A stretch of 63,658 nucleotides of DNA, counting the filler, from Sphacelaria rigidula (lineage: Eukaryota): NCBI GenBank assembly GCA_964200075.2. It is 3 parts of 3 records of this genome, joined end to end, with 100 filler letters (N's around TTAATTAATTAA, not from the genome) between each part and the next. Parts side by side here need not be neighbours in the genome. Positions count along the whole stretch, not along the records: positions 42,540 to 63,658 come from CAXNAA020000462.1; 2 more parts are not named here. One strand, written 5' to 3'. A program made the position numbers and the translations under genes. The notes below the pieces were generated by a model. The model did not search any database. It was not told the origin of the DNA and saw only the letters and a program-made list of their open reading frames with translations. This document shows, piece after piece, positions 1 to 63,658 of this stretch. Position 1 is the first letter of the stretch. Each line of letters opens with the position of its first letter.

Positions 1-45
1 AAAGCACAAAAACAAAAACGCGCGGGGGGGAGGGATGAGGGCGAA

Positions 46-96
<51 letters not shown>
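46..96. repeat. G homopolymer (51 nt)
   Basis: Uninterrupted G run near the contig start. It reads as poly-C on the sense strand of the dehydrogenase intron. Length may be a sequencing artefact. Confidence 0.85.
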
Positions 97-97
<1 letters not shown>

Positions 98-996
98 GGA
101 GCAGGGAGGAGGTGAGAGGGTGGGGTGAGTGAGGGTACTGCGATCAACCCTTCGACTACCTTACTGCAGGGACATTCCCCAGCTATATTCAAGTCACGAA
201 GAGTGCTCGTTGGCATAAATGAAGAAACTGGATAGTTTGCATTCAAAGTACTAAGCACTCAAACAGCTCAGAGGTCTTGCGATCGCACAAGTTGTATTTA
301 CATGCTAGTACAGTACCGCTTAGATCGAAAGTTGGCTTATGTGCTGTCTGGCCGGAAGCACCTATCGTACACACCCTAATTAGTTCACGTGTTTTCAGCC
401 CAAGAATGGTTTGAGTCGGCGTCTCTGCCGAGATAATATACAGCATGACAACGCTACGTGTTCTTGTCTCAGTTTATTGTTTCACTTTTGGCGTCTCGCT
501 TTCTACCACCCTCGGGCGAACGACCATTGGCCGCTACGAGCTTACAGCGGTGGCTGTGCTACAGAGCCCAGGTGGAGAGCCCGATCTATGAATACTTCAT
601 TGCACAAGAGCACACATTTGTGATATTTCATGTTTCATTGAATTGTAGCTCCTGATTTCCTTGTTTTGTATGAACTTTCAAGTTATAGTCGTCTGAAGTT
701 TTGCCGTTCCGTTGTTGCTTCGCTTGGATCCTGGGTCGTCATGCGTTGAAGTTGCCTCGGTTGTCTTATCGGGTAGGCCAAATCAAGAACATCTCTAACT
801 CCACAAATCAATATTATTACTCTACTGCGCTTTCAGAACTGTGTATACCTTGTCGATCTGCACTCCTCTACAGTTTCTCGAGTTTTTGTTTTTAATAAAT
901 CTGCTCTATTGAAGAATCAAAACATTGCCATTCGATCGCCCACCGCGATCACTCTGTTTTGTTCACTTTTCACTGAAAACATGTTCCGCGCCTTAC

Positions 997-3900
997 CAGT
1001 GCACCTGGACCCTTGACCGTTGTACTCCGTGAGCGTGCCCTGGTGGTTATACTGGAATGCCGGGGCGACGTACCTAGCATCACACGGCTGGTCCTCCGCC
1101 CCCCCCTCGGCAGTGCACGCGAATATAGCGGCGCAAATATCACAGTCCTGGCTCGCGCTATCACACGCCTGATGTGTTTCAAGCAACCCACGCGTACGAC
1201 ATGCAGAATAGATCATGTGCCGATTGAAGATTCAAGTTGTAGTGGCCACAGCTCTGCCTAGCGCGGATCAATGCACAACCGTGCTCAACGTGCAATGGAT
1301 GGAACACTCTGTTTCCCGGTCAAAAGTATGCGATACAACATATCATCGCCAGGGATAGCGGCTTCGTCGTTTGTCAGCAACACATACATTGTGGGTTTGA
1401 CCTTCAGCGGGGTTCTCTCTACGGTGTGCACACCGATTCCTCTCAGCCGAGGTGGCTCTCCGATATGATCCGCTCGTTCTGGCGACGTTTTCTTGTGATC
1501 CTCTAGTCCGTGCTTTCTAGATATTCAAATGATATCGCCACGGGTGGTACCAGTGATCTACTCCCCCCGTGGTGTTTTTTTTCGCTTGCCTGAGTTAACC
1601 AGCTGTAGGTCGGCAGTGGGATACCATCGCCCTCAACACACGGCCAGCCAAAGTTCGCGGGAAGACTACTCTCCTCCGCTTCCAGAGGGTTGCGTAGGAT
1701 GTTGATTTCCTGCAAGAAAGGACCCAAGGGAAAGAAGGGAGGGGGGGGGGGGGGAATAACATGCGGAACAAGGGCAGCCTTGATGAACGCACCGTCATCA
1801 CCTGACGTCTCTTCATGTTCATGAAACCCGAAGCACTCATGGATCAAGGAGTGTTCCCTCTGGCTTACTGGAGAGTCTGGAGAGTTGAGGGCAGAGGGGG
1901 GCATATGTGAAAAACGGGGTGATCCCGGAAGATGGTTCTGAGGACATAGGCAAAATAGGGGAAGTATTGGGTTTGGAAGATGCTGGGAGAACGAGGCGTG
2001 TAAAGAAGTGCACGAAGGAGTGTTTCATGCAATTTTGTCCTCTGAATATTGTTCTCGTTGCTATGTAGAGCAGAAGGAAACCGCGTGAAACGCGTGTAGC
2101 ATTCTGTGAAGTTTGTTTCATGCCTGAAGGCATACCATCACTAAAACCGAGAATGAAGAATGTGGGGATCGATGCAGGAGGTTTAGGGGTAAGGTGGAGG
2201 TTGGGGTTGGGAGGATGACACCTACACTACAGGAATGCACTGCACGAATGCGGCTAGATTAGAAGTGCCTTTCTATCAGCTTTGGAGATGTGCTTCGCCC
2301 TTGGGGGCCATGCCCCTGGCGGCTTAACCCCACTTGCGCGTTCAAGTGGCCAGACGCGTCGATCGATACTCGAAACAAGACATCCTAGTTGATGCGTGTG
2401 CTTGCGGAGTAGGTAAGGGGGATCGCGAATAATTTCCGATACTTGCTTTGCTTGTTTTCATCGAACAGTGAAAATCACCACGAAAAATACGAGGCCCGTG
2501 TTGCCTGACTTTCCATTTTCGACCGGCGTTGCCCTTAGGAACGCATCCATTTTCATTTGAAAGCTCTATCTCGTCCGCAAAATACCTGAGGAATCCCCGA
2601 TGGTTTGAATGTATTTGGCAGAACGGAATTTCTGTGTGGCGGGTGATGGGAACAGGACAAAAATATTTTGTTTCCTACCAATATGACCCCGTTTAGAATG
2701 CTGTATTCTGGAGCTACTTGTGTATATTTTCTTGCTTACTTCCCCACCTCGATCGTAATGTCTCCCACATCCCCGATGTAGATATCGCCGGTGGTTTCGT
2801 CCGTGTCAAGCCTGAAGGGATTCCTCAAGCCTTTTCCCCACACTTCGTAGTCCGCCTCGGTGAGAGGAAGATCGTTTGCCTCTAGTAGCACATTTTCGCT
2901 GGGGATCCTGATCAGGTGACCCTGAGGTAGTTTGTTCAAAGTGCTGTTGTCAGATCGCAAGTATTATGTTCCAATTAGACCATGGGTTCCACGGTCGCCA
3001 GTGCTACGAGCACACACTCTATCACGTCAAGAGAAATGGCCAACTCCGTAAGGTATTAGTTTCAGATGGATTGAACATGACCTGACCCACGACGAGGAAC
3101 AGAAAGAGGACGTAGAATGGCCGTGAATGGATACGGGTGTTGTGCCCCCTTATTTGTAATACTCCAACGTACATGGTGAGGCAATGGGACATCATTCAGC
3201 GCTTCTGTGCCTCGGAACTCTGCTGGTTGTAGAGTCAAAAGAGTGACACTACAGTGGGAAGCTTCTCCACCTGCAAGAACTGGTCGACCTGGGACTTGAA
3301 ATTCCCCTGTGGCATGGGAACGTCGTCATTGTAGCACTTGTCCTCCTCCGGGTATCCTGGAGAAAGGCGAATGCACGACACCAATGATCGAGGACGAGAA
3401 ACGGAGGTAGCACACAGAGCAGCAAATGTCGTGCACAGGGTTGCGTGAGCATGAACGATGCCACAGGAAGCGACCGGAGGTCCCGGCAGTACATATTTTA
3501 ACGTGGTTAGATATAGCAAGCATCATTATATGGGGCACTGCGCTGTGGGCGCCACGTCGATTGCGTTTGTCCATGTCGTCGCATCCTGAGAAGCGGCGAC
3601 CAACACCAAGAGAAATCACGACAGTAACAGCGAGGATAACAAATAGATTTAATTCACGTGAAAGACCGAAAGCAGTCGAGCATGAACAACAGATCGGGAA
3701 GCGCGGGATCCCGGTACCGTTTGCTATGCAAGAGAGATATGGTGTAGACCAAGAGAATCTCGAGCCAACCCAACCCAATCTCAACCCCCAGGCCGAAGCC
3801 AACCTCAAGCCTCATGACCAGGATCAACCAATAGCATTGCTGACCTGGGTCGAAGGATGCCTGGGAACTGTCGCCGTTGGCGACGAGAAGTGATCCATCG

Positions 3901-6900
3901 GAATAAAATTCCATAGCTGTTCCAACAACGGCACGTGAAAGTGAACTTTGTCAGATAGAAGGCTCACTATGTAGTCGTCACAGCTCGGCACGGAGTAGAG
4001 CAGAGCAAGTGGGTGATTGGTTGGGGTGGAGTAGCGTTGGGGTTGAGGGTTGGGCTAGCTTACAGCTGAGAGGTACAACAAGTCGATGCGTAGAAGGTGT
4101 ACATTACACGCTCCTAGATTCAGGTAATTCCAGTAGTTGAGGCAGGTTTAGCTGTGGGCTTAGGATAACATTATGGATCGATGGGATATTGCCTAGTTTT
4201 GACCTTGTCGCCAACAATCGTGTCGAACCCGAGCAAAGTCTTCGCTCCCTGCATGCACTTCCCGAATACCACTTACTGCAAGACACATGTACGCTCACAG
4301 CAACGCGTGAAACTCTTGCTGTGCACAGGCAAAAACCTTAGGCACGTTGGACGGGAGAAAATATACTCAGCGTGCTTCCTCCAACGCGAAATGCCTTGTA
4401 GAAAAAATCATTTGTCGAAGAACATGACTGCACACAACACGCTGTCCCGCGGCAATCCTCATACCTGCATTGTGATGAGCAGTTGCAGAGGAGCACCAGT
4501 TCTCCATGAGTCTAACCCTGTTCTGCGAGTTGTCGTCGAAACTAAAGTCGGAGCATTTGCTCTGGTCGCCAATATCCATGGTAATGTCGATCTTCAACCT
4601 GTCCAGAACAGCCGTTTGCTCGCAGAAGGGCAGCCCTCTCGAAATATCCGTGCATTCTCCCGTCCTGCGAAGCAATATCCCGCCCGTAAGAGGCGACAAA
4701 AACAGAGTGCTCCACACTTCGATCGCCATATGTTGCGAGATCTTCACCGACCGGAGACTAGCGGCACCACCTTGAGAGGCGGAGAACCTCCGGTCGACGG
4801 GAAAAGTACCTATGGGGGCTAGACGTTTCCGGTTTCAGGCTGCTGATGTTTGCACGATTCGGTGCAAAGGACGTCGAATGTTCTTGTGGTGACGGATCGC
4901 TTGATTTCTTCGAGACGGTACATCAACAATTCAAGGAGATCGAATAGACTACAGATGTGGCCTGGGGAGCATGCATACAGCTATTGGCTACTGAATGCTT
5001 CAAAACACTGGGGTCACGATAGAACCGATTACGATTCCTTTCATAAACGTGGCGGTCCATTTGTGCCGGATACATGGTTCGCGTAACGGTGTCCCCTTGT
5101 ATTTCCGGCCATCCTAAGCATTGCTTGTACGTGTGAGGAAACGATAGAAGTACCGACGATAGGGTACCCTGTGCCCTATGAAAATTCGTGAACGCCGCAC
5201 TATACCCCCAAGTCATACTGCAGGAACACGGTTGTAGTCAGTCCCCAGGAGCTAAGAAACAAAGCAGAACCTCAATTGCACATGGGTCCGTCCGGTTGGC
5301 GTGGCCTCAAGCTTAGGATGAGCAAATGGACATCGAATTTGTTGTACATATGTTGAAACCCCGCGTCAAGTCGAAGGATCCGGGATAGGGCTTGGGGTAC
5401 GGTTTCGACATTCCCCGCGTCCATGAGTACTTTGAGAGCCAAGAGTGGAAGGCGAGGCTCAGGTGGGGTCAAGGACATAGCACTTGGCCTCGGGAGGATG
5501 ACGGATGACATGAAAACAGCTAGTGCAATCGTTTGGGGTTGTGTTCACATTTTTCCATACGATATCAGGGCTGTTGGTGCTGGAACGCGTTCGTGCTCAC
5601 CACCCTTCCGGAGCCAAAGAGTAGAAGAGAAACAAGTACGGCTGCTCTGGAAAGTCGGGGTGAAGCTGTGCACCCGCGAGTCCGTGATCCTGTTGTGACA
5701 CAAACGAATGTCATGGCAATACAAATGAGGCGAATGCGCGGTACATGACCGAACAGGCACAAGGCATGTCACCATTTGTGTCAACCCCATGAAAGCCAAG
5801 ATGAGGACATCAAGTTTCAATCAATCCGGAGGGAAAATCACGTCGAAGGTCGTTCAAACCCCACTCGAAACGAGCAGTAAAGTATTCCCAGACTTGAGAG
5901 GACTGAGCTCACGAAAAGAGAAAACAATGTAACTTCCAGTACAACGAGCGCAATATCGTGATGATAGCAGAAGGAACCGAGCTAACGAACACAACAGAAG
6001 GAAAAAACTGCGTTGTTGAAGATCGTTTGATTGACCAACACCCGTAAATGTGCAATGCTGAAAGCAGGGCTCAGTCCCTCAATCGATATGTTCATGTTGA
6101 TGCGATATCCGAAGTGATTGCATTCAGGATTTATGTTTGCACAACTCCAAGATCCGTAATCCACGCGAACAACACAAACAACCCCTCACACAGAAATTAC
6201 GCTGTATTTTGTGTGAAATTGACCACCTCCCGCTCCTCCCATCTAAAATTATGAGGCGGTACATGAGGGTACGGGTAATCGCTCACCCCCCAGGAGTTGG
6301 TGCGGGCTGAGAGGTTGACAAGAGTCTTGAAGGATTCTCGATCCTCCCCAGGCTGCGCCTTGAACGTGTATATGTCATCCGCCGCTGGGAACAGCTGTAC
6401 CACGCCACCTACGTGTAGAGCAGACATGTTTCATGGTTCAAAAGGGGAAAACCGAACAGGACTATTTTTACAGAGTCCAGGAAACCCTTCAAATCCGAAG
6501 CAATGTATGTCACCGCGACGGGAAATACATGCATGATGGTCACTTGATGTTCCGAAGAGAGCTGATGCACGCATACGCGTGATTTTTATACAACACATGG
6601 TAGAACTTACAGCATCTGGCAGGAAACACTAGTAGCGATTGTGTAAAGATCTAGGCCGTCTGCCGTTAGGTAGTCCTCAACCACATGACTTCGGAACAGG
6701 AGCTCATATAACACGTATCAACATATGCAGCAAACAGTGCAGCGTTTGACTCCTAACCCGATAAATAACAGACCTAGCAGAATTTGTTTCGTCAATCTGT
6801 CCAAAACTTTACCGTGGATGAGGAAAGGAACAACCGTCTATGCTCCCATCGGTTGATAGAAGCAGGGTTTGCCGGTCAGACGGCAGATTAGGTTTACACT

Positions 6901-8348
6901 CTTTACTAAAATGACGCAAGAATCCATCGATACCACAACCCGAATAATTTCAGCGTCGCATAGTTTGTGCTTCCTCTAGCGTACCTTCTCCACTTTGTGT
7001 GACAGACGTTCTTGAAGCAGTGGGCGAAACACGAAAAGGATAGCGTACCTTCAAATAATAGAACTGCACTTGGACCGAGTTGAGGTGCGTACAGCCCTTC
7101 TGAAATACGCTTAAAAGTCTCAAACTCTACTTGAGTCCCTAGTACGTAGTAGCCGACCGGCCCTCCGGTGCGTATCGACGAGGGTATTAGGACCCTGAGA
7201 AACAAGCACTGACCTTTGCCGATGACCATAATGTGGTCGGAGCACGGAGATACCAGCGTTTGAGTAGGGCCGCCGTCGACGGACAACGTGCTGAACACCA
7301 AGCTCAGCTCAAACCTGCGGCTCGTGGGCAGGCGAGGAAGGGTTCGGTTCACCGCCCGGGCGACGTAGAGATGGCATTTTTCATCAGACGCAACACTGCG
7401 ATATATTGCCTGTGTGTTACTGGTACACTGCGGTTGCATTTTACCTGACTACAAAAGAAAGTGTGCAGAGGATAGGCATCGTGTCTCTGCAGACAAGGGT
7501 TTTGTGACCGTGATTCGAGGGGTTACTTCGTTTGGACTCTCCCCTGTCTCAAGATATGATTTCTCAACGTTACATCGTCAGCAAACATGTGCGGTGGTTT
7601 GGATCGCCTTGGGCGATCTTTCAATGTGTAGAAATAGTCCACATGTTGCGAGTGGTGGCGTATGCATGACTGCACATTAACGTTTGGCTGCTGGCAACAC
7701 CACCAACCAACTGACCGGCAAATATTCCTCGTCAATCTGATCTCAAACTGGTACCTACGAGTTTTGTCTGTACCTTTCCTGTTTTCGCGAAGCGCGGGCG
7801 TTACCCGCCCCGGTACTTGCCGTAAAGAAGCATTGCACGTGCTCAGGGTAGTAGTGCAATTGACTTCAACTATAAGCATGTTACAAAATAGAACCACCTC
7901 GGCGCTTGCCTTCCTCGTCCCCTGACGTCACAATATTCGATGTTTTCGTCGTCGCGCGACCCTACTGTTAACATGAGTGGGGGTGCCTTGCCATACAACT
8001 AGTCGTAAATGTTGTCACTCGCCATCATTTGTTGGTGTCTACTCAGAAATGCGCCGAATGGAGGTAATCTATATGACACGGCCCAGTTTACTACGCGTGA
8101 ACATATATTCTGATCAATTTCATTTTCGAGCTTATGAATAACAAACACGGTGCTTAAAAAATACGGGTGAATCGTATCAAGTAATCTAACACGCTGTATC
8201 TCGTGCACCTCTTATCCACAACCGTCGGTACGTCGTCCGCCATACCACCTGCCCCGAAGAGCCCTCCAAGATTCAGCAGTGTTGCCATGGAGAATAACTT
8301 GGCCGTTCGGGTAGCCAGACGCCTCCGCCCCGACGTGGATGGCTTCAT
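997..8348 (-). CDS. Glucose/sorbosone dehydrogenase (GSDH, PQQ-type beta-propeller) family protein, probably secreted; 3' part missing
   Basis: Ten phase-compatible exons: 8348-8209, 7314-7214, 6408-6287, 5689-5601, 4664-4465, 3916-3845, 3356-3271, 2921-2748, 1709-1590, 1168-997. Motifs: WG|DHGLAGAQLHPDF, HHNAAMEFYSDGSLLVANGD, WGKGLRNPFR, DIYIGDVG, NFGWPCVEG, PAFQYNH. Basic then hydrophobic N-terminus; alternative Met at 8288. Confidence 0.88.
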
Positions 8349-9512
8349 TGCGTCTCGATAGCGCTGGTGCTGCTTGGGAATGAAAGAACAAGAAATTACC
8401 ATCCACTTCCTGTATGAATAAGTTCGTGCTGTCATTCGAGTTGTGATTGCTTGAAATTAGTATGACTACACCATAACAAGGAAAACTGATCCGCACAATA
8501 GCACGGAATTTCAGGGGGTGAAATTGCACCGTAACGCGCGAGGCGAACCGTGTGATAGCAAGGTAAAATTTCATCTTCCACAGTGGATCACGACAACAAC
8601 TAGGTGAGGAAAGTATCCACTGGGAAGTAAAAGGAAATATCGCCATCAACGTTCAACGTTCACATCGCTACAACCATCGGAACGCTGCCTCACAGGCGGC
8701 GACCTGTTTATGACATAAGCGGTACGTTCAGGTAGCTATCGACTTTTGGTATTCTCTGGGTGGTTATGAGGCTATGATCGATCCTTCAAGCCAGGAACCC
8801 GCCACATGGATGCAGGGGGGTGGTGTTGATGTGGGCATAGGTATCATGCACAGACAAAAACGAACACTGTCCGCAAATGTGCGGGCACGTTCTAGTGGTT
8901 CAAGATACGAGCAAACAGACACCTCGACTTTTTACAACAACCTATATTCGTGGCTCCTCCGCTGTGAGATTACTGTACGTGGAACCCAAATTCCCAAGGC
9001 AGAAGTCGTGCTATTGAGACTTGGAGTTGCGCTCGCCATATGGAGTGTGTTTATATACATATATTGGCACATTTTTACGTACGCGATATTCGCGAAGAAT
9101 ATGAAGGATTCCCGCGAACATTAAAGTGTGCAGTTCACCAAGAACACTCGCAGTCACCACCAAATACCTGGCCTTGTCGACGAATAGGCTGGAGAGTCAC
9201 GGAGATGATAGCATATCGGTAGGCTTTGGTCGGCATGGAATATGACAACAAGATTAAAAAATGACAACATAGGGTCAGCATTTGTTCTCTCAATCATCCA
9301 CTTACAAAATATCATGCGCCACCTTTTCCCATCGCCGAGAGTTAGTCAAAGCCATACCCGTGATACTTCTGGAAATGACCATCTCCCACATCAGACAACG
9401 CAAAAACTGCTCAAAGTATGATGGCTTTCCACCGCCCTGCCGAGTAGAAACATACAAACCATTCTACTATCTAACGTCGAAATCTCGAAAAACCAAGATA
9501 TTTCCGAGAGTA

Positions 9513-9816
9513 TGTTTTATATGGTTTTCCTGACTACCTGATACAATTTTGTGATGGCAGCATCGATTGTGAAACATTTTCCCTCCTAAACGATCGTGGC
9601 CGACGTTAGCTAGATGACACCCAAGGTTATATCGACTGGTTACAGTTTCGTCCAATGATTTCACTGTTTTATGTGGTTTTCCTGACTACCTGGTACCATT
9701 TTGTGATGACGGCATCGACTGTAAAACGTTTTTCCACCTAAACGACCGTGGCCGACGTTAGCTACATGACACCCAAGGTTTCATCGACTGGTCACGGTTC
9801 CGTCCAGTGTTTTCAC
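9513..9816. repeat. Tandem duplication, two copies of about 152 bp
   Basis: TGTTTTATATGGTTTTCCTGACTACCTG at 9513 recurs as TGTTTTATGTGGTTTTCCTGACTACCTG at 9665, and the copies stay colinear. Confidence 0.9.
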
Positions 9817-9879
9817 CATGCGAGTAATTGCACGCCATCTCTTTCCACATACATGTTTATATATAGATAGATAGATAAA

Positions 9880-12365
9880 TATATCCGTTCCAACAATTGA
9901 TGATCGACACGATGGTTCGTGGTACGCCGACTGAAAAAGGTTGGAAGGGCGAGCAATGTCCCTCGAAACATATGCCTCATGGACTTGCACAAGTCCTACG
10001 GCTCAGTAGACTGCACGCTCCAGTGGGAAGTGCATGCTCGATTCGGAGCCCCGCCACGGGTGATCAAGACTATCCGTATGTTTAACGATGGCATGCGAGC
10101 TCATGTTCGGTCTGATGACGGTAAATAGTTAGTGTAGTTCCACATCTGCCAGGGACTCAGGCAAGGATGCGTTTCGTACCCTTGTTGATCAACGTCTTTG
10201 GCGCAGCCTTGGTCGATGTGATCGTACAGCGGTTCGCGGTAGACCCATTTATCGTCTCAGGCTTTGTGTTCCTAGATAGAGCACTAAAAGGGGGCGGTGG
10301 TAAATCTTTGGAACAGGTGCCGCCGGAGAAGGTGCGACGCACGGTGTGTGGAAAACGCTATATTCGGGTGACGCAAGCATAGTCTCGAGGTCCACCAACG
10401 GGCTTGCTAGAATGATGGCCGTGGCCTTTGTGATATTTCAGGAGTTTGGACTGACGGTACCGGAGAGCAAGACAAGCTCCATGCGCCTGCGATCAGTGCA
10501 CAGTTCCGTAGAGGCTGCACAACACATCGACGCGCCAGGCCGATGAGCAGATGACCAGCTTTGTCTACGTTGGTGGTGCTGTCAGTGCAGATGCCAATAT
10601 TTCCATCGAAATAAAGAGCGGCATCAGGGCTGCGTAGGCTCGCCTTTTAAAGTATAGTTCTCGGTATACGATCGGTCCATCGACCAGCCCCCTCTGAATA
10701 TCCGGCTGCTGAAAGCAGAGGTGATGAACGCTATCCTGTACGGATGTGCAACATGGACGCTGCGTCCCGAGGACTTCACGAGTTTTCGCGCTTCTCACTA
10801 GCAGCTTTAGTTGGATTCCGCAGGAAAGAGCAACCTCACTACAAGACCCTTTCGTACCGAGATGTGCTCGAGATGTTCAACTGCGAACATGTCGAGACAA
10901 CTATCCGCAAGCGCCAACTCTGGTACGCGTGAGCTCTTGTCCGGAAGGAACGAAACACACCTTCCTCGACCCACCATACACGGGCGGTTTGCCGCACAAG
11001 GGCACAAGGAGGCTGGCCGCTTCCTGAAACATTGGGGGAACTAGGAGCTTTCCCCCGCAAAGGAGCAAGACGGGAATGGTTTGTCCACGGACTAGAGTTG
11101 GAAGATGCATATCAGTAGATGAGTGCGGCGAAACACATGGACAAATGGCATCTTGGAGTCGAGAAAGGGGCGGAAGAGTTCGGTGAAGCGCGGCGACGGC
11201 AAGACAAAACAAACTCCAATGGGACTTTTACCACAAACGAGAGACTGCTGCATCGAGAGCCGCTAATCGAGGAGCGGGAATCACAGGGGAAACAAAAGGA
11301 GGTCGCATGGAATCAAGGATGAAAATGGTCGAGAGGGTGTCCCCGCTTACACCCGAGGTGGGTTTGCGGGAGAACTGATACACCCTTGTCTTCTCTTCTC
11401 GGCTGTTAGCGTTTCCTCGGACTGTCTTCCGGTGCTCTCGTGGTCGTGCTTTTGTACATACTCTACTCTATCGATGGGTTTTATGGCTTCCGAAGTTTCT
11501 TCCTACCCTGTTATCCCTCTCTCTTTCGTGCTTTCTTCACACATTTTCGAGCTATGCCACGGTAAAAGCGCACAAGACATTCCTGATGTTTGCACATGCG
11601 AGGAGTCCTTCGTTTCATCTGACAAAAAATACTAATAAAACATGTGAGACCGCGCCACGAATAGTATTCTGATGGGCTAGGGATATATATCTCGGACAAA
11701 TGTCGAAATGGGAATGTTCAGACTCCTAATTTCCTACAGCTCCGAACTTCAGGAGCCCCTCGACAAGAACGATCTGCGCCCGAATCTGTAACTCATACTG
11801 TGGCATGACTTTTCCTTATTCTCTCTCTCTGCGCATTTCTGTCTTCTCAGTAATTTCCGGTCGCAGCTTGGTGCATTGTTTTCGTAGAGCTTATGGATGA
11901 GCGCTCGTGTGCAAATAGTGTGGTCGGAAATAGCTGAGCCACAACTGCTTGCATGGTCACTTTTGTGTGTATTGTTCGTGTATGGGTACATGCGCTTTGG
12001 GGGGACGTCCCCTTTTCACCTGAAGCCGTGCTACAGGGGCCAGCCATTTCGATGTTCACTTCATTGATATTTTTCAATCGGTTCTTTTATTTCCCCTCGT
12101 CCGCTTCCGTTCCCTTTCCTTTCCTTTTCGTTTCTGCTTACTTTTGTTACATCTGTGTCTTTGCTTTTGTCGTGTCTTTGTTTTTGCCTCTGTTGGTTCT
12201 GGCTATTCATTTTCTCAGTACACTCCCAGTTTTTGTTCTATATTGTTGCTCTATCTTCATTTTTCTGAAGTGAGCGTTTCCGGTGTGGTCATCTTGGGCG
12301 CATCCATACTGTGACCACTGCGGGGACCCTCGAGGCTCAGTTGATGTGCGGCGATCAATCAAGTT
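9880..12365 (+). mobile_element. Degenerate non-LTR retrotransposon (RTE-like LINE): RT remnant plus pyrimidine-rich 3' region
   Basis: Frameshifted RT motifs: DLHKSYGSVD..WEVHARFGAP..IRMFNDGMRA, QGLRQGC, LYSGDASIVS (decayed YADD), EFGLTV..KT, VETTIRKRQLWY. Ends approximate. Confidence 0.85.
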
Positions 12366-13059
12366 AAAATTTAATTACGCTCTCTTTTTCTAGTATGTGT
12401 TTGATCTAGAAAATGTGCGCATACCGGCACAAAAACGAATTACAGGTGACTTGCCAGCTCTACCATTGCCCATGGATCGCGTAATTTTGTTTTCGGTGTA
12501 GAAAATGTGGTAGGGTTATCCCCATTGATCGTGCTTTCGGTACGCAAACCTTTCACGAAAACCTTACCTGAGTTCGTCTTCTTAACTGCGACGGAAAATA
12601 CATATCGATTCCACGATATGGGTACACTTTTTAGCCCAAAATTTTGTCTGAGGCTGTACAATAAGGCCCAGATGTTAGCACTCAACATACATCAGTGGAG
12701 CACTCGGACGATACACCGAGAATCAACCTGCAGTCGCACCGTTGACCGACCGTACAGCTGTTTCGTGTATGCCCTCATGTATTGACTGGCTGTATGTTGT
12801 TTGCATGCACCTATGCATATTCTGCAGTGTTATGCACCCTCCTCGCTGCTACCGTCGAAGAATATATTGTCGCATTGTGGGAGATTTTCCTGCGGGGTAT
12901 TTGGTGTGTACACGTGCTCAGGGGAAGAGCCACAGGGCCGAGATATCCTTCAATACCGGCAAACATTCGTTTGCCATGAATATCAACAAACTGCGCCGAA
13001 CAACGATGAGAAACATGGGCATGTCATTAAGATAATCCCGGCTTACGTAGCAACCTTCA

Positions 13060-14250
13060 GCATTGCACATGCTCTCTCTACGCTACGCTCTGAGGACTTT
13101 GACGGTCTGACTGTATGTTGCGTTCCGCAGAAAGTATCGAACGAGGAACAAGAGTCTCTCGTACAGAGCTGTGCTCGAGATGACCAACTGCGAACGTGTC
13201 CGGACGACTATCTGCAAGCATTAACTCTGGTTCGCGTAAACCCTTGTCCGGCAGGACGAAACACACTTTCCCCAACCCATCATGCACGGGCGGTTTGCAG
13301 CACAAGGGCACAAGAGAGTTTAAGATCACAAGGGGCTCTTCCACGCGAAGGAGTGCGACAGAAACGGTTCGTCTACCGCGTAGACGTTAACGATGCACAC
13401 GATTGGGTCACTGCGGCGAGGAACATGGTCAAATGAGATCTGGGCCGAGAAAGGGGCGGAAGACACCAAGCGACGTGAAGAAGAACGAGCATATGGTCGC
13501 CGCTACAAAGGAGAGACTTCTGTCTCGAGGGCCGCCACTTCGGAGAACTGCCCTCGCTAGCGCAACAACAACAGCTCGCGAGGAATCCAATATGAAGATG
13601 GCCGAGATAATGGCCCGCTTTATACCCGACTAAAGTTGAACGTGAGAAATTGGGCTAACACGGAATCTAGCGTACTCTACCCCTGTCGTTTCCTATCGCG
13701 TACATGTATTGGTTTTGTCCTTCGTCGATGGCTCTGAGGTGCTCCCTGGTGTGTGTTTGTACCTGCTCTACTACTGTTATGTCCTTGGGCTTCATTACTT
13801 ATGTGGTCTCCTTCTCTGCTCTCTCTTCCTTCGTCCCTTTGTCTCTATGTGTGTTTCCTCCAGGTAAATGCAAGTAGCAGCTTGGTGCCTAGGCTCCGTC
13901 GAGCATGGATGAGAGTTTAATACCCAAATAGTGAGGTCGAAATAGACGAGTCGCAATCTCTTCCCACGCCTTTTCTGTTTCTTACGAGAAGATGTGACTG
14001 GTTTTTGCGCGAGATCCTTTCTACCGAAGCCATGTTGCAGAGGCCGGTCATTATTTTCTAGTTGTTTCCGTTCTTGAATTGTTTTGTTTCGTCATGGTTT
14101 GTCCCCCCTTGTGTTTCTTGGCCGTATCTACTCTACTTTTCTACTTTCTTCGCTTTTTTTCAGCGAGTATTTTCATCGTGTTCTTGTGTCAGGCATCTCT
14201 ACCATGTGACCACGGCTGGATCTCTTGGTATTATTCAATACACGACAACC
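13060..14250 (+). mobile_element. Second, 5'-truncated copy of the same LINE family
   Basis: Colinear similarity to 10760-12360, e.g. TGTGCTCGAGATG..CAACTGCGAAC.TGTC, CTTGTCCGG.AGGA, GCAGCTTGGTGC, CAAATAGTG.GGTCG. Confidence 0.8.
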
Positions 14251-14292
14251 AGTTTATGCACTGTGGGCGTTCGGAAACATACGATTGGCCTA

Positions 14293-14853
14293 CAGTAGTG
14301 GGCGGTCTAACTACTGTATTCATTTTGTGGCATTTGGTGATTTTTTCGTATTGAGCGATTTTCTCGGGCTATTTTCGCTTGTCACGGCTTATCACATCGG
14401 AGATCTGAAGATATTTGTATCTGCTCTACATCCCAAGAAGAAAAATCATATGTACTCAATATTGAGTTACTTATGGACTGATCGGTCATCGGGGGTCCTG
14501 CCACGTTTCAGCCCAGATTCTTCCTCTTCTGTATTTTCGGTCGATCGAGCCCGTCCTGATCATATTTGTAAAGAAATGTATAATTTCATTTTTTTTTTAA
14601 TACTGTCTACTCATTGCACTATAAAACGGCCGAAAAACTGTGTTTCACGGTCAATAACACCCTCCTGTTGAACGGGGTATTTACTCGTTTCGCCCGATAA
14701 CACCAACATACACTGACTTAGGCACTGTGGATCGAGGATGATTTTTTGTGTTGTACCAAAATCTACCGACGCTAGCAATTTCGACTTCTATTGAAGAGTA
14801 GTACGCGAGGAAAATCCTACAACACCAATAAATAGTTAGACCACCCACTACTG
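14293..14853. mobile_element. Tc1/mariner-type MITE
   Basis: 21-bp TIRs CAGTAGTGGGCGGTCTAACTA / TAGTTAGACCACCCACTACTG (one mismatch), TA on both flanks. Confidence 0.8.
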
Positions 14854-16844
14854 TATTTACCATGCAACCATCTCTTTTGTGTGGTGTTACTGCTGTAGTA
14901 GTGAGACGCTCCCATCCTCTAAAACTAAATTCTATATCGAGGTATTTGAGCACCCGGGCTATTGTGGTACCGTAGCGACACCAAACAAGATTTGCCTGCT
15001 GTAGACCACCTGAAAAATTAGGCCGGCTCTGCAATACATTCGTTAGATCATGCGGCTCAGACCTCGAGTGTGACATCGTTTTGGGTGCTGTACTGTCCAC
15101 TACTACGAGTAGCTAGTTCTGTAAAGAGGTGTCAATCTCAACGAGCCCGGAGCTTCGCTACCCCACCTCTGTTCCCGTGCGGCTGTTGTCGAAAAGGTAA
15201 CATCATGACCGAAATGCGCAAGAAGAGATGCAAGATGGGCAGCAGCTTACAAGAATAATGTACCATAATATCTTGATATTTGTGCATGTGACACAGAACA
15301 AAAGTTACCGGACTGTAGTTCGCCCCATCTACATCAATGATGACAAGCCGTTGCAGCTCGGTCAGAGATTGTCTCGCTATCTACGGTACGGTGGTGTACA
15401 GGATACCAGCAAGCACCGCACAGCCTCGATGTTTGCGCTCGTATCCTGCGTGTGTTGCTCCAACGGACACAGGGCACACGGGGGAGAGGAGAAACAGGCG
15501 AATGGCGGCCGCCCACGATTACCATATACACGGATACAGCGCGAGGTTATCTCAAATCCAAATGTCGCGCACAGCCTACCTACAGTGTACTGTGACTCAC
15601 CTCTTGACCTTCGTAGGAAACCATGAAGTCAGGGCTTTCGCGACCTGTACACCACAACACTATACGCGCTGATCGTACGTTCGTTCCTCGCGGTTTTTGT
15701 ATGCTCCTCGATCTCTGCCTCTGCTGCCACTACCACCACTGTTCAAGATACATACTACTGCGAGCTGAGTCCGCTTCAGATACGGGCAGGGATTGAGGGT
15801 AAATCATAGATCATGCTCCACGGAAAAGATACACGATCCACAATCTCCCATATTTCCCACACGCCCCAAAGCGTAGATCCACAGAAAGTCGTAAATCCCC
15901 CGCAAAGTCGTAGATCGCCCTTACAATCGTAGAACGGTCAGGGCTATTGCGTGTTTGCCTCTTGTATACTTCACGGGTGGCTGCAGGATGGAGAGGACAG
16001 CCCCAAGGCAATATCTCTGGTGTTTTTGAAGGAGATATCTGGCAGCATTGCAGTACTGTATCCTATAGGTAAGGAAAAGCTTGTTGGTCCAGTCTCCTCG
16101 TTTGCTTCTGCGGAATTTTTGGTGCTGCAATGCAACAGTAGGGTACATGTACCAAGAACGGTACAACGGCAGTATTTTTCGTTGCTTGTTTGCACTACCG
16201 CAAGAGGGTGCAACATGACTATTAAGCCAGCTAGTGTATGTAGAACAATCGTACTGATATAACTTATTTGGGAGGCAGTTATTCTCAAATTCGGGGTACG
16301 CAATCCTTCAATCTTTGAACGGTGTTGCGCCGGCGATAATGTCACCTTACTTACCACCCCCTGAAACAAGATACTGTACCGCGAAGCCAGCGAACTGGAC
16401 TAAAAGCTTGTAATCACCAATATACCAAACTGGATGTATAGACAATCTCCGAAGATACGTCTCCAATCCACTCCAACTCAATCCAGCGCGATACATTTGC
16501 GCATGCGGTACCTGTACAGCAGCCGTCGTTTGAGTCGAAGTTCATTACATTTACCTCAGTAAATGGTTCGATATTTGCTATAATAATTAGGTGGTTTAGC
16601 CTTGACGCACAAGTGGATAGTCTCATTGGCACCGTGTGTTTATAAATGTCATCGAATATGTGCAAGGAGTTCGAGCATAGAAGATATCGTCGGAACGATC
16701 ACTAAAATCAAGATAATACGCACGGCAGGGTCGCCTTGTATGACTCTTGCTGGCGTCCTGGTTGTTAATAAAAGCTTTGATCGGAATCTCACCTCTGACG
16801 GGGGTGGCGCCAAATAATGTGCATTTTGCTGTGTCTTCTTTTTT

Positions 16845-17264
16845 CAGGGATATACACGTTACACGTGACGTTTTACGTGACATATTCGAAAAAACATCAC
16901 TGTAGGTCATTTATCGCTACGTGAGGTTTGATTTTTGGATGAGACAAATGTAACGTCACGTGATGTAACGTGTTGACCTTGAAGCAATGTCTCTTTGGAT
17001 TTTCCAAATGAAAAAAACGCTGTTTTTCATGAATTTTTCACTTGACGTTTTACGTGATATATTCACGAAAATAAGCAGACTTTTCGTCACATTTGGAAAG
17101 TAAAACGCTATGTTAGGATTCATGCGAAGGACCACACGTTACATCACGTCACGTTACATTTGTCTCATCCAAAAAATCAAACCTTACGTAGCGTTGAATG
17201 ACCCAAAGTTACGTTTTTTCGAATATATCACGTAAAACGTCACGTGTAACGTGTTTATTCCTTG
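16845..17264. mobile_element. hAT-like MITE with long ACGT-rich inverted arms
   Basis: Arms about 16845-16973 and 17133-17264 are reverse complements. Starts CAGGG. Flanks TCTTTTTT / TTTTTTTT (7/8, low complexity). Confidence 0.75.
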
Positions 17265-17469
17265 TTTTTTTTCGTTGTGAACGGCTGCCCAACGCTCGCC
17301 GGCGCTTCGACGTTTTTGTGCTGCATTCCCCATATTGGTGGAGCGTTTGCCTTGGCTACAGCTGCCCTCACCGCAAACGTTTCGTGGTGTTCTCCTTAGC
17401 GGGTGGCGTGTCAGGCACGGCATAGCGGGAGGGAACAGCCGAGTGCCTTCTTGCGTTGTATCGATTTTT

Positions 17470-17528
17470 GTGTGTCTTTGTGTCTGTGTGTCTGTGTGTC
17501 TGTGTGTCTGTGTGTCTGTGTGTCTGTG
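17470..17528. repeat. TGTGTC-type microsatellite
   Basis: Repeated TGTGTC / TGTGTGTC units. Confidence 0.9.
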
Positions 17529-19685
17529 CTGAGTGTTTGTGTGCTGTGTGCATTCGTTTCTTTCTCGGCGTACACCCACCTGTCTCTTCATAGAGCGCAT
17601 CTTTTGTTCTGCCGTTTTATCATTTTTCACGTTTCGGGGGGCGCGCCAAATACCGCGAAGTTGACTTCGATCTTTTCTGTTTTTTTCAGGGCTGACCTCT
17701 ATTGCAACAGAGTCGACACGATATTCTTTGCCCTGCTCCAACCTTCACGTCCGCGCGATGCCCCGTGAATTTCATACGCCTGCATCGCATGGCCGAACGC
17801 ACTCAACCGCAACATTGACCCTTGATGTGATAAGCTTAACATCACACAATATATACCGCCACTTATACGCCGTCAGACGAACACAAGCACAGAAACAACT
17901 GAGAAAATTTCACGGGAAAAAAAAAAAGAATTTGACGTAGAGTAAACAGACATCCCAACTCACGAAAATCAAAAGAAAGCATATACCAAGACCGTCGTTC
18001 AAAGATGTAACAAATATCCGGGCCGAATAGTACCTGGTGTGGTGATTCAGCGCCGAATTTTGACCAAACATGGGACTGGGCGGGTCGTGCTACCTCCGAA
18101 AAATATTGCTGCTCACCCGACATGATCTTGCCGCACTGTTGTATTTTTCTGCGCCTAGATGAAGCACTTTCCCTTCATGAGCAATGTAGCTGACGCGTGC
18201 GAGGCAATCATGGTTTCCTGCCTCCTTGTCCAAACTATGGGATATCTCATCCTGTTGGAGGTGTATGGGAAAGGTTGGTCCGTCGATGAGTGAAAGGGTC
18301 GTTCTGAGCAGCTAAAAACGGGGTTATTTCCCCCGAAATGCACCATTTCCGACAACATTCCACGACTGCTTTCCGAAGGATGTGGTTGAATGTTTGGAAA
18401 CCCGCACGGTTTCTTTTGGACCGTTATGTACTTTTCCAGCTCCGATTCGGGAAATGGGCACAGATTTTGTTGAGGTCACAACATGTTTGTGGGAGTCGTG
18501 AAAATTCCATGTAGGCACTACACACTGTGCGGCATTTCCGCGCTTAGAACGAAAGCCAGACAAATTCACTCGGGAACTGATCGGAATCAGGAATAAAAGA
18601 GGAAAAATCCCCAATCAATTTGCATCGTTCAGAACGGAATCTAAGTGGGTGTACGAGAGATCGGAAAAGGGCCCTAGAATCCTGTCAGAGAGAGTGCAGC
18701 GACTCTTACCGACGTGGAACCAGCTGCAGGTCTCGTAGTCGGACGGAAACTGGCCTGAATATTCCCGAAATAGCCATCGCTTTGACTCGAATTTTAGTCA
18801 TCCGCAAAGGAGCAGTCGACATAGAAAAAGACAAAACCAAAACCAAAAGCGCATCAAAATAGCAAAAAAGGTGTAGTGGAAGACAGATAATGCACGGTAG
18901 CTCATCAGCCTAGAGCATGTTATGACCATGGTAGCACATATCACATCCTGCGGCGTTTGGTCAACGGCAAGAGCGCTGGAGATAAACGGCAAAACGTTGA
19001 GGAATGTTTGGTTCGTGCAGTTTTGCACATAAAATTCCAGCTATCGTCATCACCCAATCGGCCCTTTCCACCAGGGGCGTGTGATTGGGGAGTTCCGTGT
19101 GTAGTGGTACCGATGTAAATCTCGTCGTCTTACTGTTCTGCTATATGCATATTGCGCCGTAACACGTATTGCGCCCGTTAAATCGCAAGGTGTGGAGCGT
19201 ATTGCACGGCTAATACTGTATATATTGCCCTCGATTAGCCTCGAATGTATCGAATAAACGGTATAGGTTGGCGTGCTTCTCGAGGCAGCATGCTGTGCGA
19301 ATAGTGATTATCAAAGTTGGGCATGGTTGTATATATTGTGCTGCGAACATAAAAGATGCATTTGCAATAGCCCTTACATTGTGGTTATGTCATACGCCGA
19401 CCCGCCTCCCGTGCTAACGTGTTGTTCGACCGATATGCATCACACACATAAGGCCATTGACGCACGGGAGGGACGATGCAGATCATACCCACGACCCGCC
19501 TAGCACGTGAAGTGTTGATGTACCGATTCACGTTCAATGGTTGACATTTTTTTACCTACCATTGCTGTACCGTTGGACCACATGACGCGCCTCGCCACAT
19601 GCAACATGTCTACTGCGTAAAGGCTGCTCGCTTCGTAGGACCCCCGGCAGAGTCCTACGAGAGAGGTACACATTCGGCAAGACCA

Positions 19686-21092
19686 ATGGCGTTCCCAGGG
19701 CAGTCGAATTCATCTGAGTTGCCGTCGCCATCATTTTCGGGAGGCGATACGCTCGAAATGGCTGTTGAAGCCCAACCAGACACGAAATCGAGAGGAGGTT
19801 CGCAGCGGCGGCGTCACCCGGGGTTGGATTTCGTGCTTGCGGCAGCCGCTGCTTCTTGCGCTGTTGTTCTCTCCAACCCGGTATGTTGGCGTGGAATACA
19901 GTAGTAGATGGCGGTGTAAATTCTGTGCCATTTTGGTGTGCTATAATAGTTGTCCCAGTGTGTGTGAGGGTAGATGGCGGCATTCTGTGCCATGGTCCTG
20001 TCTTTTTCTGTGCTGTCCGATCGTAAAGAGTAGATTGCTGGGGACAACACACGATTCGTACGTTACTCACGCCTTCTGCAAAAACAAGATGCGATGCCAA
20101 TTTTTCTTCAGTTTACCGAACCGGTCGTTCTATAACCGAGGACATCGAAGAGGTCACTCCGAGCCCTTCAACACATGGCACGATGACACATACTATCACT
20201 CCACCCCAATGAGGTAACGATTTACATTCTTCACCCGCGTTTTTCATCGGTAGCTTCGTGGCCAAGAGATTGATGAGATCCACAATGCACAGCTGCACTA
20301 CGCTAGATGGGCTCTGAGCGTTATTGCTCAAACGTTTTTGCTTTTATTTGCTATGATGTGGATAATGATTTTAGATCCGCGAATTTTACGTTGACGGTTT
20401 AATATTATCCCTTTCCCTTCCTCTCGGGCTTTTATGCGTACGCCCGCGTCTATCCAGGAAGGTTTTTCTCGCACGCCAAAACGTATGCCGTTTCTTTCTG
20501 GGGCCGTGTCTGCGCGCTTTCTATTCGTCTCCTTGCTGTTGTCACAGTGCGGTTCATCTTGCATGATAGTAGAGGCGCATATCTTCTAGAAGTTACCGAG
20601 CATCCGAGGAAGAGCCTAATTCTATCGCAAACGCCACAGCTGGTGAACATTTAGCTGTTTCATGTTCACACATCCAAACTAACCACATTCATGTACAGTG
20701 CACTCCCAGACGTTTCCCCTCCACCTGCACTGTTTTGTCTCACCAGCTCTGAATCCCAACCTCTTCTCCTCGTGTCTCGCTGTGACTCTCTTGGCCCTCT
20801 AAGTCATGCCCCGAAATGTTACTCTAATCTGAAACCCAAAGCCTGGCCCTGACTTATTCTCCCAAACCGATGCTGACATTCCTCCCAATCGTACACCCTT
20901 ATCGCAAAGATGGAAGTGGTAAAGACGAGGATGCAGCTACAAGGCGAGATGGGACTCAAGCCACGGCCGCCGGTGGCAGGGCAAGCCGCCACCACGGTAT
21001 ACCGCAACTTTGCGCACGCTTTTTTCCGCATCTGTAAGGAGGAGGGATTGCGAGGGATACAAGCGGGTCTTTTGCCTGGCCTCCTCCTGCAG
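19686..21092 (+). CDS. Mitochondrial carrier, OAC1/SLC25A34-35-like; first two exons only
   Basis: Exons 19686-19880 (start codon uncertain) and 20910-21092 join to give SNP|MEVVKTRMQLQGE (carrier motif PxExxKxR), then YRNFAHAFFRICKEEGLRGIQAGLLP. Contig ends at 21175. Confidence 0.9.
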
Positions 21093-21102
21093 GTGAGATG
21101 TG

Positions 21103-21175
21103 GAGGGGGGGGTGTACTCATGATCATGCATGCCATAGTCATAAGACCATTGACCTCGCACCCCTACAAAGTCGG
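21103..21175 (+). repeat. Dispersed repeat end, also present at about 59628-59698
   Basis: GGGG..TGTACTC.TGATC.TGCATGCCATAGTCAT..GACCATTGACCTCGCA.CC.TACAAAG at both sites. Confidence 0.8.
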
Positions 21176-21275
21176 NNNNNNNNNNNNNNNNNNNNNNNNN
21201 NNNNNNNNNNNNNNNNNNNTTAATTAATTAANNNNNNNNNNNNNNNNNNNNNNNNNNNNNNNNNNNNNNNNNNNN
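21176..21275. other. Artificial contig linker
   Basis: 44 N + TTAATTAATTAA (stops in all six frames) + 44 N. Confidence 0.97.
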
Positions 21276-22076
21276 ATTACCCTAGGGTATCAAGGTACGC
21301 CACTGTACTCGAAGATTGTTTACCGCCTGCCTGCTCTTCGTCTTCATGCACGAGAACGCAGTACCACTCTCATGCAAAAAATGACCGTCTGTGTACAGAA
21401 CCGTTTCACAAATCTGTGATACTGTACCGTCTGTACCATAAAATGATCACCCCGATTTTGAGTACACGAATTTGAGTCGGGGTCCAAAAAAATCGGGATT
21501 CGTTTGCCATAAAAGTGGGTCTAAATAATGAAAAAAAAGGTGAAGATGAACAAGGAAATGGAACAAAAGGAGTAAACCGAAGAAAACAAAACAAGGCAAG
21601 AACGGAAGGAAAGAAGTGGCGAGGAACTCGCAAAAAAAAACGAAATAAACTAGAGAACGGCCGGTCCCTGCAGCATGGCTTAGGGTGAAAAGACCCTGCG
21701 CCAAGAGCACATGCACCAATATACAGAAATGAACAAAAAAGCCGTGTGAGCAGATTATGGCTCAGCTATGTCGAACCATACTATTTGGGCATGAGCTCTG
21801 AACCATGTGCCCTCCGGAAGCAAGGCACCTAAGGTGCTGTTGTGTAACAAAAAAAGTGGAGATGGTGGGCATTGTTCCTACCACCTGACGCATGTCAAGC
21901 GACCACTCTACCGTTTGAGATACATCCCCATGTGTCAATGGTGAGTCGTGAACTCTTCCTGGTACTGATATCGTACCGATACCCACGGCACTGTGCGTAG
22001 TACATAATCGTCATCGCCATCATCCGCCCCCTGAAAGCCCGTCTGTCAGAGTCGGTTCCCAAGACTTAGGCACCTG

Positions 22077-22132
22077 TTGTTGTTGTTATTGTTGTTGTTG
22101 TTATTGTTGTTGTTGTTGTTGTTGTTGTTGTT
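22077..22132. repeat. (TTG)n microsatellite
   Basis: Direct TTG run with two TTA variants. Confidence 0.92.
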
Positions 22133-22410
22133 TTCTTCACATTAAAAACCGTTCCGATATCTGCGCAGTACTCTGTACTGGGCATCTGATGCGGACGCCT
22201 TCCATGGTCACAGGCTAGCTACCCCGAGCTAGGGTAAATTAAACTCATAAAATATATAGGGGCTGGTAAACATCGTATTCTGCGGTATCGAAAACGCTTA
22301 GATGATACTCGTAGATCCCCCGATACTCCTGTTTGTAGGGTACCAGGCTTTTTCAGACAGAGTTGTAACATCGGTTTGTCGTGCGTGGCCCGTTTTTACT
22401 GTCTTTCCAG

Positions 22411-25400
22411 ACTTGACTTTCGAAGATGAGGCCAAGGCCGCGGCGGTGGATGCCTTTGATCTGGAGTGGATGAGTAAGGAAGTCGCTTGGCTCGAGCGGC
22501 AGCTGGGAGGATCAAACGGTCAGTCTCAACGCGCTGTTCAGAAGTTGGGAGATGCTTGTTTCCGCCTTCTTCATTTTTATCGGGAGTTTTCGTCTGAAAA
22601 TGATGGAAGGGTATTCCCTTGGAGTGGCAAAGCGGTGATTCCCCATCGGAAAGTACACCTGGTCGTTCATATACGAAGTTGTTGTGTAACTCGTTTTCCA
22701 TGTGCGATGTGCGGACGTGTTGCAAATCCTCTGCGGCGGTCGATTTTGACGATGTCGATGGGGTACGCGTTGTCACAAATAGCGTATTTTATTGTTGTGT
22801 AGGAGAGGCGGTGCAGCAATGACTGCACTCGAGGTTGAATGTCACCACGAGCACGGTGAGAAGATGGGAAAATCACCACGAGCAAGGCCCAATTATTTTG
22901 TAGTTCAAGGCAACGCTGTTGTTCAAGCGGCGGGGTTCGACGAGTGGCCTGCTTTGTTCCTTTCGGCGCGTGTTGACCTCAGGAGGCAGGTGTGGCGAGA
23001 TGAGATCGAAGACTACTCGCACCGCTGGTGACGAAACGAGGTGTGTTGTCCCGTACGGTGGCTAAATAAGGCTATATGGTTGTACCTGCCCAATCTTGTG
23101 ATAACGATTGATGGGGTGATATGCTTCGAGCAGCATGCCTTTTCAGGCAAATGGGGTGTCTTTCATGTCTTTGTCGTGTTTTGGTCGTCGCATTTCTTGC
23201 TCATGATATATGTGGGGTACTGAGCATGCATTGGAGATATCGAAATAGTACAAACCCTGGACAATACATGGCCAATAGATGCAATAGACCAAAATTGTGC
23301 TGGATAACGTGTAGGCCTATTGCAACAATGTTTTTTACGTTATCCAATGCATTTTTGATCTAATCCATTTATTGATCATATATTGTCATCGTCCAGGGTG
23401 TGAAATAGTACCGTTTGGTTAACGTCTGAAGCCGCAGATACCTACCTTTTTTTGCAGGCCCAGGTCTTGAATTGTTGCGTGTACTGTACTCCATTGATAT
23501 TTTGGGTGAGTTGGGTACCCAGGAGATACCTCGTGGGTAGGCGGTCGAAGATCTGCGAGGACATCCAACATGTTCGAGAATTACTGTCGCACTTGAGTTC
23601 GAGTTTTGGGTACCCGATACAAGGGTCCGAGCTGTCCGCCCTCTCTTGCCTAGCAATAGCAATAATTTGTGTGTGATACTGTTTCCCTCTTGACCTGCCC
23701 GTCTGGTCGATATGCTCGGAGTCTGGTGGATTTGCGTAGTCTCACTCTCAAGTACTCGTCGCTGTTGTGTCGTTGTCTTCATTTATCTGGTGAGCAAATT
23801 TACGCACACCGACGAGGGAGCTCACATCCATAAGTTGAGCAGCGACAGCGACAGCAGTAAGCCAAGTCCAACAACGCTCCCGACACCAAACCATTGTCGC
23901 AACAGATCTCCGAACGGATCTCCGAACGGATCTTCCGCTGCAGGGACGGCCACTGTGTCTTGCGGGGAGGGTGGCAGTGATGAAGCAGTCAACGGGGGAA
24001 GCATCCAAACTAACGCCGCGGTCGGTGAAACGGTCGAGGATCTCGCGAAGCGGTACTTGTCTGAGGTGGTGCTGAGCCACAACGACCTGCTGAGCGGAAA
24101 TATAATGCACGCCGACGGCTGGGATAGGGTGCAGGTGAGGGGGACTTTGCCCCGTTGTAGGTATCGCCAGTAGGTCGCGCGGGGGAGAGGAGTGTGGGGG
24201 GGCAAAGGTGAATGAATAGGTGAAGAAATTGAAAATCATTCTTCTGTGAAGGGGGAGTTCAAGTACCTGTTGGCGGTCTCGTGTCGCGATTCTGATGATG
24301 TTTGTTGCATAAGCTGTTGTCGAGCTGGATCGTATTTCCCTCGTTTGGTAATTGTACTACAGTACAGAGCTGGTCGCCCGGGTGGCTCAGTTGGTAACCT
24401 CGAAGCCCTCTGACGGTTGGGATGTGGGTTCGAAGATCGGTGGAATCACACGATCTGGAATTTTTTTCTCATACCATGCGCAACAGTGGAGAGCGTCTTG
24501 GTCGTGGAGTACCCAAAATTCGACTTCCCGGTCGACGAGGGAAAGGGACTGCCGAACCCTTCTCGCGATTAAGATGAGCGCAAACACCGCAGAAGGAAGG
24601 CGGAAGTCCTAAACAAGAGAGGAAAAAATTCCTGTGTTGGCCTTCCTCCTGTGTGACCCCGGCTGGTGCGCCCACGTATACCGAAAGGTGTACAGTGGAC
24701 TGGCCTGCGGAACAGATGGGATGACAACACACACAGAGGGGAAACGCAAAATCTCCGGTTAAGACCTGCTGTTGTGGAATAGCGGTAAATACCGAAGGTT
24801 TTGGGGTATGTCGCCCAGGATGATGATATGATCAACCCAGATCTTCCAAGAAACTGCGGTAGCCACCCCGAAAGTCGTGTCATTGATGAAATATTCCGTC
24901 CACATATTTCGGCAGTAGGAATATTTTGACAGTGTAGAATTGTGTTCTAAATCAAGCCACGGTTCCTCATCGCTCCGTGTGAAATACCTTCAAGCCTGCG
25001 GTACGTAACTGCCTTCTCTGTCTCTTTTTTTTTTCTTGCCTCCCTCACGTTACACTTGGCTTCGGAACAACTGCCCGTTGTATTTTTCACCCTCATCCCT
25101 GTTTCACTCTCGAGATCATTTTCCCTCTTGCCTTTTTTTGCAGCAGCAGTTGATAGATCGTCCATTCATCGACAAGGCCATTGAGAGCCAATGTTTTGTG
25201 CAACGGTAGCAGGAGTTTGAGATTTGTGTCAAGAGTCGACATCTGTGGTGGGACATGAGTACGTGAGATCAAGATGAAGAGGAACAGCTTGATCTGTCTC
25301 TACGACTACTAGCCTGGTGAACATACAACATTGCTAGCAGCTTGCCAAGCGACGGGATCTTGTAGAGTGAGACCCCTGTCAGGAAATGGATCGGTTCAGC

Positions 25401-26700
25401 TGACCATCAAAGGAAAGGAAATACGAAACCCCCGGCGCGTGTGATTGTGGGTACCCCTGGATCCCGTATACCAGTAGTATATCCTCATGTTCCTGCCCTT
25501 GCGTTGTCGAAACGGAACAGGTGATCGATTATGAGTACTCCGGCTACAACCCCCGAGGATTCGACATCGCCAACCACTTCTGCGAGGTACGTGCTCGATG
25601 ACCTAGCTCAGCGAACGTGAACTCGTGATGGTGGTAATGGCGTGATGCGGTGAAACTGTTGCCATGCCCACGTGGAGTACTGGCGCAGTTGACTACGTTG
25701 GCATGAGCTAAACCGCGGCTGGTGACACACATGGTATTCTCTGACAGGTTCACCGATTCTCTTTTTCTCGTGTGTTGTGCTTCACTCTATGGCGGGTATC
25801 ATATGCGGAGGAGATGGATAATGGCAAATATGAGCGAGGGTGGGGCGAAAAATAACTTGTCTGAAATTAACTTCCTTTTAGAATGCTGCTATTTGCACGG
25901 CACGAATCAACCCTTGGGCCTTGATTTTAGCGTTGCATCCCCAGGCACGCCGGATAGCGCAAAATGTGCACACACGTTTTTCGATCCGTGGTTAATTTCC
26001 TCCCCTCTTTCGAGTAATCAGACGTCAGGAATTGTAGAGTTGGTTATTGGAACCGGAGAATGTCCATCCGAAGCTTGAATTTGGGGACACTGACCCAGCC
26101 TTGATCCTGTGTACCGCGGCGCTCGCTCCGTCCGATGATTCCAGTAAACACCACCCCACGCAGGTCATGTCGTCACCTGTTTTCAAGTAGGGGTGTACTC
26201 TGCCACGTTTCATGCGATGCACATGTGGCATGACAGCCCCCGTCTCGCTAGTCTCAATCTACTTCAGTGATTTCTGACCATACGCCCTTTTCCTGTCTTG
26301 TCCCCCGCCCCGTACACTGTTTGATCTTGACCCCGTCTTGACAACTTCATGTTCTGCAATCCAGCACGCTGGTTTCGACTCTAATTACGCCAAATCGTAT
26401 CCTTCCATGGAGACCAAGACTGCGTTTTTGGCGGCCTACGTGCGTGCAGTGGAACAATCCTCACAGAAACAAGGAGGAGACGATTCGACCCCATACCCGC
26501 GTGCCGACGACACGTCATTTATAGCGGCTTTGGCCACTCAAGTAGACCGCTGGACGTTACCTTCGCATTTGTTTTGGGCTGCGTGGGCGGTGGTGCAAGC
26601 ACGCTATTCTCCGATCGACTTTGATTTCGTAGATTACGCGCGACTGAGACTTTCCGGATATCGGCTCCATAAAGGAGCCTTTTTTGACGCGGGTGCGTAA
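22411..26700 (+). CDS. Choline/ethanolamine kinase; 5' part missing
   Basis: Exons 22411-22518, 23944-24134 (acceptor tentative), 25521-25586, 26365-26700. Brenner motif VLSHNDLLSGNIM, kinase motif VIDYEYSGYNPRGFDIANHFCE, C-terminal SHLFWAAWAVVQARYSPIDFDFVDYA; TAA at 26698. Confidence 0.93.
23251..23402. mobile_element. 152-bp hAT MITE (CACACCCTG-end family)
   Basis: Ends CAAACCCTGGAC / GTCCAGGGTGTG with a perfect 8-bp TSD, AAATAGTA, on both sides. Confidence 0.9.
24370..24735 (+). mobile_element. tRNA-derived SINE-like element
   Basis: A-box GGTGGCTCAGTTGG, B-box-like GGTTCGAAG, CA-rich tail. Diverged second copy at 56492-57055. Confidence 0.75.
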
Positions 26701-29700
26701 TAGGTAGCATTTAATGGAGTATTCTTGTTCGGATGTGAAATAGTCCTCTTGTGCCTGTTGGGTTTCGGGTGTTGGCCTAGAAAAGGTTTACCTTCATGAT
26801 TTTCGCCCTGAAGAGGAACAATTTTGGACCAAACACGCGAAATGGTGAAAGATTTGCGGTGTGCAGCATGCTCTACACTACAAAAATACGTGCTCTCCCT
26901 CGGGAGTCGGCAGGCATGTCCAGGGTGGTGTATTGATGTGCTGATGATGTACTCGACATGAGAGGGCTGGACATGTTCCCGACCCATCCGTTCATCGGGG
27001 GAAAAGCCGCGGGACACAAACACAGAACTGCGAAATGTTCCCCCCGCACACCCCGACTAGTTGGTTTGCGCTGTGAGCAGATAGACCCTTGATATGTTTC
27101 TGAAAGAGAGATCCTGGCTTTCGTCGTTGTGTCAAGTGACAGGGAAATTATGAGCCGGTAAACGATCAATTCTCCGGGTACCGTGAGTGTTGTTGATGGA
27201 AGGCTTGGGTAGCGCACGCACCGGTTATATAGGGTACTGTCGTCAGTTTGCACCCACCTAGACAAGGTGCGCGGGGTATTCCTGAAAAGGTATTCAAGAA
27301 AGAGAAGGTCTAAGATGAGATGTATCTGTCGAAATCTGGCCTAACTAGGGTGAGGCGGGTTTCGGTCTACGAACAGTCTTCTGCGCATATGGCCGTATGA
27401 GGCGAGATGGTTTTCCCCTGTTTTTGCACGGGTGCAGCACATATCCCCAAATTGGTGTGCCTGAAGAATTCGGAGCGAAAATGGTGTTCGTGGCGCGTCA
27501 TTCCAAACTTGCGTCTTGGGCCCAAAATGGTAGCCTTTCAGGAGCAAAAATCACCGAGATTTTCCTTTTGTAGACTACTGTCCTTCCTGTGTTTCGAATT
27601 ATTTGGGGTCAAAAATTATGAAACAGATTTGGTCCAGATGACTGAGTTCGGCTTTCTCAGGGAGTTACTGCTGTGACGGATTACTGAGCTTTTCGAAGCC
27701 TAAAAGGAGACTTGTTTTGTCTCCGATGAACGGCTTGGCTCGAGTAGTAGCAGGTGTTTGGAGACGGGAATGAGTGACTCGACTTGAGTGGTTTTTTGTT
27801 TTTGGCTCGGAATAGATGGCCTTTGTATGGCATATTTTTGGTTCAAGCGAATTAGCCGGCTGGAACGTTCTGATCCAGCGGTATATTTTGAGAGATTCGG
27901 ATATGAAGATTTGCTTGGGATCTCGAGCCTTGCTGCTCGGTTGTGAATATTTGGAATTGTGTATTGGCTTTGCTATCAGGATTTTGGTGCGATTTTCGCC
28001 GTCACCCGTGATGGGCACAATTACGGAAATGTTGTAGCGACTGACTTGTTTATAATGTTATATTTGCTTCCTGTTGGAAGGTTCGGGGAGTGTGATGTCA
28101 TGATGGCACGGCGCAGGCGCTGATTCTGTCGAACGTCTCACGCGATGCGTCGTACGTGCGCTTGAAAGTGTCTGGCGAGGCGTGAGGAACATGGAAGCCG
28201 AAAATTGGTCCTGGTTTGAGTATAGTCAGCATGTGGATGGAGCTTTGCCTTGACTCATGTTGCCTGATACGGTGCAGTGTCACTTGATCGGCAGGCCACT
28301 TCGCTCTCTGGACACCCTTTATGATCTGAGTTAAGTGGTGAACAGTATACGCTAGCGCGGTTGATTGGTGTGTTACTTCATGTCAGGGCTGCAACATATC
28401 GTAGGAGCATGCATGTACAGCGACATGTAAGTCTTGCCACTTTCCAGTGCTGTTTGGTCCGTCCAATGGGATCGCTTGGTGCGTTGCAGAGTTCGTAACG
28501 AAGTCGTGGCGCCTTTGCAGCTCACACTGATCCCAGCTCAGTTGGGTTCCGGTTTTGAGGGGCTTTCTCGCGCAGGTTGGTCGGGATGGGTGTGCATAGT
28601 GCATAGTGTAGTCGGGGGTTCCACCTCAAGGTTTTGCGAGTCTGGTGTCAGCGGCTGCAGTGTACATTGTGGGTGATTTCAGCGAAGTAGGCGAAGAGCG
28701 CTCAAGTGTCGGCTTCGAAGAATCACAATCTGGTGGCATAGTCTTGGCAGGGCTTGGCCACTCTAGAGTTGCTTTGGTCGCGTGGAGGGCGTCGTATACC
28801 CCCGGCTGTGGGGTACACGGGTGTTTCGTCCCTATATTTCGTCGTCGAGAGGTGGCATACGGCTGGGAGAGGGCTGTGGGGATGGGGGGAATACCTATCG
28901 CATTGTGAACGGGCTGGAGCGAACCAGTTTGTAGCACGTTGGAATGCGTGCGAGATATTTGCGTCATCGGACCATCATAACGTGATGGCTTTTTCGGATC
29001 GCAAAAGAAATGATCCGCTACAAAATCAACCGTGGTCACGAGATAGACGTCGCCAGAGTGATTTACCGCCCGCCGAGCAGAAAAAAGAAGAGGGCATTGT
29101 GTACGGTACCAGGCGTTGCACATCATTCACCAAATGGTTACGTGTGCGGGTGCGGTGTGAAGGCAGCAGGAACGGATGGTCTCTATACTATACGGTATGT
29201 GATCCTCGTACCCAGGTTAATCAAGGGAAATTATGAGATTACTTGCAGAAGGCAAGGAATGCGATACCGGATGCCACGCTCGGCTACACGATGTATCAAT
29301 ACACAATACCCTCAATTATGGCCGTCTCTTGATACCCCACGGTGAGAGTACACGAGTTTTCACGTGGCTTTCGGGCCTCTAATAAAGTGTGGCACAATAT
29401 TGACAAGATGTTTGTGGACATCACATACATCCTAGTCTGCTTCCACCACTTTTACAGCGCTTTCAAGCTGAACCAGCGAGTAATGAGGGGGTCTGACTGG
29501 TCGCCCACCATCAACGAACCGTGAAAAGAGGGGAGTTACTGTGCTGGTGCTGGTACCAAAAATGCTGTCACAAATGAACACTCGGTCGAGTCCGACTGCG
29601 TACGGTACTGGCTTCTGCCTACAAAGTGAGGCAGCCAAAAAATTCCATTGTCGGTAGAAAAAGTATGATATTACTCTGCTTGATTTTACTGTAGGACCTA

Positions 29701-29845
29701 GGAGCTGAAACTTTGAAAAAAAGATAAGCAGCATCAATACGCGGAAAGTAACCCACGAGTGATGCTACGGTAGGGGTACACAAAACATTTCTGAGGTTAG
29801 AATTGTTATGAGCCCTTTCCCTCATCCAAAACACGACTTATGAAA

Positions 29846-29852
29846 NNNNNNN
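29846..29852. other. Small assembly gap
   Basis: Seven N. Confidence 0.95.
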
Positions 29853-31271
29853 GGATTACTATTCCAATGTGCTGGGGATATCCCGAATAAATCTGCGAAC
29901 GGGGATGCCCTGACCCATATTCTTGTGCTTCTAGAATCGTTAGGAACCCCAGAACCAGATTTTTTTTCGCGAAAAAAGTCAACCCCTACACGTAGCATCG
30001 CTCCAACGCAGCCAAGACGAAGGGAGAAAATCAGAGCGTTGAAACGATTTGAAATTTTCTGGGAAAAATGAAACTCTACAGGCTGATTCAGGGTGAACGA
30101 CCAAAATTTTACTCCCCAGCGATTTCTCACGCCGTTTACTCAAGTTTGACCCAGAAACTTTCCACACGGGTGCTCTGGGGTATTTTGAAACCCTGCATGA
30201 ACGTTTTTTCTTCAATTATTTTTGCCATGTATCCGGGTCCCAGGAGGCGGTGTGTAAATATCCAAGAGCAGGGTGCGAAATTTCAGGGTCTCACTCGAAA
30301 AACACGGCGTGATAAATCGTCCGTATGTGCGTTAAAGTATTTAGTATACTGTACACACTTACGGCGAATGCCCCTCATTGCTTCTTGATCATAACATGCC
30401 ACTGACGTTTCCTTGCGCTTGAGATGAACCGACGGTCTGGGATCAGCCTTTCGAGTTACGCAGCAAAATCTTGTACAAACATCTCTTGAACTATCTCTGG
30501 GCGAGTCAAGAATTAATTTTGATTTTCGAGCAACCTGTTGGCTTCTGGGGTCTTCACGCTGAGACCGTCGGAAGCCGGTAGTGGGCGGATAAACTTTGAC
30601 TCTGGAATATTCTTGAAAGAAAAAAATCCCCATCTGTAGTAGCCATATATACCAAACTGCCAAGTTTGAGGATCGGAGCATTTCCAAGATAGTTTCAACG
30701 GGAAGCGTCGAGAAACTTTCTGGGCCTTTCATGCATTTTGTCATTGAAAATCCGACGACGCCAAAACCCCACATCGCCGACATATCACGTTTTGGGGTAT
30801 AACCCGATCCCATCCAAAATATCCCCCGATCACATACAAACGTTTTAAAATGAATGTTTTGCGTTGGTTCCCTAGCTGACGGCGGCTACCAACGTCGAAT
30901 CCGGAATGAGATTGGGTACAATTTGTGTCGCGAATTCGCACTTTGAATGTCAGAACAATTCAAAGGTCCCTGAACGGCGAAGAAACGTCTTCACTACCAG
31001 CGCCACAGCAAAGGATGCAAGAAAAAAATTGGTCATGTCACACTCTTCGCTTGCTGGTGGGCGACACCATGGTAGCAACGGTGCTTCATATTGGGTCAGT
31101 TTTGCGTTCTGTATCTCGTGGGGAGACATTTTGGGTAGTCATCCTCAACCAGCCCGTAGCTGCTTTTGTAAAGAATTTCTAAGTTGCGTCTGGAAGGTCC
31201 TTGTAAAAAATCGGCTAAAACCTCCAAATATTTGGCGGGACATTCCACTTTTTGTGTGACGCCGCTGCACC

Positions 31272-31351
31272 CCGTGGTGTACGATAACGGGCATAGGACA
31301 CTTCGGTCAAGGCGGAAGGTCACGGGTTCGAATCCCGACATTGCACTTTTT
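31272..31351 (+). pseudogene. tRNA-like pseudogene or SINE head
   Basis: T-arm CGGG-TTCGAAT-CCCG, weak acceptor pairing GTGGTG/CATTGC, followed by a T5 run. D and anticodon arms are irregular. Confidence 0.5.
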
Positions 31352-32169
31352 GTAACAAAATCTGGTTCCATCGGCAAGGTCATATCTGACGACTACTTTT
31401 TTTTCAACGGCAGAGCGTGCCATCAGCACGTCGTTCTGCAGTTTGCAGCGATACAGCTGAATCGGAAAACTGAAAATTTTATCGTGTGCCGAAGGAACTC
31501 GAGTTTCTTGGCTGTAATGACTCAGCTCGTTTAACAAATAAACCAAAGGGCAGGGCAAAGGCAAGGGTAGGAAAGCAACAGACAAGATACACGAGGGTTC
31601 GTAATCACGCTACACGCCATCCGACAAAGAATCCCGGTTCAAACTGTCGCTGCCAATAGTTGAGGTAAGCCTTGACCGATAAGGCACGCCAAAGGCGTGC
31701 CTAAGGCAAATGGATGAAGGCCCGCGGCAGGCGAAAATATTGGGGGTCAGGCGACAACTAAGGCATGCCCGACACCCAATTCCATGCCTGACAAGTCAAA
31801 TCCATGCCTGAGATGCCCTAGTTTCTGGATTTGATTTACCTTAGATTTGCCATAGATAAGCTCCCCGGTATTCTGACTAATTGGAGTTGGCGTCGTCATT
31901 CGTGTGCGTTACTTCCATTCTTTGTTGTAGTATGTGTGTTTGTCTCGCCCAAACAAGGCATCTCAGGCGTCATACCCCCTCTCAGTAACCCCTTTCTGAA
32001 AAGGGGCTCTGAGGCAAAAAGAGAGCCTAAGTTCAGGTATTGACAAGCAAGGTGTACACAAACCGTCCCCTCCCTTCGCTCCCTCCACGGGACATCCATA
32101 TGCTGGAACATCCTGTCTCCAACAAACTGATCCAATGCAGTCAACCTGCCCGTGTTCACCCCAACTCTA

Positions 32170-32545
32170 CGTCCTAAAACTCTGCGGATAGCTTGACACA
32201 GCAACCTCCCGTTTGTAGTGAAGGTCCGATTGGAGTTTGTCTTGAAGTCACCACGTGTCCGCAAAGTCTTTCGCCCCTTTCTCCACTTCGGGATGCCCCT
32301 TTCTCCACTTCGGGATGCCAGTTGCCCCCATTATTCATCGCAGTGACCCGATCTTGCGTGTCTTCGACTCCCACATCGTAGACAAGCCATTTCCGTCGAG
32401 GTCCTTTGCGTGGAAGAGCCCCTGGCGCACCTAGGTTATCCTCGAGGCGCCACCCCCCCAGTGTTTGAAGGGCTGGTCAGCCTCCTTGAGTGCTTGTGCG
32501 GCTAGCCGACAAAACATAATGCGCTTCGGAAGGCACGTTTCGTTC
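32170..32545 (-). mobile_element. Third LINE fragment (3' part of ORF2)
   Basis: Translation NWHPEVEKGA and NSNRTFTTNGRLL matches 11119-11322 (KWHLGVEKGA, NSNGTFTTNERLL). Confidence 0.8.
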
Positions 32546-32607
32546 GAGCTTGGGTTACCAAGTGAGCTTGAGCTCTAGCAGATTCTCGTGAGGATCCCAT
32601 TCTAGCT

Positions 32608-35600
32608 TCATAACACACACATATTAACACCGTTTACCCCGATGAGCTTGACGTCATACAAAAGCGTGGCGTTGGGCGGCACCCCTCGCTGCGGCATGCC
32701 CTTGTCTCCGTACCCCAAGACGGGCGGTACGCTGATCACCCTGCTTTCGCCAACGCACATTCCAACCAGCAGTATGTCCCACCCTGGAGGAAATTGTCCC
32801 TTGGGCTGCTTGCCCAGCACGAAAAACAGGGTTTTGTCTCCACCGCGGCCGACCACCTCACGACCGTTCACCTGTTGTATTTGAAAAAAAAAGACGATGC
32901 GTGAATACCTATGGTACCCTCATGTTTGTTTTTTTTCGATTTGTTGGCGCAATCAGCCAGGACTACACATTTGGTGCTGTGCTTCCTGTCGTTGCGGTTG
33001 GAGACCCCGATACTATGATACCATCTAACTTCGGCCTGTTAAACATCGATTTCGGTTATGCTGAATTGGTTAAAATTTCAATTCGGCAATGTTGACTCTT
33101 CGGCAATTTGCACACGTAACAGGTCATGCCATCTTGGCGCTGTAGAATCTCGTGGCCAACACCTGAAGCATTCTTAGCATACCCAACAGAGAAGCCAAGA
33201 AGCGTCTTTGCGACGAGTAATCACAACCTGAACGATAGATTTCACCGTCAAAAAGTGCAGTGCGTACAGTTTCGAAATTTGTCCATTGCAATAGACAAAA
33301 GATGGAGCTCTACGATACTGTACGCAGTACACCTTTTAACAATGCCATCATTATTTTTTATTTTTTTGTCACGACTTAGTCTGCTATGTCGTTCTGTCCG
33401 ACCCCTCTTTCTTTTTTTTCTGTTTTTTTTTTCTTTTTCTCAGAGCGTGTTTCAGTTTCGTTTTTGTTGGGTACGTCTATCATGTCAGTATCATGTCAGT
33501 ATCATGTCACTATCATGTCACTATCATGTCACTATCACGTCACTATCACGAGACCACGACTGGACCCCTGGGGGGTTAGTTAAAGTGCGACAATCAATTA
33601 GACCAATCAGTACGAATATGGTTCAGGGTATCGAGTTAATCGACCCGACAGAGATACACAATAAAATCGGCACGTCGACTGCCCATTTCTGTCCCGTTCT
33701 ATCCGTTTCGTTTTGTCGTGAGTATACAACTTCCATCCATGAGGTTGATTACGTCGAGTGGCTGACTGACCATCGAGCAAATTATACGTCCATGCTTTCG
33801 CAGCCACCAAAGGCATGCCGTCGTTATCATATTATCTACGACCTACATTTCTTAACGGGATGAATTAGCTGATTGCTTATCGCACATGACCTGATGTGCG
33901 TGGTTTCAAGATTAACGTAATTAAAATGAATAAACCACGCCGTGGAAAACAGGTTACATTGTCAAAAAGTGTACTGCGGACAGTATCGAGTATTGCGTCT
34001 ATTGCAATAAACAATACATTCCATACTGTACACAGTACACTTTTTGACAGTGTAATCTATCGCCATTATCCAGGGTGCGGAACGAGCACAAACACTCGCT
34101 GAAGAAAACTCGAAGGTCGAGAAAGGGGTGGGGGGAGAGAAGAACGGGAAAGTTGACGGCCACACCACAAACACTTTAGACTCGGGCCGTTTATTGCACG
34201 AAACCACTTCACCTCGTGCATGACACGTCAGTTCAACATTACCGTAGGCAAGCGGGAATAGCAGACGGGTCCAGTGTCAGCGCAAGGGGAGAGGAGAGTG
34301 ACTGACAGTAACAAGATCTACTCGAAAGGGGGCAGGACCTGCGTCAATGTATCCGTCCCGCGGACAGCAACCCCTGTACTGACCGTGATGCTAGAGCCGT
34401 CGAACACGGTGCCGTTCTCCAGAGTACCCGTGTACTCTATTTCCAGCAAATCACCGCGCTGTGCCCCTCGACATGTACTGCATGCCTCACTTTTCTCGCT
34501 GCTCAGCACTTTTAAAACTTGCTCCTGAGTGTGTGGAAAATGACGATAGGGTGCGGCATATGTAAAAATTAGTACGAAAGGAGCGCGGAACCTCCCACGG
34601 CATATCGTCATTGGTGAGTGTGTTGCATACCCAAGGACATGCGTCCTTCCCACCCCACGCCCCATTTGTTTTCGTCCACAGGAGACAGATAGGACAGCTA
34701 GGGACAATTACCGTGCACTTTGCTATTTCTAGTTTCGTACAGCGCTTTCCAGTGCCCTCCACCTCGCCGCCGCTTCGAGCTCAGCCCCCAAGCTGAATTG
34801 TCATTAAGACCGTCCGATGTACGGGTAGGCAGCAAGGCGAGAGTGCACCCCCCACCCAGGTAGTCTCGGACTTGGATGATAAATTATCGTCGCCGAGTAA
34901 CCCTCCTTGCAATGTCCCCCAGCTCGACCCTGTACACGAGTCACCCTTCCCATCCGAGCATTGATCCCCTGACCTTCACCCCCCTTTTTTATCACACCTT
35001 CAACCTGTCCCCTTTTCCGGGACGAGGGCGCGTGGTCTCAAGTGAACTACCCGTGTCTTCCCCGGTACACACCATTTTGATATCGTGGATTGGATCATGA
35101 CCAGCCCTTTCGCACCGCGTCGATCTCGTCAAAAAACGCCTCTGTACCACGCACGCTCTCACGATCTTCAACGACGTAATCCAGATACATCTACTGCTGC
35201 TCAGAACTTGCTATTATTATTGCTCACTGTTAGTATCGAAAATTTCAAACGAACGATACAAGACGACGCTATTGATGTCGCACCCCCTGGTTCTGGTTGC
35301 CTCCCTCTGGAACGATCTTCGTAGAAATAGGCTCGAATCCTTGGTTCGCACTTGAGTCGGAAGAAGGCGATCCGTTCGGTTTTAGAAGCTCGCTGAACTG
35401 GGGATTGTCCATTGGTTCATTGGAAGACATGGACGGGCGCACAAACGAACAAAAAACATTATTTGAACACGAGAAAAACGAGGTACACGAAAGCGGACGC
35501 GACGCTCATCGAATCGTATACCCTACACTGTTGCGAATAGACAGTTGCTTGCAAGGGTGCACTTTGCCCTTCCGGCGTTTATCGCACATGTTTGTACGCC

Positions 35601-36387
35601 TGTCACCCCACCCTAAATTGGTATTTGCGTTTGCACATGATGCAGGGGTACCTTGCTTGTATCCCGAAACACCAGAGTGAGAGGTCGGGGGCTGTTCTTG
35701 ATTATGCCCTTTACAGTAACTGCCGACTCCCGCTCCACGCTAACCCCGTTGGCGGATACGACCACCATGTCGGGCTTGATCCTTGGTCGAGATGGGAACC
35801 AGTAACGGACGAAGAGGAGTAGTCGGTGACAAAATATTAGGGCCACGCATAACTCGGGGATGAGGAAACAAAAAAGCAAAATGAGGGTGGTCGATGATGG
35901 TTGTAAACAACCACGTTTGACCCATAGACAATCCCGTCGACAAAAGGAACCAAAATGCCGGAGTCATCGATGGTGATTCATCCAGAAGCAACGTCTGCTA
36001 TTTCTCCGCAATGATTAACAGCGGAGTTTGAGATACAAATTTTGCAAGCCACGCATACTCCTGGTACTACAATAAATAAACGTGACATATCATTCTGAGA
36101 AAAAAATGAGGGCTAAGCAAACAGGCAGCAACCAATATGCGGAAAAGGGAATTGGCAAGAAGTCGCTGACAAAAAGTATGAACAAAACGCTGAGCAAAAG
36201 TTCACGGGTCGCTTGGGTTTCTTTTCTTAGGCACCACTGAAATATTGCCCATGTGTATGTATCGATCGTGCTATCGTGCTCTTGCAAACGTGCTCCTTGT
36301 TCTGGCGTCTCACCGACTTCGGCTAGCTGCTGCTCCCCCTTGAACAACGCGCTTCACCAGGACCCGAGACGAGCCCTTATATCGTAC
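32608..36387 (-). CDS. FKBP-type peptidyl-prolyl isomerase with upstream PDZ-like segment; 5' exons not found
   Basis: Exons 36387-36314, 35781-35652, 35397-35284, 34524-34384, 32871-32608, all phase-compatible. FKBP motifs GDLLEIEYTGTLENGTVFDGS, GWDILLVGMCVGESRVISVPPVLGYG, VPPNATLLYDVKL. Confidence 0.9.
33478..33548. repeat. 11-bp minisatellite TATCATGTCA(C/G), about six copies
   Basis: Direct tandem units within an FKBP intron. Confidence 0.9.
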
Positions 36388-36480
36388 CTGCGCGCTCGTT
36401 CAGGAAGAGAAACAACCGACAATGCCGACGGCCATGGTGATAAGAACAGCAGCAACAATACATCGTGACAGTAACAATAT

Positions 36481-37562
36481 CACACCCTGTACAACTATGA
36501 CTAATAACTAACAAAGTTAGTTGTTTTGTCGACCAACTACCGGGTAGTTGTTTCCAAATAACTAGTTGCGCACGATTCTGAGAGATTAGATGTTTGGAAA
36601 CAACTAGTTGCACACGATGCTGAAAGAGTAGATGCTGAAAGAGTAGTTGTTCGGAAACAACTAGTTGCGCACGATTTTTGAACTGTGGTTGCTTGGAAAC
36701 AACTAGTTGCGCGCGAATCTGAACAATGAGTTGTTTGGAAACAACTAGGCGCACTCGATTCTGAACACGTAGTTGTTTGGTGGCCCGGGTAGTTGTCAAC
36801 ATCGTGAAACAATTACAATTAGACCGCTGGCTGAGATCGAGCTGGCGCATGAACATGTGAGCACCCCACGCACGTACTCACACACAAACACACACGAGAG
36901 ACCAAGCGCACCAAATGGCAGCTGTGCCACCAGCCGCCCCGAAACCAGCACCAGCTTCTCCTACACCAGCACCAGCAGCAGGTGGTGGCCAGCAAACGCG
37001 TTTGTGTCTCGATGTCGGAGGGGAACCGTGGTTGATCAAGCCAGTTTGAGGTGCCGCATACATGAAGCAACAGTAAAGCCTAAACCTTGAACGTGTCATG
37101 CTCGCGCCCCGAATGACGAATGCCTTTGCTTTGCATCACACCGTATACTTCTGTCTTTTCCTTTATCCAGGAATAGGTCCGCCTGATCTTTCTGGCTTAC
37201 TCCCTGTCCTGCGCGGATACGAGTTCACACCACTACTGTATAGCGTTTTCATTTGTTCCAACTATACTCAACCAAAGTTAGTTGCTTGTCGACCTACTAC
37301 CTGGACATTGTTTGGAAACAATTAATTGCACATGATTCTGAACAGATAGTTGTTTGGGAACAACTAGTTGCGCACGATTCTGAACAGTTAGCTGTTTGCG
37401 AACAACTAATTGCACACGATTCTGAACAGTTGGTTGTTTGGAAACAACTAGTTGCGCACGATTCTGAACAGTTAGTTGATTGGAGATAACTAGTTCCACA
37501 CGATTCTGAACAGTTAGTTGTTTGAGAAACAACTACCAACTGTTAAAGTTGTACAGGGTGTG
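36481..37562. mobile_element. 1.08-kb non-autonomous hAT element with 42-bp subterminal arrays
   Basis: 16-bp TIRs CACACCCTGTACAACT / AGTTGTACAGGGTGTG; TSD AACAATAT / AAAAATAT (7/8); arrays at about 36545-36780 and 37308-37535. Confidence 0.88.
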
Positions 37563-39018
37563 AAAAATATACACGAGAAATGGTCTGGAAAAGTGTACTT
37601 TTACCACACCCTGGACAATAGGCGGCATCTAGTGCAATAGCAATGGAATCTGCTGCAGTAGATACCAACATTGTGGTCCGTAATGACCATCGATCGGCAA
37701 GTTTCTCTTTCTTTTGTCGTTGGCAATATCTATCGATAGACCAGTTTCCCACACTCTTGTCTGGGCAGCAGTCTGCTGTGGCCCTGCACCGAAATCTATT
37801 GATGGCAACAATGACTATCGATAGACCGCGTGCCAAATCTATTGATGACGGCGATGACTACTGACGGATTGTATACCGAATCTTTCGATTACGGCAATAG
37901 CTATTGATAGATTGCGAATAAATCTATGCATGGCGGCAATGAATATTGATAGATACATATTAGAACCTACTGTGGTATGCAATGCCTGCCGATAGATGTT
38001 TTCTGTCGTCTATTGCACACCCTGGACAATAGAAGGCATATATTGGGGTAGCAATAGAATTCACCGTAATAGACGAGTATATTCTCGATCGTAGTGGCTA
38101 TCAAAGATGAAATTTCTCCGTCCGTTGCCCTGACCGTGTGTATTTACTCAAGAAAATAAATCCATTGCTGGTGACCAGGTGTATTGACAGGAAACACCGT
38201 AATCCATTGTCACAGACCATTTATAGTGATGGAAATTTGCGGAATCTATGGCGAACGACCATGTGTATTGATATATCTCGATGAGAACATCACCCAGCAC
38301 ATTGTTTCCAGCGATGGATATGGCCAAAGATATTTTGCAGTCATTGTTCTCCACAATAGATATCGACATACCTCCTTGTGTAGATTCTTTGGATGTGCAC
38401 ATCGCGCCCTACAGGGTGGGCGTCAATAATATGTACATGTGCCCATCATTTCCGACGAGTCGACGGCAGAAAAAACTGCTCCCCACAATAGATATTCACC
38501 CATTCTCTTATGTAGATTCTTTGGGTGGGCCATGTCAGGTCTAGCCAACACTGCATCCCGGCGATTAAGATCTCATTCACCAGCACCATATGCCGTGGAT
38601 ACGAAATAATATATATTATTATGTTAGCCCGCAGAAACCCATGGGTCATGGTCGCATGATAGATGTACCCAAGAAAAGCAAAACTGCAACACTCGTTCAA
38701 GAAAATGAAGGAGCGGAAAAAGGTCCGACATGCAGGATCATGTTTGCGTCTACAGATAGCGTCCGACAGGGCGCGTGCCGATAGTACGCACATGTTCGGA
38801 TCATTACCCACATGTTCATATTCTCGTCCTCTGTAATGTCAGTATATACAAGGGCACAAAAGGAAAACGATGGGGCACTTCGTCCTTCGTCCAGGACATG
38901 TCAACACATGCCATGTCTGCAGAAAAAAAGACGTTACATTTTTGACGGCCTGAACGCGTGCCAACCAACCCCCACGAAGCAAACAACGCAGGAGCACCGC
39001 AGTTTGACCACATTCATC

Positions 39019-39114
39019 ATCCTCCCCATGAGCGACAACGGTATCCTCCCCATGAGCGACAACGGTATCCTCCCCATGAGCGACAACGGTATCCTCCCCA
39101 TGAGCGACAACGGT
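39019..39114 (+). repeat. Perfect 24-bp tandem repeat, four copies
   Basis: ATCCTCCCCATGAGCGACAACGGT four times, encoding ILPMSDNG. Confidence 0.95.
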
Positions 39115-42100
39115 GAGCAGAGACCGTCCTCGGCTTCAGGCGCAGCTCAACCTGCCGCCCTTGCCCCCATATTTGATCTTCGGAACTCGGGCAGCGGACG
39201 TCGTTCCAAAGGCAATTCCAAACAGTTGAAATTTCCGGAAAACGTACCGATCGCAGTAAAGACGGCAATCAACAACTACATCCCGGCAGAAGGCCGCTAC
39301 GTCACACGCCCAAACGCACGAAGCCCTAGCGTCGTTCATTTTTGGGGCGTGCGGTTGGACACAAAGCCGGAAGAGGAGTGGAGCTACGACGAGAAGGGGA
39401 AGCCGGTCGAGAGGGAGCAGTTTTTTTCTTGCCAAGCAGATGAAGATTGTCGCAACAAAAGAACGATGATCAAAATTACGAGCAAGCAAACGTCGAGTGC
39501 TACGACCCATTTGGACAAGCGGCACAATATCGAAAGCTCCCGGACACAAGCTGCAGACGAAAAGTGAGTATGCCACCTTTTCCCGTTTGATTGTTCCTCA
39601 CGCCTAGAGGAAGTGCCAGTGGGTGCTTTACTGTAGTTGTTCGTTTTCGTTCAGTTTGTGCCCACACCATACTAGCCTGGCTGAGGCCCATGTGCTTGCT
39701 CTGTTCTGATGGCTTGCTTTGTTGGATTTTCATGACGTGGAGCATGCGACAAGCGTCCGGTTCAATCGTTTACTGCATATCCTGTGATGTGTGCGACTCC
39801 CGACTAATGCAAACGCCACGGTTTCATCGTCTCGCTATTTTCTGTGCTGTGTAGGGCGATCGAGGTCCAAAATACTCTGGAAGCGGCACGGAGTAGTCAA
39901 TAATTCCGAACAAATCCTCAACGATACTTGGCGCTTAGTTTCGTGAAGGCGTTTCCCATCCACATCGTTGCCCGTTTCAACATCGGGGAGCATGCTGCCG
40001 TTCGTTACTTCCTCTCGCTTATGCGGAAGAACTTCGACATTAGTGCCCTGACCAACAAAGCGGTAAGTCAGATATCTCCGGTAGTGATGTAGGCGTTCGA
40101 TCGGTTTCCTGCATTCATGTTCAAATCCCAGCGCGTCAATCACGGGATTTCACAAATCGGGGAGGGACTTTATATTGGGGTTGAGAACCCGTAGATACAA
40201 ATTTGCACTGCGATGACCGAAATGTTGAGGTCCTAGTTCAAAAACCAATTTTGGGGTCCGATCGGATTACCTGAATTCCCGAAAACCGGTTTTTGATCTA
40301 GGACCCCATCATTTCGTTTATCAGACTGCAGATTTGTATGGCATGTAGTAGTTGTCAATAGCCACCAGGAAGGGAAGATTTGGCGCGGATACGAAGATTT
40401 TAATCCTCCGGGTTGTCACCCCCGGTGAAAAATCGACCCCCAACTCGTAAAATCCTGTGTTGTTAGCTTTCTTGCCTGTAGCAAGTCGAGAGGCGGCTGT
40501 GTGTGCGAGCGAAATCTGCATATACCCTGGACAATAGAACATGTAATGGAACATTGCCACCGTAATAGACCCCGGAAAATGGCCGACAATGGCCATTGCC
40601 GGCGACAATAGACGCCTGCAGCTGTCTTTGAATGGACCTTGTCATCAACAAGATAATTGAGGTAGGAATCACAACGCATCGTTGTGGCGACAATGGACCG
40701 GTGGACTTCACCATTGATTGTCATTGTCCAATATAATACATCGCCGAAAAGCAGTGGCGATAGACATGTGTCCCAACAATAGTCCACTAAACCCGATTGT
40801 CGATAGCCATTGCTGCTGACGGTGGATATTAGCCCTTGACTGTCAATGTATATCCCGACTCGCGATAGACTGGTGACGTCATTTGTTGATAGCCATTGCT
40901 GTCAACGACCTGCTGGCGCAGTCGACTGTCGATAACCATTGTCATCGACAGCATATTGTTGGAGTCGGCCGTCGATGGCCATTATCACTGAGCATGTATC
41001 ACACCCCAACTTACAGTAGACAGTGGACTAGACCCCCATAATAGGCACGAGCTTCATTTCGCAGCGGAGCTTTGGCATTTAAAGAAGTGGACCTAGGACC
41101 CACCCCCCACTTCACCCCCCCCTACCCCCACCGACCCGCCCATCCCCCTCCTCCCCTCCTGGCCTCCTGACCTCCTGCCCCCCCCTCACTCATCCCGGAG
41201 GCTCGAAATATTTCATACGGTTTGTATTTTTTTCCTCTATCGCTGCTCCCTTTTCCACTCGTATCCTATATCGTCCGGATATATTATTTCCGTCCTACAC
41301 AACCACTTGCGTAATACACCTGCACTGTTCGTCGTGACTACGTTATGACGTGGTTCTTTGATGACTACAACTGATCACCAGGATTGGTTCTTGCTTACGC
41401 ACGGGACAATACGTCACAGGTAAAAAGGATGATGATCGAGATGTATGATGCAACAGTCAGCGACGCCAACGCATCGATGCAAAAGACACTTCGCATCGCT
41501 GACGTTCCTTTTTACGTCAACGCAGACTTATGGACGAGCAGAGTCTCCGGGCTCAAGTACCTCGGTGAGTTTTGGTGGGTGCTGGACTCATCACAGGGTA
41601 AGCCGTTGCCATCACATGCACGTTAATCCTCCCCGACTAGAACCCGTCTTGGAACCGGTCCTGCTTTCAGCACCCCGTCGTGACGATTCTCCTGTGTACT
41701 ACATTTTTGTATCGCCAACTATGTGAGGTTACCTGTTGTGCCGTCCCCGTTGTGTGAACATGATCCTGTATGCGACCGTCGTATGACACTTGACCTTGCT
41801 CCCCTATAAAGCCGTGACGAAGCACGCCGGGTTTTCACGGGCCCACGCTCGAGAGGGAGGGTAGAGACTCCCCGAAAGTGTGTGCCGCTTTGAGAGTCGC
41901 AACCTTCAGTGTTTTTGTGTTGAAGCGGAGGAGAGGATTTTTTACTGTGTGGACCACCAGCATCGCGGTTGTCGGTGCAGTATAACGACCGCACGAGTGG
42001 GGGAGAGAGAAGCGCTCAGCCGAGTCGACTTCCAAGAAAATTTTGCATCATAGCATATTACCATTGATCCACATCGCCGTTCCGCGCTCCTGATTTGCCT

Positions 42101-42415
42101 CGAATAGCTACAGGTGTCCTCGTTTTTGTCCTCGACCAAAAAATGGACGTGAAGACGCATCTCCTCGCGCTGAAGCTGTTTCGGCCTCATCGATCTTTTG
42201 ACAAGCACGGCGGTGACGTGATCTTCAAGTAGATCATACAAGTGCTGGCGTAGCATGGCATACGCGATGAGGATATCGCCGGCGCGGTGACGGATGCCGG
42301 ATCCGTCGTTCGGAGTGGGGTGGTGTCGGCTTGGTCTTGGGAATGGTGCTTTGCCCACCTCCTGAACCGCGCGACCATTGACGCCACGGGAATGTCGCCC
42401 GCGAAGGATCGTTAA
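39028..42415 (+). pseudogene. Intron-containing hAT transposase pseudogene
   Basis: Exons 39028-39563, 39855-40062, 41420-41564, 42114-42415. BED-like finger (SVVHFW..CQADEDC..TSSATTHLDKRH), ADLWTS..YLG, AVTDAGS, WCFAHLLN. In-frame stops at 39901, 42230, 42251, 42413. Confidence 0.92.
40141..40459. mobile_element. MITE-like insert in the transposase intron
   Basis: Imperfect TIRs CACGGGATTTCACAAATCGGGG / CCCCAACTCGTAAAATCCTGTG. No clear TSD. Confidence 0.55.
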
Positions 42416-42439
42416 AAAAAAAAAACCAGTGTCGTGAAC

Positions 42440-42539
42440 NNNNNNNNNNNNNNNNNNNNNNNNNNNNNNNNNNNNNNNNNNNNTTAATTAATTAANNNNN
42501 NNNNNNNNNNNNNNNNNNNNNNNNNNNNNNNNNNNNNNN
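42440..42539. other. Artificial contig linker
   Basis: 44 N + TTAATTAATTAA + 44 N. Confidence 0.97.
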
Positions 42540-42986
42540 GGCCCAACTCTAAATGTATAAAAGAGCATGGGCCTGCAAACTTCAAATCCGCCTCTAGGCT
42601 GTCCCAGCTCGTACGGCGGGAGGGTTTTCACAGCGTGTAGTTTTTGCCGTGCATCGTTTTGCTAACCGTTAGGATTTAGAGTTAAGGGCAGGATCCGTAG
42701 TGTATGAAGTATCACCTACGCACGGTACACTGTTTGGCTCGTCATTGTCATGACCTCAAGATTCTTCTCCTGCTGTACTGTATTATGACATGTAGGGTCT
42801 TTTGCCTTCTTCATCCTACGGCTGGACGATAGTTGTAGCGGGTACATGGGATGTTTGTCGTAAGTAGACAACAAGCCCTCAGCACACAGCAAGGAAACGT
42901 TCGCACAGAGGTTGTGTAACCGACCGGCACGTAGTAGCTGCGAGTAGCAAGTGGTCGTTATGTGACGAAATCGTTCCTGCTGACAG

Positions 42987-45276
42987 GTCACGGCGCCCGA
43001 ACTGCGCGGTGGAATGGTGATCAGCGGGCAGGATGCCGATTGCATGAGTCTTTTCTGCTCGAGCGACATCATGACCAAACTGGGTGAGCGACGATTTTGC
43101 GAGATGCACAAGGTGTGGGGTGCCGTGGTCCGATACCGCCGTGTACTGTCTTTCCATAAGCCTGTTGGGTTGCTGGATCAACCGGAACCGGTGCTACGTT
43201 GCACTGCTTTTAACGAATCAGGTGTCGCTGGTTACAAACAGAACTTGGATCACAGATTCTCTCCCTACCCAGTTGCTTCACAGTTTTTCATTCATGTACT
43301 GGATATCCACACTGATAGCCAGCTACAGCTACCTACCGCTACGCTGTTGAGCTATTGGCGGTACCGGACGGTAGTCAATGATTTGTCAGCGTACACGGCT
43401 ATGCTCGACAATACCATACCTCATGAGACTACTGTATGGCAAAACCAATTTGGAAAGGATCATCATATATAAGGATTATTTAATGCAGACGCATTGCATC
43501 TTGTCGAGTTGAAAAAGTTTTTTGAGAAGGATATTGTTGGTATGATACAGTAGTGCTCAGCTAATGCATTGTGAAGGAGTAGCGTATTGTCGATAAGCGC
43601 AACAGATGTGACAAGCTATATATCTGTATGGAACAAAGCAGTTGCCACTTAGTATGTAAGTGCTGCACATAGATATAACACTAGCATGCGCTGAATTGAC
43701 GCCTCCTTTGATAATATCCACGAAAACCCTTGAAAGATCCCGATCTTGGACGGACGAATGCATCCAGTTTCCAGCCTCGATGATCCTGACGGAACACCCC
43801 ACGTTTGCTTGCTGTTCTAATGTATCTGTCTAGGTGGTCACCCGGGAGCCATAGTGGCTGTTAGCAGCACCCTCGGAAAGCGACCTGAACAAGGGCGCCA
43901 CCTCCTGAGAGACGAGCACGACTACTTGGCCCACATCATACCGGCGCAGCTAAGCAGGTGAAGATGGCATACTTAGCGGCCTGGAAAGTAGCATGGAATT
44001 CTCTGTTTTGCTGAATATATACTTGGAAAGTATGCATACATCGCATAGTACATACCTGGTCGAGGTCGGTATGCTTTCCGCTTGGTCCTTCGGTATGCAC
44101 GACACACTTAAGGGGTGAGGTGTCTCGAATATACCTTGCTTGATGTTGATACAGTCTCTTTAAGCGTTTCTTCACCCAATGCTATAGCAGGAATGACCCC
44201 AGTTGTGTGCAGACTGTCATCAGCAAATTGTCGATGGGTATCGGACGTTGGGCGTGGACGCTTATGCCAGTCGGCAGACGCAATAGTCAAGACATCTCAG
44301 TGGTGCCGCGATAGTCCCCCCTCCCGAAAGGGCGAGAAAACTGTCGCGAAGAAATGGCCATACAGTGCGCCGAGATGATTGATGATGGCTGGTTTCAAAA
44401 ACCAAGAGTTGAAGATTATATTGAAAAATGCAGATATAGCTGGTTGTAGAAACCACCTTTGAATTTCATTTCGAATGCAGTCACATCCGTTTTCAGAAAC
44501 AAGTAGGGCTCTTGACGTTACACGTCATAAAGTTCGTTGCACGTCACAAGTTAAGCCAGGCTAGTACTACTGTGGGGGCTACGTGGTCCCCCACCGTAGT
44601 ACTAGCCAGGCCCGACGCTTAGTTTTGTTTGACTTGACTTTACACAGGGCTGCGCGTGTAAGGAATTTTGTGACGTGTAACGAAATTTGTGACGTGTAAC
44701 GAACTTTGTGACATGTAACGTAAAGAGCCCTGGAAACCAGTTGTGAATATTTTTTGAAAGAATGCAGATATAGCTGGTTTCAGATGCCAGATCTACACAC
44801 CTCAAAAGAAGACTTTGCCTCGGTCCCCGTTACATTTTTCTGGGGCGGGCTACCGCGGCATCACTCCTATTACATGGATTCAGTTTGGTGAGCTTTTTGC
44901 AATTACCCTTCGTATCGTCTTCGAAATTTAGGCTCAGATAATGTAGCAGTCTGCACATGAACGAGATTCCATTCATGTTCAGCGTTCAAAGATGATTCTA
45001 GAATGCTCATTTTCGTGATGTGATCGGGGGTACGTACAAGAGTAGATAACATGATGTCAAGTGGCTGGCTTGTCGGGGGTTCGTTTTTTTTTGTCCTTTC
45101 GGATAAAAATGCTCCAATGTATTCTATATATTGCGCTGAGATTGTTATGGAATCTTCGCTTGATGCTTGCGTGACCTTATGATAAACTGCCACGCCGTGT
45201 CTCTACCAAGCCAGATATAAGCAGCTGGACGAAGACTTCGTGAAGCAGCATCAGGATTCCCCGCAGGAGCCAAACG
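42987..45276 (+). CDS. Tentative upstream exons of the SH2 gene, with a STAND-like GxP motif
   Basis: Exons 42987-43083, 43834-43957, 44191-44237, 45211-45276 are open and phase-compatible with each other and with the exon at 46227. Spliced protein includes DIMTKLG|GHPGAIVAVSSTL. Confidence 0.5.
44504..44732. mobile_element. 229-bp hAT MITE
   Basis: TIRs TAGGGCTCTTGACGTTACA / TGTAACGTAAAGAGCCCTG; TSD GAAACAAG / GAAACCAG (7/8); internal inverted repeat GGCTAGTACTAC...GTAGTACTAGCC. Confidence 0.88.
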
Positions 45277-46226
45277 GTGAGGTCCTTTTCAACCATCACT
45301 TCTGGGACTAGGGAAGCAGTCAGTGCAGAGTGCCCCCCGCACACAGACAGGGGAGATTGCACCCGCGAGACATAGCAGCACAGTAAAGGACGAGATATAG
45401 GTGTGCGCACTCGGAAGTTTGAAAGACCAGCGGAAGACGAGGTCTGTGTGTTAGCGCACTGGATGGGTCGAGGGTACTTGCCCCTGTAACACAGACGGGA
45501 CCTTTATCTGATCTCGCTCGTCGGTGACTCAATAGCGGTGCAGTAGTTTTACTTGTTATACGCTGCTGTTATTGTCCGCGACTGAGTCGGAAGCTTGCAT
45601 ACCCTGGACGAAAGAATACACAGTCAAAAAGCGCACTGCGTACAGTATCGACTGTTGCGCCTGTTGCAACAGACAATATCTTCCATCCTGCACGCAGTAC
45701 ATTTTTTGACAAAATAACCTCTTGTCCAGGGCGTGAAACTTCGCACGAGAAGGAACGTCTTCCATGCACCAGGTGAACAAGTTTGTTGACCTTCGTCTCT
45801 TCTTGAAAGTCGGAACGTTCACGTGGTCCAGCCAACCGCTTCGAAGACCCACCTTACGTGGTTGTCAATACTATCTGGAGGGAGAACGATGTTTGCGACA
45901 GTAGTGCAGTACGCATACAAGTACAAATGTCTCGTGACTTTTATACCGTCTGCCAATTTTTGACAGTATTCGTGGAAACGCTTTCTCGGTTGTTCTGATT
46001 TCTATTTTCCCACGAGCTAGATGAAGGCAGGACCCAGAAATGAAAGAACTGCACGTCGATGAGGGAAAAGAGGCGGGGGGAAATACTCGTTATTTGAGTC
46101 GCAGTATATGTTATTCATACATGGAGAAGGAATTTTTCTTTGCCCTTCTAGTCCTACCGCCCAGACCCACCTGCCTGCCTTCCTATATGCCTGCCGCCCC
46201 ACCTACTCGCCTGTGCTTGTTGCCAG

Positions 46227-49200
46227 GTGGAAGAGCGACGTTTGCGATAGAAGTGGAATGGAGCTGGCCTCGACCAACGAGGTACAACGTCAGCTCCGCG
46301 GTCGGTGCAGCACCGCCATCCGTGCACGTGCCCGTTGCCTCGTCTCTGGGAGAGCGCTTGTGGAACCAGGCCGTGGAAAGGCACGTGGGAGTGGGTGCTA
46401 CGTCAAATACGCTGCCCTGGAAAGCGCTGTACACTTTCAGCTTGGCTGAGCACTTTCTGTCAGTGATGGGAGACGATGGGAGATACAGACCATTGCAGGT
46501 CAGGCCAAACATCGCATGCCGTTCGCCTCTAATGTAGTGGTGTTTGATGTGTGTGTTTGTTTTCTTGTTGTGTTGTGGTCGTTGATATTTGAGAGTTTCG
46601 GGTGTGCTGTGCGCTGCGGTGATGTTACAACCCATAAGAGATCGGCGCGCTTGGAGGGTGCATGTACCACCGCGCGTTTTATGTTGGTGTTCCTTTGAGG
46701 CGTATCCTCCGCAAAAAGCGGGCTAGGGTGAGGAGGAGATGCACCGCTGAACAAAAATCCACTCATCTCGCAGTGAGTGAGTGCACGTAGGTAGGTAGCA
46801 CTACCTGTAAATGAACGTCTTATGCGCATGTCGTAGCTCCGAATAGCATTTTGATTGTGCTGTTCACGACTCTAGTCCTCATTGTGTCAAGATGGTACCT
46901 GTCATGCGAGGTCATCCTGGTGGGCGGCAGATCTCCCCCACGAGGATTTCAAGGGAACACTATTGCTCATTTTCATGTGATTCCCTCCTCCCTCCATCCG
47001 AATCTGTCTCGATTGAGTGACATTTGCCCTGTATGTGGTGTACGGGGTGCTTTGTATCAGGAGATCGTCCCCATGTATCCAGTATGGATCACGTCGTGGT
47101 GCACCGCTCTTCGTACCACGTGTGAAATCCGGTGCACCCTGTGGCAGTCAACAAACATACGCTGACAGGAGCAGGCGACTGACGGGCCGCGCCTGTGTCG
47201 CTTGCTGCGGCTGTCGGGCGTTAGCATTTGTCCAGTTCTATGCATTTTTTTTTCTGTCGAAAATGTTCTGAAAATGGCGTGCAGTATAATCACTACCTTC
47301 ATGTATCCTCACTTTAATCGGGTGAGGGGTCGTCAACTCGGAACATTTTTTGTACCAGGGACAAGCGAAGAAAGCTAGGCAATGCGCTTGGGGTACGTAC
47401 GCTGTATTGGTGCACTCGGTGCGAGCGAAGCATGCCGTACCGATGTGACCCTTCACTAGCTTTGAGGGACGCTTAACAAAATAATAATGCGCCGCTTGTT
47501 TGATGCTGCTCCTCTCAGGACGAAGACTTCCAGACTCTCGGAGAACACGAGCAACTGTGGAAGCCGTGGGCTCCGCCAGCGACCCAGCCGAACGGAATAG
47601 TGAAACAAAAAGCGTTCTTGGGCAAGTTTTGGGCTTGGTTCGAAGCACTGACGATCATGCTCAAGGTGCGTGCGCCTTGTTTCTGTGGCTGGCGTGTTTT
47701 TTCTTGGTGCAAAGCGTGACCGAAGCGTAAACGTTTTGCTGCAAAGTGTGACCATGTTGACGGGCAGCATGAGCCATATCACCATATTGAGATCATTTAT
47801 TTCTCGGGTTCCTCGTTGCGATATTTTCCGGTCCTCTATGTATCCTATGACCACGGCCAGATTCCAGCGGATGAGCTGATGTTAATGTGCGACAATTAAT
47901 CAGTGCATGAACTGCCATGCAACCAACCATTTCTACTCCAGGAGAGGCCGTTTGACACGGGTCTAAAACACGAGAGACAGCCCGTGTAGACATGAGCATC
48001 GAGACGTTTGGGGCGCTTTAACGGCGTAAACAGTAAGTACATTCACCATGAGGGACTGTAGCGCGGTCGGTTACCTACAGCCGAATTGAAAATCTTGGGA
48101 GATCATGAGTTTGCAACGTTTCGAGGGTAGGTGTCCCGCATGGTGTCTGGTAGGGTGTGACGGGTAAGGGCCATACAGTATCCAAAAAGCGAGCATTTTA
48201 GGATGCTCTTTTTTTTTATTTACGGTATCACCATCAGACGTGATATTTGATGACAATTTTCGGGGATGAATACAATGTTGACATGCAACACAAAGACCCG
48301 AAGTAACTCCATTCTCACGGTCAGTTCATGACCACTTATGGGCGTACGTACTGGTCGTCGAGGGTCACACCCATTGACATACCTAGGTTTGGACTCTTTG
48401 ATGTTTTTAGTCGATCCCCCGATTGTTCTGGTGGACAACTCTCCTCTACAGTAGTAGTTCATCAAAAATCGGCGATTTCGTAATTTTTTTGCGCGGTCGG
48501 GGATACTCGACAAGTGTTCTCGCGTGACACCGCTCATCCCAGTCAGTGAAAGTTTGATCCCAAAGTTTGGAGATCGGGAAATACTAGGCATCCCCTTCAC
48601 ATTCCGAAATAAGATCGCATCTGCACTCAGTTTCGAATGACTTGCGGGCTGACCGGTTTTCGGGGGTCCTGCGACTTTCCAGCCCCAGTTTTGACCCCTG
48701 AGTATTTTTGCTCAACTGAAGCAATCCCAATCGTTTTCGTGGACAAATGAAGAAGAATGATTTTTCTATCACTACCTATTTATTGCGCTAGAGCCAAAAA
48801 AGTGTGTTTTTTGGACCAGTGACAGTCGGTAACACACCCCTGATAAAGGAAGTAGTTACTCCTTATCACCCCGACAACACCAATTGAGAATTGCGTTTTG
48901 AGCATGGTCTGCTTCTCTTCCAAAAATATATCGACGCTAGGACTTTCGAGTGCCAGGGACAGGTACTACACGAGAAAATCCAGAGAAGTACCCAAGAACG
49001 AAGATTGCCCAACAGAGCTCTGAACAGCACAGGCGGGGATGAATCAATTCCGATTACTCTCATAAATGATCTTACGGACTCCTACCTTTTTTTTTACCTC
49101 TTCATCGCGCTAGAGGCGAAAATAAATGTGTTTTGGACCAAAAACGGCCAATAACACCCGCTGTCAATTCAGCACGTGAGTCGATATTGAGCGCAGAGAC

Positions 49201-52200
49201 GATTGTTGTTTCGGAATGTGGAGCGGATAATTAGTATCTCCCGATTCCCAGACGTCAGGATCAAGCGTTCACAGGAATGAGCGGTGGCACGCGGAAAAAG
49301 TCATTGAAAATCGCCGAGTGCGAAAAAATGACAAAAATCCCCTGCAGTATTTCACATGAAAACTACTGCCGCCGAAAAGCCGTCTTTTTGGCTGACATAT
49401 TACGACGGATGAGATGTCCGTTTCATTTTGGGAGGAGCATGACGAACAACACAAATTTCCGGCCTCAGGCCGCTCCTTATGGCAGACAAAAATAAAAGAT
49501 CTGGAAAGTGCCTTTTTGGAGCTTTTGCGTCGTTTTACGCCCTGAAAGAAAGCTAGGCGGATTTTGACACCTTGGATTGCTTTGCTGTACTCGTTGAGAC
49601 GGTCTCAGCACACTTGTGCGTTTTTATCGTGGTCGCAGTTTTTTTTTGCCCAAACTTGCATTTTTCACGGAGACGGGTCATTTTTGTTGGAGATCGGTCA
49701 AGTCCAGACAAATCTCGGAATTTTTCCTGGACTTGACCGGACTCCAACAGAAATACAAGTTTGAGCGAGAAAAAAACGGCGGCCGCCGGAAAAACGAACA
49801 ACCGGTAAAAGCCCGTGCGTCGTTCTAAATTGACCGTGGGAATAATATTAATTTCGGAATTTGTGTACTGTAGTGTACGCATATATTTGTTGCCTCAAAA
49901 TTTGGCCCACAAACGAACGGCTTTTGAAATGTTTGCTCTGTGGGGTAGGTGGTCTGAAAACGTGTCGTGTCCGAAGGACTGACACCGCCCTGTTCACCGT
50001 GCAACACAAGGGTGAAATCTGCACACCCTGTGCCAGCTTGGTTTGCATACTCTCTCCGCCGCCCGTCACATTCGCATACGCGTATCCCCCTGTGCCAGCT
50101 TGGCCACAACTGTATAGGAGTGAAGTGTATCTGTACCGTTTCATCTGCATGTGCATGTGCCGTTCGCTTTCGCAGCACACGGGGCATTGGGGGAACCGGA
50201 ACTACCCGGTAATTTGCAGCCTCACCACGATTACCAATTACGATGGCGAGGCGCTGCTGCGGGGAAGGCCGCCGGGGACGTTTCTCATGCGCGTGAGCGC
50301 AAGCAAGAACGGGACTCTGGTGATCATGTATGTCGACCGCCGTAAAGAGGTAAGTGGAGACTGCCTGCCTGCCTGCCATGCGTTATAGTAATGAAACTTC
50401 AAACATGGTATTCACTCAATGTGGGGATTATTTCACGAACGACTTTTCACCTTCACTCGAGAGTTTGGGAGTCGGTAGGCGCTGGATGAAGAAAGCAGGT
50501 CGTGCTCAGGACATATTTCCCAATTTTGTGTTGTCGGAACGATGCGGAGTAAAACCAGTTTTGTCGAGGGGGTATTATTTACCGTATACGGCCGAAAAAC
50601 ACGTTTTTTCGGTTTGAGCGCAATCGATATTAAGAAAATAGGGAAACAGAAGACATAGTATTGTGCATTATAACAATTCGGATTGGTTCGGTTGAACGAA
50701 AATATTGAAGAGCGAGGACCGGGGGCCGTACACTTGTAGGACCCCCAAAGACTCGTGAGCCCGTATTTCGTTCAACATTTGCCGTAGATTGTATTTTCGC
50801 TCTCGAAACTTGTGTCGGGCACCTATTTCTATCGATTCTCGAAGGTTTGCGATCAAGTAGAAACCGTTATGAGTTTTGGTAACCGAAAAACCTGAAAAAA
50901 TCGCTTTCAATCTACGCGAACGCGAAGTTCGAAGTCTGGCTAGTGTTTTGTGTTCGCTCTCTCAGTCAAGAGGTGTGGTTGCCTTGCGTGAGAGCGTTTT
51001 GTGTTTCATTTCGTTTTTCAACCAACTTCGGCAGGATTCAATGTGTATTTTCATGTTGCATGCGGGTAGTATTAGCCGCCACGAGTCGATAAAGTACACG
51101 AAGTATCGTGTGGCGACACCAAGATATGTGTCACGACAAAATGTGTCGAACGGTATAAAAGACGACAGTGAGAATCTGTGGCATGGTGAATAATCGTGGG
51201 ACATGGGACGGTTCTCCAAATATTTCCTTGACCTTAGGTTTACCGTTAGCGCTGACTATTTGGTCTAAGCGCGGTTGAACTGACTGCCATTTATCAACCG
51301 ACGCAAAGCGCAAGTGTGGTTGTTCTAAGCTTGTGAGAAAATTGTCGTTATTTCAAGGGACAAGTCTCACGCTGGGCTCGCTGCCATTTCAGCGTACTCT
51401 CATTGCTGGAAGTTGCATGTCATGCAATGGATGCCATACTGTACTGGTGTTCGTGTCGCGCTCTTGCCGAGTTAGCTCGCCGCTAACTCGTGAATGAACC
51501 GTCCTGCCCGAACTTTTCGGTTCCCAAATAGCGTTCCCAGGGTCTCGTTCATTATCGTTTGGTTTCTGTATCGCGTCCCTACCTAGTACCTGGGGCTATG
51601 CGGCCGGAGCCTCACGTTTTTTTACTTCTCGGGGCCGCTACTAGTGCTGTACTTGATCTATCTTACCCTGGCGCTTGTCTTGTTCTTGTGTTTTCCGATC
51701 CTTTCTTCTTTTTTTTATTTGCTCGCTTTGTTTTCATCTTCCTTTTTCGTAGTCTGTCTTTCCCCTTCATAAAGTTCCCTTCCAGCGAGTTGTTCCGTCT
51801 GTTTACCTTGGTTACGTGTATCTTATGGATACCGACCACGAGTGGGTGGATCGGCACCGGATGAGTTGATATTAATGTATGATAGCCAACCGCTCCATCA
51901 ATCCAATCAAAGGTCTGCTTTTTATGACCACCATTACGATAAGTGGAGCATGACCGTATCGGAGGTGCAGTCACTCAGCGGAGTTTCATGTGTGTGCAGA
52001 AAAAGCGACGCGGCTCTTGCAAGCATGCATGTAGCGTATATATAACTATAGGTTGTAAGTTTAGCCCGACGGCTAGGTACTCAGCAACATCTGTATCAGC
52101 GAGCGTAAATTGCGTTTAATTCATTCGGCGTTTTCGCTGAGGGCATCTGACCTCGATATTGTGAGAGACGGGGGTATGAATCATTGCAGCGTAGTGACAA

Positions 52201-53276
52201 GGGGTTCGAGTAGAACTCACCACGCCGGCGCATTTGATGTACCTCACGGGATTTCACGTAACGGCGCCACAATCTGAGGGACACGGTACCCGCAGACGCA
52301 AACTTGGAGAGGGGCAACCGAACTGGAGCTGCTTGATTTCACCATACACTTCCAACATGATATCTACATATATATATATATATATATGTGTGTGTATCCC
52401 GTTGTTTCATGTGGAGTAGGGTGTGCACAGCCTTGACCTCACGAGCGTTGTGGTGTGTAAGATTTTTTATCTGCATTCGACACGAGGCGAATTTCGTAAC
52501 ATATAATGGCGCTCTGGTGTAACACCCTCGACCAATGCAAACGTACGTTTACTTCTGAGTTTGCGCTGATAGGGAGCTACCAGACGCCAGCGTTTGCAGC
52601 ATCGGCTCCGGGTGCGTTTTCTGTCGTCTGTCATGTAGCACGAACCTTGTCACACACCGCTCTCCAAGATTGCGCAATAGAGCACACTGTTCTATACGAG
52701 ACAACTTCATACACACAGGGTTCCTTCGATACTGTGTAAGCGCGATACTACTCCTAGTCTGCGTCTGCAGACGTCCACTCTCTTGTTGAGCTGCACTTTT
52801 TGAAGCGAGTAAGACCGTCCGGGGTTCGCTCACACCCTCTGCCTTGATTTATATTTTTTCCCTTCAAGGAACAAGGAAATCCGACTCCACACTCACCCCG
52901 CAATCGCTTCCTTGATGGGCGCGAGTACCCCAAGTGGTGCCCCATCAAATACTCTACAATCATGTAACTCAACTACAAAATAGTATCGTCTTTTTTTAAT
53001 GCTCTCATGCACACAACGAAGTTGGCTCAGCATAAATACGCTAATCAGCCAAACCCTTACGCCCCACCGCCCAATTATCGCTTGGACACGACGTGAGAAA
53101 TACAGGTGGTGAGTGTCCCAACGCAAGTGAACAAGAAGGGCAGGTTCCAAGCGGAGGAGACCGCACCCGACGGGAAGCATGTGCGCTTCAGCGCCGCGCT
53201 GGGCGATCTGGTCCGTCACATCTCCCTTTTGACCCATTTATTCCCGGACACCCCGAAGCGAATAGCTCTAGCGTAG
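46227..53276 (+). CDS. STAT-type linker + SH2 domain protein, C-terminal exons
   Basis: Exons 46227-46498, 47519-47665, 50176-50349, 53106-53276 with phase-0 junctions. Protein: LPWKALYTFSLAEHF..RPLQ|DEDFQTL..GKFWAWFEALTIMLK|HTGHW..EALLRGRPPGTFLMRVSASKNGTLVIMYV..LGDLVRHISLLTHLFPDTPKRIALA*. Confidence 0.88.
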
Positions 53277-54473
53277 GGATTTTATCGTGCTACCCCAACA
53301 CCCTGATGGCGGCAATGTGGCTGATTTTTCGACTCGGCGCCATTCATCGTTTGATAAATTAGTCAAGTTCTGTTCGTCGCCTCTGTTCAGAGGTCATTTG
53401 TGTGAAGTTGGGAGGATCCAGAAGCGACGGTAAGGTAGATCCACGCGCGAAGATGACATGTCTGCAGCAGAGGATTTGCCGGGCTGTGTGTACTGCACTT
53501 GCGTGGTACTGTGTGTACCTTGAAAATATATACTTTCTTGCTGTTGTAGAGTAGTAGAGAGTTGAGGGTGCACTGTAGCGCTGCCCTTCGGCTGCACGCT
53601 ACGGCGCATATGCTGAATAGCTATGCCGTAGCCACAATTACTTCGTCGGGGTCCTCGTGGTCGTCTGCAGCCGTTGATCTGTTTCCCGTACACGAGTTTG
53701 CTCCAAGTTCGGAGATGGGGTACATGTTGAGACCGCGATCATCTTCCAGCGCACGTGAAATAAGCGCAGGTCTTGTATATAGGCGCTCCCTTTTTGTTCG
53801 CGTTGGATTCATGAAGTCGGTATCCCTGAAGATGTGAGACAATGGGCTTTTACGTGGTGTGCACTTCCGTTTGCCGCGGGATATTTTGTCGCTCTTCACA
53901 GCGCCCCCCACGCCGAAATGAGTCGACCGCTTCGGCGAATTTACATAGCATTGCTATCGTATAGTACAGTGCAGAGTAGCAGTGAATTCCCAAGGTGATA
54001 AAGGAGGCCAAAGCACGAATGGTCAAGTATTCACTGGTAGCTGCCGACACACATCATATTCTCGCCCCTTCATGTGGATGCCTCGAGGACGCTTGTCCAA
54101 CCTCTCCCTGGGCTGTCTGATGAGGCAAAAGCCTGATGACAAGAGAACGCTCTTTTTTTTTTGTCCCTTTTGCCGCGAACGCCGAGACATCGACACAGTA
54201 GAAATACCCTGTGGCGCTTTACTGAAACGCCCCCGCCCAACCCCCATACAAACATTTTGACCTGTGATTTCATGCGTACAATATACTCCGGTGTACCGAG
54301 CAACTCAGCACCAGCTCGTCGGGTGTTGCCTTTATATCTCTTGCAATTTCTCCCATTACACCGGCGGTATTGCTGGCGTTTCGCTGTATCCTATTATGGC
54401 ACCGCGCTGTGATATCTGACGAGACTTGTGCTCTATGTCGAATCTCTGAACGAAGATACGAACACCTCCTCCT

Positions 54474-57400
54474 TCACTCATCAGCTAGAGGACCCCGGCC
54501 TTCACTGACTATTTTCCAACTGATCTCTTCGCCAGCTCTGAGAGGCACCACTTTAGTTTGCCCAAACGTGTACGATGCGGGCACCTTCCATGCCTGTTTG
54601 GCAACTGTCACTGTTTCTTCATTGCGGGGGATTCCGTAAAAGTCGGCGCCATGGTGACCGCAGAACGCCGCTAGCCTGCCGTCACGCGGATGCCAGCGGA
54701 ACGAAAAAGCAGTTGGATCGGTGACGTCAACGATATGCGTGCCTGGTTGGAGGCAGTGCAACGCTCAGAACTCGTGAAATATTGAGGGCTTGAAATACCC
54801 AACACGTCAATCTCCCAATCTCCCCGTGTCGGTACTATCGTACGATTGGAAGACGACAAAAACTGGATCCTGGCAACGGAGCGGGGGTGGAGGAATTGCC
54901 TGTCTTGCACTTTTACCACAGAGCCCTGCCATAACCAACGGTGCATTTACTATTTGCTCAGCGACAGACTCCGTGATCGTGCGCTAAATCAGGGGTTCGC
55001 TTTCATACAACTTTCAACGCTACGCTCGCACGGGAGTACCATATATTATTCACATCTACCGTTTGCAGCCTTGTGGCAGTACTGTAGGCGTAAGACTACT
55101 GGCAGCGCCACGAACCTGTCCAGAGCTCCCTCGTCGTCGAAAACTTGACAGTACAGCTCCACGGCGGCGTGACCAGTGAAAATACCGGCGCACCCTGAGA
55201 AAATAAAACGATCGGACGAATGTACCGTGGAGGGTTACTTACTACACGAAAAAAAAGGGCGTGAAGCTGGAAGAGTGTATGTGCGGTGCGAAGCATCTAC
55301 TATTGTTAATGCCTCGATAAAACTTCACAACGTCTTGTGAACATACGGTGTCGAGCTTTTAATCAGGCATTCATGGATTGACCCCTACTCTTCTCCATGC
55401 CTGTCAGTCGGGAAAACGAAAACACATCCGGGGCATCGTGGATACTTTTCCAAACGCAATCACATACGTGGTACAATATGTAAGACTCTCGGCTGTGGAT
55501 GTGGGCACTCGAGTTTCACTGAACTTGCATTTTTGCTCTCCATCCTTCGGTCGCGATAGCTGTGGCGCCCATCTGATATCGAATGCCGTGGTGTTTGGTT
55601 GCGTGTGGAAATGTTCGTCCAGTAGTCGCGAAAAGGTCGCTGGCGACCAGGCTATCGTGCTCATGCAGCGACACCGGAGAGATATCACGCAGTCAAGTTA
55701 CGCCTACTACCTCCGGTCCTGCACATACCATGCCCCATGGTTCCACTCGCAAGATTAAGTATACACCTTGCTGTTGAAGGCATGTTGCACGCCGCTAACC
55801 TCGCCTAATTAGAGGCTACGCCCCGCGATTGCGATCGATCTGAGGATGGCACTGGTCCGTCCCACTGTGCAAAACAATGCACCACTGCCAAGCCGCTGCT
55901 CACCACACGGTGCAATCTTGGCCTCTTGCGCATGAGGTGCACTATCCGTACCCAAGAAGAATTTGGGGTTTCCGCTCGTAGCTGCCTTAACTAGTGCTTG
56001 CCGATGCTCCTCGCGCTTGAGGACGGGGAGGCAGTACATGTGCGGTCGGATTCCTCCCTGGCCAGAAGTATAACAAGAAACACCGCAGTGTGGACGGGAC
56101 ACTCAGTAGCAATAACAGGATATCGACATGAGATAAAACGAGAAACATGCAGCAACAGCAACAAGGTATCGAATTTCGGGGGCTTCGAAGCACCGATCAA
56201 ACAATTCGTGTCACGTTCAAGCTCATGCGGCGTTAACATGTGTCGAGGGCGACGCTAAAAAACAGGGACCAAAAGTAGAAGAGAACTCCATCGATGGCAA
56301 AGTGTACAGTGTGCCGTTGTACTTTGTAGAGTATTATATAGTCAATGGATGTTTTTTACAGTAGTATGGCAACTACTGGTATGAAGTTCTCACCGTACCA
56401 CCGCGCGCACGACAAATGTGCTGTACTTGTGCTGTTTACTACTACATGGACGGTACAAAAATAGCCAATACAAGACGCATTGTACACCGAAAGCCGGTCG
56501 CTCAGGTGGCTCAGTGGGTAACCCCGAAATCTTCCAAGCGTGTGTTGGGTGGGGTATTTCCTACATTGGGGTATTTTAAAAAGTTGTTCTCATGTATGTA
56601 CCCAGATATTGGGTAGAGTATTGCGATCGTACCTACCTCTGCCCAAATATCTGACAAGAGGTTGGAGATCGGACCATCGTAAGGTAAGATTCGGGAGAGT
56701 AAGTATCCGGATGTTTACCCTTCCCAACACACCGTTGAAACCTTCTGATGGCTGGGACGTGGATTTGAATCTCCGTGAAGTCATACAAGCTGGGATTTTT
56801 CTTCATATTATGCCCAATCGTGGAGAGCGACCATGTCGTGAGTACACAACGTACGACTTCACGGTCGACGAGGAAAAGGGGCCGCCGAACCCTCCTCGTA
56901 ATAAAAAGTAAGGCAAGCAAAGCAGAAGGAAAGTGGAGTGCTAAAAACAAATTAAAAATGAAAACATTTCTCCTGCGTAACCCCGGCTGATGCGCCCGCA
57001 TATAGCGAACGATGTACACCTGCATCCAGGATAGCTGGGATGACAGCATACACATCAAAAACATATCTCATTATACTCAATCGATGATATTTTCTCATTC
57101 GCTACTACCAACCTGTACCCTGACACAATAGCGTGCATATTACAGTGGGTACAAGACATGTGGCATGAGGAACGGGTGAGAAAAAGCTTCGCTGTAAAAC
57201 TCGTTAGACAGTACTGGTAGATTATCTAGAAACCCTGTCCTTTTCTGTCATTTCAGATTGTAACTGATTTGAATACTTTTCATTTCTCGAGAAAAAAAGA
57301 CACAAATGGGTACGCCACCACTTGTTTCAGCCCAAACATAGGTACAGGTAACCGCCGCAAGTTGGAGCTGTCCGTGCTAGGCCCAAACCATTGGAAAATC

Positions 57401-59290
57401 AATCGCGATGCGAAGGCAAGACACCCACAGCCCATGCAGAGCATGCAGACCAATTTTCGCGAAAAAAAAGCGCGATTTAGGGCCAAACAGCACCGCGGGA
57501 AACAAGGGCCTTGCAGCGTACCCTATTTTGTCCGACAATGGGGGTAGGTGTACCCAGTAAAAACTAAGTTTATCTTGTACCTCGTTGTGTCTTGTCCTAC
57601 CTCATATCATGTCCGAAGTGTACCTCTATTTGACCAATGTCGCCTATCCACAGCCGCTATTCAACCCCCCGCACGGCACTAAATCGAATGGCCGAAGATC
57701 ATCTCCAACCTTTCTTCTCACCTCTTTGTACGACCTGGAGACTCCAGAGCACACAATTATTTTTACTTTTTTTCACGACCTGGAGACTCAAGGCCCCACG
57801 CTTCTTTTCACCTCTTTCTACAGCCTGGAGACTCAAGACCCCTGCAGAGTGATTAACAGGCGTCTTGCCTTCGCGCCGGGATTGATTCTTGAGTGGTTTG
57901 GACCTAGCACGGACAGCGCCAAGATGCGCGGTTACCTATACATACGTTTGCGCTGAAATAGGTGGTGGTGTGACCACTCTTGTCTTTGCCCATTTTCCAA
58001 ACGTATATCATAGGCAGCGGCAAGATACGTGAATGGCAACACGGTGTTTTATTTGGGAGAAGTAAACGCATCACGGCAGAAATGTGTTTGAACCTACTGA
58101 CAGTGTTCTGCTTCAATTGATACACCACCGGACGCCTCTCGGGCATTTACTTTCATTGCTCCTGATTGCATTATTGCATCTCCCCCCGAGCGGAGTGACG
58201 GGGCGGAACGAACCGGGCGGTCTTTGCGGTACACTAATGTTTTACCTGGAAAATGGCGTTGCGGTTGTAGAGCAGGTGCTGCGGAGTAATGGTAGCTGCC
58301 ACGTTCGCCGGTGCCGACATCACGAACTCCACTGCCTGCGACGTGGTGATGTGCTCCATGACCACTTTCAGCTGCGGTAGACGCGCCACAAGCGGCTGTA
58401 AATGTACATGCAAATACGCTCGTTAGTTTGGTTATTGTTGAGAAGCACACAGCCACGTTCCCACTGCATATACACAGCGACACAGACTGTACAAGGAGCA
58501 ATCAAATTAATGTCGGGTCGATTACAACATAAAACAAACGTGGAAGGTACAAGCGCCAAGAACCGAAGCAGCCATCACACACAGAAATCGATGAGACACA
58601 CGGACGACCTTCCTTGCCTCCAGTTTTCGCAGCGTGATCGCTTAGGCAAGAGGAACCCAGCGTATCCATTGCCACATGATATTTTACCGATTCCTTGAAG
58701 GGGTTCCGCGAATATTCAGCAGCACTTGTGCGGAAACGCCTCTGGATATTGCGATTGGTGAAAAACGCCCGTAACGCAAGTGACAGAAGGTGCCACGTAC
58801 CTTGATCACGTCCTCAATAAAAGTTGCCTCCTTGTCAAATATATCCACTCCAGGCGTCGTCACCTCTCCGTGTATGAGAAGAGGCATCCCCTCTTCTGCC
58901 ATGGTCTGGATATACATTTTCACGGGAAGCATGCACATCGTTAGTAATACACGCAGTGCTTTGCAAGACATGGATGGCGGGTAACAATGAGGGTATGTCG
59001 TCAGCGAGCTCCATGGGCATCACTCACCACATGTTCACCTCACCCGTGGCGTCGAAGCTCCGTCTGACTGAAACGGCACCGCTATCTCGTGTGTATATGA
59101 ATGCACCACAATGGCAGCGGTCAGATTTTCGAAGACGAGCACATTGAAAGTACGTTTCAACGGTGGAAGCTTAGCGCGAAGTTTAATGAACTGTCGGACT
59201 GTCCGTCGGGCTGCATCCACTCACTCGCCTCCATGGTTGGGTAGACCTTGTCAAAATCCGTCACCCCCGAGGCGGAGTTGGTGGTTGCTC
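54474..59290 (-). CDS. pyrC: Dihydroorotase, class II (E. coli PyrC / yeast URA4 type); 5' part missing
   Basis: Exons 59290-59229, 58905-58801, 58395-58246, 56057-55904, 55194-55116, 54675-54474. Motifs [65 protein letters not shown]. Confidence 0.97.
56492..57055 (+). mobile_element. Second SINE copy, interrupted by a small inverted-repeat insert (56540-56732)
   Basis: Colinear with 24370-24735. Insert ends GTGTGTTGGGTGGGGTA / TACCCTTCCCAACACAC. Confidence 0.75.
57308..57976. mobile_element. Non-autonomous element with about 120-bp inverted arms (MULE/foldback-like)
   Basis: 57308-57426 is an imperfect reverse complement of 57859-57976. Three internal 45-bp repeats contain CCTGGAGACTC. 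TSD not resolved. Confidence 0.75.
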
Positions 59291-60614
59291 CTGTTGCCGC
59301 CCACGAAATGAAACAAAACACGGTAGCGACACACACACACGCACGCACACATAGCAGGTTTTCTTAATCTTGACTTAAGACCGGCTGCTGATACCAGCTG
59401 TCACAACAACTCCACACGACCGTGTAGGTACTGACAAGGCACCGTTGTTGCTATTAACAAGAGACATTATGAATTTGCCTGAAAAGGGAACGGTTCACTG
59501 TGACTGCTTTGGTGAAGACCATGAAGCGGTATCCCACGAGGACCGGAAATCGTGAGCAAATCCTTCACATGACCATCATGCACCCCCGCTGGTGACGTGG
59601 TGCAGCCATATCAGGTATAGAATCCTCGGGGGGATGTACTCTTGATCTTGCATGCCATAGTCATCTGACCATTGACCTCGCATCCGTACAAAGCCGGGAC
59701 GGAGCACGCCGGGTATTCGCCGGACCAAGCTCGCAATGAATCACCAAGCGCAAAGCGATATAGAAAAAATCCTCGCGGGGGGTTGTTTTGTCGTTTTGTT
59801 TCGTTTACGGTCCAACAGACTCCAGTAGAGTTTTCATCATAATCATCCGGTTTCATTAGGTGTGGTGAACACTGGCATACTAAAAATGGTGGACATATCG
59901 TACTCGGTCTTTTATCCGCTGCTGTGAGAAAACAGCATTCCAACTCAGGCGCATTCCCCAGCCTGCCTTCCGTAACACCCCCGGACTGTACTTCTGCGTT
60001 TCAGCGCATCGAATCTTCGGGAAAAATTGCAAAAAAATGAATGCAGAGTACGCAAAAATTATCCCGGGATCGACTTGATCAAAATAGACATTCCATGGAG
60101 GAAGCTGAATGAAGTGAAACCACAAACCCGGACCCCCAAACACTGGCAAGTCCGTACACAACTGCTTCTAATTTCACGAACTACAACTCCCTTTGCGGGA
60201 GGGGGGGGGGAGGGGGGGTCATCATACTCGTGTTTATAGATGCTGCAAGTTCAAGACAAGAAATTGACAACGATGAGACACTGTGCTTGAAGATGCACAA
60301 AACCATATCTCAGAAGTAGTTCCAAAAACGAGCCGGATAATCGCCAAAAATTCTGTTCGTCGCGTGCACTGCAACGTATTTTTTTCTAATCGGAAAAAAG
60401 AACTGATGAATGCCCAACGTATTGAAAATTATGCCGAAATAAATTTGACCCAGAACGACGCCTAAAAGTCAAACTCTCTTGGTAACCAACCGGTAAGGCG
60501 ACATTAAAAATTAAGGCGAAGACATGAATACTAAATACTAGTACAACTACCTCTCGATCCTGAAAGTTTGGGGCGAACCGTTGACGCCACTGCAACACAG
60601 CTTCCGGAAAAAAA

Positions 60615-62727
60615 CAGGGCTCTTTACGTTACGTCACGAGTTTAGCTAGGCTAGTACTACGATGGGGGCCTACGCGGTCCCCCACCGTTATAGGTGGGAC
60701 TGGAGGGCCTAACGACCAAAAATCAGCGGCAAACTAAATAAAACATGAGTGCGCAGGAATAATGGACACGTCAGTAGGTGGTCGCACCTGTGCCGAGGCC
60801 CTCACGAGCAGGGCGCACGCTTCCTCACTTGTAAACTTGGTTTACTATGGGACAGCTCTAGCACGGGAGATCGCGCGGTTCTCGACACAGGAAGCAAGCC
60901 AGCCCACGGCACTTCACACCCCCCCGCATACACACAAGATCAAGGTGATTCTATTTCATATTTTCCTGGCGTCGCGCCAGCAGCGAGTAACCCCCCTCCC
61001 AGAGCGCAAAACGCCTCATTTTCGTACGTTTGGGTTTGTTGCGACTCAGTATTACGGTCAAACGAAGAAGGGAAATAGGTTGACCTAGCTTGGGTGTGTG
61101 GGAAGCGCATGCAAGAAACTGCAGTCCAATCCTCTGCTTCGTCGCCGAGTTCTACGCGTTGCGCGATCGGCACTTTTGGGTTGAGGATTAGTATCTAGTG
61201 CTACTAAAGGTCCAGCATCGCAAATTCAAAAACAAACGGTGCGCATGTTGTTTTTTCTCGCCGCAAGTTGTCACGACATGCAATTTGGTTGCGTGTCGGC
61301 AGGCGCTGCTGCTTAGTTCTGTGCGGCTGTGCACAAGAGGCAATTTCGCCTTTCAACAGCGAGTATCCCTTCAAGTGTCGAATTTCAGAGGAGTTCACAG
61401 AAGAGAAACAAAGCTAGCGGCTGCTTCGTGTCAGAGCCCCAGTGCAGAAGCCGAGGCGTCTAGAGCGATTATGTAGTACTTGCACTGCCTGACCATCTGT
61501 TGGCGACGGTTGTGATCATGTACCTTGTAATGGCCTATTTATATACTAATATCAGAGTGAGATGCAAACTATGCGACGGTCGACAGCTTCGTTTTGGGCT
61601 GCATATTTTTTCTCGCAGCGAGCAGTGTGTGATGGTGTTTCACCTTGTGGCGTGCCGCCAGGCGCTGCTTCATTCTGTGCGGCTGTGCACAATGAGCAAT
61701 TAGCCTTCCACAGCGAGTACCCTTCGTGTATTGAGTTGCAGAGGGCGACGTAACACATGAACTTCGGCTGTTGGATCTGAGGGTTCCAGCGGAGAAACCA
61801 GGACGCCACGGGCGATTTTTATTTCAGACTACACCCTGACTATGTATAAACGGGTCAGCAGAGCCACGATGTTCCAACTGACTGCTTGTACATACTGAAA
61901 ATAATATGTAAACCATGCGATTGACACCCACTTGCATCTTCGACCAAATGATATTTTTTGGCATCAATGTCACGAAATTTGCTTTGGTGGCGGTCCGTCA
62001 TATGCTGCTCTGTTCTGTGGGGATGTGTACAAAGGACAATCTCACTTATCATGAGCGAATGCCCTTTCACCCCTTGGCTTGTAGAGGACGAGTTCACCGA
62101 TGAAACACGGCCGTCTTGTGACAGACGTTTTCGAGACAGAACCCAAGGGATGCGCGACGCTGCTGCTCGTGGTATCCAGATTTCCGTACTTCGTTCTAGC
62201 ACCATGTCAGGCACGCCTTTCACTGCAGATGCGTTGGTGTGTGGCGGCCACAAGTGCTGCTGTTCGTCTTCTGTCTTGTTACCTTCGCAATGGTGTTCAA
62301 CGTGCGGTGGCAGCTCGGGGGCGTGCGCTTCCCGAGTACTGTAGTACAGCAGCTGAACACTAGTGCACCAAGAGTTTCTACCCACTGATCTGGAGCGAGT
62401 TATCCGGAGGAGCAATATCATCTCAACACCGAGCACTCACAGGCTTGAAGATATGTTCCATGTTTATAGTGCATTTTATATGAGCCAGGTCGTTGTTTCT
62501 AGGTGACGCATGTATTTTTGATTGATATGATTCGCCTGATTACGGTCCAGTTCTTACGCATATAGCGTTCGTGATCCATTTTCCCGAAATATAGTAGCCA
62601 AAATCGGGCCCCAGTCCCACCCATAACCGTAGTACTAGGCAGGCCCGACGCTTAATTTGATTTGACTTGACTTTACACAGGGCTCTGCGTGTAACGAAAT
62701 TTGTGACGTGTAACGTAGAGAGCCCTG
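60615..62727. mobile_element. Copy of the 44504 hAT MITE split by a nested insertion
   Basis: Left part 60615-60688 and right part 62626-62727 match the 44504-44732 element. Confidence 0.88.
60689..62625. mobile_element. 1.94-kb TIR element with 5-bp TSD, superfamily unknown
   Basis: Ends TATAGGTGGGACTGG / CCAGTCCCACCCATA. ACCGT lies on both flanks but occurs once at this site in the intact MITE. Confidence 0.82.
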
Positions 62728-63658
62728 AAAAAACAGAAAACAAAAATTGCAAAGTCAATCCCTTCCAGTGTTGTTCCTTTTCAATATTAGGGAGGCATTG
62801 TACTGAAATTATTATTCATTATCCGCGGCGTCAACCAGAGACGGTCATACTCTAAGGCCTAAAATATGGTGAGACTAAAGGGGGCGGACGTCCTTGGAAA
62901 AGAGGTCTCCACATCAGTACGAATACCTGGCGCTACAGACCAGCTTTCGCGCGTGTGACGGCCGGATGGGAAAGGATACCGATCACTACGAATGCAGAAA
63001 GCCTTTATTGCACGACATGTATCCGCGCAATGTAATCCCCGACGAAGTTGACATTGTGTGTTTCTAGTGCCAGTACAACGAGTACTGTAGAACTGACTGT
63101 ACGATGCGAGGCACGCCTCGACAGGGCTAGAATATCCGCGATCCATTCGTGCAAAAAAAAAATGCAACTCGCACTCTGTCCTATTCTGGAACCAAGTAGA
63201 AAACTCTGCACAAGAGTGATCACGCGCCTGCCAGAGAAGGATAAACATCTTCACGTGGGAGCACACTACGCAAGAATATCTGATTGATTCTGATAGAAGA
63301 AAACTACAGCAACTACCCCTGTCATTTCCAGACCGTCGTGGTAACGCCCACGCTAAGTCTGGCACTGTGAGGGAGGAGAAGTTGCCGCCTGCCCGAGCAG
63401 GTCAGCAGTGGTCCCTGACAGAAGATACTCGTCTCCTTGGCTGCGTTGTGCGGCCGCGTCTTGCTCGGCACGGCGTGTAAAACTCAGGGGCATCTGCCTC
63501 TAACATATGGAGAGCCTTAACTAGTGGTTATTTCCGGCCTTGGTGCCAGCCTCGACCAACAGGGGGGCGATGTGAACAACAAGGATGGCAAGATCTACTC
63601 CTGTCCCCGCGCGGATTCATATCGTTACCCTCTAGAACTGTCATCAGAAAGTGTTCTT

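What the first reader, a model, noticed from the sequence alone, without database searches (positions are those of the whole stretch)
42987..46498. Possible STAND/NB-ARC ATPase fused to the STAT-type SH2 (best candidate for a new system)
Seen: four upstream exons chain in frame into the SH2 exons, giving ...DADCMSLFCSSDIMTKLGGHPGAIVAVSSTL...TVISKLSMARYKQLDEDF. Known: STAND ATPases have L...A..LF, then I...(C/L)GG(L/H)PLAI....S.L (GxP motif), then a LSY..L helix entering the winged helix. Inference: an NLR-like switch using a pTyr-binding STAT SH2 in place of TPR/LRR/WD40 sensor repeats, linking tyrosine phosphorylation to STAND signalling. Caveats: Walker A/B would lie beyond the contig start, LF-to-GxP spacing is short, and the 44191 and 45211 exon boundaries are weak.
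Basis: inference. Interest (0 to 1): 0.7.

Follow-up and report, generated by a model that had tools for sequence, protein, structure and literature searches.

The report
Brown-algal STAND ATPase ending in SH2
These exons are the expressed rear part of a brown-algal gene whose full-length relatives join a caspase-like domain and an NLR-type ATP switch to a STAT-type SH2 phosphotyrosine reader, a combination I could not find described.

Summary
The finding lies at the 5' end of the third of three contigs that make up the window. Spliced RNA contigs from 3 of 3 RNA-type runs confirm three of the four proposed upstream exons: 42987-43083, 43834-43957, and 45215-45276 (acceptor 4 nt later than proposed). 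They are joined to 46227-46498 and on to the SH2 exon and a stop at 53274-53276. The proposed exon 44191-44237 is skipped, so the "TVISKLSMA" stretch is not in the dominant mRNA.

The mRNA contigs run about 1,145-1,262 nt further 5', beyond the contig start. That sequence was not obtainable.

The 348-residue spliced product aligns end to end (42-44% identity, E 1e-79 to 1e-86) with the C-terminal part of full-length brown-algal proteins from Ascophyllum, Ectocarpus and Hapterophycus, and one intron-less 774-aa ORF that I take to be from a transcript contig. These relatives carry:
- an N-terminal CHAT/caspase-fold domain whose His/Cys dyad appears replaced;
- a Walker A/B P-loop NTPase whose weak matches all point to the STAND class (NACHT, NB-ARC, nSTAND);
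- a STAT-type linker plus SH2 (STAT6 E 2.7e-8).

The core inference is supported through homologues, not directly for this gene. I read it as a new variant of the STAND kind.

The parts
42987..43083 (+). Coding exon, the first on this contig. It encodes the stretch '..ELRGGM.ISG...CMSLF...IMTKLG' of the helical lid that follows the NTPase core.
   Evidence: An RNA loose end starts just before 42987, and the joint 43083>43834 is present in 3 of 3 RNA runs. tblastn hits from P0034, P0037 and P0039 have E 9e-6 to 1e-4.
43834..43957 (+). Coding exon carrying the GxP-like motif (HPGAI at 43839-43853) and the 'HLLR.E..Y' helix.
   Evidence: Joints on both sides are present in 3 of 3 RNA runs. H-P-G-A-I is invariant in the 4 aligned full-length homologues. 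The C-terminal part is conserved in the read-through ORF P0033.
45215..45276 (+). Coding exon ('YKQLDEDF...'). The real acceptor is 4 nt downstream of the proposed 45211.
   Evidence: Joints 43957>45215 and 45276>46227 are present in 3 of 3 RNA runs. The exon is conserved in P0033 and in all full-length homologues.
46227..46498 (+). Coding exon. It holds a conserved 'F.IE.EW' start, then a variable low-complexity spacer, then the first half of the STAT-type linker domain.
   Evidence: RNA joints. There are 19 exon-sized homologous ORF fragments among 32 HMMER hits. The family profile aligns this part to the STAT6 linker.
47519..47665 (+). Coding exon: second half of the STAT-type linker ('FLG.FW.WF').
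   Evidence: RNA joints; tblastn E 2e-9 to 3e-10; STAT6/STAT3 alignment.
50176..50349 (+). Coding exon: N-terminal half of the SH2 domain, with the pTyr-binding Arg of 'GTFLMR' at 50290-50292.
   Evidence: Pfam SH2 22.0 bits against a cutoff of 21. PDB hits are SOCS4 and STAT1/3/6 SH2. RNA joints.
53106..53276 (+). Last coding exon: the rest of the SH2, the STAT-like 'LFPDTPK' end, and the stop at 53274-53276. The 3' UTR continues and overlaps the convergent neighbour's 3' end.
   Evidence: RNA joint 50349>53106; translation; alignment to homologues and to the STAT6 'LYPKKPK' end.

Best explanation
The region holds three real coding exons of an expressed multi-exon gene, plus the next exon at 46227. 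The gene's product belongs to a brown-algal family with the architecture CHAT/caspase-fold domain, then STAND-type P-loop NTPase, then a short helical connector and disordered spacer, then a STAT-type linker and SH2. The window carries only the last 348 codons: the end of the NTPase module (helical lid with the conserved HPGAI, a GxP-like motif), the connector, the linker and the SH2.

Proposed working, by analogy with STAND/NLR switches (inferred, not shown): the NTPase holds the protein in an ADP-bound off state. Engagement of the C-terminal SH2 by a phosphotyrosine ligand releases it for nucleotide exchange and oligomerisation. This clusters the N-terminal caspase-like domain as the output. 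Because that domain appears to lack the catalytic His/Cys dyad, it would act as a scaffold or partner for an active protease rather than as a protease itself.
For: Shown for this gene:
- Splicing of exons 42987-43083, 43834-43957, 45215-45276, 46227-46498, 47519-47665, 50176-50349 and 53106-stop in 3 of 3 RNA-type runs, and in 0 of 1 DNA-type run.
- An open 348-codon frame.
- An SH2 hit on exon 50176-50349 at 22.0 bits against a cutoff of 21.
- RNA contig coordinates that leave about 1,145-1,262 nt of mRNA 5' of 42987. This is close to the 426-429 residues (about 1,280 nt) that precede the equivalent point in the homologues.
- The 10 codons of the loose end are open and end in a 'VT..ELRGG' context like the homologues.

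Shown for the family:
- The window protein aligns over residues 1-348 with 5 of 5 long homologues at 42-44% identity, E 8e-79 to 9e-86.
- The homologues have Walker A and Walker B motifs.
- STAND-type Pfam matches occur in 5 of 5.
- There are weak NCBIfam matches to the NB-ARC-TPR proteins HaaT (P0039 residues 265-467, E 4.6e-4) and FxSxx_TPR.
- ESM Atlas neighbours of P0039 residues 240-520 are NB-ARC/NACHT/nSTAND clusters at 0.92-0.97, with 10 of 10 sharing the clan.
- The best Foldseek hits of the P0040 model are ZAR1 (E 1.4e-3) and Sr35.
- VIA-align gives MLA13 Z 9.1, MalT Z 9.0, NRC2 Z 8.5 and ZAR1 Z 8.3.
- For CHAT, Pfam gives a hit in 4 of 4 proteins that have an N-terminus, 1 of 4 above the cutoff. 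Foldseek to SAVED-CHAT 8tl0 gives E 5e-9, followed by caspases 1/4/8 and CED-3.
- For the linker and SH2, the family profile matches STAT6 at E 2.7e-8 over both domains, and also STAT3, STAT5 and STAT1.

A single mRNA encodes all modules in at least one species. P0037 is an uninterrupted 774-aa ORF on a 3,454-nt contig. P0035, from the same or a near-identical source, is the genomic exon fragment that reads into the intron at the same donor.
Against: - The N-terminal half of this very gene was not seen. It is off-contig, and the 30-nt loose end was found neither in the window nor in JGI metagenome contigs.
- The window protein is only 42-44% identical to the full-length relatives, so it is a divergent paralogue or orthologue.
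- Its 10 known upstream codons do not reproduce the homologues' 'AAELF'.
- No STAND family reaches its curated Pfam cutoff (0 of 5 proteins).
- The family profile finds no STAND chain in the PDB at E <= 1.
- PADLOC gives nothing meaningful.
- VIA-align ties plant NLRs with ORC/Cdc6 AAA+ proteins (Z 8.3-9.3), so the fold alone does not separate STAND from ORC/Cdc6.
- Both AlphaFold models are of low confidence (mean pLDDT 44.5 and 39.9).
- No winged-helix domain is evident between the HPGAI motif and the STAT linker.
- The position where STAND proteins have a sensor-1 Arg reads Q in the family ('VTQ' or 'VNQ').
- Exons 1 and 2 on their own hit no Pfam family at E <= 10.
- The mechanism is wholly inferred.
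Confidence: 0.75

Rival explanations
1. This window gene is a paralogue that kept the helical lid, linker and SH2 but has a different N-terminal half, with no P-loop or a degenerate one. It would then be an SH2 adaptor rather than an NTPase switch.
For: The N-terminal part was never seen. Identity to the full-length relatives is only 42-44%. The 10 upstream codons from the RNA loose end do not match the family's 'AAELF'.
Against: The alignment to the homologues runs right to the first residue of exon 1, including invariant family residues of the NTPase lid ('ELRGGM', 'CM.LF', 'HPGAI'). The length of unseen 5' mRNA (about 1,145-1,262 nt) fits the homologues' 426-429 upstream residues.
Confidence: 0.12
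2. The family's P-loop module is a generic AAA+/ORC-Cdc6-like or other ASCE NTPase rather than a STAND switch. The HPGAI motif would then be a family-specific helix cap that only resembles GxP.
For: All STAND Pfam hits are below cutoff. VIA-align ranks ORC/Cdc6 chains (Z 9.3-8.2) level with NLRs. There is no PDB sequence hit, no evident winged helix, and no sensor-1 Arg.
Against: The best-scoring Pfam families per protein are NACHT, nSTAND3, NPHP3_N and AAA_16, and no ORC/Cdc6 Pfam family is listed. NCBIfam lists one weak orc1/cdc6 hit, TIGR02928, E 0.036, for P0039. Atlas neighbours are STAND in 10 of 10. Foldseek ranks 1-4 are plant NLRs. The tripartite effector-NTPase-ligand-binding layout and the 'F.GRE' motif before the P-loop are typical of STAND proteins (the latter is recalled).
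Confidence: 0.1
3. The fusion is an artefact: two neighbouring genes (a STAND gene and an SH2 gene) were merged by gene prediction or by contig assembly of overlapping transcripts.
For: One homologue, P0038, is clearly an over-merged model, with AP-3 beta adaptin fused in front. One RNA contig in X8 also runs on into the convergent neighbour.
Against: The same colinear architecture occurs in 4 independent sources. P0037 is an uninterrupted ORF on a short contig that I infer to be a transcript. In the window the frame is continuous through six spliced junctions in 3 of 3 RNA runs, with no stop or start signal between the NTPase lid and the SH2.
Confidence: 0.03

Closest known systems
STAND NTPases (NB-ARC of APAF-1 and plant NLRs such as ZAR1/Sr35; NACHT; bacterial nSTAND/Avs; MalT)
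   Same: In the homologues: an N-terminal effector, then a P-loop NTPase with Walker A/B, then a helical lid with a GxP-like motif, then a C-terminal ligand-binding part. The best sequence, language-model and fold neighbours are of this class.
   Different: The C-terminal part is a STAT-type linker plus a single SH2 instead of TPR, LRR, WD40 or ANK repeats. No winged-helix domain is evident. The sensor-1 Arg is not conserved. No family cutoff is reached.
STAT transcription factors and the plant 'STAT-type linker-SH2' proteins (the latter recalled from Gao et al. 2004 and Williams & Zvelebil 2004, neither read here)
   Same: A contiguous linker plus SH2 module with the 'FW.WF' junction, 'GTFL.R' and the 'L(F/Y)P..PK' end. 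The profile match to STAT6 has E 2.7e-8 over both domains.
   Different: There are no STAT coiled-coil or DNA-binding domain hits in 5 of 5 homologues. The protein ends a few residues after the SH2, so it has no tail tyrosine. The module sits behind an NTPase.
CHAT proteases and caspases (SAVED-CHAT 8tl0; caspase-1/4/8, CED-3, separase)
   Same: The fold of the homologues' N-terminal domain (Foldseek E 5e-9; Pfam CHAT).
   Different: In the alignment to 8tl0, the positions of the His ('GHG') and Cys ('NAC') read 'WNG' and 'TAA' or 'SAA' in 3 of 3 homologues with an N-terminus. That these positions are the catalytic dyad is recalled, not tested. The domain is not in the window.
Ectocarpus NB-ARC-TPR and LRR-ROCO candidate immune receptors (PMC3341825, passages read by term search)
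   Same: Brown-algal NTPase-centred candidate receptors.
   Different: Those use exon-shuffled TPR or LRR arrays. That paper's main text has no occurrence of SH2, CHAT or caspase.

Membership tests
STAND-class P-loop NTPase | Walker A GxxxxGK[ST] and Walker B hhhhD | tested here: inconclusive
   Present in 5 of 5 long homologues (invariant G-x-P-G-I-G-K-T and 'LLLVLDG'). Not testable in the window itself, because that part of the gene is off-contig.
STAND-class P-loop NTPase | Significant match to a STAND family model (NB-ARC PF00931, NACHT PF05729, nSTAND) | tested here: not met
   Hits occur in 5 of 5 homologues, but 0 of 5 reach a curated cutoff. The best are NACHT 20.9 against 26.7, nSTAND3 20.5 against 27.2 and NB-ARC 17.2 against 23.5. 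Window exons 1-2 alone give no family at E <= 10.
STAND-class P-loop NTPase | Helical lid (HD1/ARC1) with a GxP motif after the NTPase core | tested here: inconclusive
   H-P-G-A-I is invariant in the family and present in the window at 43839-43853. The NCBIfam HaaT alignment ends at this motif. Equivalence to GxP rests on position and pattern only.
STAND-class P-loop NTPase | Winged-helix domain after the lid | tested here: inconclusive
   In the AlphaFold models the motif is followed by one long helix and a disordered spacer, but pLDDT there is below 50.
STAND-class P-loop NTPase | NBD fold closest to STAND proteins | tested here: inconclusive
   Foldseek ranks 1-4 are ZAR1 and Sr35, but at E 1.4e-3 to 3e-3. 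VIA-align gives MLA13 9.1, MalT 9.0, NRC2 8.5 and ZAR1 8.3, tied with ORC/Cdc6 at 9.3-8.2.
SH2 domain (PF00017) | Match to the family model, and the conserved Arg of the FLxR motif | tested here: met
   Window exon 50176-50349 scores 22.0 bits against a cutoff of 21, and 'GTFLMR' is present. Among the homologues, P0034 scores 22.3, P0037 20.2 and P0038 13.2, while P0039 and P0040 are not listed at E <= 0.1. SH2 folds score Z 7-9.1.
STAT transcription factor | Linker plus SH2 module of STAT type | tested here: met
   The family profile matches STAT6 at E 2.7e-8 (profile positions 556-775 against chain 296-507), STAT3 at 7.8e-6, and also STAT5 and STAT1.
STAT transcription factor | Coiled-coil and DNA-binding domains, and a tail tyrosine | tested here: not met
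   STAT_alpha and STAT_bind are not listed for any of the 5 homologues at E <= 0.1. The proteins end 4-8 residues after 'PDTPK'.
CHAT / caspase-fold protease | Fold and family match | tested here: met
   In the homologues only: PF12770 scores 24.3 against a cutoff of 24 in P0037 and 16.2-19.4 in three others. Foldseek to 8tl0 gives E 5e-9. The domain is not in the window.
CHAT / caspase-fold protease | Catalytic His and Cys | tested here: not met
   Aligned to 8tl0, 'GHG' corresponds to 'WNG' and 'NAC' to 'TAA' (phmmer E 0.29). The same letters occur in 3 of 3 homologues with an N-terminus. The identity of the catalytic positions is recalled.

The most novel reading that the evidence does not exclude
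Brown algae possess an NLR-like switch gated by tyrosine phosphorylation. In this reading a STAND NTPase has as its sensor a STAT-type SH2 that reads a phosphotyrosine mark, either on a host or pathogen protein or on the family's own invariant tyrosine in the 'L..RY..L' connector that lies at the 43957/45215 exon junction. Its output is a catalytically dead caspase-like domain that recruits a cell-death protease. This would be an independent marriage of pTyr reading and STAND/inflammasome-style signalling in a lineage that evolved multicellularity separately from animals and plants.
Probability: 0.3. Interest if true: 0.85.

Novelty: new variant of a known kind. Interest (0 to 1): 0.7.

Why it matters
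STAND/NLR switches are known with repeat-type sensors (LRR, TPR, WD40, ANK). SH2 domains are known as phosphotyrosine readers in STATs, adaptors and kinases. A protein that places a STAT-type linker-SH2 where an NLR has its sensor, behind a caspase-fold domain, would link phosphotyrosine reading directly to a nucleotide-driven oligomerisation switch.

It occurs in brown algae, which have no described JAK-STAT pathway (recalled) and whose immune receptors are still only candidates. It therefore offers a concrete, expressed gene family in which to test how this lineage senses and signals, and how far back STAT-type SH2 modules were used outside transcription factors.

I found no description of such an architecture in searches or in the passages read. 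Supplements were closed, and the SH2 census of Liu et al. 2011 was not held, so prior listing in a table cannot be excluded.

Tried and rejected
- No whole genome is held for this window.
- Exon 46229-46498 in the word-indexed protein search found only the window's own ORF. Exon 43836-43955 found nothing.
- The ESM Atlas gave no usable hit for exon 46229-46498.
- PDB sequence searches with exon 2 gave only chance-level rows, and with exon 46229-46498 gave none.
- Of the 32 HMMER hits, 12 were multi-stretch repeat proteins. I read 6 of these 12. They are tail-fibre-like 'VWDEA.ADH..AGS.GE' and other repeats, and I set all 12 aside as spurious.
- The scan of JGI metagenome contigs with alignment A1 gave 311 pattern matches, none confirmed. 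Its pattern would not have matched the window's own 'VMG' variant.
- The 30-nt 5' loose end of the mRNA was absent from the window and from metagenome contigs, so the 5' part of the mRNA could not be recovered.
- No RNA holder was listed as such by the look-up of sequencing runs. X6-X8 were only guessed to be RNA, and their spliced contigs show they hold RNA.
- PADLOC gave only chance-level rows.
- Both AlphaFold jobs gave low-confidence models. The C-terminal linker/SH2 and the lid region are below pLDDT 50, so no statement on a winged helix is safe.
- VIA-align did not separate STAND from ORC/Cdc6.
- The open frame that continues from exon 1 into the intron (42984-43472, 162 aa) has no family hit and is not used by the mRNA.
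- The Liu et al. 2011 paper was not held.

Full report
Setting. The 63,658-base window is not one molecule. It is three contigs joined by spacers of 44 N, TTAATTAATTAA and 44 N, at 21176-21275 and 42440-42539. The finding sits at the very start of the third contig (42540-63658).

Checking the observation. In-frame chaining of short open segments is weak evidence by itself, so I looked for RNA. Nine listed runs hold the stretch or part of it, and four small ones were guessed to be RNA. I laid three of them (X6, X7, X8) and one DNA-type run (X1) on 42540-60000.

All three small runs contain one contig each (depth 164-288) with GT..AG joints at 43083>43834, 43957>45215, 45276>46227, 46498>47519, 47665>50176 and 50349>53106. 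The DNA-type run has none of these joints. This confirms three things:
- The exons 42987-43083 and 43834-43957 are real.
- The splice into 46227 is real.
- The chain continues into the SH2 exon.

It also corrects two things. First, the exon proposed at 44191-44237 is skipped in 3 of 3 runs. Second, the next exon starts at 45215, using the second of two adjacent AGs, not at 45211. The frame is still kept.

Homology agrees with this exon map. tblastn of full-length relatives against the window hits 42984-43085, 43830-43958, 46223-46498, 47516-47665, 50167-50379 and 53136-53273, and nothing at 44191-44237. The script ran five queries and I printed the rows of three (P0034, P0037, P0039). A rare isoform that uses 44191-44237 cannot be excluded from contigs.

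What the mRNA says about the missing 5' part. The spliced product of the seven exons is an open frame of 348 codons ending at a stop at 53274-53276. In each RNA run the contig departs from the genome just before 42987 (a loose end). By the record coordinates, the contig continues about 1,145 (X7), 1,150 (X6) and 1,262 (X8) nt further 5'. One caveat applies: the X8 contig also merges with the convergent neighbour at its other end, so contig ends are not transcript ends. Only the last 30 nt of that upstream part are shown. They read as ten open codons in frame. This 30-mer is not in the window and not in JGI metagenome contigs, so I could not read the 5' part of this gene.

Finding relatives. 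Single exons were all I could submit, because spliced sequence may not be typed.
- Exon 46229-46498 found only its own ORF in the word-indexed search.
- A full HMMER scan of 1.84 billion representatives gave 32 hits at E <= 1e-3. One was its own ORF. Nineteen were exon-sized ORF fragments that end at the same donor position ('RPLQ' followed by read-through), i.e. the same exon in other genomes. Twelve were multi-stretch repeat proteins that I set aside after reading 6 of them.
- One cluster member, P0033, reads through two short introns in a relative. It shows the counterparts of the end of exon 43834-43957, of exon 45215-45276 and of exon 46227-46498 in the order the RNA gives.
- A search with a trimmed alignment of the exon (A2) for longer proteins returned 9 proteins. 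Five were long: P0034 (765 aa, named by NCBI as from Ascophyllum nodosum), P0039 (799 aa, Ectocarpus sp. 6), P0040 (564 aa, Hapterophycus canaliculatus, N-terminally short), P0037 (774 aa, on a 3,454-nt Logan contig) and P0038 (1,918 aa, a EukProt model with AP-3 beta adaptin fused in front).

The spliced window protein, assembled inside a script, aligns over its whole length with the C-terminal 335-376 residues of all five. Identity is 42-44% and E is 8e-79 to 9e-86. P0037 must come from a spliced message. It is an uninterrupted ORF on a short contig, whereas P0035 carries the identical exon but reads on into an intron at the shared donor.

What the family is. From N to C, the full-length relatives have four parts.

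(a) A CHAT/caspase-fold domain.
- Pfam CHAT hits occur in 4 of 4 proteins that have an N-terminus, one at 24.3 bits against a cutoff of 24.
- The AlphaFold model of P0039 is poor overall (mean pLDDT 44.5) but reaches 63-78 over residues 130-200.
- Foldseek matches it to the SAVED-CHAT protease 8tl0 (E 5e-9), then to caspases 4, 1 and 8, CED-3, DdvA and separase.
- In the sequence alignment to 8tl0, the positions I recall as the catalytic His and Cys read Asn and Ala in the algal proteins. The domain therefore looks like a pseudo-protease.

(b) A P-loop NTPase with an invariant Walker A (G-x-P-G-I-G-K-T) and Walker B ('LLLVLDG'). Every line of evidence on its class is individually weak, but they agree.
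- Pfam lists nSTAND3 and AAA_16 in 5 of 5 proteins, and NACHT, NB-ARC and NPHP3_N in 3 of 5 each. All are below cutoff.
- NCBIfam lists the NB-ARC-TPR proteins HaaT and FxSxx_TPR.
- The ESM Atlas places residues 240-520 of P0039 next to NB-ARC/NACHT/nSTAND clusters at 0.92-0.97, with 10 of 10 sharing the clan.
- The P0040 model (mean pLDDT 39.9) has ZAR1 and Sr35 as its best Foldseek matches, at E 1.4e-3 to 3e-3.
- VIA-align scores MLA13, MalT, NRC2 and ZAR1 at Z 8.3-9.1, level with ORC/Cdc6 at Z 8.2-9.3.
- Against a STAND class, the family profile finds no STAND chain in the PDB at E <= 1.

After a '..AAELF' motif comes the block 'EL.GGM..SG...CM.LF...IM..L..HPGAI'. These residues are invariant among the four aligned full-length proteins and are present in window exons 42987-43083 and 43834-43957. 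This is where a STAND protein has its helical lid with the GxP motif, and the weak HaaT alignment ends exactly there. What follows is a long helix ('HLL..E..Y......L..Y..LE.EF', spanning the 43957/45215 junction) and a length-variable low-complexity spacer inside exon 46227-46498. It is not an evident winged helix, although the models are too poor there to be sure.

(d) A STAT-type linker and SH2. The family profile matches STAT6 at E 2.7e-8 over both domains, then STAT3, STAT5 and STAT1. The window's exon 50176-50349 passes the Pfam SH2 cutoff on its own and keeps the Arg of 'GTFLMR'. No STAT coiled-coil or DNA-binding domain is found, and the proteins end just after the STAT-like 'LFPDTPK'.

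Interpretation. What is shown:
- The exons are expressed and spliced into the SH2 message.
- The product is a full-length-colinear member of a brown-algal family.
- That family has a Walker A/B NTPase and a caspase-fold domain in front.

What is inferred:
- This particular gene has the same front half. This is supported by the fit of the unseen mRNA length and by conservation of the lid.
- The NTPase is of the STAND class.
- It works as a ligand-released oligomerisation switch with the SH2 as sensor and the caspase-like domain as output.

I put 0.75 on the overall statement. The main rivals are a paralogue with a different front half (0.12), a non-STAND AAA+-like NTPase (0.10) and a fusion artefact (0.03).

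Comparison and novelty. The family works like a STAND/NLR protein in layout. It cannot be filed as an NB-ARC or NACHT member, because no family model reaches its cutoff. It shares the linker-SH2 module with STATs but is not a STAT, and it shares the fold but apparently not the catalytic residues with CHAT proteases.

In the held literature I found no description of a STAND or NLR protein with an SH2:
- Searches returned nothing relevant.
- The brown-algal genome survey preprint has no occurrence of SH2, CHAT or caspase in its main text.
- The Ectocarpus NB-ARC-TPR/ROCO paper has none either.
- An eLife survey of conflict systems mentions SH2 only in metazoan TRADD-N proteins.

All of these were read as search listings or passages found by term, not as whole texts. 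Supplements were closed, and the SH2 census by Liu et al. 2011 was not held. The NCBI records of the homologues are 'unnamed protein product'. I therefore rate this a new variant of a known kind, with interest 0.7.

Noticed in passing
window 21176-21275 and 42440-42539: The window is three separate contigs joined by N44-TTAATTAATTAA-N44 spacers (a six-frame stop linker). Features on different sides of a spacer are not known to be neighbours.
   Followed up: yes
window 54474-59293, minus strand: A convergent neighbour gene encodes dihydroorotase (pyrC_dimer, exon-wise E 6e-12 to 5e-21). It has five introns confirmed by RNA joints, one with a GC-AG boundary (58906-59228). Its 3' end overlaps the 3' UTR of the SH2 gene, and RNA contigs of the two genes merge there.
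   Followed up: yes
window 42540-42584, 44289-44871, 45455-46037, 48953-49535, 56532-57114, 59447-60000: In the DNA-type run these bins have summed contig depth of thousands to 700,000, against about 70 elsewhere. They are therefore repeated elements. The one at the contig start probably explains why the assembly breaks inside this gene. 44640-44720 holds a short tandem 'GTGACGTGTAACGAA'-like repeat flanked by inverted copies.
   Followed up: no
P0038 (EukProt model, 1,918 aa): This model fuses an AP-3 beta adaptin (Adaptin_N, E 7e-108) in front of a family member. It is probably two neighbouring genes merged by prediction.
   Followed up: partly
window 46349-46400 (exon 46227-46498): The stretch 'RLWNQAVERHVGVGATS' draws multi-copy matches to tail-fibre-like repeat proteins ('VWDEA.ADH..AGS.GE') in the HMMER scan. 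I treated these as chance similarity to a repeat, but the motif resemblance is unexplained.
   Followed up: partly
window 42984-43472, plus strand: The frame of exon 42987-43083 stays open for 162 codons into the intron. It has no family hit, and the mRNA splices out at 43083.
   Followed up: yes
window 22302-26700, plus strand (second contig): Several open segments look like exons of a choline/ethanolamine-kinase-like gene (my recollection of motifs). The only test gave a weak kinase-family hit, E 0.003, for 26278-26700.
   Followed up: partly
window 43955-43957 / 45215-45217 (exon junction): A tyrosine invariant in the family ('L..RY..L(E/D).(E/D)F') sits exactly at the 43957/45215 exon junction, in the helix between the NTPase lid and the STAT linker. 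It could be a phosphorylation site read by the SH2. This was not tested.
   Followed up: no

What the first reader, a model, noticed from the sequence alone, without database searches (positions are those of the whole stretch)
46227..53276. STAT-type linker-SH2 protein lacking the phosphotyrosine tail
Seen: four exons splice into a continuous match to the STAT linker-SH2 pattern (PW..L..HF..RPL..D...FW.WF...K...W, GTFLMRVS, L..LFPD.PK). The phosphotyrosine-binding Arg of the FLxR motif is intact. The protein stops five residues after PDTPK, with no Tyr after the SH2 core. Known: animal and Dictyostelium STATs dimerise through a Tyr just C-terminal to SH2, and plants have linker-SH2 proteins. 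Inference: this is a phosphotyrosine reader in an alga-like genome that cannot dimerise the canonical STAT way, and no STAT DNA-binding domain is recognisable upstream. The ORF track shows only fragments of it.
Basis: partly seen in the sequence, partly recalled or inferred. Interest (0 to 1): 0.75.

Follow-up and report, generated by a model that had tools for sequence, protein, structure and literature searches.

The report
Tail-less STAT-like SH2 reader gene
A real, spliced and transcribed gene ends in an SH2 phosphotyrosine-reader domain preceded by a conserved segment that resembles the core of STAT proteins, but its front half lies outside the window, so whether it is a true STAT relative stays open.

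Summary
A DNA run shows none of these joints. The frame stops at 53274-53276, five residues after PDTPK, and has no Tyr after the beta-C strand.

The four exons are only the 3' part of the gene. Three more exons lie upstream in the window (42987-45276). A further 1.1-1.26 kb of transcript lies off the contig, which starts at an artificial joint at 42540. So "no DNA-binding domain upstream" is untested.

SH2 identity is solid. Pfam SH2 matches 15 of 15 family fragments, and the exon-3 profile hits only SH2 chains in the PDB (best 9e-7). The FLxR arginine is intact, but the alpha-A arginine is Asn.

The roughly 105-residue pre-SH2 segment is conserved with P0019, a protein made of three such units (0 of 2000 shuffles). 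P0019 weakly matches STAT6 from the last linker helix into SH2 (E 0.024) and matches SOCS3 slightly better. No Pfam STAT or Cbl model hits, and both structure predictions failed.

Verdict: a new member of a known kind, a tail-less linker-SH2 protein as already described in plants. STAT membership is plausible but unproven.

The parts
42440..42539 (.). Artificial contig joint (N44-TTAATTAATTAA-N44). The gene's contig starts at 42540 and its 5' exons lie off it.
   Evidence: DNA and RNA contigs have loose ends at 42543-42614.
42987..43083 (+). First exon visible in the window (97 nt). The frame is open from the acceptor, and the transcript continues upstream off the contig.
   Evidence: joint 43082->43833 and a loose end before 42985 in X1-X3. 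CAG acceptor and open frame; the 30-letter loose end is absent from the window.
43834..43957 (+). Exon (124 nt)
   Evidence: joints, GT..AG.
45215..45276 (+). Exon (62 nt)
   Evidence: joints, GT..AG.
46227..46498 (+). It holds the end of an unassigned region and, from about 46334, the first half of the conserved pre-SH2 ('linker') segment.
   Evidence: Linker homology to P0019.
47519..47665 (+). It holds the second half of the pre-SH2 segment, including FWAWF + 7 residues + K.
50176..50349 (+). It holds the N-terminal half of SH2 (alpha-A, beta-B with GTFLMRVS, beta-C).
53106..53276 (+). It holds the C-terminal half of SH2 and the protein end LFPDTPKRIALA.
53277..54674 (+). Transcribed stretch after the stop: the 3' UTR of unknown length, overlapped by the 3' end of a convergent minus-strand gene.
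   Evidence: contigs run 53104-54674, then a CT..AC joint to 55115..

Best explanation
This is the 3' part of a real, transcribed, multi-exon eukaryotic gene. The last ~220 residues of its product form one conserved module. A ~105-residue segment, probably all-helical, precedes a 114-residue SH2 domain that ends the protein. The module most resembles the linker-SH2 core of STAT proteins. Shown: the splicing, the open frame, the SH2 identity, the intact phosphate-binding arginine of FLxR, the conservation of the pre-SH2 segment and the conserved early stop. Inferred: the SH2 docks the protein onto phosphorylated tyrosine on other proteins. Because there is no tyrosine tail behind the SH2, it cannot form the reciprocal tail-to-SH2 dimer of animal and Dictyostelium STATs. 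It would therefore act as a recruited reader or adaptor, as proposed for plant STAT-like proteins. What it does after docking depends on the roughly 130 unassigned residues in the window and up to about 400 more that are not in the window.
For: - **Splicing and frame:** one search shows six GT..AG joints in 3 of 3 RNA-like runs and 0 of 1 DNA run. Searches show that the seven exons give one open frame of 348 codons plus stop.
- **SH2 identity:** exon 3 scores 19.9 bits against Pfam SH2, and homologue P0017 scores 31.2 bits against a cut-off of 21. 15 of 15 family fragments match SH2 at E<=10. The exon-3 profile hit 70 PDB sequences at E<=1; all 60 shown are SH2-bearing chains, led by p85 at 9e-7, with STAT3 at 1.5e-3.
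- **Pre-SH2 segment:** scored alone against the unit-1 linker of P0019 it reaches 59, against 26.7 +/- 4.4 for shuffles (0 of 2000 reach it). An HMM of the three P0019 linkers ranks the real segment first of 2001 (10.2 against 7.8 bits).
- **STAT likeness:** P0019 against the PDB gives 5 STAT entries among 8 hits at E<=0.05. The STAT6 alignment starts in the last linker helix (F.FWQWF...) and runs into beta-C. The window protein has FWAWF with the same spacing of 7 residues to a Lys.
- **Conserved end:** exon 4 aligns with the C-terminus of P0017, 0 of 2000 shuffles reach the score, and the two stops are three residues apart.
- **Not Cbl-like:** the pre-SH2 segment shows no likeness to the Cbl-like EF-hand-SH2 protein P0038 (z -1.3).
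Against: - **No linker-model hit:** no Pfam STAT, Cbl or EF-hand model matches the linker exons, the upstream exons or P0019, even at E<=10.
- **Single exons silent:** exons 1, 2 and 4, and the C-half of P0017, find no STAT or SH2 chain in the PDB.
- **SOCS3 scores best:** the best PDB hits of P0019 are SOCS3 (E 0.002), ahead of any STAT. The SH2 C-half has a GRF strand pattern, as SOCS3 does in that alignment. From recall, STAT-type SH2 domains lack that strand.
- **Weak support from other units:** units 2 and 3 of P0019 are not individually significant against the linker (z -0.4 and 1.2).
- **No structure test:** both models failed (pLDDT 52.5 and 33.6), and Foldseek gave no match at E<=0.001.
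- **Weakened pocket:** the alpha-A arginine is Asn here, while 12 of 14 homologues have Arg. This may weaken phosphotyrosine binding.
- **Unknowns:** the N-terminal part of the protein and the organism.
Confidence: 0.55

Rival explanations
1. It is the C-terminal half of a complete STAT-like transcription factor. The missing 5' exons, and perhaps the ~130 unassigned residues in the window, would encode a coiled coil and a DNA-binding domain. Only the tyrosine tail and transactivation end would be absent.
For: - The RNA contigs extend 1144-1261 nt further upstream than the window shows. That allows a total of up to about 770 residues, which from recall is STAT-sized.
- The residues just before the linker include strand-like stretches (ATFAIEVEW, SVHVPV) where a STAT would have the end of its DNA-binding domain. 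This positional reading rests on recall, not on a test.
- The weak STAT matches of P0019.
Against: - Pfam finds nothing in the three upstream exons or the start of exon 46227-46498.
- Part of the extra transcript may be 5' UTR or an assembly chimera.
- P0019 repeats the linker-SH2 unit three times without any DNA-binding domain between units.
Confidence: 0.2
2. It is an SH2 adaptor unrelated to STATs. The conserved pre-SH2 segment would be a lineage-specific helical extension, comparable to the extended SH2 subdomain of SOCS proteins or the EF-hand of Cbl. The STAT-like motifs would be convergence or chance.
For: - SOCS3 is the best PDB match of P0019, across the whole SH2.
- p85, Grb2 and SOCS4 outrank the STATs for the exon-3 profile.
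- There is a weak Cbl_N3 hit on exon 3 (E 0.1).
- Other protist hits of the same search are Cbl-like EF-hand-SH2 proteins (P0038: Cbl_N2 + SH2).
- No STAT model hits.
Against: - The protein ends five residues after the SH2, so no SOCS box or RING can follow.
- The linker shows no likeness to the Cbl-like P0038, P0032, P0033, P0036 or P0045 (z <= -0.4).
- No Cbl_N2 or EF-hand hit appears, and no calcium-loop pattern is seen in the four aligned linkers.
- The only PDB alignment that reaches upstream of the SH2 is to STAT6.
Confidence: 0.2
3. The SH2 reads phosphoserine or phosphothreonine, or an unphosphorylated ligand, as Spt6-type ancestral SH2 domains do, in an organism that may lack tyrosine kinases.
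For: The alpha-A arginine is replaced by Asn. Passages of PMC8331091 and PMC3507883 describe doubt about phosphotyrosine binding by plant and Spt6 SH2 domains.
Against: The FLxR arginine and the following Ser are kept. There is no Pfam SH2_2 (Spt6-type) hit. It is a single SH2, not a tandem pair. The transcript is too short for Spt6.
Confidence: 0.07

Closest known systems
STAT transcription factors of animals and Dictyostelium (PDB STAT6 5d39/4y5u, STAT5B 6mbw, DdSTATa 1uur as matched)
   Same: An SH2 with GTFL.R.S follows directly on a conserved helical segment ending in F.FW.WF. The family member P0019 aligns colinearly with STAT6 from that helix into beta-C. The C-terminal ...P....K..(A/V)(F/L) ending of the SH2 also matches, though that part of the comparison is from recall.
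   Different: There is no tyrosine tail or transactivation region: the protein stops five residues after PDTPK. A coiled coil and DNA-binding domain are not shown. No Pfam STAT model matches. The SH2 C-half has a strand pattern more like SOCS or Src-type domains.
Plant STAT-like proteins (STATL; Gao et al. 2004, seen only as cited in passages of PMC8331091, and PMC3670131)
   Same: They are linker-SH2 proteins without the conserved STAT phosphotyrosine site and with a poorly conserved DNA-binding domain. Whether they read phosphotyrosine is debated.
   Different: No plant sequence could be obtained, so orthology is untested. The exon-3 search listed none of them at E<=0.001.
P0019 (909 aa, JGI 'hypothetical protein')
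   Same: It shares the same linker-SH2 unit, with significant likeness in the linker alone and in the SH2 C-half (units 2 and 3, z 5.6 and 3.8).
   Different: It has three tandem units separated by spacers with repeated YG(I/T)M-type tyrosine motifs. The window protein has one unit and no such motifs after it.
SOCS family SH2 (PDB SOCS3 2hmh, 2bbu, 4gl9)
   Same: This is the best-scoring solved SH2 for P0019 across the whole domain (E 0.002).
   Different: There is no room for a SOCS box, because the protein ends with the SH2.
Cbl TKB module (four-helix bundle, EF-hand, SH2) and the Cbl-like protist proteins noted earlier in this scan
   Same: An SH2 preceded by a helical domain. Exon 3 gives a weak Cbl_N3 hit (E 0.1).
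   Different: There is no Cbl_N2 hit, no likeness to the Cbl-like P0038 linker and no RING.

Membership tests
SH2 domain (Pfam PF00017) | Match to the SH2 profile | tested here: met
   Exon 3 alone (half a domain) scores 19.9 bits, E 7.7e-4, just under the 21-bit cut-off. Homologue P0017 scores 31.2 bits. 15 of 15 family fragments match at E<=10. The exon-3 profile against the PDB lists only SH2 chains among the 60 shown, best 9e-7.
SH2 domain (Pfam PF00017) | Phosphate-binding arginine of the FLxR motif (beta-B5) | tested here: met
   GTFLMRVS in exon 3. The Arg is invariant in 15 of 15 aligned sequences.
SH2 domain (Pfam PF00017) | Second basic residue on helix alpha-A (alpha-A2) | tested here: not met
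   It is Asn in the window protein (ITNYDGE), Arg in 12 of 14 homologues and Ser in P0007. Placement of this position rests on the SH2 consensus as recalled.
STAT family | Linker domain directly before SH2 | tested here: inconclusive
   A conserved ~105-residue pre-SH2 segment exists, and P0019 aligns with the STAT6 linker end (E 0.024-0.05). No Pfam model hits and no structure was obtained.
STAT family | Tyrosine phosphorylation site just C-terminal to SH2 | tested here: not met
   The stop comes five residues after PDTPK. There is no Tyr after residue 286 of 348. RNA contigs run colinear through the stop.
STAT family | DNA-binding domain and coiled coil N-terminal to the linker | not testable with these tools
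   Only about 130 residues upstream of the linker are in the window, and they have no Pfam hit. At least 1144 nt of transcript lies off the contig, and no genome is held.
Plant STATL (linker-SH2 without the Tyr site) | Sequence relationship to the Arabidopsis proteins | not testable with these tools
   No plant STATL sequence was retrievable. The architecture, as described in passages of PMC8331091, is compatible.
Cbl TKB | EF-hand domain (Cbl_N2) before SH2, RING after it | tested here: not met
   There is no Cbl_N2 hit at E<=10. The linker against the Cbl-like P0038 gives z -1.3. The protein ends with the SH2.
SOCS | SOCS box after SH2 | tested here: not met
   Only five residues follow the SH2.
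Spt6 | Tandem SH2 at the end of a protein of more than 1400 residues (length as recalled) | tested here: not met
   It has a single SH2 and no SH2_2 hit. The longest RNA contig is 4489 nt, including at least 1.4 kb after the stop.

The most novel reading that the evidence does not exclude
The gene and its relatives define an undescribed family of linker-SH2 proteins in poorly annotated eukaryotes. The relatives are the 14 exon-3 fragments, P0017 and the three-unit P0019 with YG(I/T)M tyrosine motifs between its units. The family would be sister to the STAT core, and the unseen N-terminal half of this member would carry a STAT-type DNA-binding domain. That would place a near-complete STAT architecture, minus the tyrosine tail, outside animals, amoebozoans and plants.
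Probability: 0.12. Interest if true: 0.7.

Novelty: new member of a known kind. Interest (0 to 1): 0.4.

Why it matters
SH2 domains outside animals and amoebae are few, and how phosphotyrosine is read in lineages without dedicated tyrosine kinases is unsettled (passages of PMC8331091). The linker-SH2 unit has been proposed as the seed from which STATs grew (passage of PMC3670131). Here such a unit is expressed and conserved, sits at the very end of a protein, and has only unannotated relatives. It would help date that unit and offers a simple test protein for phosphopeptide binding. Its value is limited because the organism and the N-terminal half are unknown, and because plants already supply the tail-less precedent.

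Tried and rejected
- **RNA runs:** no RNA holder was listed by the look-up of sequencing runs. The runs used are labelled 'RNA?, a guess'.
- **Genome:** no genome is held for the window.
- **Read laying on 35500-55499:** It was rerun on 42540-55499.
- **Upstream exon:** the 30-letter loose end is not in the window at up to 2 mismatches.
- **Word-index searches:** exon 1 'longer' found only the window's own ORF. Exon 4 'near' had no candidate. P0019 'near' found only itself and a low-coverage hit.
- **Exon-3 representative search:** 49 proteins at E<=0.001, 50 rows listed. 14 rows are family fragments. At least 13 are bacterial proteins that are chance matches, mostly CarboxypepD_reg-type repeats (P0002, P0014, P0016, P0020, P0022, P0024, P0025, P0027, P0031, P0034, P0035, P0046, P0049). 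11 rows were not checked.
- **Collection scans:** nothing in metagenome contigs, genome contigs or viral contigs. One search failed for lack of a conserved stretch.
- **Single exons against the PDB:** nothing relevant.
- **AlphaFold2:** P0017 gave pLDDT 52.5 and P0019 gave 33.6. Foldseek on the P0017 model gave no match at E<=0.001; most of the top rows are SH2 chains but none is significant.
- **MAFFT through the tool:** it could not place exons 1, 2 and 4 on P0019.
- **Spliced protein:** it could not be sent to Pfam, PDB, HHpred-like or folding tools, so whole-module profile and fold tests are missing.
- **Papers not held:** Liu and Nash 2012 and Liu et al. 2011. Gao et al. 2004 was not read. 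Supplements were not consulted.
- **Literature searches for algal or stramenopile STAT-like SH2 proteins:** nothing specific.
- **Rejected readings:** pseudogene or chance ORFs (open frame plus spliced contigs); Spt6 (single SH2, short transcript).
Full report
**What is in the sequence**

The window is not one piece of DNA. Two spacers of N44-TTAATTAATTAA-N44, at 21176-21275 and 42440-42539, join three contigs. The finding lies on the third contig, which starts at 42540.

Every border is GT..AG. Every junction is in phase. The stop TAG sits at 53274-53276.

**Transcript evidence**

The look-up of sequencing runs listed no run on record as RNA. Four small runs of one study were labelled 'RNA?, a guess'. 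Three of them (X1-X3) were laid with one DNA run (X5) on 42540-55499.

- In 3 of 3 RNA-like runs, one high-depth contig (depth 164-288) skips exactly 46499-47518, 47666-50175 and 50350-53105.
- The DNA run has 0 such joints and covers the introns.
- The introns carry only low-depth contigs (about 2-7) in X1-X3, as expected for precursor RNA.
- The same contigs run colinear through the stop codon, so no assembled isoform adds a further coding exon.

This is one study, and contigs cannot show strand or level.

**The gene is larger than the finding**

The same contigs carry three more GT..AG joints upstream. These define exons 42987-43083, 43834-43957 and 45215-45276. All seven exons give a single open frame of 348 codons plus stop.

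Before 42985 every RNA contig continues with letters that are not in the laid stretch. The 30-letter loose end is absent from the whole window. From the record coordinates, 1144 to 1261 more nucleotides lie upstream. Up to about 400 further residues are therefore unseen. The statement that no DNA-binding domain lies upstream was never testable from this window.

**SH2 identity**

- Exon 3 alone (half a domain) scores 19.9 bits on Pfam SH2, E 7.7e-4.
- A search of 1.84 billion representatives with exon 3 found 14 ORF fragments from unannotated assemblies with 52-63% identity. Their likeness starts and stops at the exon borders.
- At least 13 other rows of that search are bacterial proteins that are chance matches, mostly of the CarboxypepD_reg repeat type.
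- All 15 family sequences match Pfam SH2 at E<=10, best 2.3e-7.
- Their profile hit 70 PDB sequences at E<=1, and all 60 shown are SH2-bearing chains: p85 at 9e-7, Grb2, SOCS4, STAT3 at 1.5e-3, STAT1, STAT6.
- The FLxR arginine is invariant. The alpha-A basic residue is Arg in 12 of 14 homologues but Asn in the window protein.

**The C-terminus**

Fragment P0017 reads through a short intron and contains both SH2 halves. Its C-terminal part aligns end to end with exon 4 (score 89 against 20.8 +/- 4.0 for shuffles; 0 of 2000 reach it). It stops three residues later than the window protein. The last Tyr of the 348 known residues is residue 286, in strand beta-C. The early stop is thus a conserved feature and not an accident of this copy.

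**The segment before the SH2**

Pfam finds nothing in exons 1 and 2 or in the three upstream exons. Single exons find nothing relevant in the PDB.

One hit of the exon-3 search proved informative. P0019 (909 aa, JGI 'hypothetical protein') contains three tandem copies of a unit made of about 110 residues plus an SH2. The spliced protein, computed inside scripts only, aligns with these units from its residue 135 to its end.

- Scored without the SH2, the 104-residue pre-SH2 segment reaches 59 against unit 1, while shuffles give 26.7 +/- 4.4 (0 of 2000 reach it).
- Units 2 and 3 are not significant alone (z -0.4 and 1.2).
- Ten other SH2 proteins, among them the Cbl-like P0038, give z <= 1.9.
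- An HMM of the three P0019 linkers ranks the real segment first of 2001 sequences (10.2 against 7.8 bits).
- Shared positions include W near the start, LPW, L..F, RP, D...F, KP, AF..F..WF and a W before helix alpha-A.

**Is that segment a STAT linker?**

Against the PDB, P0019 gives SOCS3 first (E 0.002, SH2 only). STAT5B, STAT6 (three sequences) and Dictyostelium STATa follow at E 0.02-0.04, so 5 of the 8 hits at E<=0.05 are STATs.

The STAT6 alignment is the only one that reaches upstream of the SH2. It pairs AFSEFFEWF... of P0019 with GF-TFWQWF... of STAT6 and runs colinearly into beta-C. The window protein has FWAWF followed, as in STAT6, by seven residues and a Lys.

This is suggestive but weak. 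No Pfam STAT, Cbl_N2 or EF-hand model matches P0019 at E<=10. The SH2 C-half looks at least as much like SOCS3.

Structure prediction did not help. P0017 gave pLDDT 52.5 and P0019 gave 33.6. Foldseek gave nothing at E<=0.001. The low-confidence P0019 model draws four helices before each SH2, which fits either a STAT linker or another helical extension.

That control was negative.

**What it most likely does**

The module is a phosphopeptide reader at the extreme C-terminus of a protein of up to about 770 residues. With the FLxR arginine kept, phosphotyrosine is the likeliest ligand. With no tyrosine behind the SH2, the reciprocal dimer of canonical STATs (established knowledge, recalled) is excluded, although a tyrosine elsewhere in the unseen half is not.

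The plant STAT-like proteins, described as lacking the conserved Tyr sites and a well-conserved DNA-binding domain (passages of PMC8331091), are the nearest described precedent. A passage of PMC3670131 states the idea that linker-SH2 is the seed of STAT evolution.

**Novelty and limits**

No annotated full-length relative appeared in any search. The organism could not be named, so 'alga-like' stands unverified. The whole-module profile and fold comparisons that would decide STAT membership could not be run, because the spliced sequence cannot be handed to those tools. I rate it a new member of a known kind, with moderate interest.

Noticed in passing
window 21176-21275 and 42440-42539: Two N44-TTAATTAATTAA-N44 spacers show that the window is three contigs joined artificially. 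Features must not be linked across them.
   Followed up: yes
window 53300-55200, minus strand: A convergent neighbour gene. It has a minus-strand GT..AG intron at 54676-55115 and a last coding exon ending with a stop at 54474-54476. Its 3' end overlaps the transcribed stretch after the SH2 gene's stop, and RNA contigs merge the two. No Pfam hit for the 96-residue frame.
   Followed up: partly
P0019 (909 aa, from the protein collection): Three tandem linker-SH2 units with spacers that carry repeated NP.YG(I/T)M-type tyrosine motifs. These are possible internal docking sites for its own SH2 domains. It is the only full-length-looking relative found.
   Followed up: partly
window 22302-26700, plus strand: Exons of a choline/ethanolamine kinase gene on the second contig (Pfam Choline_kinase, E 1.1e-15 and 1e-3).
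   Followed up: partly
window 38785-39567, plus strand: A 260-codon open frame with four tandem ILPMSDNG repeats. Its C-terminal part reads to me like a BED/hAT-type zinc finger, with a transposase-like frame at 41375-41626. Pfam gave no hit at E<=0.01.
   Followed up: partly
window 42540-42971, 44268-44699, 45564-45995, 49452-49883: Intronic or flanking stretches with summed contig depth of 8,000 to 124,000 in the DNA run, against about 70 elsewhere. These are high-copy repeats, and the contig ends in one of them.
   Followed up: no
window 21857-21929, minus strand: Rfam calls a tRNA (38.9 bits), but ARAGORN finds none.
   Followed up: no
one search hit list: A 58-residue SH2 half-domain query draws many bacterial CarboxypepD_reg/SdrD repeat proteins at E down to 2e-19, through summed weak repeats. 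This is a trap for short SH2 queries.
   Followed up: yes
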